A DNA stretch of 60,337 nucleotides from Candidatus Thermofontivivens primus (GCA_031458695.1 JAVKJW010000014.1:1-60337), one strand, 5' to 3'; numbered from the stretch's first letter, positions 1-60,337 are shown. Notes: generated from the letters alone by a model not told the origin. Program-made: numbers and translations.

Positions 1-520
1 CGGCTGCCGAGGTATTGATGAGAATCCGCACCTGCCCATCCAGACTCTCCATGATCCTTTGGAGCCTCTGGTTGCCGCTCGCCCGGCGGATGAGGCGATG
101 GAACTCCAGATCGATCTCAGCGTACGCATCGAAATCCTTGGCTTCCAGGGCCTTCCTTCCATCCTGGATCAGGGCCCGCAGCCGCTGGAGGTCTTGCCTC
201 GTGATGGTCTCTGCCGCCAACCGTGCCGCCATCCCCTCGATGACCTCGCGCAAGGAGTAAATCTCAGCAATATCACGCTTCGTGATCGTGACCACGTATG
301 TCCCATGGTGCGGGTTGGTCACTACCAACCCTTCTCGCTCGAGCATGGCCAGCGCTTGCTTGACAGGGGTCCGGCTGACCTTCAGTTCCTCGCACAGGCG
401 ATCCACCACGAGCCTGGTCCCTGCCGGTAAACGGCGGCTTAGGATTGCCTTCCGAATGGCCCGGTAGGTGAGCTCCCCGATGGTATGCCGCGTCTCCAGC
501 GCAGGAAGTGCTCTTCGCAT
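1..520 (-). CDS. GntR-family (FadR/FCD) transcriptional regulator, 3' end truncated by window edge
   Basis: Manual translation from ATG at 520: MRRALPALETRHTIGELTYRAIRKAILSRRLPAGTRLVVDRLCEELKVSRTPVKQALAMLEREGLV (GntR wHTH), then IYSLREVIEG...DLEFHRLI...SGN (FCD). Absent from ORF track because it has no stop in the window. Confidence 0.9.
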   Translation of the reverse strand, partial: MRRALPALETRHTIGELTYRAIRKAILSRRLPAGTRLVVDRLCEELKVSRTPVKQALAMLEREGLVVTNPHHGTYVVTITKRDIAEIYSLREVIEGMAARLAAETITRQDLQRLRALIQDGRKALEAKDFDAYAEIDLEFHRLIRRASGNQRLQRIMESLDGQVRILINTSAA

Positions 521-625
521 GTTCGCTTGGGAAAATTTTGGATTTTAAATTTAATATTCGACATCTGCCCGCTCCTTCCTCCTCCCTCTCCGGAAACGCC
601 ACTTCAGGCAAAGGCTCCGAAGACC

Positions 626-2062
626 TCACGCTCTCAGGCGGATGGCGACCATCTGGATGTTGGTCATCTCCTCAATAGCGTACCGCACCCCCTCACGTCC
701 GATCCCGCTCTGCCGCACGCCCCCATAGGGCATGTGGTCCGCCCGGAAGGTGGGGGCATCGTTGATGATCACCCCCCCGAAGTGGAGTCTCTGGATCGCT
801 TGGAAGACGCGGTCGAGGTCACGGGTGAACACCGCTGCCTGGAGGCCATAGGTGGTGGCGTTCGCCTGCTCCAGGGCCTCCTCGAAGCTCTCGGCCTCGA
901 TGACCGAGGCCACAGGTGCGAACGCTTCCTTTGCCACCACCTTCATCTCAGGCTTCACCCGGATGAGCACCGTGGGCCAGTATACAGGGCCCTCTCGGCG
1001 TCCGCCCGTCACGATCTCTGCTCCTCCTGCCGTAGCCTCCTGAACCCACCCCTCGATGCGCTCAGCCTCCCGCACATCGATCATCGGTCCCACATCCACG
1101 CGCTCGTCGAGCGGATCCCCCACGACCATCTCCTCAGTCGCCTTGGTGAACCGCTCGAGGAAGGGTTCGAAGACCTTTCGGTCGCAGGATATGCGCTGGA
1201 CAGAGAGGCAGACCTGCCCGGAATTGTAGTAGGCGCCTACGGCGCACCGCTTCGCCGCGAATTCCAGGTCGGCATCTGATGCCACGATGACCGGGGAGGT
1301 GTTCCCTAGCTCAAGGGTGACTTTCTTGATCCCAGCCCGAGTGACGATGTGATACCCCACGTCTGTGCTCCCGGTAAAGGTGACCTTCCCCACCCGCGGG
1401 TCGGTGATCAGCCAGTCCCCTACAGTGCCTCCAGGACCCACAACCAGGTTGATGGCGCCAGGCGGCAATCCGCACGCCTCCAAAATCTGGCATAGCTTCA
1501 CGGAAGTCAACGGAGTTGCGCTCGCAGGCTTCAAGACAACCGCATTGCCTGCAGCGATGGCCGGAGCGACCTTGTGCGCAACGAGGTTCAGGGGGAAGTT
1601 GAATGGAGTGATCGCAGCTACAACCCCCACGGGCCTCCGCACGTAGAACCCGAAGTACCCCTCTCCCGCCGGCACTGCATCGAGGGGAACAGTCTCCCCG
1701 TGGATCCTCTTGGCCTCCTCTGCCGCAATGGTGAACGTGCTGACCGCCCGGTCGACCTCGATGCGTGCATACTTCAGCGCCTTCCCCGCCTCCATCGCAA
1801 TGAGACGGGCGATCTCCTCTTTCTGCTCTCGGATCATCACCGCAGCCCGCGCCAGGATCTCCCCCCGCCTGTGCGCAGGCATCTCTGCCATCACAGGGGC
1901 CGCTTCCCTAGCCGCGGCGATCGCTGCGTCCACATCCTCCCGTCGGGCCGTCGGAAGTGTCGCGATGACCTCGCCGGTATACTTGTTGCGCACCTCTAGT
2001 TCAGGTCCGCCGCTGACCCACCGACCCCCAATGAACAGTCTCGCTTCGCCTACCATGGACAT
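626..2062 (-). CDS. NAD(P)-dependent aldehyde dehydrogenase
   Basis: ITPFNFP, LKPA, FTGS, catalytic LELG and GQVCLS, PYGG motifs. Start reassigned to ATG 2062 after GGGAGGTG RBS (ORF track start 2086). Confidence 0.93.
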   Translation of the reverse strand: MSMVGEARLFIGGRWVSGGPELEVRNKYTGEVIATLPTARREDVDAAIAAAREAAPVMAEMPAHRRGEILARAAVMIREQKEEIARLIAMEAGKALKYARIEVDRAVSTFTIAAEEAKRIHGETVPLDAVPAGEGYFGFYVRRPVGVVAAITPFNFPLNLVAHKVAPAIAAGNAVVLKPASATPLTSVKLCQILEACGLPPGAINLVVGPGGTVGDWLITDPRVGKVTFTGSTDVGYHIVTRAGIKKVTLELGNTSPVIVASDADLEFAAKRCAVGAYYNSGQVCLSVQRISCDRKVFEPFLERFTKATEEMVVGDPLDERVDVGPMIDVREAERIEGWVQEATAGGAEIVTGGRREGPVYWPTVLIRVKPEMKVVAKEAFAPVASVIEAESFEEALEQANATTYGLQAAVFTRDLDRVFQAIQRLHFGGVIINDAPTFRADHMPYGGVRQSGIGREGVRYAIEEMTNIQMVAIRLRA

Positions 2063-2133
2063 CCCTTCACCTCCCAGACCATTCACCTACAGCGATCCTT
2101 CCAGGAAGGAGAAATTGTTCATACGTCGAATCC

Positions 2134-2148
2134 GCTTGTCTGACAAGC
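2134..2148. promoter_or_regulatory. Putative FadR-type operator, perfect palindrome GCTTGTC-T-GACAAGC
   Basis: Perfect 7-1-7 inverted repeat in the divergent ALDH/SBP intergenic region. A near-identical site lies upstream of the FadR gene (7528-7541). Confidence 0.7.
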
Positions 2149-2238
2149 TGACGGTAGGAGATTTCGGCAGCCGTTCCAGGAATCCTCTTTCATCGGGAAC
2201 ACGGCAGAACACCCGAAATCTGCGGAGGGGGGAGATAC

Positions 2239-3285
2239 ATGAAGAACAGGGTCGCTATCCTGATTCTCAGCGTGATCGTGCTCCTGGCCTTTTCGAGCAC
2301 AGGGACGCCGGCGCCTGCCGGGCCTGGACAGCCGCAGTTCCCGCCTCCTGGCCCGAAGCGCAAGGTTGTCTGGGCGATGCCTGTGGCTCCGCCGAATGTC
2401 ATCCACACTGCCGTTGCCTTGGCCAAAGAGTTTGGATTCATGGACAAATTCAACATCGATGTGGAGATCAAGAACTTCGAGGGTTCCACGCGGGCCCTCA
2501 CGGCAGCGATCACAGGAGATGTCCAGCTGGGATATATTGATTGCCTCGTGGCATACGGGAATGGTGTTCCTGTCGTCAGCTTCTATGGTCCGACCCCAAA
2601 GGTCGGGGTTGTCATGGTCGCACGCGACCCCATCAAAGATATCAAAGATCTGAGAGGAAAGAAGGTTGGCATGTCCAGCGCCCCTGGAGGGTTCATCGAT
2701 CGCATGAACAGGGCGGTCCTAGAAGCTGCAGGTCTACGGCCTCAGGACGTCACCATTGTCCAAACGACCACGGCCGGCCGGGTTCCTGCCCTCATCTCAG
2801 GACAAACCGACACCGCGATCTTCCACTACGAACAGGCGAGCAAGGTTCTTCGCGAGCTCAAGGGTGTGCGTGTGATCTATGACCTCTACAAGGCATTGCC
2901 CAACTACCAATACCATGTGGTGTGTGGCATGCGCTCGTTCGTACAGGCAAACCGGGATCTGGTCTCGGACTTCGTGGCAGCCACCATCCTGGCAATCCGC
3001 TATGCTTATACCCACAGGACGGAGACGATTCGAGCTGCAGCAAAGATCACCGGTGCCGACGAGCGCGATGTGAGCTATGCCTACGCGCGCATCGTAACAG
3101 GATGCGTGTGGGCACGGAACCTTGGCCTGGATATGAACAGGATCCGCTGGACAATTGATTTTGAGCACCAAGGAGGGGTCCTTCGGAACACGTATCGCCC
3201 AGAGGAAGCTTTCGATATGACCCTCGCGAACGAGGCACTGCAGAAGGCCGGAGGACCTATCCCCGTGCCACCTGGTTGCTTCTAA
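2239..3285 (+). CDS. ABC transporter substrate-binding protein, NMT1/THI5 (SsuA/TauA-like) family
   Basis: N-terminal signal peptide, IKDIKDLRGKKVG motif, adjacent NitT/TauT ATPase and permease. Confidence 0.85.
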   Translation: MKNRVAILILSVIVLLAFSSTGTPAPAGPGQPQFPPPGPKRKVVWAMPVAPPNVIHTAVALAKEFGFMDKFNIDVEIKNFEGSTRALTAAITGDVQLGYIDCLVAYGNGVPVVSFYGPTPKVGVVMVARDPIKDIKDLRGKKVGMSSAPGGFIDRMNRAVLEAAGLRPQDVTIVQTTTAGRVPALISGQTDTAIFHYEQASKVLRELKGVRVIYDLYKALPNYQYHVVCGMRSFVQANRDLVSDFVAATILAIRYAYTHRTETIRAAAKITGADERDVSYAYARIVTGCVWARNLGLDMNRIRWTIDFEHQGGVLRNTYRPEEAFDMTLANEALQKAGGPIPVPPGCF

Positions 3286-3286
3286 G

Positions 3287-3346
3287 CACCTTCTTGAGAT
3301 ACGGGGCTCCCCCTGCAAAATCTCTCCTAGGATTTTGCTTGGGGTA
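3287..3346. repeat. Partial copy (linker + hairpin A) of double-hairpin interspersed repeat
   Basis: CTTCTTGAGATACGGGGCTCCCCCTGCAAAATCTCTCCTAGGATTTTGCTTGGGGTA aligns by eye with the right half of the 34837-34931 copy. Confidence 0.65.
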
Positions 3347-3380
3347 GGGAGATCCACCCTGTACAAGGAGGGAATGCACG

Positions 3381-4442
3381 ATGGGGGATGAGATCCTGCA
3401 GAAGGTCGTAGTAAGCTGGGAACCGCGTATCATCACCAATGGCGTCGATGCGAACGACTACAGGAGAACCGTCCAGAGCTTGGCGCGATGGGACCAGTGG
3501 TATGGGGCGTGGATGGAACTCGGACGACACCATGAGTCCCTTGCCGAGGAAGCCCTAGGGGAAGGTCGTTCCCTCACCGCGCAGGAGGCATACTACCGCG
3601 CTGCTCTTGCGTATCACTTCGCCATCTTCTGCTGGGTCCACAACTTGGAGGAATACACTACAGGCCACCGCAAGCGGGTGGAGTGTTACCAGAAGGCACT
3701 TCCAGGATTCGATCCCCCAGGGGAGCGAGTGGAGATCCCGCTCGAGGAGACCACAATGCCGGGCTACCTCCGACGCCCTCGTGGGATCAAACGGCCTCCA
3801 GTGGTCCTGTTCCTTTCAGGGTTGGATTCGGCAAAGGAGGAACATCATACCTTTGAGAATCACTTCCTCCGCCGCGGCCTAGCAACCCTCACTGTGGACG
3901 GCCCTGGGCAGGGAGAGATGTGGTTCCGTATGAAGATGCGAGTGGATTTTGAGGTTGCAGCCCGGGCTGCAATCGATTTTCTCCTCAGCCGGGATGATGT
4001 CGACGGGAGCCGGGTAGGAGTTTGTGGAGTCAGCCTGGGCGGGTATCTTGCTGCACGCTGTGCCGCCCTGGAGCCGCGGATCCGCGCAGTCGCATGCTGC
4101 GGCAGTTTGTACAGCCCCGAGACCAGTCCCATTCTCCTTCACGATGCATTCCACCTCCAACGTTGGCTCCACATCTGGGGTGCGAAGGACCAGGAGGAGG
4201 TACGGGAGAAGAGCCGTGGAGCGACCCTCGCGGGGATCGCGAGGCACATCCGTGTCCCCTTGCTCGTCGTACACGGGGAGAAAGACAACCTCATTCCACC
4301 ACAAGATCCCTACCGCATCTACGAAGAAGCGACCGGTCCCAAACGGTGGGTCTGCTACCCAGAAGGAAACCACGTGTGCAATAACATTCCTTACAAGTAC
4401 CGCCCTCTTGTCGCGGACTTTCTGGCGGAGGCCCTGCGGTGA
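3381..4442 (+). CDS. Alpha/beta hydrolase, 2,6-dihydroxypseudooxynicotine (DHPON) hydrolase-like
   Basis: GLDSAKEE, DGPGQGEM, nucleophile GVSLGG, HGEKD, EGNHVCNN motifs. Confidence 0.8.
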   Translation: MGDEILQKVVVSWEPRIITNGVDANDYRRTVQSLARWDQWYGAWMELGRHHESLAEEALGEGRSLTAQEAYYRAALAYHFAIFCWVHNLEEYTTGHRKRVECYQKALPGFDPPGERVEIPLEETTMPGYLRRPRGIKRPPVVLFLSGLDSAKEEHHTFENHFLRRGLATLTVDGPGQGEMWFRMKMRVDFEVAARAAIDFLLSRDDVDGSRVGVCGVSLGGYLAARCAALEPRIRAVACCGSLYSPETSPILLHDAFHLQRWLHIWGAKDQEEVREKSRGATLAGIARHIRVPLLVVHGEKDNLIPPQDPYRIYEEATGPKRWVCYPEGNHVCNNIPYKYRPLVADFLAEALR

Positions 4443-5221
4443 CGATCAAGATTCGCGTGGAAAACGCCACACGTCTCTTCCTGGGAGGCACGGTGGTTGC
4501 TTTCGAGGGAATTTCGTTCGACGTCTATGCCAATGAATTCTTGTGTATCGTCGGCCCCAGTGGGTGTGGGAAGACCACGCTCTTGCGCTGCATGGATGGG
4601 CTAATCCCCCTCTCCGCTGGAACAATCACCCTCGATGGCCAGCCCATCACTCGCCCCCCAGAGAAGGTCTCCATGGTATTCCAGCACTTCGGCCTCTTCC
4701 CGTGGAAAACCGTCTTCGCCAACGTCGCATACGGGTTGAAGGTGCGGGGCGCACCAGCTGCAGAGATCACCGAACGCGTGTCGCGTGCTATCGAGCTGGT
4801 GGGCCTGAAAGGGTTTGAGCGGTATTACCCCCACCAGCTCTCCGGAGGTATGCAGCAGCGAGTCGGCTTGGCGCGTGCGCTGGCTACAGATCCGGATGTC
4901 CTCCTCATGGACGAACCTTTTGCGGCTTTGGATGCACAGACTCGGGAGATCCTCCAAGAGGAGCTCCTGCGGATCCTTGAGCAGGAGCGAAAGACCATTG
5001 TGTTCGTCACCCACAGCATTGACGAGGCGATCCTCCTGGGAGACCGTGTCATCGTGCTTACGGCCCGTCCAGGAAGGATCAAAACGGTTGTGAGGGTTCC
5101 TTTCCCGAGGCCCCGGAAGCTCTCTGTAGTCCGGGCAGACCCACAGTTCGGAAGCCTGAGGACGCAGATTTGGGAGCTCCTTCGTTCCGAGATCGCCGAG
5201 GCAGCCTCGGTTCCTCCTTGA
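4439..5221 (+). CDS. ABC transporter ATP-binding protein, NitT/TauT family
   Basis: GPSGCGKT, LSGGMQQR, LLMDEPFAALD, FVTHSIDEA. Confidence 0.95.
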   Translation: MTIKIRVENATRLFLGGTVVAFEGISFDVYANEFLCIVGPSGCGKTTLLRCMDGLIPLSAGTITLDGQPITRPPEKVSMVFQHFGLFPWKTVFANVAYGLKVRGAPAAEITERVSRAIELVGLKGFERYYPHQLSGGMQQRVGLARALATDPDVLLMDEPFAALDAQTREILQEELLRILEQERKTIVFVTHSIDEAILLGDRVIVLTARPGRIKTVVRVPFPRPRKLSVVRADPQFGSLRTQIWELLRSEIAEAASVPP

Positions 5222-5265
5222 GAGGCCCCACCCGGGCACCATCGATTGAGGGAAGGAGGCCATCT

Positions 5266-6090
5266 ATGGAAACTGCCGTACATATCCAGAAGCAGGCAGA
5301 GTTAAAGCGGGCGATTGCAAACTTGTCTAGACGCCAGCGTCGGAGTGAATGGGTGATCCGCCTTGTGGGGGTTTCTCTGATTCTTGCCCTGTGGGAGGCA
5401 TTTGGCCGGCAGATCAACCCGCTCCTCTTCGCCCCACCCTCGCGGATCGTCGCTGCGGCGGTCCAGGTGGTAGGCTCCGGAGAGCTCTGGAAATACCTCT
5501 CTATCTCCCTCAAGGTATTCCTCATTGGGACAGGCCTCGGTGCAATCTCCGGGGTCGTCCTGGGGATCCTGATGGCGCGGATTCGTGTCCTGGATCTCAC
5601 CCTCGAGCCCTTCGTGATTGCCCTCTACTCTACACCCATGGTGGCGCTCATGCCCCTGGTGGTGATCTGGTTAGGATTCGGAGATCAGGCAAAGGCTGCT
5701 GTCATCTATCTCTTCGCCATCTTCCCCATCCTGCTGAACACTTACCAGGGGGTGAAGAGCGTGGATCCAAAGCTGCTTGAGGTTGCCAAGTCGTTCCGAA
5801 GCCCAGAGTGGGCTCTGTGGGGGGATGTGATCCTCCCCTCCTCCCTCCCCTTCCTCGTTGCTGGGTTACGTCTTGCCCTCGGCCGTGCCCTTGTCGGGAT
5901 GGTCGTTGCAGATCTGTATACAGCCGTTTCCGGCATCGGATACCTCATCGTGCGTTATGCTCAGAGCATCCAGATCGACCGCATGCTTGTCCCTGTGATT
6001 ACCCTCTCTCTCCTGGGCGTGATCCTAGTACAGGGGTTGCGCTGGCTAGAAGTCCGGGTGGCACCGTGGCAGCACTCCAGTCATGACTGA
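5266..6090 (+). CDS. ABC transporter permease, NitT/TauT family
   Basis: Multiple TM segments and an EAA-like loop. Start reassigned to ATG 5266 after GGAAGGAGG RBS. Confidence 0.9.
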   Translation: METAVHIQKQAELKRAIANLSRRQRRSEWVIRLVGVSLILALWEAFGRQINPLLFAPPSRIVAAAVQVVGSGELWKYLSISLKVFLIGTGLGAISGVVLGILMARIRVLDLTLEPFVIALYSTPMVALMPLVVIWLGFGDQAKAAVIYLFAIFPILLNTYQGVKSVDPKLLEVAKSFRSPEWALWGDVILPSSLPFLVAGLRLALGRALVGMVVADLYTAVSGIGYLIVRYAQSIQIDRMLVPVITLSLLGVILVQGLRWLEVRVAPWQHSSHD

Positions 6091-6104
6091 TCCGGAGGAG
6101 GAAC

Positions 6105-7388
6105 ATGCCAGGACCTTTTCACTTCGAGGAGATCCGCAGCGCTCTGGACCAAGGGCAGCACTTCGGGAATTTCTACGGGAGTCCCTACTTTGCCGATGCC
6201 GTCTACGAGAAGTTCTCCGAAGGAGAGATGCAGCGGCGCTATACTCTCACGCGGGAAAAGCTCCAGCGCCTGGGCCTCGACGCCCTCATTGCCTGCGGTG
6301 GCCCTAACCACTGGAGCTACGGTGGAGGTGTCTTTTGGCTCACTGGCCACAGAGAGTGGCATGCCGTATCCGTTTACCTTCTGGTCCCCCTTGAGGGAGA
6401 GCCTACCCTCGTGTACGGGATGGGCGGGACGCACATCGAGGCGACGCGTCGCGCTGTGACAGTGCGTGACGTGCGACCTGCTTCGGGGGGAGGGTTTGCC
6501 AAGGTCCTTGCAGCACGTCTCCGGGAACTCCACCTCGACCGCGGCAGGATCGGGATCTCCCTCCTTGATCCCCGGAACGGCGACTACCTGCCAGTTAATC
6601 AATACCAGGCGCTCTTGGAGGAGCTTCCAAATGCGCGCTTTGTCTTCGCAGGCGATTTCTTTCATGAGTTCCTTGTGGTGAAGAGCCGCGAGGAGCTGGG
6701 TCGTGTCCGGAAGGCAGGAGAGCTCTGTACTAGAGCCCTCCACGCCATCCTCCAGGCCGCGCGACCAGGTGTGGCGGAGTACGAGTTGAAGGCCGCTGCG
6801 GCCCACGCAATCCTAAGTGGAGGCGGGGAGGTGGATTTCCTGATTATCGGGAGCACCTCCATGGAGCGACCTTGCATGATCTTCGGGAACCCGAGGCCAT
6901 CGGGACGGCGTCTGCAACATGGGGACCTCATCCTCAACGAACTCGCCGCTGGGTATGAGGGGTATACCGCCCAAATCGGTGTCCCCATCTGTGTCGGACC
7001 TCCCACCGACCAGATCCGACGTATGTTCGACGAGGTGGTCCGTCCTGGCTTCGAGTACCTCGCAGACGCCCTCCGTCCAGGAGTCTCCCTGGAGGAGGTA
7101 GCGAGACGATCGCGCTTCTTCCGCGAGCGGGGATACCAGTCCCGGCCTATCATCCTCCACGGAATCGATCTCGTCACCCATCCCCCAGAAGTACGTGTGG
7201 ATGGTGTGCATGCTGACCCGGAGGACAGAATCCTGAGGCCTGGGATGACGGTCATGCTGGAACCCAACCCGATCACACCGGATGGATTGCTTGGGTTGTT
7301 CTTCGGTCACACCTTCGTCATCACGGAGACAGGAAGTGAACGCGTCACGGGTGACGAAACTCTGGACCTCTTGGTTGCGGAGGGCTAA
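6105..7388 (+). CDS. M24 (creatinase/aminopeptidase P) fold protein with atypical metal site
   Basis: Creatinase_N-like N-domain, VKSREE linker, GDLILNELAAGYEGYTAQ, LHGIDL, MLEPNP, FFGHTFVIT. Confidence 0.8.
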   Translation: MPGPFHFEEIRSALDQGQHFGNFYGSPYFADAVYEKFSEGEMQRRYTLTREKLQRLGLDALIACGGPNHWSYGGGVFWLTGHREWHAVSVYLLVPLEGEPTLVYGMGGTHIEATRRAVTVRDVRPASGGGFAKVLAARLRELHLDRGRIGISLLDPRNGDYLPVNQYQALLEELPNARFVFAGDFFHEFLVVKSREELGRVRKAGELCTRALHAILQAARPGVAEYELKAAAAHAILSGGGEVDFLIIGSTSMERPCMIFGNPRPSGRRLQHGDLILNELAAGYEGYTAQIGVPICVGPPTDQIRRMFDEVVRPGFEYLADALRPGVSLEEVARRSRFFRERGYQSRPIILHGIDLVTHPPEVRVDGVHADPEDRILRPGMTVMLEPNPITPDGLLGLFFGHTFVITETGSERVTGDETLDLLVAEG

Positions 7389-7482
7389 GTATCCCCAGCG
7401 AAATCTTTTGACAAGATTTGCTGGGGATCCCGATTTTTCAAGTGGGGCCCTCGGCAAAAGTCAAGAACTTTTGCCGGGGTAC
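7389..7482. repeat. Full-length double-hairpin interspersed repeat (REP/REPIN-like), reference copy
   Basis: GTAT-CCCCAGCGAAATCTT-ttgac-AAGATTTGCTGGGG hairpin, ~20-nt linker, CCTCGGCAAAAGT-caaga-ACTTTTGCCGGGG-TAC hairpin. Homologous copies occur elsewhere in the window. Confidence 0.8.
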
Positions 7483-7527
7483 TTAAGGGTGTGTGAAGGG
7501 AAAGGCCCTTCTCTCGGCGAATATCCT

Positions 7528-7541
7528 ACTGTCAGACAAGC
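7528..7541. promoter_or_regulatory. Putative FadR operator (ACTGTCAGACAAGC) upstream of FadR gene
   Basis: Shares TGTCnGACAAGC with the 2134-2148 palindrome and lies ~35 nt upstream of the regulator start (autoregulation position). Confidence 0.6.
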
Positions 7542-7577
7542 AGATCAAAAGCCGCGGATGGAATGCGAGGTGACCCG

Positions 7578-8336
7578 ATGGCCCCCCGTACGGTCTTAGA
7601 TGAGGGGTTTGTTCCCGTCGAGAAGCAGAAGACCTATGAGCTCGTCGCCGATCACCTCATCGCCATGATCGGTGACCGCAGACTCCGTCCCGGCGATGCC
7701 CTCCCCACGGAGAAAGAACTTGCGACCCGGTTCCGCGTGGGACGGTCGTCGGTACGCGAGGCCCTGCGGATCCTGGAATCGAAGGGTCTCATCCGCTCCC
7801 TGGGGAAGGGAAGCTTCGTGGTTGCCCCTTCCTTGAATCCCCTGAGCGAGTCGCTCCTGTTGTTGTTCACCTTGCGGGAGGCGACCATGCGGGAACTCTT
7901 TGAGGTCCGCAAGCTCCTTGAGGTCCAGACTGTTGCCCTGGCTGCGGAGCGGCGGACCCGGGCTGATCTCAAGCGCATGGAACAGGCCATCCGAGATATG
8001 GATGAGGGGATTGCTTCTCCTCATCGGTATATCGCGGCTGACCTTCAATTCCACCTCGCCATCGCCGAGGCAACCAAGAACCGGATCGTGGCCCGGTTGA
8101 TGCATGCCATCCGGGGGCTCCTGCAGCGGGCACTGTTTACCATTTACGACATCCCAGGAAGCCCCCAGCGATCCCTGGAGCAGCATCGGCAGATCTTCTC
8201 GGCCATCCTCAAGAAAGACGCTTCCGAGGCGCGCACGCGGATGATCGAGCACCTTTCCCGCGTGGAGCATGACATCCGCAACATCCTGGGCGGGAAGGCA
8301 TGGGAGCAGTATATCCGGCCGCTTGATGAGGTTTAG
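7578..8336 (+). CDS. FadR-subfamily GntR transcriptional regulator
   Basis: LRPGDALPTEKELATRFRVGRSSVREAL wHTH; FCD with DLQFH and EQHRQI. ATG 7578 follows GAGGTGA RBS. Confidence 0.93.
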   Translation: MAPRTVLDEGFVPVEKQKTYELVADHLIAMIGDRRLRPGDALPTEKELATRFRVGRSSVREALRILESKGLIRSLGKGSFVVAPSLNPLSESLLLLFTLREATMRELFEVRKLLEVQTVALAAERRTRADLKRMEQAIRDMDEGIASPHRYIAADLQFHLAIAEATKNRIVARLMHAIRGLLQRALFTIYDIPGSPQRSLEQHRQIFSAILKKDASEARTRMIEHLSRVEHDIRNILGGKAWEQYIRPLDEV

Positions 8337-8407
8337 AGATTCGTGATGGGTGCGTCCCAAGTAGGGACTGCCGAAGGGTTCACAAGAGAGATGGAGGGAA
8401 GAAGCTT

Positions 8408-9313
8408 ATGACAAACCTTGGGTTCGTTGGGCTCGGCGTGATGGGAAGCCGGATCGTCAAGCGGCTCCTAGATGCTGGCTACACCGTCACGGGGTATAAC
8501 CGGACCAAAGCAAAAGCCCAGTGGCTCCTCGACCTGGGGATGCGCTGGGGGGAAACGCCGCGGACGGTTGCAGAGGTCGCAGATGTGGTCTTCACCATGG
8601 TTACAGATACGCGGGCGCTCCGAGACGTGACCGAAGGTCCCAACGGCATTCTCGCTGGGCTTGGGCCAGGGAAGGTCTACATCGACATGAGCACCGTGAG
8701 CCCCGCGGCAAGCAGGGAGCTGGCTATGCGGGTTGCGGAGAAGGGTGCTCGGATGCTCGACGCGCCAGTCTCCGGGAGCGTCGTGACGCTGGAACAGGGA
8801 AAGCTCTCCATCATGGTGGGAGGCGACTACGAGACCTTCCAACAGGTCAAGCCCATCCTTGAGACCATTGGGCCCAAGGTCAACTACGTCGGGGGAAACG
8901 GCCAAGCGGTGCTCATGAAGATCGCAACGAATTTGAACCTCGGTGCGCAAATGCTGGCTTTCAGTGAAGCTGTGCTCCTTGCGGAGAAAGGTGGGATCCC
9001 GCGAAAGACAGCTGTAGAGGTGCTTCTGAACAGTGTGGCTGCCTCTCCCATGCTCTGCTACCGTGGACCCTTCGTCCTGGAGATGCCTGAAGAGGCATGG
9101 TTCGATGTGAACATGATGCAGAAGGACCTGCTCATTGCGCTGGAGATGGGAAGGCAGCTCAACGTTCCCCTGCCGACCACAGCCATAGCCAACGAGTTCC
9201 TCACCGCTGCACGTGGAATGGGGCTTGACAAGAATGACTTCGCCATCATCTTTGAAGTCCTCGCCCGGATGTCCGGGTTTTCGCCGGACCACAAACCCCC
9301 TGCCGGGGAGTGA
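8408..9313 (+). CDS. NAD(P)-dependent beta-hydroxyacid dehydrogenase (3-hydroxyisobutyrate dehydrogenase / tartronate semialdehyde reductase family)
   Basis: GLGVMG, DMSTVSP, DAPVSG, catalytic Lys in MKIATN, MMQKD. Confidence 0.9.
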   Translation: MTNLGFVGLGVMGSRIVKRLLDAGYTVTGYNRTKAKAQWLLDLGMRWGETPRTVAEVADVVFTMVTDTRALRDVTEGPNGILAGLGPGKVYIDMSTVSPAASRELAMRVAEKGARMLDAPVSGSVVTLEQGKLSIMVGGDYETFQQVKPILETIGPKVNYVGGNGQAVLMKIATNLNLGAQMLAFSEAVLLAEKGGIPRKTAVEVLLNSVAASPMLCYRGPFVLEMPEEAWFDVNMMQKDLLIALEMGRQLNVPLPTTAIANEFLTAARGMGLDKNDFAIIFEVLARMSGFSPDHKPPAGE

Positions 9314-10344
9314 TCACCGAGGAGGATGCCATGAGCCAGATGATCCTACCTTCCCAGGTCGAGCAGGCCCCGGAGCTGGCCGAGGTCAGCCACGACGAAT
9401 GGCTGCGGATGTACGAGCTCATGGTCAAGATCCGGGCTTTCGAGGAACAGGTCAATGAGCTCTACCTGAGTGGGAAGATGCCCGGCCTCGCCCACCTGTA
9501 CATTGGGCAGGAGGCTACCGCTGTCGGCGTCTGCCAGGCCCTCCGTCCTGACGACTACATCACCAGCACCCACCGGGGCCATGGCCACTGCCTGGCAAAG
9601 GGCGCTTCCGTGGATCGCATGTTCGCAGAGCTGTTGGGGAAAGCACCTGGGTACTGTCATGGGAAGGGAGGATCCATGCACATCGCCGATCCTGATTCCG
9701 GGAACCTCGGCGCGAATGCCATTGTCGGCGGCAGCACGGGGATCGCTACCGGTGCTGCCCTCTCAGCAAAGATGCGTGGAACTGACCAGGTGGCCGTCTG
9801 TTTCTTCGGTGAGGGAGCTCTGGGCCAGGGCATCCTCTACGAGGTCATGAACATGGCCTCGCTGTGGAAACTGCCCGTCATCTATGTGTGCGAGAACAAC
9901 CAGTACACGGAGTATACCCCTTACCGGGAGGTCCTCGCCGGGGACATCCTGGCCAGGCCGCGCGCGTTCGGAATCCACGCCGAAGAGGTTGATGGACAGG
10001 ACGTACGGGCCGTCTACGTGGCGAGCAGGAGAGCGGTGGCCCGCGCCCGGGGAGGGGAGGGCCCCTCGTTCCTCCTCTGCACCACCTACCGCTACCTCGG
10101 CCACCACGTTGGAGATATCGATAGATCCTACTACCGGAGCAAGGAAGAGGAACAGAGATGGAGATCCGAGCGGGATCCCCTGAAAATCCTGGCGGGATGG
10201 CTGATGCGCCAGAAAATCGCCGATGCGCAAATCCTGGAAGAGATCAACCAGAGGGTCCGCGAGGAGATCGCTGCAGGAGTCCAGTTCGCCCTCGAGGCAC
10301 CCTATCCTGATCCAAACGAGGTGGATCAGCATGTCTACGCCTAA
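9310..10344 (+). CDS. TPP-dependent dehydrogenase E1 alpha subunit (acetoin/pyruvate dehydrogenase-like)
   Basis: HLYIGQEA, STHRGHGH, GKGGSMH, FGEGA...ENNQY, YRYLGHH. True start may be ATG 9331. Confidence 0.9.
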   Translation: MITEEDAMSQMILPSQVEQAPELAEVSHDEWLRMYELMVKIRAFEEQVNELYLSGKMPGLAHLYIGQEATAVGVCQALRPDDYITSTHRGHGHCLAKGASVDRMFAELLGKAPGYCHGKGGSMHIADPDSGNLGANAIVGGSTGIATGAALSAKMRGTDQVAVCFFGEGALGQGILYEVMNMASLWKLPVIYVCENNQYTEYTPYREVLAGDILARPRAFGIHAEEVDGQDVRAVYVASRRAVARARGGEGPSFLLCTTYRYLGHHVGDIDRSYYRSKEEEQRWRSERDPLKILAGWLMRQKIADAQILEEINQRVREEIAAGVQFALEAPYPDPNEVDQHVYA

Positions 10345-11356
10345 GACAAGCACCCCCTCGGCGTTGGAGAAAGGAACCCGGGAGATCACCATGGCTCAGG
10401 CCATCCGGGAAGCCCTGGCAGAGGAGATGCGCAGGGACACGCGCGTGTTCATCATCGGAGAGGATGTAGCCGAGGCGGGCACACCCTTCAAGGTCCTTTC
10501 GGGGCTGGTGGAGGAGTTCGGGAAGGAGCGGGTGATCGACGCCCCTATCTCCGAGGCAGGATTCACAGGAATCGCTATAGGAGCTGCAATGACTGGGATG
10601 CGCCCTGTTGTGGACATTATGTTCGGGGACTTCATCACCCTGGCCATGGACCAGATTGCCAACCAAGCCGCCAAGGTCCACTACATGTCTGGAGGGAAGC
10701 TCAAGGTCCCTCTGGTGATCCGGACAACCCTGGGTGCTACCCGCCGCTCTGCTGCCCAGCACAGCCAAAGCCTCCACGCCTGGGTCAGCCACATCCCAGG
10801 GTTGAAGGTCGTCCTCCCCTCTACCCCTTACGACGCTAAGGGGCTTCTCAAGACTGCAATCCGTGACGACAACCCTGTGGTCTTCTTCGAGGACAAGATG
10901 ATGTACCAAGTAAAAGGGGAAGTCCCAGAGGAAGAGTACACGATCCCCTTCGGAGTCGCGGATGTCAAGCGGGAGGGGAAAGACATCACCATTGTGGCCA
11001 CGAGCAGCATGGTGCAGGTAGCTCTCGCCGCTGCAGATCTCCTGGCGGAGGAGGGGATCTCCGCAGAGGTGGTGGATCCACGCACCATTGTCCCTTTGGA
11101 CAAACAGACCATCCTGGCATCGGTCAAGAAGACGGGACGCGCACTCGTGGTGGATGAAGGGTACCAGCGTTTCGGCGTAACGGCGGAGATCGCCGCGATC
11201 ATCGCGGAGGAAGCGTTCTATGACCTCGATGCCCCCGTCAAACGCATCGGCGCCATGGACGTCCCGGTCCCCTTCTCGCCCGTGCTAGAAGATCTCACCG
11301 TGCCGACACCTGAAAAGGTGGCACAGGTTGCGAGGGAACTCTGTGGACGGAGGTGA
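10331..11356 (+). CDS. TPP-dependent dehydrogenase E1 beta subunit
   Basis: IGEDV, DAPISEAG, QHSQS, TPYDAKGLL. Start reassigned to ATG 10331, overlapping the alpha-subunit 3' end. Confidence 0.9.
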   Translation: MSTPKTSTPSALEKGTREITMAQAIREALAEEMRRDTRVFIIGEDVAEAGTPFKVLSGLVEEFGKERVIDAPISEAGFTGIAIGAAMTGMRPVVDIMFGDFITLAMDQIANQAAKVHYMSGGKLKVPLVIRTTLGATRRSAAQHSQSLHAWVSHIPGLKVVLPSTPYDAKGLLKTAIRDDNPVVFFEDKMMYQVKGEVPEEEYTIPFGVADVKREGKDITIVATSSMVQVALAAADLLAEEGISAEVVDPRTIVPLDKQTILASVKKTGRALVVDEGYQRFGVTAEIAAIIAEEAFYDLDAPVKRIGAMDVPVPFSPVLEDLTVPTPEKVAQVARELCGRR

Positions 11357-11421
11357 GAGAGTCCACCCAGCTGTGAGCCTCAAATGCGCCACGAGAAATT
11401 CCAGAACAAGGGGGGAGTGTA

Positions 11422-12759
11422 ATGGGTCTCAAGACATTCGGATTGATGGCCGTGGACTGGGAAGAGCGGGTCAATTTCGACCGCCTGCGTACCGAGCGCC
11501 TGGCCAGGGTGAAGAGGCTCCTCAAACAGTCGGAGCTGGGGGCCCTCCTGTGCTTCGACATGAACAACATCCGATACATCACCGCCACGCACATTGGCAC
11601 GTGGGCCATGGACAAGCTCGTACGCTTTTGTCTCCTTCCCCAGGATGATGAGCCCATCCTGTGGGACTTCGGCTCGGCGGCGCGCCACCATCAACTCTAC
11701 TGCCCCTGGCTTGGGGAACGCTCTCGAGCTGGGATTTCCACCTTGCGGGGAGCCTACCCACCACAGGCCAAGGATGTAGCCCGGAAGATCCGCGTTGAGC
11801 TGGAGAGCCGTGGCTTACACAAAGAGCCGCTTGGCGTGGATATCATCGAGCCTCCTGTGCTCTTCGCCCTCCAGGAGGAGGGCATTCGGGTGGTGGACGG
11901 GCAGTGGCTCATGCAGGAGGCTAGAAAAATCAAGACGCAGGACGAGATTACCCTCCTCACCACTGCCTGCATGATGGTGGACGCCGCGTACGAGGAGCTC
12001 TTCAAGTTCCTGCGTCCCGGAGTGCGCGAGAACGAGTGTGTGGGCCTCGTGAGTAAGGTACTCTACGACCTCGGCTCCGAGCACGTAGAAGGAGTGAACG
12101 CCATCTCCGGGGAGCGGTGCAACCCGCACCCCCACGTATACACCGACCGAGTGCTCCGGCCTGGAGACCCCGTATACTTCGACATCCTCCACAGTTTCAA
12201 CGGTTACCGCACCTGTTACTACCGGACGTTCGTGGTGGGCAGCGCCTCCCCAGCGATGGTGGATGCCTACAAGCGTTGCCGCGACTACCTCGACGCGGCC
12301 ATTAGCCTGATCAAGCCCGGGGTTACTACTGCCGATGTCGTCAAGGTCTGGCCAAAGGCGGAGGAATTTGGGTTCCCCAACGAGGAGGCGGCGTTCGCCC
12401 TCCAGTACGGCCACGGAGTGGGCCTCTCGATTTGGGAAAAGCCCATCTTCAGCAGGTTGGTCTCCTTCGACCACCCTGAGGTAATTGAGGAAGGCATGGT
12501 TTTCGCCCTGGAGACCTTCTGGCCGGCATCTGACGGATGGTCCGCTGCCCGCATCGAGGAGCAACTCGTGGTGACCAAGGATGGGTGCGAGGTCATTACC
12601 AGGTTCCCCGCCGAGAAGCTTCTCGTGGCGGGGACACGCTACTGGACCGTAGAAGGCCCGCTTTCGACCACGCGGGAGGTACAATCGCACCTCAATCGCG
12701 AGAGACCTCCCCTGGAGGCGGTCGTGGCCAGTGCTGCCCGGGAGGGGCGCAAGGCTTAG
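11422..12759 (+). CDS. M24 family metallo-hydrolase (Xaa-Pro peptidase-like)
   Basis: PHPH, YFDILH...GYRTCYYRTF, YGHGVGL, FALETF, ARIEEQ. Confidence 0.85.
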   Translation: MGLKTFGLMAVDWEERVNFDRLRTERLARVKRLLKQSELGALLCFDMNNIRYITATHIGTWAMDKLVRFCLLPQDDEPILWDFGSAARHHQLYCPWLGERSRAGISTLRGAYPPQAKDVARKIRVELESRGLHKEPLGVDIIEPPVLFALQEEGIRVVDGQWLMQEARKIKTQDEITLLTTACMMVDAAYEELFKFLRPGVRENECVGLVSKVLYDLGSEHVEGVNAISGERCNPHPHVYTDRVLRPGDPVYFDILHSFNGYRTCYYRTFVVGSASPAMVDAYKRCRDYLDAAISLIKPGVTTADVVKVWPKAEEFGFPNEEAAFALQYGHGVGLSIWEKPIFSRLVSFDHPEVIEEGMVFALETFWPASDGWSAARIEEQLVVTKDGCEVITRFPAEKLLVAGTRYWTVEGPLSTTREVQSHLNRERPPLEAVVASAAREGRKA

Positions 12760-12801
12760 ATCTTTACGAGAGGAACCTCGCAAGGGAATGGCCAGGGAAC
12801 C

Positions 12802-13515
12802 GTGAGCTGGAGAGAGGAAGACCCCAGGATCCTCCGCGGCATGCAGGCGCAGCTTGCACTTCGACGTGCACGCCTGGAGAGTGGGGAGCGGCCGCTTGGG
12901 TGGAAGATCGGCTTTGGCTCCCCTGAGGCCATGCAGCGCCTGGGGATCCATGCCCCTCTCGTCGGGTTCCTCATGGAGAGCTCCCTCCTTCCTCCAGGAA
13001 GTGTTGTGCAAGTAGACCACTGGACCAGACCGCTGGCTGAGCCTGAAATCGCCGTGTACATTGGCAAAGACCTCCCGGGAGGCACAGAACGAGAGCCCAT
13101 CCGGGAGGCTATCCAGGCGATCGGCCCCGCAATCGAGCTCGTCGACCTCGACCGCCCTCCTGAAGATGTCGAAGCGATCCTCTCCGGCAACATCTACCAC
13201 CGCTACGTGCTCCTTGGACCCCGCGACGAGTCCGCCGCCAAGAGATCGGTACAACATTTGCGGGGACGTGTGTTCTGGGATGGAGCTGAAGTGGCTTCCG
13301 TCGAGGACCTTGAGGCAAATACAGGACCGGTCGTGGACGCGGTCTCCAGGGTGGCCAATTTGCTCGCTTCCATGGGAGAGCGGCTGCGGGGCGGGGATGT
13401 GATTATTGCCGGCTCAGTGATTCCGCCTCTCCCGATCGAACGGGGAAGGAGCGAGATCACGTTCGAGCTCGTCCCTGTTGGCCGCGTATCCGTGCGGTTC
13501 CAGTGGAACGAGTAA
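12802..13515 (+). CDS. FAH-superfamily protein, 2-keto-4-pentenoate hydratase (MhpD)-like
   Basis: GWKIG, AEPEIA, PAIELVD, LRGGDVIIAGS. Start uncertain. Confidence 0.75.
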   Translation: MSWREEDPRILRGMQAQLALRRARLESGERPLGWKIGFGSPEAMQRLGIHAPLVGFLMESSLLPPGSVVQVDHWTRPLAEPEIAVYIGKDLPGGTEREPIREAIQAIGPAIELVDLDRPPEDVEAILSGNIYHRYVLLGPRDESAAKRSVQHLRGRVFWDGAEVASVEDLEANTGPVVDAVSRVANLLASMGERLRGGDVIIAGSVIPPLPIERGRSEITFELVPVGRVSVRFQWNE

Positions 13516-13545
13516 GGTTCACCGGCATTCCCAGTCACCAAGGAG

Positions 13546-14130
13546 GTGGTGTGTGTGCCCGATGTCATCGCCAGTTGGATCAAAGGTAGGCAGGTAGAGG
13601 TGATCACCCAGGGGCATGCCTTTGTCGTGGACGAGCCAAGGGAGCACAGAGGCGAGGGCCTGGGGGTATCCCCCCTTGGGTTGCTCCGGAGCGCACTCGC
13701 AGCTTGTACGGTGGTCACGTTACTGGATGTAGCGGAGGCACAAAATATCCCGATCGAAAGCCTGGAGGTCGCCATCGACAGCAAGTTCTCTGTAGTCATG
13801 GATGAGAGCAAGCTCTCCTGGGAGCGTCGGCTTCGTATCTCCCGGATGATCCGGGAGATTCGGGTCCGCGGCCCTATCACCGAGGAACAGAAAGCACTGC
13901 TCCTTAAAGGAGCGGAGTTCTGTCCCGTAGAGAACACACTGACGAATCCTGTAAAGATCGAAACAACCATAGTGGTAGAAAAGTCAAGCCAACAATCAAT
14001 GCAGGGGGTGGAAAGCCATGGAACATACATGGGATGGGAACAGGAAGATCACCCGGAGGACCTTCTTGAAAGGGGTCCTCGTGGGAGGTGCGGCAAGCCT
14101 TGCAGGCGTCTCCCTCTGGCCGAGCATTAG
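13546..14130 (+). CDS. OsmC/YhfA family protein
   Basis: DEP...G.G.SP, ALAACT and FCPVENTL two-Cys pattern. C-terminus runs 113 nt into the next gene; start probably GTG 13555. Confidence 0.8.
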   Translation: MVCVPDVIASWIKGRQVEVITQGHAFVVDEPREHRGEGLGVSPLGLLRSALAACTVVTLLDVAEAQNIPIESLEVAIDSKFSVVMDESKLSWERRLRISRMIREIRVRGPITEEQKALLLKGAEFCPVENTLTNPVKIETTIVVEKSSQQSMQGVESHGTYMGWEQEDHPEDLLERGPRGRCGKPCRRLPLAEH

Positions 14131-15367
14131 CTTCGCCCAGCAGCCTATCAAGATTGGCGCATCCCTTCCGCTGACCGGCGACTTTGCTATCGCCGGGCGC
14201 AAGCATAGGGACGGCTACCTCCTCTGGGCAAAGTTGATCAACAAAGACCGCAAGCGCTGGCTCTTGGGACGGCCTGTAGAGATCATCGTCCAGGACAATC
14301 GGTCAGATACTGAGGTCGCCGTCGCACAGACCGAGCGGTTCATCAACGTCGATAGGGTAGATCTCCTCCTGGGCACCTTCTCCAGCAAAATCAACTTCTC
14401 AACTTCCGCCATCGCAGAACAGAACCAGATGGTCTATCCCATCCCTTCTGGAGGGGCCTTGCGGATCTGGGAGCGCGGTTTTCGATACATCTTCTACTTC
14501 CAGCAAAACGCCGTGGAGTACATCGGCGAGACCCCTGTCCAGATGCTCGTGGGGTACAGGAATCAAGGAGTAATCAAGCCCGCAGACTTCCCAAAGACGG
14601 CAGGTGTGGTCCATGCCGACGAGCTCTTTGGGAACGCCATCGCCACGGGGCTCATGGGGGAGAAGGTGCGAATCCCCGGGACCGACCGAGTGATCGACCT
14701 TGCCCCGGGATTCCTCAAGAAGGCCGGGATCGAGGTGGTCTTCCGCCAGCAGTGGCCTGAGGGGTTCACCGATTGGCTTACCCTGGCCAACTCGATCAAG
14801 TCCAGGAACCCCGAGTTCCTGCTTGCCTCGACGGCCTCCCCGGATGAATCGATCCAGCTGGTCCGGGCCTTGCGGACGGTCGGCTACAATCCTAAAGCTC
14901 TGTACTTGTCTCAGGGAACGCAGATCGAGTTCAAGGAAGCATTGGGGGATGCGGCCGAGGGGATCTTCATCCACTCCTCCTGGCACCCCGTGGTTCAGTA
15001 TGTCGGGCTCCTTGCCGGTGAGCGGTACAGTAACCAGCAGTTCCTCGAGGACTTCCGGAAGGAGTATGGCCGAGACCCCGACGAGGACGAGGCCATCCCC
15101 TTCGCCCTCTGTCAGGGAATAGAGCAAGCGGTGCGCGCCATGGGAACGACCAACAACCAGAGGCTCCGCGCCTGGCTGGCGACCCGCACCAAGGAGAACC
15201 CCGTGCGCACCATCATGGGGAACTTCTACTGGGACAAGCGCGGGCTTCCCATTGGAAGGTTTTACCTGATGCAGCAGTGGCAGCGGGGCAAGCTCGAGTT
15301 TATCTGGCCTCTCGGGGAGTTCCCTGGGACGAAGCGCTTGATCTATCCCAAGCCAGCGTGGAAGTAA
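14018..15367 (+). CDS. Branched-chain amino acid-type ABC substrate-binding protein with Tat signal
   Basis: ITRRTFLK twin-arginine signal, IKIGASLPLTG, upstream of livGFHM-like genes. Confidence 0.9.
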   Translation: MEHTWDGNRKITRRTFLKGVLVGGAASLAGVSLWPSISFAQQPIKIGASLPLTGDFAIAGRKHRDGYLLWAKLINKDRKRWLLGRPVEIIVQDNRSDTEVAVAQTERFINVDRVDLLLGTFSSKINFSTSAIAEQNQMVYPIPSGGALRIWERGFRYIFYFQQNAVEYIGETPVQMLVGYRNQGVIKPADFPKTAGVVHADELFGNAIATGLMGEKVRIPGTDRVIDLAPGFLKKAGIEVVFRQQWPEGFTDWLTLANSIKSRNPEFLLASTASPDESIQLVRALRTVGYNPKALYLSQGTQIEFKEALGDAAEGIFIHSSWHPVVQYVGLLAGERYSNQQFLEDFRKEYGRDPDEDEAIPFALCQGIEQAVRAMGTTNNQRLRAWLATRTKENPVRTIMGNFYWDKRGLPIGRFYLMQQWQRGKLEFIWPLGEFPGTKRLIYPKPAWK

Positions 15368-15376
15368 GCGCACACA

Positions 15377-16111
15377 ATGGCATTGCTCGAGCTGAATGAA
15401 GTTACGAAACGCTTTGGCGGGCTGACAGCGGTGGACCGTTGCTCGTTCACTGTGGAGGCGGGTACGATCACAGGGTTGATCGGCCCCAACGGTGCAGGGA
15501 AAACGACGGTGTTCAACCTCATCAGCGGCCTCTTGAAGCCGGACGTCGGGAAGATCCTGTTTGCGGGCGAAGAAGTGAATGGGAAGCCCCCGCACCTCAT
15601 CACAAGGAAGGGCATCGCGCGGACTTTCCAGATTGCCCGGGAGTTTGAGGAGATGACCGTCCTGGAGAACGTGATTACCCATTCTCCGACGCGGGGGCTT
15701 CCCGACCTCTTGAAGAGGAGCGTCCTCAAGGAGGAGCGAGAGAAAGCAATAGCCCTCCTCGAGTTCGTGGGGATCGCTCACCTTGCCTACGAAGAAGCCC
15801 GCAAGCTCTCCTATGGTCAGAAGAAGCTCCTTGAGCTTGCTTGTGCGCTGATGGCCGATCCTAAACTCATCCTCCTCGATGAGCCTGCCGGGGGGGTCAA
15901 CCCACGGCTCCTGGAGAGGATCGTGGAACATATCGAGACCCTTCACCGTCAAGGGACGACCTTCCTCATCATCGAGCACAAGATGGATCTGGTGATGGGC
16001 TTATGTCATCCTGTGATCGTGATGGCCTATGGGAAAGTCCTGGCGAAGGGTTCTCCAGAAGAGATCCAGGAAGATCCGCGCGTGTTGGACGCATACCTGG
16101 GAGCGGCGTGA
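15377..16111 (+). CDS. Liv-type ABC ATP-binding protein (LivG-like)
   Basis: GPNGAGKTT, LSYGQKK, LLDEPAGG, YLG end. Confidence 0.93.
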   Translation: MALLELNEVTKRFGGLTAVDRCSFTVEAGTITGLIGPNGAGKTTVFNLISGLLKPDVGKILFAGEEVNGKPPHLITRKGIARTFQIAREFEEMTVLENVITHSPTRGLPDLLKRSVLKEEREKAIALLEFVGIAHLAYEEARKLSYGQKKLLELACALMADPKLILLDEPAGGVNPRLLERIVEHIETLHRQGTTFLIIEHKMDLVMGLCHPVIVMAYGKVLAKGSPEEIQEDPRVLDAYLGAA

Positions 16112-16881
16112 TGTTGCTGGAAGTGGAGAATGTCACAGCAGGGTACGGTGCGGGCCCCAATATCCTTGATGGCGTCTCGCTCCGGATCGAGCAGGGGAAG
16201 AGCTACTGCATCATCGGTCCAAATGGAGCGGGGAAATCTACGCTGCTCAGAACCATCTGCGGGCTGCTCCGTCCACGGAGCGGGAGGATCATCTTCAAGG
16301 GAGAGGTCCTCAACAACCTGCGCCCGGACCAGATCCTCCGCAAGGGCATTTGCTTTGTCCCCCAGGACCGGAGCCTCTTCCCCGAGATGAGCGTCAAGGA
16401 GAACCTGCTCATGGCCGGGTATACCCTCACGAACAAGCAGGACCTGGAGCAGAGGATCCAGACCGTATTCGAGATCTTCCCCGTGCTGAAGGAACGTCAA
16501 TCCCAACTGGCTCAGACATTGAGCGGGGGAGAACAGCAGATGCTCGCCATGGCTCGCGCGCTTATCCTCAAGCCAGATGTGATCATGCTCGACGAGCCCT
16601 CCCTAGGGCTCGCCCCCTTGGTCGCTATCCAGGTCTTTGAGAGCATCAAGAAACTGAAGGAGCTGGGGATGACCATCCTGCTCGTAGAGCAGAATGCCCG
16701 TAAGGGGTTGGAGTGTGCCGACTGGGGATACGTCCTGGACCTTGGGAAGAATCGCTTTGAAGGGCCGGCCCATTCGCTTCTCCACGATCCCCAGATCGAA
16801 GAGCTCTACCTGGGGAAGCGAAGAGGAACACGTCCGCAAGGGAAGACAAGAACCCTGGAACAGGGAGTGGATGGATCGTGA
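16111..16881 (+). CDS. Liv-type ABC ATP-binding protein (LivF-like)
   Basis: GPNGAGKST, LSGGEQQM, LDEPSLGLAP. Start at TGATG overlap, 16111. Confidence 0.92.
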   Translation: MLLEVENVTAGYGAGPNILDGVSLRIEQGKSYCIIGPNGAGKSTLLRTICGLLRPRSGRIIFKGEVLNNLRPDQILRKGICFVPQDRSLFPEMSVKENLLMAGYTLTNKQDLEQRIQTVFEIFPVLKERQSQLAQTLSGGEQQMLAMARALILKPDVIMLDEPSLGLAPLVAIQVFESIKKLKELGMTILLVEQNARKGLECADWGYVLDLGKNRFEGPAHSLLHDPQIEELYLGKRRGTRPQGKTRTLEQGVDGS

Positions 16882-17753
16882 TCCAACTTGTTCAGGTCTT
16901 CCTCCTGGGGTTGACGCTGGGAGGGGTCTATGCGTTGATGGCCTCTGGATTGACCCTCATCTTCGGGGTCATGCGGATCGTGAACATTGCCCACGGTGCT
17001 TTCATCCTGTTTGCGGCCTATCTCGCCTACTGGGGCTTCAAGCTCTACCAGATCGACCCCATGTTCTCTTTGCTCTTTACAATGCCCGTGATGTTCCTCC
17101 TGGGTATGGGGATCTATCGCCTCCTATTTCCGCGGATCGCGGGGAGCAGGCGCTTTACCTCCATGACGGTTCTCCTGACCTTCAGCCTTGCCCTTATCAT
17201 GGAAGGAGTCATGGGCTTCCTCTACTCTGGCATCTACCGTTCCGCAAATCCACCGTACACCACGCGGGCTCTCCTCTTTGGCCCATTCTACCTGCCCCTT
17301 GCTCAGCTCTACGCGACCCTGCTCAGCTTGGTGCTCTTGGGGCTTCTCTTCCTCTTCTTGCGGTTCACCCGTACCGGGCGGGCCATCCGGGCGACGATGC
17401 AGAACCGGACGGCTGCACAGATTGTCGGGGTCAACGTGGAGCAGATCTCCACCCTTGCCTTCGGGATCGGGACAGCTTTGGCAGGAGCTTCCGGCTCAAT
17501 GGTGAGCTTCTTGTTCACGTTCTTTCCGGCAAAGCACTGGCAGTGGATCGGCACCCTCCTCGCCCTCATCGTCCTCGGGGGTATGGGAAGCCTCCCGGGG
17601 AGCGTGGTAGGATCGTTCCTTTTAGCAGTGATCGCCGCGTATCTCGGGTATTTCTATGGACCGACCTGGTCTCCCATCACCTTCTACCTTGCTCTCTTCC
17701 TCATCCTGTTGATCCGGCCAGAGGGTCTTTTGGGGAAGAAGCTGGAGGCGTGA
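16878..17753 (+). CDS. Liv-type ABC permease (LivH-like)
   Basis: GLTLIFGVMRIVNIAHG, GRAIRA, VLGGMGS. Confidence 0.92.
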   Translation: MIQLVQVFLLGLTLGGVYALMASGLTLIFGVMRIVNIAHGAFILFAAYLAYWGFKLYQIDPMFSLLFTMPVMFLLGMGIYRLLFPRIAGSRRFTSMTVLLTFSLALIMEGVMGFLYSGIYRSANPPYTTRALLFGPFYLPLAQLYATLLSLVLLGLLFLFLRFTRTGRAIRATMQNRTAAQIVGVNVEQISTLAFGIGTALAGASGSMVSFLFTFFPAKHWQWIGTLLALIVLGGMGSLPGSVVGSFLLAVIAAYLGYFYGPTWSPITFYLALFLILLIRPEGLLGKKLEA

Positions 17754-17757
17754 TTCC

Positions 17758-18795
17758 ATGCCTGAGAATCCCTCTCGAGACGAAATTGTAAAGGCGCGGA
17801 AGGAAGTGTACCTCGGGAGTGTAGTGGCACCGAGGGTAGAGAGCAGGAAGCTCTTTCTATTCTCCCTTCTCTGTGCCTTGGCACTTTTCCCACTCCTCCA
17901 AGTCGCCTCTGGTCGGTTCAACTACTGGTTGCACATGCTCCTCTTCACGTTCCTGAACGTCACCATGGCTGCAAGCTGGAACATCATCGGAGGTTATGCA
18001 GGATACATCTCGCTGGGACATAACGTGTTCTCCGGCATAGGGGGGTACGTTGCAGGAGCGCTGTTGATCTTCTATGGCCTCTCTCCCTTCCTCACGGCAC
18101 CCCTGGCTGGGGTGGTTGCATGCCTCTTTGGCTTGCTTTTCGGACTGATCACCCTGCGGACGCGGGGCTCTGCTTTCATCATCGCCACAATCGCTCTGGT
18201 TCTCCTCACCAAGCTCGGGTTGGATAACTGGGAACTCCTGGGAGGGACAAATGGAGTGAGCCTTCCCCTCTTGCCTCTACCCGCTAGGTTCGTGAAGCTG
18301 CCCTTCTATTACGGCATGCTCCTGACGGCGGTTGGTGCAGTCTATCTCTCTTACCGGATCCGGCACTCCAAGTTCGGGCTTGGCCTCCGCGCCATTGCCC
18401 AAGATGAGACGAAAGCAGAGGTCGCTGGGATCCCCACCAGTCTGTACAAGATCCTCGCCTTCGCGATCAGTGGGTTCTTCCCCGGGATGGCCGGTGCCCT
18501 GTGGGCTTATTACCTCACCTACCTGAGGCCAACGATTTACTTCGCGATCCTCGGCGCTGCAGAGATTGTGCTCATGGTACTCCTGGGAGGCCGGGGGACG
18601 GTGGCCGGACCGGTGCTGGGCGCAGTCCTGCTCGTGGCTATGAACGAGTTCTTCGTGGCCAGGTTCGGATCCACAGAGCTGAACATCGCGGGGACAGGGT
18701 TGCTCATGCTCATCATCCTGATCTTCTTCCCGGAGGGGATCGTGGGGACCCTCAGGGATCGAAAGAAACTTCCCCGGCTCCTAGATTGGGGGTAG
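17758..18795 (+). CDS. Liv-type ABC permease (LivM-like)
   Basis: WNIIGGYAGYISLGH, GLGLRAIAQDE, LLGGRGT. Confidence 0.92.
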   Translation: MPENPSRDEIVKARKEVYLGSVVAPRVESRKLFLFSLLCALALFPLLQVASGRFNYWLHMLLFTFLNVTMAASWNIIGGYAGYISLGHNVFSGIGGYVAGALLIFYGLSPFLTAPLAGVVACLFGLLFGLITLRTRGSAFIIATIALVLLTKLGLDNWELLGGTNGVSLPLLPLPARFVKLPFYYGMLLTAVGAVYLSYRIRHSKFGLGLRAIAQDETKAEVAGIPTSLYKILAFAISGFFPGMAGALWAYYLTYLRPTIYFAILGAAEIVLMVLLGGRGTVAGPVLGAVLLVAMNEFFVARFGSTELNIAGTGLLMLIILIFFPEGIVGTLRDRKKLPRLLDWG

Positions 18796-18800
18796 TCCAC

Positions 18801-20006
18801 ATGTGGGCGCGGTTTTCTGAACAAGAGATGGCCCGGAGGTGGAGCCTCGCCCGTGATCTGATGCGCCGGATCGAGCTCGGGGGTCTCCTCTTCTATGGGA
18901 GCTCAGGGACCAATCGCCACGACCAGGCCAACATCTTCTGGCTCACCAACCACCTCGATCTCCACCACAACTATCTCGTGGCGCCCCTAGACGACTCTAC
19001 CGAACCTGCGCTGTATGTCGGCCTCCTGAACCACGTGCCAAACGCCCGTGAGGTTGCGCAGGTCCCCATTGTGGAGTGGGGTGGCTACAACCCAGCACAG
19101 AAGATTGCAGAGAGACTCCGGGAGATCGGACTCCAGAAGGGCAGGCTGGGAGTGGTGGGTGTGAAGGCCAAGTTCGGGATCGGGATGCCCTACCAGCACT
19201 ACCTCGAATTGCGCAAAGCCCTGCCGGACTTGGAACTCGTGGATGTCACCGGGGAGTTTAGCCGCCTCCGCGAGGTAAAATCGGAGGAAGAGATCGCATG
19301 GCTCCGGAAGGCGGCGGAGATCACCGATGTGGCGATCACCACACTCTATGAGCGCATCCGCCCTGGGATGGCGGAGTACGAACTCGTTGGAATCATCCAT
19401 GGGGCCGTGTGGGCCGAAGGAGGCCTTCCCCACATTACCTTCCTCCGCTCCATGCCAATGGACGCCCCATCAGGTTGCGTACCGGCCCAGAACCCTTCCA
19501 ACCGGTCGATTCAGAGAGGGGACGTGATCATCACCGAGATCAGCGCCTCCTTCTGGGGATACACAGGGCAGATCCACAGGCCCTTCTTCGTTGGCACAGA
19601 CCCCACGCCCGAATGGCAGCGGATGTTCGATGTGGCCCTGGAAGCCTACCGGCGGATCACCCAGACCATAAAACCCGGAGCTACGGAACGAAGTGTGATC
19701 CGGGCTGGATCGGTGATCGGGGAGAACGGGTATGCGATCTACGACGACCTCATTCACGGCTACGGCGTGGACATCCTCCCGCCTCTCATCGATCGCTCCT
19801 GCTGCCAGTACTGGCCCTGGGACGAGGACCGTTCTGTGCCGGAAGGACGCGTCTTTGAGAGGAATATGGCCATCGTTGTCCAGCCTAACCCGATTACGCC
19901 AGACGAGCGCATGGGTTTGCAGCTCGGCGCCCTCACCGTAGTGACGGAGCAAGGTGCCGTGGCATTGCACCGCGTGCCTTTTGATCCACTAATCGTCCGC
20001 ATATGA
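18801..20006 (+). CDS. Second M24-fold protein with atypical metal site (paralog of 6105-7388)
   Basis: FSEQEMARR N-terminus, VKSEEE, GDVIITEISASFWGYTGQ, IHGYGVD, VVQPNP, QLGALTVVT. Start reassigned to ATG 18801. Confidence 0.8.
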   Translation: MWARFSEQEMARRWSLARDLMRRIELGGLLFYGSSGTNRHDQANIFWLTNHLDLHHNYLVAPLDDSTEPALYVGLLNHVPNAREVAQVPIVEWGGYNPAQKIAERLREIGLQKGRLGVVGVKAKFGIGMPYQHYLELRKALPDLELVDVTGEFSRLREVKSEEEIAWLRKAAEITDVAITTLYERIRPGMAEYELVGIIHGAVWAEGGLPHITFLRSMPMDAPSGCVPAQNPSNRSIQRGDVIITEISASFWGYTGQIHRPFFVGTDPTPEWQRMFDVALEAYRRITQTIKPGATERSVIRAGSVIGENGYAIYDDLIHGYGVDILPPLIDRSCCQYWPWDEDRSVPEGRVFERNMAIVVQPNPITPDERMGLQLGALTVVTEQGAVALHRVPFDPLIVRI

Positions 20007-20018
20007 GGAGGCGCGACT

Positions 20019-20498
20019 ATGGCAGAACATGGGATCCATCACCACGAAGGAAAGATTCCTCACCATCAGCTCTTCCATGCAGGAGAGATCGTGGTCCGAG
20101 AGGGTACCGGCTCTAAGGTGTTCCACCTCGATGATGTCCCGGAGCTGGCCTCGGTCCATGATGGGAGGCGCAAGAAGGTCCTCCTCAACAAGCCCTCCAC
20201 CGGGAAAGAGCTGCTCGTGGATATACTCACCTATGGGCCGGGCGTGACCTGCCCCCTCCACTACCACCGGGGGACAGATCACTTCTTCTTCGTCCTCGAT
20301 GGGCGCGGCCGTCTCCTCCTGAACGGGGAAGAATACCCGCTCAGAGCTGGAACGGTTGTCTGGATCGCAGAGGGAGACGTCCACAAGGTGTTTGCAGATG
20401 AGGAGAGCTCCCTGACGTTTCTGGAATACTTCTCCCGCGGGGACCATGAGACCGTCTTCCTTGAGCAGGCCTGCGAGTGGCAAGCGCCGAAGAGGTGA
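20019..20498 (+). CDS. Cupin domain protein
   Basis: PLHYH...DHFFFVLDG and G..VWIAEGDVH cupin motifs; His-rich N-terminus. Confidence 0.85.
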   Translation: MAEHGIHHHEGKIPHHQLFHAGEIVVREGTGSKVFHLDDVPELASVHDGRRKKVLLNKPSTGKELLVDILTYGPGVTCPLHYHRGTDHFFFVLDGRGRLLLNGEEYPLRAGTVVWIAEGDVHKVFADEESSLTFLEYFSRGDHETVFLEQACEWQAPKR

Positions 20499-20501
20499 GC
20501 G

Positions 20502-21695
20502 ATGGCCAGGGAAGTCATCCTTCCTCAACTAGGGCTGGCGATGGAAGAGGGGACCATCGTGAAGTGGCTGAAGGGCGAGGGGGACCAGGTGGAAGAAGGC
20601 GAGCCCATTGTCGAGATCATGACCGACAAAGCGAACGTGGAGGTGCCTGCGCCTGCCTCCGGAATCTTAGTGAAGATCTTGGTCCCTGAAGGCCAGGCGG
20701 TCCCCGTGGGTGTTCCTATCGCCTACATCGGACAGCCTGGGGAGGAGGTTCCCGTTCTACAGGCCACGTCAGCGCGGCCAGCTCCCGTCGTCCCCCGAGC
20801 TGGGAAGGAGAAGGAGGAAACCGCTCGGGAGCCAGAACGCAAGGTCCAGGCCTCCCCACGTGCTCGGAGGCTCGCGGAGGAACACGGGATCGATCTCTGG
20901 ACCATTACCGGGACTGGCCCAGGAGGGCGCATTGTCGAGGAGGACGTCAGGCGGGCAATTGACCGGAAGCGGGCCGAAGCGCCCGTGGTGAGAGAGAAAG
21001 GCATCGAGGGAACGCTGATTCCTGTCGTGGGAATGCGTGGGGCCATCGCCCGGAGGATGATGGAGAGCATCCACGGGTCGGCCCAGGTGACTCTGGCAAC
21101 CGAGGCAGATGCTACCGAGCTCGTCCGCTTGCGAAAAAGAATTGGCCCAGAGCTAGAACGCCGGCATAGTGTCCACCTCACTTACACCGATCTCCTGATC
21201 AAGGCCGTTGCCCTGGCCCTCACCGAACACCCGCGCCTCAATGCCCGGTGGGAGGGGGAAGCCATCCGCATCCTCCCTGAGGTCCACATCGGCGTCGCCG
21301 TGGCTTTGGAGGACGGGCTTGTGGTCCCTGTGATTCGCAACGCCGATCGCCTCGGCATCGTGGAGATCTCCCGGGCAGTTGCCCTGCTTTCGGAGAAGGC
21401 ACGGGCGGGAAGGCTCACCTACGAGGAGATGACAGGGAGCACCTTTACCATCACAAACCTGGGCATGTACGACATCGACATGTTCACGCCCATCATCAAC
21501 CCGCCGGAGGCAGCGATCCTGGGCGTCGGCAGGATCGTGGAGAAGCCTGTGATCGTGGAGGGGCGCGTAGAGACGCGCTCCATGATGACCCTCTCTCTGA
21601 CGTTCGACCACAGGATCGTAGACGGTGCCCCGGCAGCGAGATTTCTGCAGCGTGTGAAGGAACTGGTGGAGAACCCCTATCCGTTGATCCTATAG
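20502..21695 (+). CDS. Dihydrolipoamide acyltransferase (E2)
   Basis: Lipoyl domain MTDKANVEV, E3-binding ASPRARRLA...GTGPGGRI, catalytic DHRIVDG. Confidence 0.95.
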   Translation: MAREVILPQLGLAMEEGTIVKWLKGEGDQVEEGEPIVEIMTDKANVEVPAPASGILVKILVPEGQAVPVGVPIAYIGQPGEEVPVLQATSARPAPVVPRAGKEKEETAREPERKVQASPRARRLAEEHGIDLWTITGTGPGGRIVEEDVRRAIDRKRAEAPVVREKGIEGTLIPVVGMRGAIARRMMESIHGSAQVTLATEADATELVRLRKRIGPELERRHSVHLTYTDLLIKAVALALTEHPRLNARWEGEAIRILPEVHIGVAVALEDGLVVPVIRNADRLGIVEISRAVALLSEKARAGRLTYEEMTGSTFTITNLGMYDIDMFTPIINPPEAAILGVGRIVEKPVIVEGRVETRSMMTLSLTFDHRIVDGAPAARFLQRVKELVENPYPLIL

Positions 21696-21697
21696 CC

Positions 21698-24007
21698 ATG
21701 GAACGCGAACGTCTCTCTTGGATCGGAAAACCCCTCAAGCGGCGCGAGGACCCTCGGCTCCTCCAGGGGCAGGGGAAGTTCGTGGACGACATCGTCCTCC
21801 CGGGGATGGTCCATATGGTCGTTGTGCGCAGTCCCTTCGCCCATGCTCGAATCGGCGGGATCCGCGGAGATACAGCCCTCCAGGTTCCCGGCGTGCTCGG
21901 CGTGATCACAGGGAAGGACCTTGCAGGGCGGGTACATCCCATGCCCATCAACCCCATGGAAAACGCAAGGATCGCTCCCGTCCCCCACCCTCTTCTCGCT
22001 ATGGGGAAGGTCCGGTACATGGGGGAGCCCGTCGCAGCCATCCTCGCTGAGACGAAGGCAGCAGCAGAGGACGCCGTGTACCTTGTAGAGGTTGCGTATG
22101 ACCCACTCCCAGCCCTTGTGGACCCCATCGAAGCGCTCTCCAGCCAGACGTTCGTCCACGATGAACTCGGGGAGAATGTCCTTCTCCAATGGTCTAGGGA
22201 GGGCGGGGACGTGGAAGGGGCTTTCAGGAAAGCCGACCATGTGGTCAAGGGCCGGTTCCATATCCCGCGCCTCATCGCTGCACCCCTCGAGCCCCGCGGG
22301 GCCGTGGCCGCCTACGATCCTGGAACCGATACGATCACTGTCTGGTGCTCCGCCCAGGATCCGCACCGGCCGAGAGCCCAGCTGAGCAGGATCCTCGGGC
22401 GTCCAGAAGATCGGATCCGGATCATCATCCCCGAGGTCGGAGGGGCCTTCGGAAGCAAGGGACACCTTGCTCCTGAGGTCGCCCTTGCGGCTTTCCTGGC
22501 CATGCACATACGGAGGCCGGTTAAGTGGGTGGAGGACCGGAGGGAGAACTTCCAGGCCGCGTATCAGGGACGAGGGATGGAAGCAGAGGTGGAGATGGCG
22601 GTCACAAGAGACGGCAGGTTCCTAGGGGTGAGGGCGCGGCTCATCGCGGACCTGGGAGCCTACCTATACCCCGCAACCGCTCTTGTGCCCGTCACCACCG
22701 CCATGCTCCTCACCGGGACCTATGACATCCCAAACGCTGCCGTGGAGCTGATTGGGGTCGCTACCAACAAGGTCCCTACGGGTCCCTATCGAGGGGCGGG
22801 GCGGCCTGAGGCTGCCTATCTCGTAGAGCGCATGGTCGACCTCGCGGCTGACGAGCTGGGCATAGATCCCGTCGAGATACGCCGGCGGAACTTCATCCCC
22901 TCGGACCGGTTCCCTTATACGACGCCCCTCGGCTTCGTCTACGACTCCGGCAACTACGAGCAGGCACTGGACCGCGCGCTGGAGCTGGCGGAATATCCGC
23001 GCTGGCGCGAGGAACAGGCAAAAGCACGAGACCAGGGGAGATTGTTGGGAATCGGCATCGCCGCCTACGTCGAGCGTGCGGGTTCTCAGCTATGGGAGGG
23101 CGCCTCTGTGCGCGTGGAGCCAAATGGCCGCGTCCTCGTGCGCACTGGTTCCTCCCCACACGGCCAGGGACACGAGACGATATTCTCCCAGATCGCAGCC
23201 GAGGCGCTCCAGATCGACCCAGGTACAGTGGTCGTGGAACACGGAGATTCCGCCATCGTCCCGCGCGGGGTTGGCACTTTCGGAAGCCGGTCTACCACCG
23301 TCGGGGGTTCAGCAGTATGGGTTGCCTTGGAGAAGATCAAGGCAAAGGCGACGAAGATCGCCGCCTACCTCCTGGAGGCCTCCGAAGAGGATATCTCCTG
23401 GGAGAATGGCCGCCTGTTCGTGCGAGGGTCCCCCGACCGCGCCTTGACTTTCGCCCAGGTGGCCGCTACGGCCTACCAGCCAGGGCGTCTCCCCCCTGGG
23501 ATGGAGATGGGACTGGAAGCAGCAGGTGTCTTCTGTCTCCCTGGGCCGGTGTTCCCCTTTGGGGTATACGTCGCGATTGTCGAGATCGAGCGGGAAACGG
23601 GGGAGGTCCGCGTCCTCAAAGTCGTCGCTGTTGACGATGCAGGCCGGATCGTCAATCCCATGCTCGCCGAGGGACAGGTAATCGGGGCTACAGTGCAGGG
23701 GCTGGGGCAGGCCCTTCTCGAGGAAGCAGTATATGACGAATCAGGCCAGCTCCTGACAGGTTCGTTTGCTGACTACGGGGTCCTCCATGCAACCCAAGTC
23801 CCTGAGGTGGTCACGGATCTTCTTGAAACGCCCTCACCCCTCAACCCACTCGGCGCAAAGGGGATCGGCGAGGCAGGATCCATTGCTACCCCTGCTGCAG
23901 TGGCCAACGCCGTCATGGACGCCCTCGCTCCCCTCGGCATCCGGCACCTCGACTTCCCCTTTACGCCGGAGAGACTGTGGCGCCTGATTCACGCGGGATC
24001 CAGATAG
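21698..24007 (+). CDS. Molybdenum hydroxylase (xanthine dehydrogenase/CoxL-like) large subunit
   Basis: [49 protein letters not shown]. Confidence 0.92.
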
Positions 24008-24011
24008 CCTC

Positions 24012-24041
24012 ATCACTTTGTCACCTGTCACTGTGTCACTT
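24012..24041. repeat. Short imperfect TGTCAC repeats between convergent genes
   Basis: TGTCAC at 24019, 24026 and 24034, plus a partial TCAC at 24013. Confidence 0.5.
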
Positions 24042-24045
24042 TCTC

Positions 24046-24552
24046 CTATGGTAATCCCCGGACAAGCATCACACCCAGGGCGGCAACAACGAGGGCCAAG
24101 AGAAGATTGATCCGGCCCAACCACCCCGCCTGGCGGCGTAGGCGGACTGCTTCGTGGGAACCAGGGTTTGCCTGCCAAAGTACTGTGGCTCGCGGGCCGA
24201 TGACAAAATCGTGTAGCGCGCTGACGAGGAGGATCAGTGCCACCAGCACCAACTTAACCCCCAGGACCTGCCCAAAGGAGCTCCCCCATAGCCGTCCCGT
24301 CCATAGGTCCGACCACCGGAAGCCCCTGTAGGCCAAGTTGAAGACGCCGCTCAGGAGGAGAAGACCTAAAGCGTGCCAGCCTACCAGGCGAAAGCGTACG
24401 CCCGTCCAATGTACCAAGGAAGGTGCAACAGCACGGTGTTCTGAGCGCCGCGTAACGGGAATCAGGACTGCGGCCACAAAGATCATCCCGCCAATCCAGG
24501 TTGCCGCCGCTAAGATGTGAAGCCAGACAGAAAGCAAGTACAGCGCGCGCAT
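24046..24552 (-). CDS. CopD/DUF4149-like membrane protein
   Basis: WLHILAAATWIGG and SALHDFVIGP with four TM segments. Start reassigned to ATG 24552. Confidence 0.75.
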   Translation of the reverse strand: MRALYLLSVWLHILAAATWIGGMIFVAAVLIPVTRRSEHRAVAPSLVHWTGVRFRLVGWHALGLLLLSGVFNLAYRGFRWSDLWTGRLWGSSFGQVLGVKLVLVALILLVSALHDFVIGPRATVLWQANPGSHEAVRLRRQAGWLGRINLLLALVVAALGVMLVRGLP

Positions 24553-24580
24553 GGACAAGAATCCCGGTAAGCTTGGCCGT

Positions 24581-25423
24581 CTATCCTTTGTAGGTGAGAA
24601 CTCTCCCCCACAGACTCTGCGTTCCCCAGATCCCCGAGCGCATGCACTCCAGTTGCACAATCTGGCTGTGGTCCACGAACAGGTTGACCTCGGGGCCGTA
24701 GTTCTTGATGTACCAGGCAAAGACCTCTGGGTCTGCTGCTTCGAACATCACCTTTTCCAAGCCCAGGGCGTTGATGAACTTCGAGACAACGTCGGTGCGC
24801 CAGGATCGAACGTTCTCGGTGATCCCCTCCGACTCGACCATCATCATGTAGGCCCCTGCCTCGAGGAAACGCTTCGCCTGCTGGATAGCCCATTCAGGGT
24901 CTCTCGTCCCCTGGGCTTCCAGCTCTTCCACGGTGCTGGCCCCACCTGCGCCGAACTGGATCCCCACCTCCGGCTTGGGTTTCAATCCAGCCTCCCGGAC
25001 CTTCTCCACGAGGCGCACTAGGTCATCTGTCGGGATGGTGATGAAGCCGCTAGAGATCTCGATGATGTCGAATCCTAGGTCTTTGCACTCCTCAATGTAT
25101 CGGGAGACCGCCTCTGGGCCCTGGGTCAGGACATATTCGATGAACCCACCGGTAGAGACGAGCACGTCGTAGCTGTGACAGAGGTCAATGAGTTCCTTTA
25201 CTGCCTGGCGGGGCATGAGGGCGAATGAGCCCCCAGCGAACTTGAGGATGTCCACATAAGCCCCCATGGTTTCCAGGATGTCTTGGAGGTAGCGCTTGCC
25301 CATGGGCGTGTAGTAAGGGCCGCGGATCTCTGTCACTCCGCGCGTGCGTGGCTTGGGTTGCCGCTCGTTCACTTTCAGGAACGCACACGCTCGCTCCCCT
25401 GTCACAACCTTTGCTGAAGTCAT
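24581..25423 (-). CDS. Phosphosulfolactate synthase (ComA) family protein, HSA32-like clade
   Basis: KPRTRGVTEIRGPYY, DILKFAGGS, VSTGG, KPEVG, MFEAA, NLFVDHSQIVQLE. Likely start ATG 25423 after GGGAGGGA; in-frame ATGs extend to 25477. Confidence 0.85.
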   Translation of the reverse strand: MTSAKVVTGERACAFLKVNERQPKPRTRGVTEIRGPYYTPMGKRYLQDILETMGAYVDILKFAGGSFALMPRQAVKELIDLCHSYDVLVSTGGFIEYVLTQGPEAVSRYIEECKDLGFDIIEISSGFITIPTDDLVRLVEKVREAGLKPKPEVGIQFGAGGASTVEELEAQGTRDPEWAIQQAKRFLEAGAYMMMVESEGITENVRSWRTDVVSKFINALGLEKVMFEAADPEVFAWYIKNYGPEVNLFVDHSQIVQLECMRSGIWGTQSLWGRVLTYKG

Positions 25424-25439
25424 CCCTTGATCCCTCCCC

Positions 25440-25484
25440 ATCGCGTTCATCGCGTTCATCGCGTTCTTCGCGTTCATCGCGTTT
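25440..25484. repeat. Tandem 9-bp repeat (ATCGCGTTC)x5 at the prpD/comA junction
   Basis: Units start at 25440, 25449, 25458, 25467 (one mismatch) and 25476 (one mismatch). Confidence 0.9.
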
Positions 25485-26901
25485 TGTGCGTGGAAACCCT
25501 CACCTTTTCTAGGAGCCTCGTCAGCTCGGAAACCTGGATTGCCTCCAGGTTCGCGATCGCATCGATGATCTCCGCCTGGAGCGATTCGTCGGCGAAAGGC
25601 GCACTCAGCTTGCGGAACTTGTTCACGACGGTCTCCCAGCGCATGGGGTTAGTGAAGAACCCTTCATAGTCCTTCTTCTCCTTCGTTAGGACGCGGCCAT
25701 CGGTAAGATGCACAGCGATGCGGCAGGGCATCTCCCCAGGGAACCTCCGGCTAAACTCTTCATTTGGACGAACGACGACCCTACGGAGAAGAGACTGGAC
25801 GTCCTCCTGTAGGATTCGCCCTGGTGCGTACTGCTCAGGCATCACCTGGCCGTCGAGGATGGCGACGGCCACCATGTAGTGCAGGCTGTGGTCTGCCTCT
25901 TCCTTGGTCCGGACGATGGTCTTATCTCCTTCCTCGCCTCCCCCGATGATGTGGTAGGCCACATCGAAGATCTCTATCTCAATCTGTTGGATATCGGAGG
26001 CGGCAAACCCGCGCTCCTGCTTAAGCTCCAGGATCCCCTCGAGCGTCGATTGCGAGTGGATTTCCGCGTTGTACTTCTTGAGGATGGTACGGCGGACAAG
26101 CTCAAGATCCTCTTCCTCCCAGTTGATGGAAAACTTTCCGGCTATGGCATCCATGAACCCTTTGTTGCCTTCGAACACCTCAATCGGCCCGGTGATCCCG
26201 CGCATAGCCAGGAATGTGGCATGGGTGCAGCCAAAGGCAGTATTCGGGTAGGCCAACCCCTTCCAATGGGAAAGGGGCCCTGTCCTGGTCACCCGCAAGG
26301 CGTTGAAGGCAGTCCCACTGATAGCGATGGCGTTGGCCGTTTTCTCCCTGTCTAGGCCCAACGCCTTGGAAACGCCTGCAGCCACGGCGTAAGATCCCTG
26401 GGTGGTGTGGTCAAACCCTTTTGCACGCACCGGGGCGACCTCGCTCAGGCGACCCTGCACCTGATACGCCACTGCGAAGGCGGTAAGGAGGTCCTTCCCG
26501 CCTCTGCCGGCGTACTCGCATGCGGCAAGTACCGCTCCGAGGTTGTCGCTGGGATGACAGGTCTCGCCTTTGGCCAGGAAGCTGTCGTTGAAGTCGAGGT
26601 ACCGAACTAGGGCTCCGTTATAGAACGCCGCCCGTTCCGGGGAACTCTTTCCCCCTCCGATGAGCGTGCACCGCCCGCCCATCCCGAAGTCCTCCAGGTG
26701 AGCCCGGATGGACCGAATGGGCTCTCCTTGTAGGGCGCCGATGGCGCAGCCCAGGGAGTCCAGGATGCGGATCTTCAGCTCCTCCCTGGCTTCCCGGGAG
26801 ATGTCATCATAGGAAGCACGCACGACGAACGCTGCCAGCTGCTCTGCGAGAGTCCTCTTGGGTTGAGAAAAGTTTCTCATTGCTTTTGCTGCTTTCGCCA
26901 C
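25474..26901 (-). CDS. MmgE/PrpD family protein (2-methylcitrate dehydratase-like)
   Basis: VRYLDFNDS, HPSDN, GFDHT, SHWKG, EEADHSL. Confidence 0.9.
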   Translation of the reverse strand: MAKAAKAMRNFSQPKRTLAEQLAAFVVRASYDDISREAREELKIRILDSLGCAIGALQGEPIRSIRAHLEDFGMGGRCTLIGGGKSSPERAAFYNGALVRYLDFNDSFLAKGETCHPSDNLGAVLAACEYAGRGGKDLLTAFAVAYQVQGRLSEVAPVRAKGFDHTTQGSYAVAAGVSKALGLDREKTANAIAISGTAFNALRVTRTGPLSHWKGLAYPNTAFGCTHATFLAMRGITGPIEVFEGNKGFMDAIAGKFSINWEEEDLELVRRTILKKYNAEIHSQSTLEGILELKQERGFAASDIQQIEIEIFDVAYHIIGGGEEGDKTIVRTKEEADHSLHYMVAVAILDGQVMPEQYAPGRILQEDVQSLLRRVVVRPNEEFSRRFPGEMPCRIAVHLTDGRVLTKEKKDYEGFFTNPMRWETVVNKFRKLSAPFADESLQAEIIDAIANLEAIQVSELTRLLEKVRVSTHKTR

Positions 26902-26956
26902 GTCGCAGAAGAATCCTCCATCTTCCGGAAAACCTATTCAGGAAGGGACGGGGTCT

Positions 26957-28930
26957 TTATCTAGCTTCCCGCTGGAGTTCAGGAAGGATGCGTTCAAAGT
27001 AATCCAGCGATTGTGGGTTGATCAGGGCGTCCCGGTTCACCACAGGCCTCCCGTTGATGATGTTGGCGACGGCGATCTCCACCTTCTTCATATTGAAGGT
27101 ATATGGCACATCTGGCGTCTCCAGGATCAACGCCGGGACGTGTCGGGGAGATGCACCCGTTCTGAGGGCAGTTTTGATCTTGTTCTTCAACTCTTCGGTC
27201 AGGGAGTAGCCCGGCTTCAGCTTCACGAATAGGAGAATGCGCTGGTCTCCACGCCACTCCTGTCCAACGGCCAGGCTATCTGCAATCTCCTCCAAGCGCT
27301 CAACGATGTTGTAGATCTCTGCGGTGCCGATCCGCACGCCGGCAGGCTTCAGCGTGGCATCCGATCGACCTAGGAAGGTAATACCCCCTGTATCGCTGTG
27401 CATCACAATGAGGTCCCCATGCCGCCAGACGTTCTTGTTGGGGTAGAAGGTGAAGTAGGCCTCGCGGTACTTCCGACCATCTGGATCGTTCCAGAAGTAC
27501 AGCGGCATAGATGGAGAGGGTGCCTCGCAGACCAGCTCTCCCGGCCGATCCCAGACGGGATCTCCTTTCTCATCGTATGCCTTCACCTTCATGGCGAGGG
27601 CCGGGCCCTGCAGTTCACCTGGATATACGGGCTGAATGGGGCTACCGGCAGCAAAGCAGCCGTTGATGTCCGTGCCTCCCGAGATCGAGTTGAAGTGCAG
27701 GTCTTGCTTGATCTCCCGGTACACGTATTCGAACCCCTCGGCTGAAAGGGGCGAGCCCGTCTGGGAAATCTCCCGAAGCGAGGAGAGGTCATACTCCCGG
27801 GCGGGCCTCAGCCCCTCCCTCATGATGAAGTGGATGTAGGTAGCGCTGGTTCCAAAGACCGTGATGCGCTCCTCTTCAATGAGCTTCCACATCGCGCCGG
27901 GACCGGGGTAATTGGGGTTCCCTTCGTACAGGACCACTGTCGCCCCCACAGCCAGGGAGCTCAACAACCAGTTCCACATCATCCAGCTGCAGGTTGTGAT
28001 ATAGAGGATGCGATCCTCGCGCTTCAGGTCGGTGTGCAGGAGGAGTTCCTTCAGGTGGTTGATGAGCACGCCTCCGGCCCCCTGCACCATACACTTGGGC
28101 TTCCCCGTGGTCCCTGAGGAGAACATGATATACACGGGGTGGTCAAAAGGAAGCTGCTCGAACTCGATCGCAAGGCCGCTCTCCTTGGCTAAGAAGTCCT
28201 CGTAGAGGACTGCGTTGGGGATGGTGCGGATGTCGGGCTTCGCGGTGGTGTAGGGGACAACGACCACCTTTTCTAAGGAAGGGATTCCCCGCGCGACCTC
28301 GGCTGCATTGCCCAGGGTGTCGAAGTGCTTCCCCTTGTAAAAGTACCCGTCGGAGGTGAAGAGAACTTTGGGCTCCACCTGCCCAAGGCGGTCCAACGCC
28401 GCCTGCGGGCCGAGGTCTGTGGCGCAGGAAGCCCACGTGGCACCCACGCTGGTGGCTGCCAGCATCGCGATTGCCGTTTCGATCAGGTTAGGCATGTAGG
28501 CGACAACGCGATCGCCTGGTTTCACCCCAAGCTCCCGCAGGGATTTGGCCAAGCGTGCCACCGCGTCGTAGAGTTCTGCATAGGTCATCCGCGCGGACTG
28601 CCCGCTTTCCCCCCGGAAGATCAAGGCGAGGTGGCCATCCCTGTAGCGGAGAAGGTTCTCGGCGAAATTCAGCCGTGCACCAGGAAACCACTGAGCACCT
28701 GGAAACTTGCGAAGGTCGTCCACAACGGCATCGTATCCTCGCGAGGCGATGATCCCTCCAAATTCCCACATGATAGCCCAGAATTCTGGGATGTGTTCAA
28801 TGGACCAGGCGTAAAGCTCGGGGTAATCGTGGATCTCCTGGCCATACCGCGTATTCACCATATCGATGAACTTCGTGATGTTGGCCTGGCGCTTGGTCTT
28901 CTCGGAGGGCACCCAAAGTGGTGTTTTCAT
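26957..28930 (-). CDS. Acetoacetate-CoA ligase-like acyl-CoA synthetase
   Basis: LNFAENLL, FSSGTTGKPKC, WMMWNWL, SISGGTD, GRSDATL..GVRIGTAEIY. Start reassigned to ATG 28930. Confidence 0.9.
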   Translation of the reverse strand: MKTPLWVPSEKTKRQANITKFIDMVNTRYGQEIHDYPELYAWSIEHIPEFWAIMWEFGGIIASRGYDAVVDDLRKFPGAQWFPGARLNFAENLLRYRDGHLALIFRGESGQSARMTYAELYDAVARLAKSLRELGVKPGDRVVAYMPNLIETAIAMLAATSVGATWASCATDLGPQAALDRLGQVEPKVLFTSDGYFYKGKHFDTLGNAAEVARGIPSLEKVVVVPYTTAKPDIRTIPNAVLYEDFLAKESGLAIEFEQLPFDHPVYIMFSSGTTGKPKCMVQGAGGVLINHLKELLLHTDLKREDRILYITTCSWMMWNWLLSSLAVGATVVLYEGNPNYPGPGAMWKLIEEERITVFGTSATYIHFIMREGLRPAREYDLSSLREISQTGSPLSAEGFEYVYREIKQDLHFNSISGGTDINGCFAAGSPIQPVYPGELQGPALAMKVKAYDEKGDPVWDRPGELVCEAPSPSMPLYFWNDPDGRKYREAYFTFYPNKNVWRHGDLIVMHSDTGGITFLGRSDATLKPAGVRIGTAEIYNIVERLEEIADSLAVGQEWRGDQRILLFVKLKPGYSLTEELKNKIKTALRTGASPRHVPALILETPDVPYTFNMKKVEIAVANIINGRPVVNRDALINPQSLDYFERILPELQREAR

Positions 28931-29053
28931 GGAACTCCCCTCTTCACAGCTGGACATTGTCTCCTGGTGGATTTGGCTGGGCCCCTTTGGGGTGGCGGTG
29001 TTCCTCGCACCTTCCGAGGAAATATGATACCACGCCCTCTCTTGGGTGTGCAT

Positions 29054-29758
29054 TCACAACCCTAGGTAGGCCTTCTGAACATGCGGGTTCTCCAAGAGCT
29101 CGCGACCAGATCCCGAGAGGACGATCCGGCCTGTCTCCAGGACATACCCTCTCCTTGCGATCCCCAGGGCAAGGTGGACATTCTGCTCTACCAGGAGGAT
29201 GGTCACCCCTTGCCGGTTAATCTCTTGGATCGTCTCGAAAACCTCTCGCACGAGGAAAGGAGCAAGCCCTAGCGACGGTTCATCCAGCATGAGCAGCTTG
29301 GGTCGCGCCAGGAGTCCGCGGGCGATGGCCAGCATCTGCTGTTCCCCACCGGAGAGGGTCCCCGCTAGCTGGTATTTGCGTTCCTCTAGCCGGGGGAAGA
29401 GTTGGAAAACCCAGCGTAGGCTCTCCTTCCTCGCCGCGCGTGCCTGCCGAATGTAGGCCCCTAGCTCCAAATTCTCCAGCACCGTCATGTTCGGCCATAG
29501 ACGCCTCCCTTCAGGAATCTGGACTACCCCGAGCTCCACGATCCTGTGCGCAGGGAGGCGATCCAGGCGGACGCCGTTCAGGTGGATGGAGCCACTCTTC
29601 GGAGTGAGGAGGCCCGAGATGGTATTCAATACCGTAGTCTTCCCTGCCCCATTGGAGCCAACCAGCGTGACAATCTCCCCCTCCCCCACCTGGAAGGAGA
29701 CATCGGAGAGGGCCTGCGCCTCCCCGTAGAAGACATTGATGTTCTCCACCTCAAGCAT
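29054..29758 (-). CDS. Liv-type ABC ATP-binding protein (LivF-like)
   Basis: GSNGAGKTT, LSGGEQQM, LDEPSLGLAP. Confidence 0.93.
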   Translation of the reverse strand: MLEVENINVFYGEAQALSDVSFQVGEGEIVTLVGSNGAGKTTVLNTISGLLTPKSGSIHLNGVRLDRLPAHRIVELGVVQIPEGRRLWPNMTVLENLELGAYIRQARAARKESLRWVFQLFPRLEERKYQLAGTLSGGEQQMLAIARGLLARPKLLMLDEPSLGLAPFLVREVFETIQEINRQGVTILLVEQNVHLALGIARRGYVLETGRIVLSGSGRELLENPHVQKAYLGL

Positions 29759-29775
29759 AGGACGGGAAAACCTCC

Positions 29776-30513
29776 TTACACCGCCAAGCTCGTCCCAAGG
29801 TAAGCCGCAATGACCTGGGGGTTGGTAGCAACCTCCTGAGGGGAGCCCTCAGCGATCTTCTCCCCATAGTTCAACACCATGATGCGATCGCTCACCCCCA
29901 TCACCGCCTGCATCACATGCTCCACCATGACGATGGTGATCCCCTGGTTCCGGATCTCCCGAATGAGCTGCATCGTCTGGAGGGTCTCGGTAGGATTGAG
30001 GCCAGCGATGACCTCGTCGAGCAAGAGGACGACGGGCCTTGTGGCCAGAGCTCTGGCAATTTCTAATCGCTTGCGGTCGGGAAGGGTGAGGTTCTTCGCG
30101 AGGACGTTGGCTTTGGGGGCCAGACCAGTAAATTCGAGAACCCTCATCGCCTCCTTTCGGACGTCCCTGGTCGCTCCTGTCACCCATCCCCTGCCGAAGG
30201 CTGCACCAACCAGCACATTCTCAAGGACGGTCATGTCGAGGAACGGCCGGACCACTTGGTGCGTGGTGGTGATCCCCATGCGGCAGATCTCATAAGGTTT
30301 CCGACCAGTGATCTCCTTGCCCCGGAAGAAAATCTGCCCGGAAGTGGGGGCGTAGATCCCTGCGATGATCCGGAACAATGTGGTCTTTCCGGCACCGTTC
30401 GGGCCGATGAGCCCAAAGATCTCCCCCTCGTGGACATAGAAGTCTACATTGTGGACGGCGGCGAGCCCGCCAAAGTACTTGGTTACCCCTTTGCCCTCAA
30501 GGATTCCTGCCAT
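29776..30513 (-). CDS. Liv-type ABC ATP-binding protein (LivG-like)
   Basis: GPNGAGKTT, LLDEVIAGLN, AYLG; start ATG 30513. Confidence 0.92.
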   Translation of the reverse strand: MAGILEGKGVTKYFGGLAAVHNVDFYVHEGEIFGLIGPNGAGKTTLFRIIAGIYAPTSGQIFFRGKEITGRKPYEICRMGITTTHQVVRPFLDMTVLENVLVGAAFGRGWVTGATRDVRKEAMRVLEFTGLAPKANVLAKNLTLPDRKRLEIARALATRPVVLLLDEVIAGLNPTETLQTMQLIREIRNQGITIVMVEHVMQAVMGVSDRIMVLNYGEKIAEGSPQEVATNPQVIAAYLGTSLAV

Positions 30514-30603
30514 GGATCTTCCTCCCCAAGCAACCCGGCGATGAGGCAACTGGACTTTTGCCGTGGCACCCTCTCAACGGTCTTCCTCCAACATGGGGGC
30601 ACC

Positions 30604-31611
30604 TCACCCCGTTGTAGGCACCATGGCCTTGGCCTGCCGCCACCTTTGGACCGACCGGTAGGCACGTTCGGCGAGGCCGACGAGCCCCCTGGGTTCGAAC
30701 AGGATGATCAGGACGAGGAGAGCACCGTAGACCAAGAGGTGGAACTGAACAAGTTTGAAGGTGAACCCCCATAGGTTGAGGGAAAGCGTCATGATCCGGT
30801 CCTGGATCACCGTGAAGATCACTGCGCCGAGCACTGGACCCCACAGGGTGCCGATCCCCCCGATAATGGGCATGAGGATCATGTTCACGCTCATGGAGAA
30901 CCCGAATACCGTGCCGGGGTCGATATATAAAATGTACTGGGCATACAGGCTCCCCCCCACCCCAACCAGGAACGCGCTCAGCATGAGCGCCAGGATCTTA
31001 TAAGAGAGCGCATTGACCCCCAGGGCCTCGGCCGCGTCCTCGTCCATGCGAATGGCGAAGAGGCCCAGGCCGAACCTGGAGTTCCGTATCGCGGCAGAGA
31101 TCAGCAAAGAGCCCAGCATCAGGAAAAAGCCCATATAGTAAAACCCAAAGAGGTAGAGGCGGATATCCTCGGGCGTCGGGAGGGTCAGACCTCCAGCCCC
31201 GCCGGTGAGGTTTTCGAGGTTCAAGGCAAGGAGGCGGGTCGCCTCCCCCACACCGATGGTGGCAATGGAGAAATAAGGGCCTCTCAACCGGAGACACGGC
31301 CATCCCCAGAGTAACCCGTAGAGAGCGGCAGCAACCCCAGCCAAGGGAATCGTAAGCAGCTGTGGGATTCCCCGAAGCCAGAGGATCGAAGTCGTAGAGG
31401 CTCCAATACCGAAGAACACCACGTGCCCGAAGGAGATCTGGCCCGCGTAGCCTCCTACGAGGTTCCAAGCGATACTGAGGGTGATGAACAGGAAGGTCAG
31501 GAACCCGAGATGCTGGTAGTACGTCCCCCTTCCCACAACGGGGATGAGGGCCAGGAAGATCAGCACCCCGAGGAGCAGGAGAATCCTGCCTGTGCGCACC
31601 GTTCCTTTCAC
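30604..31611 (-). CDS. Liv-type ABC permease (LivM-like)
   Basis: WNLVGGYAGQISFGH, IIGGIGT; start GTG 31611 overlapping the upstream stop. Confidence 0.9.
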   Translation of the reverse strand: MKGTVRTGRILLLLGVLIFLALIPVVGRGTYYQHLGFLTFLFITLSIAWNLVGGYAGQISFGHVVFFGIGASTTSILWLRGIPQLLTIPLAGVAAALYGLLWGWPCLRLRGPYFSIATIGVGEATRLLALNLENLTGGAGGLTLPTPEDIRLYLFGFYYMGFFLMLGSLLISAAIRNSRFGLGLFAIRMDEDAAEALGVNALSYKILALMLSAFLVGVGGSLYAQYILYIDPGTVFGFSMSVNMILMPIIGGIGTLWGPVLGAVIFTVIQDRIMTLSLNLWGFTFKLVQFHLLVYGALLVLIILFEPRGLVGLAERAYRSVQRWRQAKAMVPTTG

Positions 31612-32501
31612 CTCTGCCGCACCGCGAATCGCCTCTGGAAGAGCTCCGGAAGCCCACCAGGCATCACAAGGAGAGCGAGGACAAGGATGACAAAACTCAC
31701 GAAGTCCTGTAACCCAGCTCTGATCCAGAGCACGCTCAGAGTTTCGGCAAGAGCCAGGATCAGCGATCCCAGGGCCACGCCAAGGAAGCTCTCCACGCCT
31801 CCGAGCACGACGATACAAAAACTCTTTAGCATGTAGCTTCCCCCGAAGTTAGGATCGAAAGCATAGATGAGAGCGGTGAGGGCTCCCGCCATCCCGGCGA
31901 GAGCTGTCCCTAGACCAAAGGCCACCATGTCGATCTGGTCCGTGTTGATCCCGGCAAGCTTGGCTGCCGCGCTGTCTTGTGCCGTTGCCCGGATCGCCTT
32001 CCCGAGGTAGGTCCTGGTCATGAACTGGTGGAGAGCGAGGAGGGTAAAGACGCCCACCAGGAAGACGGCGAGACGGTTCACGTTAATGGGAACCGCCCCG
32101 AGGTTAAACCGCATCATGGTGTAGGGGGTAGTGATGGTACGGACCTCCCCCGTCCAAATGATGTAGGCGATGTTCTGCATCATCAACCAGACCCCGAACA
32201 GGAGCAGGAGAGAAGCGATAGGTGGTGCCTTGCGCACCGGCCGAACGAACACGCGCTCCAACAGGATCCCGAGGAGGAAGAACAGGGGAGGGACGACCAC
32301 CACGGCAGCAATGAAGGGGTTCATCTTCAGGCCCACAATCAAGACGTAGGCCACGTAGGCCCCCAACATGATTGCCCCGGCGTGAGAGAGGTTGATGACC
32401 TTCATTACGCCGAAGATGAGGGCGAGGCCATAGGACATGGTAGCGTAAACCCCCGCCACCAGCACCGCGCTGACGAAGAGGATCGCCAAGTTCAATGTCA
32501 T
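31608..32501 (-). CDS. Liv-type ABC permease (LivH-like)
   Basis: GLALIFGVMKVINLSH, GKAIRATAQD, VLGG. Confidence 0.92.
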   Translation of the reverse strand: MTLNLAILFVSAVLVAGVYATMSYGLALIFGVMKVINLSHAGAIMLGAYVAYVLIVGLKMNPFIAAVVVVPPLFFLLGILLERVFVRPVRKAPPIASLLLLFGVWLMMQNIAYIIWTGEVRTITTPYTMMRFNLGAVPINVNRLAVFLVGVFTLLALHQFMTRTYLGKAIRATAQDSAAAKLAGINTDQIDMVAFGLGTALAGMAGALTALIYAFDPNFGGSYMLKSFCIVVLGGVESFLGVALGSLILALAETLSVLWIRAGLQDFVSFVILVLALLVMPGGLPELFQRRFAVRQR

Positions 32502-32582
32502 TCAGATCCCTCGCCTCTATGCTTCCACCCAAATAACCAGGAGGGACCCCGGACCAAGCCAAGTGAGCCCGTCGCCGGGTAC

Positions 32583-33884
32583 TTACCTCTTCGGGATAGG
32601 AACGACAGCTTCCCCAAGGGCAACATACTTGGGGTAAACGAGGACCGGCCCTCTCCCCGGGAGGTTCTGCATAATCACGTAGTCATTATCAATTTGCCCA
32701 TTCGGCCCGAACCAAACCCGCTGCCCCACGACGATGGAACCACGCATGTCCATCTTCGCCAACGCGTCGCGGATCTTCGCTTTGTCCAGGGAACCTGCCT
32801 TCTCAATGGCTCTGAAGAGCACCCGAGCTGTCTCGTAGGCAAGGGCAGGGAACCACTCTGCCGGTTTCTTATAGGTCTCCTCATATTTCCTCACGAACGC
32901 CCTGGCCTGCGGGTAAGGGAGGTCACGGTGCCACCAGTTCACCGACACGATGTAGTCGGCCGCAGGGCCGAGGGCGTCCCGGATTGCTTTCTCGGTCCCA
33001 CGGGGTCCGTAGCTGATCACTTGGAAGTAGAGCCCCAACTCTGTGAGCTGCCTCTGCATGAGGATGGCATCGGCGATTCGCGCATCGACCAGCCAGGCAT
33101 CCGCATTGGCTGCTTTCACTTTTTGAAGGAGCGGGGTGAAGTCCTTGCTGCCAATCTCAAAAGGTTCGTCGAAGACGATGGTGAAACGGTCCGGGGAGGC
33201 CCTAGCCTTATCGAGGATGCCCTTCTGGAAATCCTTCCCGTGGGAGGTATTCTCCCAGGCAATGGCTATCCGGAGGGGTTTACCAAGCTTACCCGCATCC
33301 TGCTGGCTTGCAATCCAGTTCATCAGGGTGATGGCAAGCTTCTCGATGCTGGCGAGCAGACCAAAGATCCACTTGTAGCCCCGGGCATAGATGGCGGTGG
33401 AAGCTCCTCCCCCGTTCACGTAAGGAACCTTGTACTTCTCTGGAACCACCGTATGTGCTTGGATCAGTGGAGTGCTATACCCACCGAGGAGCGCATGGAC
33501 CTTATCCTCCGTCACCAGTTTCTCATAGAGGCTGACCGAAGTTGTCGCATCGCTCTTGTCATCGTAGAGGATCAGCCGCACGGGGATCCGCTTGTTATAC
33601 TCTTTGACAAAGATCCCTCCTCGCTCGTTGACCTCTTTCACGGCCATCTCATACCCGTCTTTGAAGTAGCCCCCTTCCCGCGCAAACGTCCCCGTCAGGG
33701 GGAGGGCCGCCCCGATCACGATCTCCTTCGGAGCTGGGGGTGCGGCGAACGCCCCCAGGGAACTTCCGAGCATCACAAGTGTAAGCAACCCTGCAAGAAT
33801 GCGGACCCGTTGGATCACCTTGGTCACACCCCCCTTTGGGCAGTTTGGCTTAAAACTCTGGGGATATTTTATTTCTCTGCTCAA
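32583..33884 (-). CDS. Branched-chain amino acid-type ABC substrate-binding protein
   Basis: Signal peptide then IVIGAALPLTG, YDDKSD, LLGGYST. True start probably GTG ~33818-33827. Confidence 0.9.
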   Translation of the reverse strand: MSREIKYPQSFKPNCPKGGVTKVIQRVRILAGLLTLVMLGSSLGAFAAPPAPKEIVIGAALPLTGTFAREGGYFKDGYEMAVKEVNERGGIFVKEYNKRIPVRLILYDDKSDATTSVSLYEKLVTEDKVHALLGGYSTPLIQAHTVVPEKYKVPYVNGGGASTAIYARGYKWIFGLLASIEKLAITLMNWIASQQDAGKLGKPLRIAIAWENTSHGKDFQKGILDKARASPDRFTIVFDEPFEIGSKDFTPLLQKVKAANADAWLVDARIADAILMQRQLTELGLYFQVISYGPRGTEKAIRDALGPAADYIVSVNWWHRDLPYPQARAFVRKYEETYKKPAEWFPALAYETARVLFRAIEKAGSLDKAKIRDALAKMDMRGSIVVGQRVWFGPNGQIDNDYVIMQNLPGRGPVLVYPKYVALGEAVVPIPKR

Positions 33885-33927
33885 TCAGACTTCTCCCTCC
33901 TGTGATGGACGAGCTTTTTGTTCCTGC

Positions 33928-34767
33928 TTACCACACCGCGATGACCCGCAGCGGGCCGCCCGAGGCGTTCTGGACCTTCAACGCCCCCACGAAGATCGTC
34001 GCCCCATTTGGCGGGATCTTCGCCAGGTTGGCCAGGTTTTCCAACCCCCACTTGTTCGCGCCAAGAACGGTGATGTGCGTCTTGAAGTCAGAGCTGGGAC
34101 CGTAGTCCAGGCTAAGAGTGTCTACACCGATGCCTACGATGTCCCGCTCCTTGATGAGGAACTCGGCGGCCTCCGGATGGAACCCGGGGAAATGCATGAC
34201 GCCCTTGCTATCGGGGTTTCGGTAGGCATTCTGGTCTCCCACGCGGCTTTCCCACCCACTGTGCATGAGCACTGCCGCACCTTCCGGAATGCGACCATAC
34301 CGGTTTTCCCAGGCTTTCAGATCGTCGACTGTAACCTGCGCATCCGGATTTGCAGCCGCTCGTTCATGGATGTGAATGACAACGGCAGGAGCGATGAGGC
34401 TCCGGATGGGAATTTGGTGGAGCATCCATCGCCCAAGAACGAAGTGCTGGGGAGCGTCCATGTGGGTGCCGATGTGTTCGGGGAGCGACCAGTTGTTGGC
34501 ATAAAACCCGTTTTTCTGGATGGTCACAAGATTGGTCCGCTCAAACGCCTTGAAAAGATCGGGATTATAGCGAGGGAATGCGCTGTTCAGCACGTGGGTC
34601 AGGTCGGCGATGTTGGTATAGGTGATGGTCCGCGCCTGTGCAGGTGTGGCACTCGTGAGGAGCCCCGCTCCAGAGATCGCCATTGCGGCTGCAGACGTCG
34701 TTGCCAGCTTCAAGAACTCCCTTCGAGGAATCCTTCCAAGAACCTCAAACGTCTGTGGTACGCACAT
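33928..34767 (-). CDS. Cyclase family (kynurenine formamidase-like) metal hydrolase with Tat signal
   Basis: PRREFLK Tat motif, HIGTHMDAPQH, GVDTLSLD, GLENLANL. Confidence 0.88.
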   Translation of the reverse strand: MCVPQTFEVLGRIPRREFLKLATTSAAAMAISGAGLLTSATPAQARTITYTNIADLTHVLNSAFPRYNPDLFKAFERTNLVTIQKNGFYANNWSLPEHIGTHMDAPQHFVLGRWMLHQIPIRSLIAPAVVIHIHERAAANPDAQVTVDDLKAWENRYGRIPEGAAVLMHSGWESRVGDQNAYRNPDSKGVMHFPGFHPEAAEFLIKERDIVGIGVDTLSLDYGPSSDFKTHITVLGANKWGLENLANLAKIPPNGATIFVGALKVQNASGGPLRVIAVW

Positions 34768-34836
34768 GGTCCATCCCCCCTGCTCCCGTGAGAATTTTCA
34801 AGTTCTTTCCATGGAGCCCCTGAAAATTCCTGCAAA

Positions 34837-34931
34837 GTACTCCGGCAGAAGTCTTTTGCCTTTTGTTGGAGGCCCCTCTTGAAAGAACGGAACCCCAGCA
34901 AAATCTCAGCAAGAGATTTTGTTGGGGTTAC
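34837..34931. repeat. Full-length double-hairpin interspersed repeat, inverted relative to 7389-7482
   Basis: GTACTCCGGCAGAAGTC...GGCCCCTCTTGAAAGAACGGAACCCCAGCAAAATCTCAGCAAGAGATTTTGTTGGGGTTAC aligns end-to-end with the reverse complement of 7389-7482. Confidence 0.8.
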
Positions 34932-35037
34932 AAAGAACCTGTGCTACAGCAGGAAACCTGGGCCCGCTGGCGTATTCCTCCTTGCCAGAGCAACCTTGCA
35001 AAATTTCTGGAAAAGATTTTCCGAAAGGAGCGATCCC

Positions 35038-36375
35038 ATGACAAAACCTTCTCCCCAGGCGATCTTCCAGGTCGATCACGCGCACCTCATCCATCCCCTC
35101 CATCACCCCAGCGATCACCAGGAACCCCTCCTCTTTGTCGAAGGGAAAGGGGCCATCTTGCGGGACATTGAGGGGCGGGAGTATCTCGATGGGCTTGCCT
35201 GCCTGTGGAACGTCAACGTCGGCCACGGCAGGGAGGAACTCGCCAACGCCGCTAGTGAACAGATGCGGCGCCTTGCTTACGCATCCGCCTACGTGGGCTT
35301 CACCAACGAGCCTGCCATCCGCCTGGCGGAGCGGTTACTGAAGTTGGCATATCCCAACCTTTCCGGGGTTTACTTCACCACGGGCGGCGCCGAGAGTAAT
35401 GAAACCGCCTTCAAGACCGCCCGTTACTATTGGAAGAGGCGGGGGAAGCCCAACAAGACCAAGATCATCTCCCGGCACCACGCATACCACGGGGTCACCC
35501 TGGCGGCGATGAGCGCGACAGGGATCCCTGCCTACCACAAGATGTTCGAACCCAGGGTCCCTGGCTTTTTCCATATCCCGCCGTCCTACCCCTACCGGCT
35601 CCCCGGCTCCATGGCAGAAGCTCTTGAAGAAGCCATCCTGCGGGAAGACCCCAAGACAGTGGCCGCTTTCATCGCAGAACCGGTCATTGGTGCAGGTGGG
35701 GTCATCCCCCCAACCCCTGATTACTTCCCCCGTATTCGCGAGATCTGCGACCGGTACCAGGTTCTGTTCATCGCAGATGAGGTGATTACAGGTTTCGGGC
35801 GAACTGGACGGTGGTTTAGCTTGGAGCACTGGGGAGTCCAGCCGGACATCCTCACATTTGCCAAGGGAGTCACCAGTGCCTACCTCCCGCTGGGAGGCAT
35901 GATGGTCTCCCGGGAGATTCACCAGGCGATCCTGGAGGCCCCACCTGCTGAGCGGTACATGCATGCGGCAACCTACTCCGCGCACCCCACCTGCTGTGCG
36001 GTGGCCTTGCGAAACCTGGAAATCCTTGAACAGGAGGGCCTCATAGAACACGCCGCGAGGATGGGAGAAAGGCTCATTGCCGGTCTACAGACGCTTCGCG
36101 ATCTCCCCATCGTCGGCAATGTGCGGGGGCTTGGTCTCATGTGCGGGGTAGAGCTCGTGGAGGACCAGGAAACCAAGGAGCCGGCCATTGGCCTCGGCGC
36201 CCGGGTACTCGCTGAGGCCAGGAAACGCGGGCTGGTGACGCGCATTCGCGTGGGCCAACGAGGAGACTTTCCTATTGGCGATACGATCCTCCTCGCCCCT
36301 CCCCTCGTGATCACAGAGGAGCAAGTGGACCGGATCGTCGAGATCCTTCGGGAGTCGATCAAGGCTTGTTTGTAA
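35038..36375 (+). CDS. Class III PLP aminotransferase (omega-amino acid:pyruvate type)
   Basis: LWNVNVGHG, AYHG, IADEVITGFGRTG, FAKG (PLP Lys), HAATYSAHP; start ATG 35038 after AAGGAG. Confidence 0.9.
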   Translation: MTKPSPQAIFQVDHAHLIHPLHHPSDHQEPLLFVEGKGAILRDIEGREYLDGLACLWNVNVGHGREELANAASEQMRRLAYASAYVGFTNEPAIRLAERLLKLAYPNLSGVYFTTGGAESNETAFKTARYYWKRRGKPNKTKIISRHHAYHGVTLAAMSATGIPAYHKMFEPRVPGFFHIPPSYPYRLPGSMAEALEEAILREDPKTVAAFIAEPVIGAGGVIPPTPDYFPRIREICDRYQVLFIADEVITGFGRTGRWFSLEHWGVQPDILTFAKGVTSAYLPLGGMMVSREIHQAILEAPPAERYMHAATYSAHPTCCAVALRNLEILEQEGLIEHAARMGERLIAGLQTLRDLPIVGNVRGLGLMCGVELVEDQETKEPAIGLGARVLAEARKRGLVTRIRVGQRGDFPIGDTILLAPPLVITEEQVDRIVEILRESIKACL

Positions 36376-36431
36376 ATCTCAACAGAAGTCCTTTGGCAGG
36401 TCCCGAGGTCCTCCTCACAGAGGGCAGAGAA

Positions 36432-37427
36432 TTACAGGTCACTTGCGGGCTCCTCTTGGGATGGAGGATCTACGGCCATCTCCCTCCCTTTCCCTACAGG
36501 CAATGCCGGGCGCGGCGGGAACAAGAGGGAAGCTGCAATGGAACCCCCGATGAACAAGGCGACGATGCCCAGGGAGATCCCAATAGGGATCCTGTAGAAG
36601 TCGCTGGTGGCCATTTTCAGGCCCACAAAAATGAGGACAAACCCCAGGCCGAGGTGGAGATAAGAGAACCGACTCACGATCCCGGACACAAGGAAGAACA
36701 GCGCACGCAATCCCAGGATCGCGAAGATGTTGGAGGTGTACACGATGAAGGGGTCACGCGTCACAGCGAAGATCGCCGGGATCGAGTCGACGGCGAACAC
36801 GATGTCGGTGGCCTCGACGACCGTGAGCACCAGAAGGAGCGGGGTGGCGAAGAGCTTCCCACCGAGCCGCACGAAGAACCGCTGCCCATGATAGGCAGGG
36901 ACCAGCGGGACGTACCTGCGGACGAGCCTGAAGACGGGATTCCGCTCCGGATGGATCTCTTCCCCTCTGGACCGCAGGACCTTCACCCCGGTGAAGATCA
37001 ACAGTCCCCCGAAGAGGTAAATGACCCAGTGGAACATCTGGAGAAGCGCAGCGCCTGCGAGGATGAACACAGCACGGAACACAATGGCCCCCATGATTCC
37101 CCAAAAGAGAACACGGTGTCGGTACTCTACAGGGACCGCAAAGTATGAGAAGATCACCAAGAAGACGAAGATGTTGTCGACGCTGAGCGCCTTCTCAATG
37201 AGGTAGCCTGTCAGGAACTCCAGTCCGCGTTCCGGGCCGAACCAGTATACGATCCCCACGTTGAACGCCAGCGCCAGGACGATCCAGAAGATGCTCCATC
37301 CAAGTGCCTCCTGCGTCCCTATCACATGGGCCCTCCGGTGGAAGACCCCGAGGTCCAGCGCGAGCATGGCGAGGATGAACACCGTGAATCCAGCCCATAG
37401 GATTGGCGTTCCAATCGATCCTTCCAT
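36432..37427 (-). CDS. TerC/Alx family membrane protein
   Basis: GYLIEKALSVDNIFVF, TDIVFAVDSIPA, SNIFAILGLR; start ATG 37427 after AAGGAGG. Confidence 0.93.
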   Translation of the reverse strand: MEGSIGTPILWAGFTVFILAMLALDLGVFHRRAHVIGTQEALGWSIFWIVLALAFNVGIVYWFGPERGLEFLTGYLIEKALSVDNIFVFLVIFSYFAVPVEYRHRVLFWGIMGAIVFRAVFILAGAALLQMFHWVIYLFGGLLIFTGVKVLRSRGEEIHPERNPVFRLVRRYVPLVPAYHGQRFFVRLGGKLFATPLLLVLTVVEATDIVFAVDSIPAIFAVTRDPFIVYTSNIFAILGLRALFFLVSGIVSRFSYLHLGLGFVLIFVGLKMATSDFYRIPIGISLGIVALFIGGSIAASLLFPPRPALPVGKGREMAVDPPSQEEPASDL

Positions 37428-37443
37428 CTGTATCCTCCTTGCC

Positions 37444-37532
37444 GCAGCCCTGGAAAAGACTTTTGCCAGAGGCCCTCTTGAAATCGTGCGGTCCCAGTAA
37501 CAAAATCTCGACAAAAGATCATGCGGGGTTAT
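37444..37532. repeat. Double-hairpin interspersed repeat, degenerate full-length copy
   Basis: CCCTGGAAAAGACTTTTGCCAGAGGCCCTCTTGAAA...CAAAATCTCGACAAAAGAT...GGGGTTA. Confidence 0.7.
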
Positions 37533-37951
37533 GGAGCCTTCCTGCGGGCCGAGTCCAGGTAAGCTTGCAAGAGGAGGGCTGCAGCGACGGCATCGACACG
37601 CTGGCGCCGCCGGTCACGGCGGACATTCGCTTCGAGCATCGCACGTTCTGCCGCGACTGTCGTGAGGCGCTCATCCCAGGTATCCACAGGAACGCCGATT
37701 GCATCCCTCAGCTTTGCCACGAACTCCTCGACCATCCGGGCCTGCGGGCCCAGGCTCCCGTTGAGGGATCGTGGCATCCCCACCACGACGCAGGAAACCT
37801 CCCACTCCCGGACGAGTGCGCGGATCTCGGCAAGGTCCGCATCCCAGCCTTCCCTCTCGATCACCTTCAGGGGCTGCGCGCTGATCCCCAGGGGATCGCT
37901 GAGAGCCACCCCAATGCGCCGGGTGCCAACGTCAAGTCCCAGAATCCGCAA
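37529..37951 (-). CDS. ruvX: Pre-16S rRNA nuclease / Holliday junction resolvase-like YqgF
   Basis: ILGLDVGTRRIGVALSD, VVGMP, WDERLTT, VDAVAA; downstream of alaS. Confidence 0.93.
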   Translation of the reverse strand: MRILGLDVGTRRIGVALSDPLGISAQPLKVIEREGWDADLAEIRALVREWEVSCVVVGMPRSLNGSLGPQARMVEEFVAKLRDAIGVPVDTWDERLTTVAAERAMLEANVRRDRRRQRVDAVAAALLLQAYLDSARRKAP

Positions 37952-38001
37952 TTCCTTCTCCCCCGCCCTTTTACGCCCTACCTTCTCCTATCGTGCGAAA
38001 G

Positions 38002-38025
38002 ATCGTAGCATGGGCGTTTCATTTG

Positions 38026-38029
<4 letters not shown>
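38002..38029 (-). promoter_or_regulatory. Putative sigma70/A promoter for ruvX
   Basis: TTGACA-N16-TACGAT with TG extension; the -35 box overlaps the alaS stop codon. Confidence 0.5.
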
Positions 38030-40698
<2,669 letters not shown>

Positions 40699-40758
40699 CT
40701 CCTTTCACCTGCCCTCGTACCTGCACAGAACCTCCGGCGAACCTTCTGTGAGGCTCTG

Positions 40759-41062
40759 AACAAAATTGCCTCCCATCCCGGAAGGGACGAGAGGCGTGCT
40801 CCCGCGGTACCACCCTGGTTCTATACACAGGGCCCTCCACGCAGGCACTAAAGGGGATTTTCCCTGCGTATAGCACTCTCTGCGCGCTATCGGGCGCGGA
40901 CCCGGCAGCGCCTACTCGGCATCGCCCTCCACCTTCCCGCGGGGGTGTGCCGTTCGGGCTGCAGCTCAGGGATGGCCTTCTCTACCGCCTTAGGGAGGCC
41001 TTCCACCCACGCCTCCTCGCTGAATCTCCAGACGGTAGATACTCTTCCCCTCATCGCCTTTC
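40759..41062 (-). ncRNA. T-box riboswitch leader (Ala specifier GCC) with intrinsic terminator
   Basis: Minus strand reads GCGATGA..GGAAGAGTA, CAGCGAG AG bulge, GGTGGAA apical loop, specifier GAAG-GCC-A (40976-40974), stem II GAAC/AGTA, T-box AACCAGGGTGGTACCGCG (40820-40803), terminator GCCTCTCGTCCC-ttcc-GGGATGGGAGGC-AATTTTGTT. Confidence 0.92.
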
Positions 41063-41105
41063 CGGGGAAGCGAGGTGCCCCGCTACCCTGGTTCGCCTTG
41101 ACCCA

Positions 41106-41135
41106 AGTATAGGTGAGACCGGAAAACCCTGTCAA
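41106..41135 (-). promoter_or_regulatory. sigma70/A promoter of the T-box-alaS unit
   Basis: TTGACA-N18-TATACT just upstream of the T-box leader. Confidence 0.7.
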
Positions 41136-41156
41136 GAGAGGCGAGGGACCTTTCGT

Positions 41157-42452
41157 TCAATCCGTCTTTTCCAGCTCCCCTGCGATTTCCTGGAGAAGGC
41201 CCTTGGCTTCCTCCACAGCACCCCAGAATGCCTCCACGGCCCGGTCAATTTCCTCCTTGGTCACAATAAGGGGTGGGACGATGCGCAGAACCTCAGGTTT
41301 GTTTAACGTATGCACGACCAGGACTCTCCGGGAGGCCATTCCTGCCATGACCAGGAGAGCCACGTCCCCATGTGTGAACTCCACTCCAACGAGGAATCCC
41401 CGGCCCCGGACATCTGTGATCACGTCGGGGTGCTCTTCCCGAACTGCCTGGAGCTTCTGCAGGAGGTATGGGCCAAGCTGAGCCGCCCGCTCGTAGAGGC
41501 GCTCCTCCATCAGGACGCGCAGGGTGGCGTGAGCAGCTGCCCATCCGACGCGGTTCCCGAAGGTCGTAGAGTGAAGGTAGGGATGCTGTCCGAAGGGTCT
41601 CCAGACGTGAGGCCTTGCGACCATCGCCCCTACCGGCGCGACGCCTCCACCAAGCCCCTTGGCCAGGGTCATCATATCTGGGACAACACCGCTATGCTCG
41701 CAGGCGAACATCTTGCCTGTCCGTCCCATGCCCGTCTGGACCTCGTCCAGGATCAAGAGCACCCCGTGACGGTCACAGATCTCTCGTACCTTTGGGAGGT
41801 AGTCGTCTGGAGGAAGAATGACCCCGTTCTCGCCCTGAATGGGCTCTAGGAGTACGGCCGCAGTCCTTTTCGTGATGGCCTTTTCCACCGCTTCCGCATC
41901 CCCATACGGCACGTGCACGAACCCGGGGACGAGAGGCTCAAAAGGGGTGCGGTAGAGCTCCCGGCCCGAGGCGCTCAGAGCTCCCAGGGTCTTCCCGTGA
42001 TAGGCACCCACGGTGCTGATGATCTCCGGTTTCCCCGTGGCCGCCCGTGCCAGTTTGATCGCCGCCTCCACCGCCTCTGCCCCGCTGTGACAGAAGAAGG
42101 AGTGCTGAAGGTCGCCTGGCGTTGCCTGCGCCATGCATTCTGCGAGGTCAGCCAGCGTGTCGCTGGGGAGCATGCGCACCGACATGGGCATCCGCTCGAG
42201 CTCCCGGCGTGCCGCCTCTACTACTCTGGGGTGGCGGTGACCGAGGATGAAGACACTGTACCCGCCGGAGAAGTCCAAATATTCCCTTCCGAAGACGTCG
42301 CGGACGATGGTCCCCTCCGCTTCCGCCTCCACGGTGTCGAGACCGGCCAGCTTGAAGCCCTTGACCCAGCTTGGGTTAAGGTACCGCCGATACTTCTCCA
42401 GCGTCTCGTCTACAATGCTCTGCGCTACTCTCTCCTCTCTCCCCTTTTCCAT
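41157..42452 (-). CDS. Class III aminotransferase, putrescine/(acetyl)ornithine aminotransferase-like
   Basis: [60 protein letters not shown]. Confidence 0.87.
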
Positions 42453-42558
42453 ATAGGCAGATCACCTTCCCGAGCATACTCAAATCAGTCCAACAAGGAT
42501 CTCTTGATGGGATTTTGCTGGAGCCACTGACATCCCCTCTTGGCAGCCCCACGGCTAA

Positions 42559-42619
42559 GTACCCCTCACAAGTCTTTTGACTTTTGTTGGGTGTCCCCTC
42601 CTGAAATCACGAGGTTCCC
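42559..42619. repeat. Partial copy (hairpin B + linker) of interspersed repeat overlapping the NUDIX 3' end
   Basis: GTACCCCTCACAAGTCTTTTGACTTTTGTTGGGTGTCCCCTCCTGAAATC matches the left half of 34837-34931; a hairpin-A-like piece lies at ~42490-42525. Confidence 0.65.
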
Positions 42620-43084
42620 TAAGACCTCCTGGGCACGCCGGATGACCTCCCGTGTTTCCCGGTACTTGATGCGCACCAGGGCCTCTTCGAGCGGTACCCA
42701 GGCGTAACCGACAAATCCTTCCTCCTTCTGCGGCGCAGGTTCCTCTCCGCCCAGGAATTCCATGAGGTAATAGTGGACGGTCTTGTCGTAATAGGTCCGA
42801 TCCTGGCGCCAGTAAAAGAAGTACCTCTCCTCGCCGAGATCCGCCACAATCCGCACATGAGAGACCCCTGCTTCCTCGCGTACCTCGCGCAGGGCGACCT
42901 CCTCTGGGGTCTCACCTGCCTCGATGACACCCTTTGGCAACATCCATTTCCCGTTTTCATGCATCAACAGGAGAACCTGGTAGGTACCGGACTCTACCCG
43001 GAAAACCACTCCCCCGGCGCTTTGGACGTGCTTGATAGGCTTCCGTGTCTTCTGGGAAGCCTTCGGGGTCTCACCGGCTTTCAA
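42566..43084 (-). CDS. NUDIX hydrolase (Ap4A hydrolase-like)
   Basis: SAGGVVF, WMLPKG, Nudix box GVIEAGETPEEVALREVREEAG. Start reassigned to TTG 43084. Confidence 0.88.
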   Translation of the reverse strand: MKAGETPKASQKTRKPIKHVQSAGGVVFRVESGTYQVLLLMHENGKWMLPKGVIEAGETPEEVALREVREEAGVSHVRIVADLGEERYFFYWRQDRTYYDKTVHYYLMEFLGGEEPAPQKEEGFVGYAWVPLEEALVRIKYRETREVIRRAQEVLGNLVISGGDTQQKSKDL

Positions 43085-43574
43085 AGTGGTCTCCCCCTTG
43101 ATCCAGCCCCTCAGGTCGTTCCGCACGACTCGATGAAAGCATCTCGCGCACAAGGCGCTCCACGACCTTCCCGTCCGCGCGCCCCCTGACCTGGGGCATG
43201 ACTTTCCCCATGACCCTCCCCAAATCCCGCTCGCTTGTCGCCTGCACCGCAGCAATCGCGCTGGCGATGAGACCGCGCAGCTCTGCCTCGTCTATGGGAG
43301 GAGGAAGGTATTCCATGAGGATGGCCATCTCCAGCTCTTCCCGCCTCGCCAAGTCGTTGCGGCCGCCGGCGAGGAACCCCTCAATGGCCTCCTTGCGCTT
43401 GCGGATCTCGCGATGGAGAACCTCCACCACCTCCGCGTCGGAGAGGGGACGGCCTTTTTCGATCTCCGCGTTGCGGATGGCTGCGCGAGCGAGCCGGATA
43501 ACAGAAACGCGGAGCGTGTCGTTCGCCTTCATCGCCGCCTTCATGTCCTCCAGCAACCTCTCTGCAAGCGACAC
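43071..43574 (-). CDS. yqeY: GatB/YqeY domain protein
   Basis: DMKAAMKA, KRKEAIE, DLGRVMGKVMPQVRGRADG; follows rpsU; start GTG 43574. Confidence 0.9.
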   Translation of the reverse strand: MSLAERLLEDMKAAMKANDTLRVSVIRLARAAIRNAEIEKGRPLSDAEVVEVLHREIRKRKEAIEGFLAGGRNDLARREELEMAILMEYLPPPIDEAELRGLIASAIAAVQATSERDLGRVMGKVMPQVRGRADGKVVERLVREMLSSSRAERPEGLDQGGDHFESR

Positions 43575-43593
43575 CGCGATCCCTCCACCCTCA

Positions 43594-43682
43594 ATACCCT
43601 CGCAAAAATTTGGACATTTGCCGGAGGCCCGCGCCCACGGGGCCACCATCCAAATCTTGCCAAAAGGGTTTGCTGGGGCTAC
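43594..43682. repeat. Double-hairpin interspersed repeat, degenerate full-length copy
   Basis: ATACCCTCGCAAAAATTTGGACATTTGCCGGAGGCCC...CAAATCTTGCCAAAAGGGTTTGCTGGGGCTAC; right end reads GTAGCCCCAGC on the minus strand. Confidence 0.7.
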
Positions 43683-43739
43683 TGGGCACGCCATTCAAGA
43701 AATTTTGCTGGATTCCCCACTCCCCCGGCCAAGAGGAGC

Positions 43740-43907
43740 TCATTTCCGCCGCCGGCGGTTCTGTTTCCGGCGGCGCTTTGCGCTCGGCTTTTCATAGTGC
43801 TCGTGCCGCCGGGCATCCACCAGGATCCCGGAAAGCTTCACCTGGCGCTTGAAACGACGCAAGGCACTGTCCAGAGACTCATCCTTCCCTACACGCACCT
43901 CGGGCAC
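43740..43907 (-). CDS. rpsU: 30S ribosomal protein S21
   Basis: Manual translation (55 aa, below ORF-track cutoff): [55 protein letters not shown]. Confidence 0.97.
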
Positions 43908-43959
43908 CCTCCCCACCCCCTCTCCCGGCGAGGAATCCTACTGCCACCGTGATGGTAGC

Positions 43960-43988
43960 ATTATACTACGCGCGGCGGCCAAGGTCAA
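43960..43988 (-). promoter_or_regulatory. sigma70/A promoter of rpsU
   Basis: TTGACC-N17-TATAAT. Confidence 0.7.
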
Positions 43989-44829
43989 AAGACGGGCCTG
44001 AGGAAGGATCCCAGCTTTCTTCCAGCTGCACCATCACTTCTGCTCCAAAGAGAACCACCAGGGCGGCAAGGTAAACCCAGATCATGAACACCACCACCCC
44101 AGCAAGAGGACCATATACGAGGGGGTATTTGGCGAGAGTCTGGAGGTACCACAGGAACGCGCGCTTGGTCACCTCAAATAACAGCAAACTCATGACACTC
44201 CCAATCCACAGGGTAGACCAACGGAGACGAACGTTCGGGAGGAAACGGTAGACCACCAGGAACGCCATGCCCGAGAAGACCCAGGGAGCGATCGCTGCCC
44301 CCATGTTGAAGAGAGGGGTCCTCCGCACCATTTCCATTGCCGTTGCGAGCGCACCTACCCTCCCAAGCACTGCCAAGACGCCGCTCGTGATGAAGGAGAG
44401 GTTGATCAGGATACCCCCTAGGATCACGAGCATGAGTTCCACAACCTTCCTGTGCCAGAATGGCCGCACGCCAGGGGCCCTCAGGACTCGGTTTAGTCCG
44501 TGCCGGAGGGCACCGGCCACAGCAGTCGCTGACCAAAACAACCCGACAAGAGAGAGGACGCCCGCGGTCCTCCAGGTGCTGATGGAGGCGTCGAGGATCC
44601 CTCGGACCAAGTCGAGGACGTCGGGAGGGAGATAGGAGGATAACGCCTCGATCACCACCTGCTGCGCGTAGACCTGCTCCATAAACCGGCTGGCCAGGGC
44701 GACCAAGCCGATGAGGAGGGGGAAGATCGACAGGATGGCGGCATAGGAGATCGAGGCCGCAAGGGTAAAGAGGTCGTCGCGGGCCGCGCTGTGAAAAACC
44801 CTCTTGAGGAATCTCAGAAGCCTCGCCAT
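43966..44829 (-). CDS. YihY/virulence factor BrkB family membrane protein
   Basis: AASISYAAILSIFP, YRFLPN, YGPLAGVVVFMIWVY...GAE. Confidence 0.9.
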   Translation of the reverse strand: MARLLRFLKRVFHSAARDDLFTLAASISYAAILSIFPLLIGLVALASRFMEQVYAQQVVIEALSSYLPPDVLDLVRGILDASISTWRTAGVLSLVGLFWSATAVAGALRHGLNRVLRAPGVRPFWHRKVVELMLVILGGILINLSFITSGVLAVLGRVGALATAMEMVRRTPLFNMGAAIAPWVFSGMAFLVVYRFLPNVRLRWSTLWIGSVMSLLLFEVTKRAFLWYLQTLAKYPLVYGPLAGVVVFMIWVYLAALVVLFGAEVMVQLEESWDPSSGPSFDLGRRA

Positions 44830-44883
44830 CGCTGGATCTGCTCCCTTTCACAAGATTGCGCGATAGACGCCCGATCTGACCAT

Positions 44884-46530
44884 TTAGAGGTTCTTGGTGA
44901 TCCCACCGAGGAGGCGCCGGAACAAGCGGCCAAGCAATCCCACCTGGCGATCGCGGCTCTCTCTCACAACGCCCACGAGTTCCTCCTCTTCCTCCTCCGT
45001 CTCCGGTAGGGTCTCCGTCCAAGCGAACACAGTGCGTCGCCCGCTCCTGCGTGCGACCTCCAGTTCTGCAGGATGTTCCACCTCGACGATCTGCACGTGC
45101 TCCAGGTGGAACCTCTCTTCTCCCCGGATCAGGATGGTCTTCCCGCTTGCGCGCTCCAGCTCGCTCATCCAGGGGTCCTCTCGGAGGAGAGCCTCCACAC
45201 GTGGGTGGACCTCCGCGACCAGGATCTTCGCAGGAGAGCGGAAGGCCAATCGCTTAAGCTCCCGGCGCACCCGGGCGGCGAGCGTCTCCGGGGAGAACAC
45301 CCTTCCTCTCCCTTCACAGTAGGGACAGGGCATCCGCAGGATCCCGTCCAAGTCCTGGTAGACGCGCTTGCGGGTGATCTCCACAAGACCCAACGCAGTG
45401 AGGTCGATGACGTGCGTCTTGGTGCGGTCCCGGCGAACGGCCTGCTGGAGGGCATGGAAGACTTTCTTCCGGTGCCTCTCATCCTCCATGTCAATGAAGT
45501 CGACGAGGATGATCCCACCAAGGTCTCGGAGCCGGATCTGCCGGACGATCTCCCCCACGGCCTCCAGATTGGTCTGGAGGATCGTGCTGGCTAGGTCGGT
45601 CTTCCCCACATATTTCCCCGTGTTCACATCGATGACGGTGAGGGCTTCAGTGCGGTCAATGACAATGTACCCACCGGATTTCAACCAGACCTTACGGCGC
45701 AACGCTCGTTCCAGCTCCTGCTCGATGCCAAACCGATGGAAGATTGGTTCCTTCTCCTGGTAGAGCTGCACCCTCGGCTTCAGGTGGGGTGCGATGGAGG
45801 AGAGGAAATCCAAGAGCCGTTCGTACTCCTCGGGCGAGTCGATGACGAATCGGTCGATCTGCTCCGTGAACAGATCTCGGACCACTCGCCGGATGAGCCG
45901 GAGGTCCTGGTAGATCAACGCCGGAGCCTTTACGGCCTGCGCCCGCTCCATTACCCGGTTCCATAACTGGAGGAGATAACGCAGATCGTCCCGTAGCTCT
46001 CTCTCCCCCACACCTTCACTAGCGGTGCGCACAATCAGGCCCATCTTCGGAGGTTTGATGCGCTCGGCGAGCTGCCTCAGGCGCTTTCGCTCGGCCTCGT
46101 TCTCAATACGGCGGGAGACCCCGACGTAGTCCACTGTGGGCATCAGGACAAGGTAATGAGCGGGGAGGGCGAGGTAAGTCGTCACCCTGGCTCCCTTCGT
46201 TCCCATGGGCTCCTTGGTCACCTGGACGAGGATCTCCTGGCCGACCCGGAGCCGTTCGTGAATCGGCGGACGACCGAGGACTTCCTCCAGTTCCTCCCCA
46301 GCGAGCCGCTCGCTGCGGATGTCCGTGACGTGGAGGAATGCATTCCGCTCCAGACCGATGTCCACAAACGCAGCCTCCATCCCCGGGAGAACGTTGGCGA
46401 CCCTTCCCTTGTAGATGTTCCCAGCAAGCGGCTCACCCCGCTCGATGAACACCTCGGTAAGGACACCATCCTCAAGGAGGGCCACACGTGTCTCCCACGG
46501 TTCCACGTTGGCAATCAGCTCGTATCCCAT
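44884..46530 (-). CDS. rng: Rne/Rng family ribonuclease (RNase G-like)
   Basis: GNIYKGRV..VLPGMEAAFVDIG S1 domain, IDVNTG, DFIDM, CPYC Zn-link. Confidence 0.93.
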   Translation of the reverse strand: MGYELIANVEPWETRVALLEDGVLTEVFIERGEPLAGNIYKGRVANVLPGMEAAFVDIGLERNAFLHVTDIRSERLAGEELEEVLGRPPIHERLRVGQEILVQVTKEPMGTKGARVTTYLALPAHYLVLMPTVDYVGVSRRIENEAERKRLRQLAERIKPPKMGLIVRTASEGVGERELRDDLRYLLQLWNRVMERAQAVKAPALIYQDLRLIRRVVRDLFTEQIDRFVIDSPEEYERLLDFLSSIAPHLKPRVQLYQEKEPIFHRFGIEQELERALRRKVWLKSGGYIVIDRTEALTVIDVNTGKYVGKTDLASTILQTNLEAVGEIVRQIRLRDLGGIILVDFIDMEDERHRKKVFHALQQAVRRDRTKTHVIDLTALGLVEITRKRVYQDLDGILRMPCPYCEGRGRVFSPETLAARVRRELKRLAFRSPAKILVAEVHPRVEALLREDPWMSELERASGKTILIRGEERFHLEHVQIVEVEHPAELEVARRSGRRTVFAWTETLPETEEEEEELVGVVRESRDRQVGLLGRLFRRLLGGITKNL

Positions 46531-46566
46531 CTCTCCTCACACCCCAAGACGCTGGAATCCAGATCT

Positions 46567-46615
46567 TACACCCTTGGCAGTTGTCTTGATCTTTGCCAGG
46601 AACCCCCTTTGACAA
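46567..46615. repeat. Partial copy (hairpin B + linker) of interspersed repeat
   Basis: CCCTTGGCAGTTGTCTTGATCTTTGCCAGGAACCCCCTTTGA. Confidence 0.5.
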
Positions 46616-46627
46616 TCAGGGGGTTCA

Positions 46628-47746
46628 TCAGAACCAAATCTTCTTTCGACGCATCCATACGTTGAGCAAGAGGCCTGTCGCGGTCAGGGCGGTGACGAGA
46701 GCACTCCCGCCATGGCTCAGGAACGGCAGGGGGATCCCTGTGATGGGCATCAGGCCAATCGTCATCCCAACGTTCACGAACACGTGAAAGGCCATCATGG
46801 AAGTTACCCCTACGGCAATGAGCATCCCCAGGGTATCCCGCGCTTCCATCGAGATTGCCAGGCCCCGCCACAGCCAAACCAGGAATACGAAGAGGACCAC
46901 CACGGCCCCTACGAATCCGAGCTCCTCCCCGACTACGGTAAAGATGAAATCCGTGTGATGCTCGGGGACGAACTGGAGCATGGTCTGTGTCCCGTGGAGG
47001 TATCCCTTCCCGAAGATCTGACCTGATCCAATGGCAATCTTCGATTGGATGATGGCGTATCCAGCCCCGAGGGGATCCTTCAAGGGATCCAGGAATGCAA
47101 GAAGGCGCGCGCGCTGGTAATCTTTCAGGAAGTGCCAGAGGACGGGGCTCAAAGCCAGGCCAACTCCGGCAACGCCAAGGATCGGGCGAGGCTCGGCGCC
47201 GGCAGCGTAGAGCATCCCGAACAGGATCGCCAGGTAGACCAGGGCAGTCCCAAGATCGGGTTGCTGGATGATCAAGATCATGGGAACTCCTGCGTGGAGG
47301 AGGAAGGGGACGAGTTCCCGGAGGCGCCGGTAAGGTCCGCGCCGTGCCGAGAGATGGGTAGCGAGCGTCACAATCAGGGAAACCTTGGCGAACTCAGAGG
47401 GTTGGATGGTCCCTAAAAACCCCAGAGAGATCCATCGCTGCGCTCCCTGAGTCTCCCGGCCGATGACCAGCACAATGAGGAGGGCGAGGAGATTTCCCAC
47501 GTACAGAAGCACCCACTGCCGGGCGAGAGCGTGGTAGTCGATGAGGATGATGAAGGCCATGGCGAGGACGCCGAGAGTGAGATGGAAGAGGCGAGCCTTG
47601 ACAAATGCCCAGGGATCATCACCCTTCATGTGCGTGGCGCTATAGACCAACAAGATCCCCACAATCACTAGGATGACCGTGGCCAACAGGAGCACCCAGT
47701 CCAGGTTCTTCAAGAGCTTGCGCATCACCGCCATGACCATGCTCAT
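46628..47746 (-). CDS. rodA: Rod shape-determining SEDS glycosyltransferase RodA
   Basis: GAQRW, QPSEFAK, QPDLGT, PEHHTDFIF, GIPLPFLSHGGS. Confidence 0.95.
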   Translation of the reverse strand: MSMVMAVMRKLLKNLDWVLLLATVILVIVGILLVYSATHMKGDDPWAFVKARLFHLTLGVLAMAFIILIDYHALARQWVLLYVGNLLALLIVLVIGRETQGAQRWISLGFLGTIQPSEFAKVSLIVTLATHLSARRGPYRRLRELVPFLLHAGVPMILIIQQPDLGTALVYLAILFGMLYAAGAEPRPILGVAGVGLALSPVLWHFLKDYQRARLLAFLDPLKDPLGAGYAIIQSKIAIGSGQIFGKGYLHGTQTMLQFVPEHHTDFIFTVVGEELGFVGAVVVLFVFLVWLWRGLAISMEARDTLGMLIAVGVTSMMAFHVFVNVGMTIGLMPITGIPLPFLSHGGSALVTALTATGLLLNVWMRRKKIWF

Positions 47747-49605
47747 CGCTCGCGGCGTCCTTGCAGGAGTATTTCACTACCCACCCAATTTTTCTCGCGA
47801 GCATTCTTTGGAGCTTCTCCAGCGATCCCTGGAGGGGATCCTCCAGCGTAGGACGCCCCTGGCCGGCGTCCCACCTCTGAAAAATATGCGGCAAAGATCT
47901 GCCGGGCAATAGGTGCTGCCGCCACCCCTCCCCTCCTGCCGAACTCCACCAGCACGACCACAACCAGCTGGGGATCCTCAGCAGGCGCAAACCCCCCGAA
48001 CCAAGCATGGGGTTCTCCAAGCGGGTTCTCGGCACTTCCTGTCTTCCCAGCGATGGAGAGGCCGGATACTGCAGCAGAGCGTCCCGTCCCCCTCGTCACG
48101 ACGGCGATCATCCCCTCCCGGAGGACCTGCAGGGATCGCGGCCGGACGGGGACGGACTCAAAAGGCCCGTGGGGAACACGCTCTAACACACTCCCATCCG
48201 GTGCGAGGACGCTCCGCAGGAGATGGGGTCTTGGGAGGAACCCTCCATTTGCGATGGCGCTGATGGCCCGGGCGACCTGCAGGGGGCTTACCTGGACGTA
48301 CCCCTGTCCAATGGCCATGTTCAGGGTCTCGCCAGGATACCAGAGCTCCCCCTTCTCTTGCTCCTTCCAGGCAGGGTCCGGGATCAGACCCTTGGCTTCG
48401 CTGGGAAGGTCTATGCCCGTGGGCCGGCCCATCCCAAGGCGCCTCGCGTATTCGGCGAGGCGCTCTGGGCCGACCTGCCGTCCCAGAATCCAAAACATCA
48501 CATTACAGGACTGGGCCACACCCTCGATGAAATTGACGCGGCCATGAGCCTTCCAGTCCTTGAACACCCACTTTCCCAAACGCAGGAATCCTGGGCAGTT
48601 GATGGTCGTCCTCTCTGTCGCCACACCTGCGTCCACGGCCGCCAGGGCTGTGACAATCTTGAACACGGAGCCAGGCTCGTACGTCATGTCTACGGCGCGG
48701 TTCAGCAGGGGAAGACCCGGATCCGTCATGATCCGTTTCCACTCCTGGGCGGAGATGCCTACAGCAAAAAGATTGGGATCGAACGCCGGATGGCTCACTA
48801 GCGCCAGGATCTCTCCACTCTTCGGGTCCATGGCGACGATCGCACCCTTGCGGTCCCCGAGTGCTTCCTCGGCGGCTCGTTGCAAGTTTACATCCAGGGA
48901 TAAGACAAGGGAGTTCCCCGGGGTGGGGGGCGTCGATCCCAGGACCCGAAGAGGCCGCCCCATGGCGTCTACCTCCACCTGGAGGCGACCGTTGGTGCCC
49001 CGGAGCAGGCGGTCGTACATCCGCTCGATCCCCGTCTTCCCAATGAGGTCGCCCATGGAGTACCCCTGCCCCTTCCTCACCTTCAACTCCTCCTCGCTGA
49101 TCTCCCCGAGGTATCCAAGAACATGAGCAGCAAGCTTTCCATAGAGGTAGTGACGCACAGGTTCTGCCTGGATAAGGATGCCAGGGAGCTCCAGGCGGCG
49201 CTCCTCAATCTTCGTGACCACTTCGAGGCTAACATCACGGGCAATGCGTACTGGTTCGAAGGGACGGTAACGGATTGCTGCCTGAACCTTCCCAGCGATT
49301 TCGGAAGGATCCATACCGAGGAGCCGCCCTAGGAGAGCAAACTCCTGAGAGCTCTGGACCTCCATGGGGAGAACCGAAACGGTGAAGGAGGGACGGTTGG
49401 AGAGGAGAGGCTTGCCTTGGCGATCATAGATCAGCCCGCGTGGAGCGGTCACGGGATAGCTCCTAATCCTATTCTCCTCGGAGAGGCGAAGGAACTCCTC
49501 CCCGCGCAGTACCTGGAGCTGCCAGAGACGTCCCACCAGGACAAGGAAGAGGAGGAGAATCGCCATCCGCAAAATGGTCAGGCGCCTCTGGGGGTCTATA
49601 CTCAT
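47743..49605 (-). CDS. mrdA: Penicillin-binding protein 2
   Basis: PGSVFK (SxxK), QSCN (SxN), GKTG; between mreD and rodA. Confidence 0.95.
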   Translation of the reverse strand: MSIDPQRRLTILRMAILLLFLVLVGRLWQLQVLRGEEFLRLSEENRIRSYPVTAPRGLIYDRQGKPLLSNRPSFTVSVLPMEVQSSQEFALLGRLLGMDPSEIAGKVQAAIRYRPFEPVRIARDVSLEVVTKIEERRLELPGILIQAEPVRHYLYGKLAAHVLGYLGEISEEELKVRKGQGYSMGDLIGKTGIERMYDRLLRGTNGRLQVEVDAMGRPLRVLGSTPPTPGNSLVLSLDVNLQRAAEEALGDRKGAIVAMDPKSGEILALVSHPAFDPNLFAVGISAQEWKRIMTDPGLPLLNRAVDMTYEPGSVFKIVTALAAVDAGVATERTTINCPGFLRLGKWVFKDWKAHGRVNFIEGVAQSCNVMFWILGRQVGPERLAEYARRLGMGRPTGIDLPSEAKGLIPDPAWKEQEKGELWYPGETLNMAIGQGYVQVSPLQVARAISAIANGGFLPRPHLLRSVLAPDGSVLERVPHGPFESVPVRPRSLQVLREGMIAVVTRGTGRSAAVSGLSIAGKTGSAENPLGEPHAWFGGFAPAEDPQLVVVVLVEFGRRGGVAAAPIARQIFAAYFSEVGRRPGASYAGGSPPGIAGEAPKNAREKNWVGSEILLQGRRER

Positions 49606-50132
49606 CTTCCCCCCTCCCTCCGTGATCTCCCTCGGAACGACTGGCGGCTCCCTGAAAACCTCTCTTCAATCCCCCGGAGGAGGGCGAGGAAGAGCGGACC
49701 AAACGGGGCGTTATAGAGGGCCTGTAGGAGCGCTTTTTCAATCCACTGGAGGAAGAGAACCTGGAACTGGCCGGTGAGGGCTGCGAGGCTGGTCCAAATC
49801 GCCTCGTGAAGGAAGGTGCCTAACCCCGTGACCACGAGAACCGGCAAGGGGGACTCGAGGTAGAGGCCTGCCCTGAGGAACCCCGAGAGGTATCCGAGGG
49901 AAAGTTTCGCCATACCCATAAGGCCGAGGCTTGTTCCACCGAACAAATCCTGCGCGAGGCCGCCGGCCAACCCGAAGAGAGCTCCCTCCTCTGGACCCCT
50001 CAGCAAGCCAATGGCCATGACAAGAGGCAGGACTGGATCCAGGACGACACCCATGATCGCGATATGCACGAGCCATGTCGTCTGGACGATGGTCGTGACA
50101 AGAATGACCAAGAGGATGAGCGTGACCCGCAC
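49602..50132 (-). CDS. mreD: Rod shape-determining protein MreD
   Basis: Hydrophobic, GLAQDL motif, operon position; start GTG 50132. Confidence 0.85.
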   Translation of the reverse strand: MRVTLILLVILVTTIVQTTWLVHIAIMGVVLDPVLPLVMAIGLLRGPEEGALFGLAGGLAQDLFGGTSLGLMGMAKLSLGYLSGFLRAGLYLESPLPVLVVTGLGTFLHEAIWTSLAALTGQFQVLFLQWIEKALLQALYNAPFGPLFLALLRGIEERFSGSRQSFRGRSRREGGR

Positions 50133-50133
50133 T

Positions 50134-50976
50134 TTATCTCCCCTGCAGGACGACGAGGACCTCTTCAAGCCGATCCAGGTCTGCCCCTGGCCGAACTTCT
50201 GCTTCCTGGAAAAGTCCTGACTCGTCCTTGGTCACTGTAACGATGGTCCCGATGAATAAACCTCGGGGGAAGATGCCTCCAAGGCCGGAGGTCACCACGA
50301 GATCTCCTTCCTGAACCTCTGCAGAGCGGGTCAGGTACCGCATAGACAGCCGGCCTTCTCCAAGGCCCTGGACTACCCCAACATCCCTCGATCGCTGAAC
50401 CAATGCCCCTACAGCACTCCGTGGATCGGAGATGAGCAGAACCCGCGCGCTGGCAGGCGTGACCTCCATCACCCTCCCTACAAGGCCGGAAGGGGCGAGA
50501 ACCGGGTCGTTCACGGAGATCCCGCTCCTACTCCCCCGGTCGAGAAGGATGGTGTGATACCAAGCGTTAGGGCTGCGGGCAATGACCCGTGCTGCGATGG
50601 TCCGCTGAGGAAGGGACCGGGCGAGTCCGAGAATCCTCTCGAGTCGTTCAGCCTCCCGGGCCTGCTCCCGGAGGCGGTGAATCTCTTCCGAGAGCATTTC
50701 AACCTGGCGGCGGAGCTGCTGGTTCTCCACACGGAGCTCCCCAATTTCTGAGAGAGCTCTCCATGTGCTTGCGACCGCTTCGCTCACACGAGCCAGCGCA
50801 GCCTGGACGGGCGTCATGGCTGCGACGACGAGAGTACCCAGGAACCCAATCTCCCTCCTGTCCTCGGAACGCGCCTGAACCGTCAAAACGGCCAACGCAA
50901 ATAGGACCAGGAGTGCGAACAAGACCATTCGCCGGCTGACCACGCTCACCACCGCGATCTTCTCGCCCACTTTCAA
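50134..50976 (-). CDS. mreC: Rod shape-determining protein MreC
   Basis: TM, coiled coil (LRVENQQL), GLVGRV, VVTSGLGGIFP; exact start uncertain. Confidence 0.92.
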   Translation of the reverse strand: MKVGEKIAVVSVVSRRMVLFALLVLFALAVLTVQARSEDRREIGFLGTLVVAAMTPVQAALARVSEAVASTWRALSEIGELRVENQQLRRQVEMLSEEIHRLREQAREAERLERILGLARSLPQRTIAARVIARSPNAWYHTILLDRGSRSGISVNDPVLAPSGLVGRVMEVTPASARVLLISDPRSAVGALVQRSRDVGVVQGLGEGRLSMRYLTRSAEVQEGDLVVTSGLGGIFPRGLFIGTIVTVTKDESGLFQEAEVRPGADLDRLEEVLVVLQGR

Positions 50977-51023
50977 AAATTCGCCAAGCGAATCCTTGGG
51001 GATTGCTCAAAAGGTGTTGTGCC

Positions 51024-52118
<1,095 letters not shown>

Positions 52119-52820
52119 TCATGCCAGGAGCGCGTGCTCCCGGAAACTATAGAATTGTCCATCGCCCAGGATGATGTGGTCAACCACCTTGATCCCCACG
52201 ATCTCCCCCGCAGCTTGGAGTTGCTCGGTAATCCGCATATCTTCCCGGCTTGGCTCCGCTTGGCCCGAAGGGTGGTTATGGACGAGAACGACCGCAGCAG
52301 CACTCTTCCGGATCGCTTCTTTAAACACCTCCCTGGGGTGGACCGTCGTGGCGTTCAAGCTCCCGACGGAGATGTTCACGATACCCAGCACGCGGTGCTT
52401 GGTGTCCAGGAGGATCACCCGGAAGTGCTCCCGGTCCAACATGCGCATCTCGGGCATCAGAAGCCGGGCCACGTCATGGGGAGAACGGATCGCGGGGCGA
52501 GGGGTGGGTGGCGCGGTGAGTAACCGCTTTCCTAGCTCCAGGGCTGCGACAACCCGGACCGCTTTGGCTGGCCCGACCCCTTTCACGGAAAGGAGATCCG
52601 CGACCTTTGCCTTGGCAAGCTGGTCGAGAGAGCCAAAGCGGGAGAGCAATTCCTCAGCTAGATCAAGCGCTGTACGTTGTGGCGTTCCCGATTGCAACAG
52701 GATTGCCATGAGCTCGGTCGTAGAAAGCGTCTCGGCACCAGAGCGCAAGAGCCGTTCTCGAGGTCGAATCTCCTCTGGAAGCTCCTTTAGCGTTAACTTC
52801 CTTTGGAACTCCAAGGTCAC
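52119..52820 (-). CDS. radC: RadC family JAB domain protein
   Basis: RPRERL, HhH GVGPAKA, VHPREVF, HNHPSG...S..D. Confidence 0.95.
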   Translation of the reverse strand: MTLEFQRKLTLKELPEEIRPRERLLRSGAETLSTTELMAILLQSGTPQRTALDLAEELLSRFGSLDQLAKAKVADLLSVKGVGPAKAVRVVAALELGKRLLTAPPTPRPAIRSPHDVARLLMPEMRMLDREHFRVILLDTKHRVLGIVNISVGSLNATTVHPREVFKEAIRKSAAAVVLVHNHPSGQAEPSREDMRITEQLQAAGEIVGIKVVDHIILGDGQFYSFREHALLA

Positions 52821-52892
52821 TCCCTGCTTCCCCCGCCCTTGCCGGGGTACTCCTCCTCCCAGTGTACCGGTTCGTGCAGACGTTGTTTATCC

Positions 52893-53153
52893 TTACAAAA
52901 GCCGGTAGATCCAAATCGCAAGTATTATACCAACGAGCATGGCCAGGTTCAATCGAACTGTAAACCCAATGGTGAGCCTGAGAAGGCGGAGGTCCACTGT
53001 GAGGGGAGGGTCAAGTCCAGCCCCCACGCTACGCGCGAGGAACTGGAAGGCAGGGTACTGGCCCACTGCCTCGGCAATCACACTACCCAGGAACCCCCCG
53101 ATGACGATTACGAAGACCAGAACCCACCAGGGGCTCCTGTACCTTCTGGCCAC
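52893..53153 (-). CDS. DUF4321-like small membrane protein
   Basis: Two TM segments with LDL..L.LTIG...LN pattern, upstream of radC-mreB. Confidence 0.7.
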   Translation of the reverse strand: MARRYRSPWWVLVFVIVIGGFLGSVIAEAVGQYPAFQFLARSVGAGLDPPLTVDLRLLRLTIGFTVRLNLAMLVGIILAIWIYRLL

Positions 53154-53316
53154 GAAGCTCCTCCGAACGTTGTCCCCGTCACAGGAGCTGATGCGTACGC
53201 GCCTCGACGGGGAAATTCAACGATACCCTTTCGCTCTCCAGCTACGGGAAATTTCCGGCAGGGAGATGTCCTTCCTCAAAGCCCTAAGGGAACGGCTAGC
53301 GTTCATAGTGGCTTTC

Positions 53317-53352
53317 GTACCCCGGCAAGTTTTGCTCTTGCCGGAGATCCCC
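53317..53352. repeat. Short hairpin-B copy of interspersed repeat
   Basis: GTACCCCGGCAAGTTTTGCTCTTGCCGGAG. Confidence 0.55.
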
Positions 53353-53409
53353 AAGAAATCAATGAAGATTCCCTTCCCAACGAGGTTGAGGAAAGAACCC
53401 TCATGCCGC

Positions 53410-53589
53410 TCAGCGGTCCTCATCCCGGGATGCGCTCTTCAGCTCTTCCTCTGTCTCCTTAACCGCTCCCCGGAACTCCTTGATCGCCTTCCCCAGCGCA
53501 CCCCCGATGCCGGCAAGCCGGGCAGGACCAAAGATCAACAGGGCGATAACCAGAATGATGATAAGCTCCTGCGTACCTAACCCGAACAT
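53410..53589 (-). CDS. tatA: Twin-arginine translocase TatA
   Basis: MFGLGTQELIIILVIALLIFGPARL...GKAIKEFR; ATG 53589 after GGAGG. Confidence 0.93.
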   Translation of the reverse strand: MFGLGTQELIIILVIALLIFGPARLAGIGGALGKAIKEFRGAVKETEEELKSASRDEDR

Positions 53590-53684
53590 GGAGCCACCTC
53601 CTGCCCTATTATACCTCGGCGTCCAGACCCTTACCAGAAGGAAAAACGACACGTGACCATGGGGCGATGTCCCAAGAAGACCCA

Positions 53685-54653
53685 TTACTCCTGGAGTCCT
53701 AGTGCCCAGCGCAGCGTCTCGTCCAGTGGACGCGGCGTGAGGCCGAAGGTCTGGTAGGCAGGGGCGGGATCGCAGACATTGTCCAGAAGAAGCGCCTCAA
53801 ACTCCGCGGAAGTGATGGGAGGATTGGAAAGGATGCGCTCCCCGGCTCGCACGAGGAACCAAGAGAGGGAGAGGGGGATGTGAACCTTATAGCGATGCTT
53901 GCGCAGGATCTGGAGGAGCCGGTCGAGCAAAGAGCTGTATGTTACCACCTCCGGGCCTCCGAGATCGAACTCCCGGCCCACCACGTCCTCTCGCTCGACC
54001 GCCTGGATCACGCACCTGATCACATCCCGCAAGTCGATGGGCATAGACCGGTAGGTCCCGTCCCCAAGTACGGGGATCAAGGGGAGGAGGTCAGCCAGGC
54101 GCTCCAGGAGCGGGCTTTCGCCGACCCTGAGGATGAACGGGTAGAAGGGACCATACCGGGTGAGTGCAAGGAGCTGTGCTAGCGCGCCCCCTCCAGGGCC
54201 GAAGATCAACGAAGGGCGGAAGATGGTATAAGGAACCGCTCCTCTCCTCACGGCTTCCTCACCGCGCCACTTCGAGGCTAGGTACCGACTCGGGGCTACG
54301 GGAGAAGCGCCCAGCGCGCTCAGGTGAATCAGTTTTCGCACGCCGCAGCGGTGGGCAGCGGAGACCACTGCCTGGGTCCCAAGGTGGTTGATAGCTTCGA
54401 AGGTATGGGGGCCCCGCTCCCGGATGATGGCCACAAGGTGGACGACCACGGAGCAACCTTGAAATGCCCTTTCCAGGGAAACTTCATCCCGGACATCGGC
54501 TTGCACTCCTTCGATCCCCAGCGAACGAGCCCATGTCTCCCCCTGCGACGAGTGAACCACGGCGCGGACGGGTATGCCGCGTTCTCGCATAACGCGGAGG
54601 AGGTTCCTCCCTACAAATCCGCTGGCCCCGGTGACAGCAATCATGGGAGGCAT
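53685..54653 (-). CDS. NAD-binding atypical SDR, complex I NDUFA9-like
   Basis: VTGASGFVG, HLSALGA, YLASK, FRPSLIFG. Confidence 0.85.
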   Translation of the reverse strand: MPPMIAVTGASGFVGRNLLRVMRERGIPVRAVVHSSQGETWARSLGIEGVQADVRDEVSLERAFQGCSVVVHLVAIIRERGPHTFEAINHLGTQAVVSAAHRCGVRKLIHLSALGASPVAPSRYLASKWRGEEAVRRGAVPYTIFRPSLIFGPGGGALAQLLALTRYGPFYPFILRVGESPLLERLADLLPLIPVLGDGTYRSMPIDLRDVIRCVIQAVEREDVVGREFDLGGPEVVTYSSLLDRLLQILRKHRYKVHIPLSLSWFLVRAGERILSNPPITSAEFEALLLDNVCDPAPAYQTFGLTPRPLDETLRWALGLQE

Positions 54654-54680
54654 CTCCCCTCAGGCGAATAGGTGGGATCA

Positions 54681-54753
54681 CTAGTCCCAGCGACTCTTCT
54701 GGTAAGGTTTCGCTGGAGGCCTGGCAAACGTCAACAGACGTTCACCGGGATAT
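54681..54753. repeat. Double-hairpin interspersed repeat with linker deleted
   Basis: TAGTCCCAGCGA...TTTCGCTGGAGG directly followed by CCTGGCAAACGTCAACAGACGTTCACCGGGATA. Confidence 0.55.
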
Positions 54754-54767
54754 TCATCCCTATATCC

Positions 54768-55796
54768 CTATCTTACTCGGCTGGTCACGAATTCGGTCAG
54801 TTCCATCAAGCTCCGCTTTGCCCGGCTCTCCGGGAGGATGCGAAGGGCTTCCGCAGCCCTCTCACTGTAGGAACGGGCAATATCCAGCGCGGCTGGGATC
54901 GCGTTGTACCGATCGAGAACCATGCGGATCTCCTCCAACCGGCCCTCGGGCTCCTGGAGGAGGCGCCGGAGCCTGTCCTGGTCGGAAGGCGTTCCCTCCC
55001 GGAGGGCGATGATCATAGGAAGGGTGATCTTTCCTCCATGGATGTCGCTCGCGATCGGCTTCCCCAGGACCTCAGGCGAGCTCGTCAGGTCCAGTGTATC
55101 GTCCACAATCTGGAAAGCCATCCCCCAGTTGAGACCGAAGGTAGCCAGAGCTTCCGCTTCCTCTAACGGAGCCCCGGCGACCAGGGCTCCGGCCCGGCAA
55201 GCAGCCGAGAACAGGCGGGCAGTCTTCCCCTCAATGATCTCGAAGTAGACCTCCTCGTCTGTATGGGGGACGCTCCCCATCTTGATCTGCTTGATCTCTG
55301 CCTGGCTCATCCCAACTGTCGCGTAGGCCATTGCGGGCGCAACCAGCGGATGGCTCACCCGCGAGAGGAGGTGAAAGGATTTGGCAAAGAGATAATCCCC
55401 CAGGAGAACGGCCACTTGGTTCCCCCAGCGCACATGCGCCGTGGCTGTACCACGGCGCATGTCCGACTGGTCGATGATATCATCGTGGATCAGGGAAGCC
55501 ACGTGGATGAGCTCGACGGCCCCGGCGATGTACAGGCGCTCCTCCCCTGCTCCTCCGCACGCCTGGGCTGCGAGGAAGACGAGGGCCGGCCGTACCATCT
55601 TCCCGCGTGTGGAGAGAACGTGGTGGACGAGTTGCCCGATGAAGACATCGTCGGATTGCAGCTCTTCCAAGAGGAGGGAGTTCAGCCTCTCAAGGTCGCC
55701 TGCAACAGGCTCGTAGATTGCAGCAAGATCCACCCCGTTCACCCCTGGGCGTCCTTCATAGGACGGATCCTCCGGCTCCTCAGAGCTCCCTGGCAA
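54768..55796 (-). CDS. Polyprenyl diphosphate synthase (HepT/IspB-like)
   Basis: GKMVRP, HDDIID..RRG, GDYL, KTA, FQIVDDTLD. True start probably ~55742. Confidence 0.93.
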   Translation of the reverse strand: MPGSSEEPEDPSYEGRPGVNGVDLAAIYEPVAGDLERLNSLLLEELQSDDVFIGQLVHHVLSTRGKMVRPALVFLAAQACGGAGEERLYIAGAVELIHVASLIHDDIIDQSDMRRGTATAHVRWGNQVAVLLGDYLFAKSFHLLSRVSHPLVAPAMAYATVGMSQAEIKQIKMGSVPHTDEEVYFEIIEGKTARLFSAACRAGALVAGAPLEEAEALATFGLNWGMAFQIVDDTLDLTSSPEVLGKPIASDIHGGKITLPMIIALREGTPSDQDRLRRLLQEPEGRLEEIRMVLDRYNAIPAALDIARSYSERAAEALRILPESRAKRSLMELTEFVTSRVR

Positions 55797-55858
55797 ACGT
55801 CTCCCGTTCTTTCAAAAAACTCTATTTTGCTTGGCTTTGATTGGCTCGTGAGACTGCC

Positions 55859-56230
55859 TCACTCTGAGACGGTGAGTGTGGCCTCCATGCCAGCTTCCTG
55901 GTGACCGGGGAGATTACACACAACCTTGTAGGTCCCCGGTTGGAGAGTCACCTCCAGCTTCTTCGTCTCCCCCGGCGCAATCTTGTCGACCTCCCCAACT
56001 CCTTCGATCACGAAGTTGTGCTCTACGGCGCCCTGGTTCTTGATCACAAAGGTAACCTTCCCTGGTTTTGCACGGATCTCCTTCGGTTGGATCGACCACT
56101 CGTTCTCGGTAATCGCGATCTCACCCGCTGCCGATGGTGCTGGGGCAGGTGGCTGGGCCTGCTGGCGTGCGCAGGCTGCGAGCAGCACAAGGGCGGCGAC
56201 AGCGAGGATCGTGGCGCGAACAAATCGCAT
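55859..56230 (-). CDS. Cupredoxin (type-1 blue copper) lipoprotein
   Basis: Lipobox LLAAC, EHNF and VCNLPGHQEAGM copper ligands (H, C, H, M); start ATG 56230. Confidence 0.88.
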   Translation of the reverse strand: MRFVRATILAVAALVLLAACARQQAQPPAPAPSAAGEIAITENEWSIQPKEIRAKPGKVTFVIKNQGAVEHNFVIEGVGEVDKIAPGETKKLEVTLQPGTYKVVCNLPGHQEAGMEATLTVSE

Positions 56231-56273
56231 CGTCCTGTTCCTCCTTTCTATGATGAGAGTACATAGCCCTGTC

Positions 56274-56390
56274 TCAAGCTTCGGCGATGAGCCCAAACGA
56301 GGCCACGAGCAAGAGGAGGGCGAAGAACACGATGTAGAAAAGGGCATAAGCCAAGATCGTCCCTACACTCTTCCGCCGGATCATCTCCAT
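56274..56390 (-). CDS. Putative 38-aa single-TM protein
   Basis: Manual translation MEMIRRKSVGTILAYALFYIVFFALLLLVASFGLIAEA; basic N-terminus plus hydrophobic helix; upstream TATAAT. Confidence 0.55.
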   Translation of the reverse strand: MEMIRRKSVGTILAYALFYIVFFALLLLVASFGLIAEA

Positions 56391-56450
56391 CACCTAGGGT
56401 ACTTTCCATTATTATAATGCTCGACGGTTGAAAGGACGCCCCTTGACGTT

Positions 56451-56491
56451 GTCCCCAGCGGAACCTTGTCAAGAGATTTCGTTGGGGCTGC
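56451..56491. repeat. Hairpin-A copy of interspersed repeat overlapping the 3' end of the mvhD-like gene
   Basis: CCCCAGCGGAACCTTGTCAAGAGATTTCGTTGGGGCTGC. Confidence 0.65.
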
Positions 56492-56957
56492 TTTGCTGAG
56501 CGGCCCTCGTCACCGCCTGGCCTCCTGGCACGACCCGCCTGCGCAGATCCTCCAGGAAAGCCTTGATCGCCAAGAGGAATCCCTCCCGATCATGCAGCCC
56601 ATAAGCCAGCATCGTTACCCGCTCTGGATCGATCCTCTGACGCTGGAGGCGGCGGCGCATCTGCTGGATCCTGTTCCTGATGAGAAAATTCCCCTCCCGA
56701 TTCAGGCAGTCCCCATACGGGCACCCGCAGACAAACACTCCGTCAGCTCCGTTCTTCAGGGCGAACTCCAGCCAGGAGGGCCGGATGAACCCCGAACAGG
56801 GGATCATCATCACGTAGACGTTCGGAACCTCCCGGAGCCTCCCGTCCTCCGTGAGCGCACCTTTGAGATCCACGCTCCAGTCGCAGACAAACCCTACCAC
56901 CTTCAGGGTGGGCTTTTCCTGGGATTGCAGAGAGGAACTGTGCTCTAGCTCCGACAT
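56469..56957 (-). CDS. MvhD/FlpD-like [2Fe-2S] protein
   Basis: GFVCDWS, IPCSG, GADGVFVCGCPYGDC...GN Cys pattern. Confidence 0.85.
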   Translation of the reverse strand: MSELEHSSSLQSQEKPTLKVVGFVCDWSVDLKGALTEDGRLREVPNVYVMMIPCSGFIRPSWLEFALKNGADGVFVCGCPYGDCLNREGNFLIRNRIQQMRRRLQRQRIDPERVTMLAYGLHDREGFLLAIKAFLEDLRRRVVPGGQAVTRAAQQSSPNEIS

Positions 56958-58102
56958 GCTGCCAGCACCCTTTCAAGCACTTGATTCTCCATCAAACGAG
57001 GGAGTTCTAAAGCCTGGAACGGGCAAGCGCCAATGCAGATGCCGCATTCTACGCACCGCGACTCAATCACCACGGCAAGCAGCTTGCGGTTCTGCGCTGC
57101 TTTGGTCTGCCCAGGCCTTGGCGAGGGGACCATGATGATCGCGTTGTAGGGGCAGTCATAGTAACAAAGCTCGCATCCCGTGCAGTTCGGCTCAATGACC
57201 TGGGCTACCCCTGCGTGACGGACGCCCATGACCTCCGGCTTCTCCCGGAGTTGGTAAGGGATGTACATTCCATAACTGAACAGGACGAACCCGAGCACGA
57301 TCGCCCAGATCGGTCCAACGTACTTCAGCAACCAGTAAGGCCACATATATAAGAAGTCGAGGGGGATCACCTGCGGCTGTGCCGTGGGGGAGGCGGGCAC
57401 CCCGCTCACCACAGGCACGAGGGAACTGAGGAGAAAGACAAGCCCCAGGCTGAACAGCACCCAGACCGCCGGTGGCCAGATTTTGGGGTGACGGATGCGG
57501 ATATAATGCCACCAGAGCAGGAGGTAGAGGGTCACGGCGGGGACCACGTGGAGGAAGAGAAAACGCACGAGGGTGCGTTCGCCGACTCCCCCTCCTCCCA
57601 GGAGGAGCTCGTTGAGCCACGGGCCAACAAGCGGGATCGACCGAAGCATATGCAGGGTCATTGCCAGGAGGGCCTGCGCCCGGTCGTCCCACGCCATGAA
57701 GTATCCGGTGATTCCCACGAACCCAGCGAAGCCAAGGAGGAACATCCCGGAGATCCAGGGGATATCCCGGGAGAAAAGGTAACGCTCCGTGAACCAGTTC
57801 CGGAAAAGGTGGAGGAGGATCGCTACCATGAACCCATCGGCGGCATAGCGGTGAACCCCGCGGATGATCCTCCCGTACGGGACGCGCTCCGTGATGAAGG
57901 TGATGGAGCGGTGGGCCTCGTTGGGATCCGGCACGTAGTAGAAGAAGAGAAAGATCCCTGAAAGGATCAGGATGGTCAGGAAGAGGTTCGACAGCCCTCC
58001 AGTGTAATACAACGGGTTCCAATCAGAAGGCAGAACGCGGTTGAGCAGGACATCCACTTGGAGGGTGGCTCGCTGCAAGTTCTTCAGGATGCGCTTGTAC
58101 AA
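56945..58102 (-). CDS. Cytochrome b fused to C-terminal 2x[4Fe-4S] ferredoxin domain
   Basis: RGVH-x13-H and FLH-x13-H heme ligands, TGY, degenerate Qo motif IPLDFLY, CTGCELCYYDCP and CVECGICIGACP. Confidence 0.88.
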   Translation of the reverse strand: MYKRILKNLQRATLQVDVLLNRVLPSDWNPLYYTGGLSNLFLTILILSGIFLFFYYVPDPNEAHRSITFITERVPYGRIIRGVHRYAADGFMVAILLHLFRNWFTERYLFSRDIPWISGMFLLGFAGFVGITGYFMAWDDRAQALLAMTLHMLRSIPLVGPWLNELLLGGGGVGERTLVRFLFLHVVPAVTLYLLLWWHYIRIRHPKIWPPAVWVLFSLGLVFLLSSLVPVVSGVPASPTAQPQVIPLDFLYMWPYWLLKYVGPIWAIVLGFVLFSYGMYIPYQLREKPEVMGVRHAGVAQVIEPNCTGCELCYYDCPYNAIIMVPSPRPGQTKAAQNRKLLAVVIESRCVECGICIGACPFQALELPRLMENQVLERVLAACRS

Positions 58103-58166
58103 CCTCCCTTTCCTCCTTCGTGCTGTGCCAGATTGCCGCGGGGCCCGGTACGGGGCATTCGCAACC

Positions 58167-58355
58167 TCACTCCTGGATCCATCGCCCCTTCCGGAGAATG
58201 ATCAGGATCAATCCATAGGCCAAGAAGATGATCCCAAGGGAGGCTCCGACAACGAGCTGCTTTCTGGAGAACTCCCCGTAGACAATCGCCCCGCTCGCGG
58301 CGGCGACGATCGCAGACAGCACCAGGATCAGACCCAACAGCTTCCCCTGCGTCAT
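58167..58355 (-). CDS. Small two-TM membrane protein (62 aa)
   Basis: MTQGKLLGLILVLSAIVAA...LGIIFLAYGLILIILRK; ATG 58355 preceded by GAGGTAAGGAG. Confidence 0.65.
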   Translation of the reverse strand: MTQGKLLGLILVLSAIVAAASGAIVYGEFSRKQLVVGASLGIIFLAYGLILIILRKGRWIQE

Positions 58356-58359
58356 CTCC

Positions 58360-58620
58360 TTACCTCTGCGTTCCCCGAGCCCGGATCCACCACTCATACA
58401 GCCGGAGGGGCCGTCGCACCCTTCCAGCCCTGCGATCTACTTCGTAGAGGGTAAACCCCAGGTACAGGAAGGAAACAAAAAGGGCGGCGACAACGATTGC
58501 TGCACGTGCCCATGCTTGGACAGTCCCTCTCGCCAGCGCCTCCTCCACTGCCCCGATCAGTCGAGAAAGGGCGAGAACAGCAATCAGGAAGGTGAGATAA
58601 AACCATAGATGCCGCCACAT
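58360..58620 (-). CDS. Small two-TM membrane protein (86 aa)
   Basis: Two hydrophobic helices, basic C-terminus, upstream RBS and promoter. Confidence 0.65.
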   Translation of the reverse strand: MWRHLWFYLTFLIAVLALSRLIGAVEEALARGTVQAWARAAIVVAALFVSFLYLGFTLYEVDRRAGRVRRPLRLYEWWIRARGTQR

Positions 58621-58643
58621 CTTTGCTCCCCTATCCTCCCCCC

Positions 58644-58672
58644 ATCATAGACACAACCGCACCATCGTTCAA
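58644..58672 (-). promoter_or_regulatory. Putative internal sigma70/A promoter
   Basis: TTGAAC-N17-TATGAT between the first cytochrome b gene and the 86-aa gene. Confidence 0.5.
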
Positions 58673-58696
58673 GGGGTTTTCTCTGGACGACCTACG

Positions 58697-59836
58697 CTAC
58701 TCCGAGGCCGGGTTCTCGGCAGGCTTCGGCGAAGACACGAGCTGTCCAAGCTGTCGCCTCCGGTAGCGGATCTCCCAAAGGAGTCCAAGTGCAAGGACCA
58801 CGACGGTGATGGCTAGGATGATTGGTGGATCGCGCTCGATGACAGCGATATTGAACAGAATCAGGACTGTGAACACAAGGAAGTAGACGAGGGCCATGAT
58901 CCCCACCACGGTAAAGAAGGGACGCTCCGAAGGCCGTCTCCCTTTGCTCCTATCCAGAAAGGGGACAAGCATCCCGAAGGCGATGAGCAACCCCGGCCCA
59001 AGACCAGCCCACAGGGGCGGCGTGTACTTGACGAACTGGTAGAGGGCCAGGAAGTACCAGTCCGAGAGAATAGGAAGGGGCGTCCGGTCTGGGTTAGCTC
59101 TCCTCCCCAGTTCCGCTGGGAGGAGGTAGCTGATCGCGGCGAGCATGAGGAAGAAGACCAGGACACTTGCAAGCGACATATTCAACCGCTTGCGCCGGGT
59201 CCGCTGGAAGAAGATCTCCGTGAGGATGAGGGCAATCACAGAGATGCTGAAATGGATCATATAGAACCTGGTGAGGGTTGCCTGGCCGATGGCCGGGCCC
59301 CCGAGGAAGATGTAAGCGATAGCGGAACCAAACCTCGTCTGCCCAATGAGGGGGAGCTCGTCAAAGTAGATGGGGACCGTGAGCACGACCTTGGCCGCCC
59401 AGAAGGCACGCTGGTTCCAGATGAGGAGATAGCCTGTGATCCCAGAAATCATCGCCAGGATCAGCGAGGCGAACGCGATCATCCAGGAGAGCTCCCCTGG
59501 CTTCTTGTACTCCCCCAGGAAGTACATACGGTAGATGCGCAGGGTAATGGCGATGATCAAGGCATCAGCGCCGTACTTGTGGAGGCCGCGGATCAACCAG
59601 CCAAGAGGGATCTCGTGCTGGATGTGCAGGATGGAGTTGTATGCACCGGCAGTGGTGGGCTCGTACCAGATCATAAGGAGGAGACCACTCACGATGGTGA
59701 TGAGCCAGAAGTAGTACACCATCGGGCCGAGGAGATAAAAGGGATTCCCCTGTCTATGGACGTTGGTCTCGTCAAAGAGATCGAGGTGTTCCTTCCGGTC
59801 TTTGATCCATTCCCCAACGACTCCCAACTTTCCCAT
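58697..59836 (-). CDS. Cytochrome b (b6 + subunit IV-like fusion) of a Rieske/cytb complex, lacking heme bH ligands
   Basis: GWLIRGLH, TGYLL.W.Q, TLTRFYMIH, ANP..TP..ILSDWYFL (Qo-like); the second His of helices B and D is absent. Confidence 0.9.
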   Translation of the reverse strand: MGKLGVVGEWIKDRKEHLDLFDETNVHRQGNPFYLLGPMVYYFWLITIVSGLLLMIWYEPTTAGAYNSILHIQHEIPLGWLIRGLHKYGADALIIAITLRIYRMYFLGEYKKPGELSWMIAFASLILAMISGITGYLLIWNQRAFWAAKVVLTVPIYFDELPLIGQTRFGSAIAYIFLGGPAIGQATLTRFYMIHFSISVIALILTEIFFQRTRRKRLNMSLASVLVFFLMLAAISYLLPAELGRRANPDRTPLPILSDWYFLALYQFVKYTPPLWAGLGPGLLIAFGMLVPFLDRSKGRRPSERPFFTVVGIMALVYFLVFTVLILFNIAVIERDPPIILAITVVVLALGLLWEIRYRRRQLGQLVSSPKPAENPASE

Positions 59837-59880
59837 CCACCTCCCTAACTAGGGAAGCTTTTCACGCCTCGGGGGATCCT

Positions 59881-60337
59881 CTAGGCGATCCCACCGGGCT
59901 CCACGTCGGTGATGACAATGTCCCCCTCCTTCACCGCAAACAGGAAGGTCCGAGGAGGTCGCGGCGCTGGACCGGAGAGGACCCTCCCTGGGACATCGGG
60001 ATCGGCAGGATCATAGATGCTGAGATGGCATGGGCAGCCCATGAGCGCATGGCGACGATCCGGGGGCGGAACATAGCCTCCATACCCAGATGTGATCTCC
60101 TTCCACTCAGGAACGTAGTTGAAGATGCACCCGAGATGGGGACAGATGCGCGAGAAGGCGACGATATCGCTCTCCTTCCGCTTTTCGCCCGCCCACTCCC
60201 AGGGAAGGACAACCTTCCTGGGGAGGCGGATGACGACCCCTGGAACGGTGGCGTTCTTGAACCCTTCAGGCGTGTACTGGGGATACTGCTGGACGAAGGT
60301 AAAGTACTTGTAACTCCAGGGCTCCCGAAGCTCAGAG
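59881..60337 (-). CDS. Rieske [2Fe-2S] protein, N-terminus outside window
   Basis: Manual translation ...FSRICPHLGCIFNY...MGCPCHLSIYDP...SGPAPRPP...GGIA*. Confidence 0.93.
   Translation of the reverse strand, partial: SELREPWSYKYFTFVQQYPQYTPEGFKNATVPGVVIRLPRKVVLPWEWAGEKRKESDIVAFSRICPHLGCIFNYVPEWKEITSGYGGYVPPPDRRHALMGCPCHLSIYDPADPDVPGRVLSGPAPRPPRTFLFAVKEGDIVITDVEPGGIA

Follow-up and report, generated by a model that had tools for sequence, protein, structure and literature searches.

Two unlike cytochromes b in a Rieske operon of Candidatus Thermofontivivens primus: a possible complex III variant with an asymmetric core

The window, i.e., the whole 60,337-nt stretch of DNA from the hot-spring bacterium Candidatus Thermofontivivens primus that was analysed, ends in a co-oriented gene set running from a Rieske protein to a cupredoxin. 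All eight ORFs lie on the minus strand, and their arrangement as well as the family matches agree with the initial annotation. The genes are tightly packed: the 76-aa ORF overlaps the 86-aa ORF by 38 nt, and the MvhD-like gene overlaps the stop of cytb-2 by 13 nt. Contig C25, whose sequence shares 141 nt with the window end, holds the rest of the operon beyond Rieske. It carries the Rieske N-terminus with a Tat motif (RRTFLK) and membrane anchor (ORF L003:3-392), a dihaem cytochrome c upstream of Rieske and thus outside the window (L003:332-1207), which Pfam Cytochrom_C matches in two stretches, and, further upstream, CcmE, CcmC, CcmB and an ABC ATPase.

Table 1. Genes of the Rieske/cytochrome b operon within the window.
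Gene	Position	Strand	Product
Rieske	59881-60337	-	C-terminal 151 aa, open at 5' end
cytb-1	58697-59836	-	379 aa; long cytochrome b, b6 and subunit-IV parts fused
Small membrane protein	58360-58620	-	86 aa, two predicted helices (hydropathy)
Small membrane protein	58167-58397	-	76 aa, two predicted helices (hydropathy)
cytb-2::Fd	56945-58102	-	385 aa; six-helix cytochrome b with C-terminal 2x[4Fe-4S] ferredoxin domain
MvhD/FlpD-like protein	56469-56957	-	162 aa, presumed [2Fe-2S]
Membrane peptide	56274-56393	-	39 aa from GTG, 38 aa from next ATG; one helix (hydropathy)
Cupredoxin lipoprotein, type-1 copper	55859-56230	-	123 aa from MRFV start, lipobox Cys

The truncated Rieske protein of the window scores barely above the Pfam Rieske cut-off (21.9 versus 20.3 bits). 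Orthologues are found in 53 CSP1-3 loci as well as in 38 of 44 loci of other phyla, and both Rieske boxes, CPHLGC and CPCHLSIY, with the cluster ligands and the disulfide Cys pair, are invariant in the 53 orthologues. The operon Rieske keeps the Ser and Tyr that follow CPCH, and the second Rieske protein of the genome reads CACHDGHY; going by bc1 Rieske mutants, these two residues presumably give the operon Rieske the higher potential. Its conserved high-potential partner is the adjoining dihaem cytochrome c, both CxxCH motifs of which are kept in all 49 sequences. The initial annotation had instead proposed the cupredoxin as the acceptor of the Rieske electron. This protein is a clear family member (Pfam Cupredoxin_1 58.7 bits, Copper-bind 38.4 bits) with copper ligands H71, C105, H110 and M115 kept in 26/26 sequences and the lipobox Cys in 25/26. 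Matches to it occur in only 25 of 68 CSP1-3 loci and in none of 44 loci of other phyla, so that the proposed route does not hold as a conserved one and the cupredoxin is, by its distribution, an optional extra and a putative lineage-specific periplasmic electron carrier.

The two cytochromes b differ in their haem ligands. Pfam matches cytb-1 with Cytochrome_B (112 bits) and Cytochrom_B_C (34.6 bits), and NCBIfam matches it too. In the alignment with cytochrome b6, its best solved match (E 6e-35), cytb-1 shows the two bL His; of its bH positions, the one in helix B holds Arg and the one in helix D is not His. H86, H195, R100 and E207 are invariant in 54 sequences, as is the stretch PILSDWYFLxLY around the Qo motif, and the pattern of bL His only together with SDWY is kept in 39 orthologues from other phyla (Deinococcales, Symbiobacterium and Melainabacteria). 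The second Gly of the helix-A GG, where Gly accommodates haem bH, is relaxed in cytb-1, and we count this towards the loss of bH. The haem-ci Cys (CxGG, helix A) is absent from cytb-1, which has L, I or T there (position L35). The Qo variant SDWY, invariant in all 54 + 39 sequences, has no occurrence in the main text of Kao and Hunte 2014 (PMC4122944) or of Dibrova et al. 2017 (PMC5600118).

The second cytochrome b, cytb-2, matches Pfam Cytochrome_B with 98.5 bits, and Fer4 dicluster models match at residues 296–372. Against cytochrome b6, again the best solved match (E 2e-28), all four haem His are present, and H84, H98, H185 and H199 are invariant in 68/68 sequences. Seven of the eight Cys of the Fe-S domain are invariant in the same set, and the remaining one, C313, is kept in 67/68. 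Here the helix-A GG is invariant, and the haem-ci Cys is absent from cytb-2 as well, helix A reading YTGG with Y33 in 67/68. The Qo motif, on the other hand, is degenerate, with LDFL in the window copy (IPLDFLY) and D[VW]F in relatives; D249 is kept in 67/68 sequences and the motif W in only 26/68. ILSDWYF of cytb-1 and IPLDFLY of cytb-2 align with each other (D259/D249). The alignments to cytochrome b6 thus confirm how the initial annotation had read the haem ligands: cytb-1 with a Qo-like ILSDWYF and only the two bL His (54 orthologues), and cytb-2 with four His, a degenerate IPLDFLY and a 2x[4Fe-4S] domain (68 orthologues, four phyla). The ligand and motif features of both proteins are far beyond chance, and they are invariant in the 54 cytb-1 and 68 cytb-2 orthologues. 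An even helix count after an n-side N-terminus and the lack of a signal peptide would place the Fe-S arm on the cytoplasmic side. AlphaFold2 modelled cytb-2::Fd poorly (mean pLDDT 62.5, below 50 in the Fe-S domain), and cofactor distances cannot be derived from this model.

The MvhD-like protein matches Pfam FlpD (PF02662) with 91.8 bits against a cut-off of 22.3. Of its Cys, C25, C79 and C84 occur in all 64 sequences and C54 in 63/64, the remaining row showing an X; we take the cluster to be [2Fe-2S], as in the Mvh-Hdr structure. The gene lies downstream of cytb-2 in 68/68 CSP1-3 loci and is separate in the window and in all short-form loci; in the long forms it is fused. Single-chain cytb::Fd::MvhD fusions exist among relatives, and FlpD is present in 7 of 15 sampled relatives. 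Complex prediction placed MvhD in the class "weak support", with a median score of 0.54 against 0.00 for the best of three controls, a kind of pass that is more often wrong than right unless the pairing is likely beforehand: the mark is reached by 116/157 solved complexes and 2/215 mismatches, and passes at ≤0.60 comprise only 18/157 solved complexes and both passing mismatches. Between runs, at least 84% of the contacts coincide, and partner pLDDT is 69 or higher. The wiring of the MvhD-like protein to cytb-2 claimed earlier thus finds backing in the many fused relatives and in this docking, which gave weak support. Together, the fusions and, weakly, the prediction support MvhD as a subunit of the complex.

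Three further small proteins probably belong to the complex. The gap between cytb-1 and cytb-2 holds two hydrophobic small ORFs in 57/61 CSP1-3 loci and two to four in 39/39 loci of other phyla, and we regard the 86-aa protein, for which Pfam and NCBIfam gave no family match, and the 76-aa protein as probable accessory subunits. The single-helix peptide of 38/39 aa, a probable small subunit, has tblastn matches at the same place after MvhD in 31/68 CSP1-3 loci and 20/44 loci of other phyla.

Of the 94 genomes of Ca. Sysuimicrobiota/CSP1-3, 79 have both cytb genes and 11 have neither; the four discordant genomes are fragmented assemblies, and the 94-genome tallies include the unpublished G017 and G025. 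The two genes thus co-occur, as the initial annotation had expected, and cytb-1 without cytb-2 is seen only in the fragmented assemblies G011 and G054. At loci with enough upstream DNA, the two are adjacent in 61/61 cases in CSP1-3 and in 39/40 in other phyla. MAGs of Deinococcales, Symbiobacterium and Melainabacteria show the same gene order and the same haem-ligand losses, so that the complementary losses, of the bH ligands in cytb-1 and of a proper Qo motif in cytb-2, hold across four phyla. Only 36/94 genomes of the phylum have a canonical PEWY cytochrome b; in family f6 it occurs in 0/12 genomes and the two-cytb genes in 12/12. Rieske and the dihaem cytochrome c in the operon, four COX1 genes in the genome and the scarcity of PEWY cytochrome b make it probable that, in most of the phylum, quinol:cytochrome c electron transfer runs mainly through the two-cytb complex. 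Two MqnA/D genes in the genome point to menaquinone as the probable quinone.

We put the chance at about even that the operon encodes an asymmetric variant of the Rieske/cytochrome b complex (complex III type) whose Fe-S arm takes electrons from Qo to the cytoplasm. The gene content speaks for a cytb-1/cytb-2 heterodimer, which would hold three b haems. Menaquinol oxidation would take place on cytb-1, which has the only well-kept Qo site. From there, the first electron would pass via the Rieske cluster to the membrane-anchored dihaem cytochrome c and on to the haem-copper oxidases; as a side route of the source lineage, it may also reach the blue-copper lipoprotein. The second electron would enter haem bL of cytb-1 and, as cytb-1 has no haem bH, would have to cross to haem bL and then bH of cytb-2. 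It could then continue through both [4Fe-4S] clusters of the domain fused to cytb-2 and through the presumed [2Fe-2S] cluster in MvhD to a cytoplasmic acceptor, so that bifurcation at Qo would pay for the reduction of a carrier in the cytoplasm, either in place of quinone reduction at a Qi site or in addition to it. Quinol oxidation by an asymmetric complex may thus send electrons into the cell interior. In engineered asymmetric bc1 dimers, the path from Qo of one monomer via bL-bL transfer to bH of the other reportedly suffices for function (PMC4152375, PMC4330944), and cross-inactivated dimers that depend on this transfer are said to support growth (PMC4152375). Quinol-driven NAD(P)+ reduction has been proposed for anammox Rieske/cytb complexes with a high-potential Rieske protein (PMC12954380).

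Both the outward-to-inward flow through the Fe-S arm and a ferredoxin-like acceptor are putative parts of this scheme, and several observations speak against the inward path. The cytb::Fd::MvhD module also stands alone: Rieske/cytb-1 occur in 0/80 sampled long-form loci, and locus L102 of Vampirovibrionales has neither, indicating that the module can work by itself. A Gallionella relative is fused to an FNR-like NAD-binding module, which fits electron entry from the cytoplasm equally well. For an electron sent inward to Fe-S clusters, the membrane potential is an obstacle, and so is the redox potential should the clusters be ferredoxin-like. Moreover, the operon has no gene for a cytoplasmic acceptor, and cytb-2 may have a Qi site. 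We consider it unlikely that the complex is a Rieske-based, quinol-driven bifurcating reductase of a ferredoxin-like cytoplasmic carrier and at the same time the main complex III of several phyla. If it were, the second electron of every menaquinol would leave via bL, bL', bH', two [4Fe-4S] clusters and MvhD and would get back to the quinone pool by way of another energy-conserving enzyme, for instance a second NDH-1-like complex; the genome does hold a second, NuoF-less complex of this kind. The result would be an "extended Q cycle" spread over two enzymes, and a direct link from aerobic respiration to ferredoxin-level reductant for autotrophy.

The same asymmetric complex could also run its Fe-S arm in the opposite direction, as an electron entry for menaquinone reduction at Qi of cytb-2, a reading that we hold possible if rather doubtful. 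Ferredoxin, or an HdrA-type or other flavoprotein, would deliver electrons via MvhD and the [4Fe-4S] clusters to bH, where they would join the electron from Qo. This would hard-wire into the complex an input from ferredoxin to haem cn of the kind that has long been proposed for cytochrome b6f; Dibrova et al. 2017 (PMC5600118) summarise the proposal that ferredoxin feeds centre N of b6f. Such a reaction would be thermodynamically downhill, the long forms that stand alone lack a Rieske protein that could drive an uphill exit, and low-potential reductant can come from the HdrA/MvhD systems and the 2-oxoacid:ferredoxin oxidoreductase that the genome encodes. However, entry through the arm leaves unexplained why cytb-1 has lost bH and Qi in four phyla, the positions after the bH His show, across the family, neither a conserved His nor any other residue recognisable as Qi (+5/+6 vary), and the haem-ci Cys is replaced in both proteins (Y33/L35).

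We think it quite unlikely that the operon encodes two enzymes, i.e., a Rieske/cytb-1/dihaem-c quinol oxidase without a Q cycle and a cytb-2::Fd/MvhD homodimer connecting cytoplasmic Fe-S chemistry with the quinone pool, much as NarI/HdrE-type dihaem anchors do. The stand-alone modules (80/80 long-form loci and L102) and the clusters without a Rieske protein that Kao and Hunte (PMC4122944) report would fit such a division, and the ef-loop Asp of cytb-2 could serve a quinol site of its own. Yet a cytb-1 homodimer would hold bL haems only, leaving the second electron without an outlet, cytb-1 without cytb-2 is confined to two fragmented assemblies among the genomes compared, and all four phyla share one fixed gene order in which two small membrane proteins separate the cytochromes b. 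Least probable, and in our view very improbable, is an ordinary complex III in which the second cytochrome b and the Fe-S parts are accessory (regulatory, an assembly aid or a redox sensor) and outside the catalytic path: its probable role as main quinol:cytochrome c route and the missing acceptor gene would suit this, but the twelve cluster Cys and the four His of cytb-2 are (near-)invariant in 68 and 64 sequences and in other phyla, and with bH and Qi lost from cytb-1, cytb-2 cannot be dispensable for turnover.

Fusions of cytochrome b to Fe-S domains were noted in 2014 as the "PDWF-FeS clade" (Kao and Hunte, PMC4122944), a group probably identical to "subfamily H" in Dibrova et al. 2017 (PMC5600118), and full-length HMMER searches match cytb-2 to proteins of this type with 29–37% identity (E ~1e-63 to 1e-37). 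The clade shares with our operon a cytochrome b with a 4Fe-4S domain, an MvhD module and, in most relatives, a DWF-type ef-loop motif. In contrast, the MvhD of the operon is unfused and its gene sits in a Rieske operon beside a one-haem cytochrome b, whereas the PDWF-FeS clusters described in the 2014 survey are without a Rieske protein (PMC4122944). The initial annotation also held that tandem degenerate cytochrome b pairs had been noted in comparative surveys; we could not trace this in the survey of Kao and Hunte 2014 (PMC4122944), which discarded cytochromes b missing any of the four His before analysis. One-haem cytochromes b are described there for Pyrobaculum, with no known partner, a case that counts against the asymmetric complex, and in Dibrova et al. 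2017 (PMC5600118) for the cyanobacterial subfamily K, which lost a bH ligand and the haem-accommodating Gly of helix 1; for neither do these accounts report a four-His partner that carries fused Fe-S domains. The fusion is therefore known, and the pairing with a one-haem cytochrome b in a Rieske operon appears to be new, as our literature search found no paper on a cytb-FeS fusion paired with a one-haem cytochrome b and Rieske.

The anammox complexes R/b-2 and R/b-3 (Kuste4569-4574, Kustd1480-1485; PMC12954380) resemble the operon in a Rieske/cytb core wired to Fe-S centres on the cytoplasmic side, in the idea of a low-potential electron passing to a cytoplasmic acceptor, and in a menaquinone-type setting with an apparently high-potential Rieske protein. 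For them, NAD(P)H formation by Qo bifurcation is a proposal only, and they are modelled as homodimers with haem cn, a proposed extra interface haem and an FAD/NAD(P) reductase subunit (PMC12954380). The operon, by contrast, encodes no flavoprotein or FAD/NAD(P) reductase among its window ORFs and upstream continuation, has no haem-ci motif and would combine a heterodimeric core with MvhD as end-piece; both routes are proposals.

Canonical bc1, b6f and Firmicute-type menaquinol:cytochrome c reductases are like the operon in the Rieske boxes and disulfide Cys, the b6/subunit-IV fold, a Qo-type ef-loop motif, a c-type cytochrome partner and small hydrophobic subunits. Unlike these homodimers, the operon has two unlike cytochromes b, of which cytb-1 is without both bH ligands and has SDWY in place of PEWY/PDWY, and cytb-2 has a degenerate Qo motif, no more than six helices and, at its C-terminus, a 2x[4Fe-4S] domain; the haem-ci Cys is missing, and an MvhD subunit is added. 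The engineered asymmetric bc1 dimers are laboratory constructs of a homodimeric enzyme, whereas the operon would encode a natural, fixed version of such a dimer with a different exit.

The gene set proposed in the initial annotation for a Rieske/two-cytochrome-b operon was recovered in full, with ORFs and Pfam/NCBIfam matches for every named family. All genes lie on the minus strand and are read in the order Rieske protein, cytb-1, two small proteins, cytb-2 with its ferredoxin domain (cytb-2::Fd), MvhD, a peptide and a cupredoxin. The three small proteins have no match in Pfam or NCBIfam. The contig belongs to a 2.61-Mb MAG that is 96% complete, and its end shares a 141-nt overlap with contig C25, which carries the missing N-terminal part of the Rieske protein, Tat motif included. 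Immediately upstream, C25 encodes a dihaem cytochrome c with a membrane anchor and, beyond the dihaem c gene, CcmE, CcmC, CcmB and an ABC ATPase. Still farther upstream, past the Ccm genes, lies a 547-aa ORF (L003, the locus on C25, 4194-5837, minus strand) without a Pfam match at E <= 1e-5. At the other end, a polyprenyl diphosphate synthase gene (54768-55796, minus strand) follows the cupredoxin gene after 62 nt on the same strand, and may be co-transcribed with the operon, supplying the quinone side chain. About 2 kb downstream of the operon, whose Rieske protein bears a Tat signal, there is a TatA gene (53410-53685, minus strand), followed by MreB and RadC genes (51024-52820).

Genes of the Rieske/two-cytochrome-b operon, in order of transcription.
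Feature	Position in window	Strand	Remarks
Rieske protein	59881-60337	-	truncated at window end
cytb-1	58697-59836	-	379 aa
Small hydrophobic proteins (two)	58360-58620; 58167-58397	-	between cytb-1 and cytb-2
cytb-2 with C-terminal ferredoxin domain	56945-58102	-	385 aa
MvhD/FlpD-like protein	56469-56957	-	13-nt overlap with cytb-2 stop
One-helix peptide	56274-56393	-	39 aa from GTG, 38 aa from next ATG
Cupredoxin	55859-56230	-	chosen start yields lipoprotein signal

Alignment to solved cytochrome b6 confirmed the unequal haem complement claimed for the two cytochromes b, with only the bL histidines in cytb-1 and all four in cytb-2. Both bL positions of cytb-1 are His, its helix-B bH position is Arg and its helix-D bH position is not His; cytb-2 has four of four ligands. 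The two proteins share 31% identity over 268 residues, and their ef-loop motifs (SDWY in cytb-1, LDFL in cytb-2) align with each other. Neither has the CxGG cysteine of haem ci. Across 54 complete cytb-1 sequences, the ligands H86 and H195, the residues Arg100 and Glu207 at the former bH site, and the motif PILSDWYFLxLY are all invariant. In 68 cytb-2 sequences the four haem histidines and seven of the eight cluster cysteines are invariant, with C313 present in 67, and the ef loop is fixed only at Asp249 (67/68) and Pro255, Trp being found in 26 and Tyr mostly replaced by Phe. A helix-A Gly pair provides the space that haem bH needs; cytb-2 keeps this pair without exception, and in cytb-1 it is relaxed. 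MvhD keeps four cysteines, three of them invariant and C54 in 63 of 64 sequences, and both Rieske cluster boxes are conserved.

Conservation analysis of 68 related loci in CSP1-3, the host phylum Ca. Sysuimicrobiota, showed MvhD directly after cytb-2 in every case. Cytb-1 lies ahead of cytb-2 in 61 loci, the remaining seven having under 1.3 kb of upstream sequence, and 57 of these 61 carry two hydrophobic small ORFs in the gap between the cytochromes. The Rieske gene (53 loci) and the dihaem c gene (52 loci) are present wherever the flank is sufficient. At the genome level, the expected co-occurrence of the two cytochromes b held: each is encoded by 81 of 94 phylum genomes and both by 79, a tally that takes in the unpublished genomes G017 and G025, which have both. 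Both are absent from 11 genomes, including all eight of one genus, and the four discordant genomes are all fragmented assemblies. The cupredoxin, suggested as the high-potential partner, did not prove general: it was matched in at least 25 of the 68 loci, a lower bound because some downstream flanks are short, and in none of 44 loci outside the phylum.

These 44 records were examined for gene order and are short forms, with a separate MvhD gene, from a HMMER scan over 1.84 billion representatives (E <= 1e-30). The scan returned 248 clusters in two groups, the short forms (~370-420 aa, 37-45% identity) and many long forms; among 15 sampled proteins, 12 of them long forms, seven have FlpD fused behind the Fer4 domain. 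By title, the short-form records derive from Deinococcales, one Symbiobacterium thermophilum MAG, Melainabacteria/Vampirovibrionia and a few entries labelled Gammaproteobacteria. Their operon comprises a c-type cytochrome, Rieske protein, cytb-1, small ORFs, cytb-2::Fd and MvhD, often with the 39-aa peptide. Of the 44, 39 contain cytb-1, and four of the other five have no upstream DNA. The fifth, L102 (8001-10021, from a Vampirovibrionales MAG), is the sole short-form locus with neither cytb-1 nor Rieske in 8 kb of upstream sequence; its MvhD match lies ~630 nt past cytb-2, not directly behind it. All 39 cytb-1 orthologues show the bL pair, Arg or Lys at the helix-B bH position, the Glu and SDWY, and only that of Symbiobacterium has His at +14 of helix D. 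This protein (L098, 6176-7255) keeps the helix-D bH ligand (VEMH) next to Arg in helix B, has the Qo context RIYSDWYF in place of PILSDWYF, and may represent an intermediate stage of haem loss.

In 80 long-form loci, neither a Rieske match nor a cytb-1 orthologue was found within 7 kb. These loci come from Proteobacteria (including Gallionella, Zetaproteobacteria and Bradyrhizobium), Nitrospirota and Rokubacteria. Some adjoin divergent COX1-like and SCO1/SenC genes (L184, a Gallionella MAG, 2690-9288; L160, 4352-9148), and the Gallionella long form also adjoins a gene for a 646-aa protein that joins a cytochrome b to an FNR-like Fer2/FAD/NAD module. In both loci a conserved ORF of 217-227 aa follows, with an Lcl_C match in Gallionella and no assignment in L160. 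We considered reading the function of the operon from these neighbours; they are suggestive, and not transferable to it.

A single asymmetric complex best accounts for the conserved, complementary degeneration of cytb-1 and cytb-2. Cytb-1 would offer a working Qo site without a path inward, and cytb-2 a complete bL-bH path with a poor Qo site; in a cytb-1 homodimer, the second electron would be stranded on bL. Engineered, cross-inactivated bc1 dimers are known to be competent for bL-to-bL crossing (PMC4152375, PMC4330944). That cytb-1 and cytb-2 instead serve two separate enzymes is an unlikely reading. Cytb-2::Fd lacks a signal peptide, and the helices ahead of its Fe-S domain are even in number; as every known structure of a cytochrome b has its N-terminus on the n-side, this domain should be cytoplasmic. 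Gene overlap, invariable adjacency and natural fusions support MvhD as a subunit. In complex prediction, MvhD against cytb-2 plus cytb-1 gave a median of 0.54 (best of three controls, 0.00), classed as weak support. Among solved complexes, 116 of 157 attain the mark, as do 2 of 215 mismatches; values up to 0.60 comprise only 18 of these solved complexes together with both passing mismatches. The runs had at least 84% of contacts in common, with partner pLDDT of at least 69. An AlphaFold2 single-chain model of cytb-2::Fd from a 41-row alignment (mean pLDDT 62.5, pTM 0.57, Fe-S domain below 50) was too poor for geometry or a fold search. Of the interpretation put forward initially, architecture and co-occurrence are supported, the cupredoxin as general partner is not, and the mechanism stands as a proposal.

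For the direction of electron flow, we prefer, at about an even chance, the reading in which the low-potential electron leaves through the Fe-S arm (two [4Fe-4S] clusters and MvhD) into the cytoplasm. All Qo electrons would be funnelled into a single bH wired to this unique arm, which would explain the loss of bH in cytb-1. The quinone is probably menaquinone, as the genome carries two MqnA/D genes. The operon Rieske protein has Ser and Tyr after CPCH, where the genome's other Rieske protein has Gly; mutant studies associate these residues with a higher potential, which the sequence therefore points to here. For anammox bacteria, a high-potential Rieske protein combined with menaquinol has been argued to push haem bP to about -475 mV and so to make NAD(P)+ reduction feasible (PMC12954380). 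Conversely, electrons could enter from the cytoplasm through the arm, a less probable reading. Exit itself faces several objections: the inward step runs against the membrane potential, the operon encodes no acceptor, cytb-2 may contain a Qi site, and both the stand-alone relatives without Rieske and the FNR-like fusions fit entry at least as well as exit. An accessory role is very improbable.

The two-cytochrome-b complex is probably a main enzyme of respiration. Four COX1 genes are present in the genome, and coxAB was reported in >90% of CSP1-3 MAGs (PMC11962464). A third cytochrome b, on contig C4, is of the canonical type: it has PEWY and all four His, and lies after its own Rieske gene (CTHLAC...CACHDGHY) and before a 431-aa multihaem cytochrome c (L087, the C4 locus, 12185-15076). 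Orthologues of this cluster occur in only about a third of phylum genomes; C4-type cytochrome b is patchy (36/94, E <= 1e-50), and in family f6 it is found in none of 12 genomes, all of which have the two-cytb genes.

Other redox genes were noted in the same genome. The end of contig C50 (L089, 2106-6430) encodes a 668-aa HdrA-like protein and a CCG-domain protein, and an MvhD gene is split between this end and the start of C4 (L087, 1-2969); the two contigs probably join. The ORFs of 335 and 521 aa that follow presumably encode an Mvh-type [NiFe] hydrogenase (small and large subunit, respectively). Contig C14 (L088, 551-9952) carries a 1133-aa HdrA::Fer4::MvhD fusion and then an HdrB/C-like CCG protein; read by eye, putative 2-oxoacid:ferredoxin oxidoreductase ORFs lie before it and two EtfAB-like ORFs after it. 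Docking of the operon's MvhD-like subunit to this hydrogenase or to HdrA was rejected as a general role, because those systems own an MvhD and the operon has no hydrogenase gene. Two NuoD-type genes were seen (contig C1, 69653-71728 and 135426-136163) beside a single NuoF, so that the genome seems to encode a second NDH-1-like complex lacking the NADH-binding module.

Six assembled pieces (contigs of 155-360 nt) from two RNA-library runs of one study match the operon, three at >=99% and one at 95-99% identity in X8 and both at >=99% in X10. They lie on the cupredoxin, the 39-aa peptide, the starts of MvhD and cytb-2 and the cytb-1/Rieske junction; stretches without a piece are uninformative. 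As RNA libraries can contain DNA, they are at most a weak hint of transcription. In five of them no letter differs; alignment of the sixth, from X8 (56135-56434), opens a 9-nt gap, an insertion at 56416 in the spacer between MvhD and the peptide gene. This insertion, and 12 differing positions over 5.3 kb in a DNA contig of run X4, are strain variants.

Complex III is textbook-symmetric, and whether electrons naturally cross from bL to bL, or Qo bifurcation serves uses besides the Q cycle, are long-standing questions approached so far through engineered mutants and unproven anammox proposals. The operon, highly interesting for bioenergetics, represents a naturally occurring design that is strongly conserved across at least four phyla: crossing appears obligatory in its complex, whose haem chain would be wired at its inner end to cytoplasmic iron-sulfur clusters. 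Exit through the arm would represent a new route from respiration to low-potential reductant, and entry a hard-wired version of the debated input of ferredoxin into cytochrome b6f. Either alters "complex III" annotation in Sysuimicrobiota, Melainabacteria, some Deinococcales and Symbiobacterium, the last of which, being cultivated, may render the complex testable.

Our literature search found no description of the Rieske/two-cytochrome-b/FeS/MvhD arrangement, and the main text of both CSP1-3 genome papers is silent on Rieske, complex III, bc1, MvhD and cupredoxin. In its annotation passages, Matheus Carnevali et al. 2019 lists PetB and PetC in Melainabacteria, leaving the two cytochromes b and the Fe-S parts unremarked, and Dibrova et al. 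describe a one-haem-like cyanobacterial subfamily K (PMC5600118). Among the nearest relatives is the PDWF-FeS clade of Kao & Hunte 2014 (PMC4122944). It includes cytochromes b of Magnetospirillum and Turneriella that bear MvhD as well as a 4Fe-4S domain, and a protein of Alicycliphilus that combines ferredoxin with flavin domains; the sections on this clade give their gene clusters without a Rieske protein. As described there, the pipeline dropped sequences lacking any one of the four His, and cytb-1-type proteins therefore could not show up. By its parts, the complex is a member of the Rieske/cytochrome b superfamily, although one subunit fails the "four-His, homodimeric" description, and in contrast to the PDWF-FeS clade as described, its operon has a Rieske protein and a separate MvhD.
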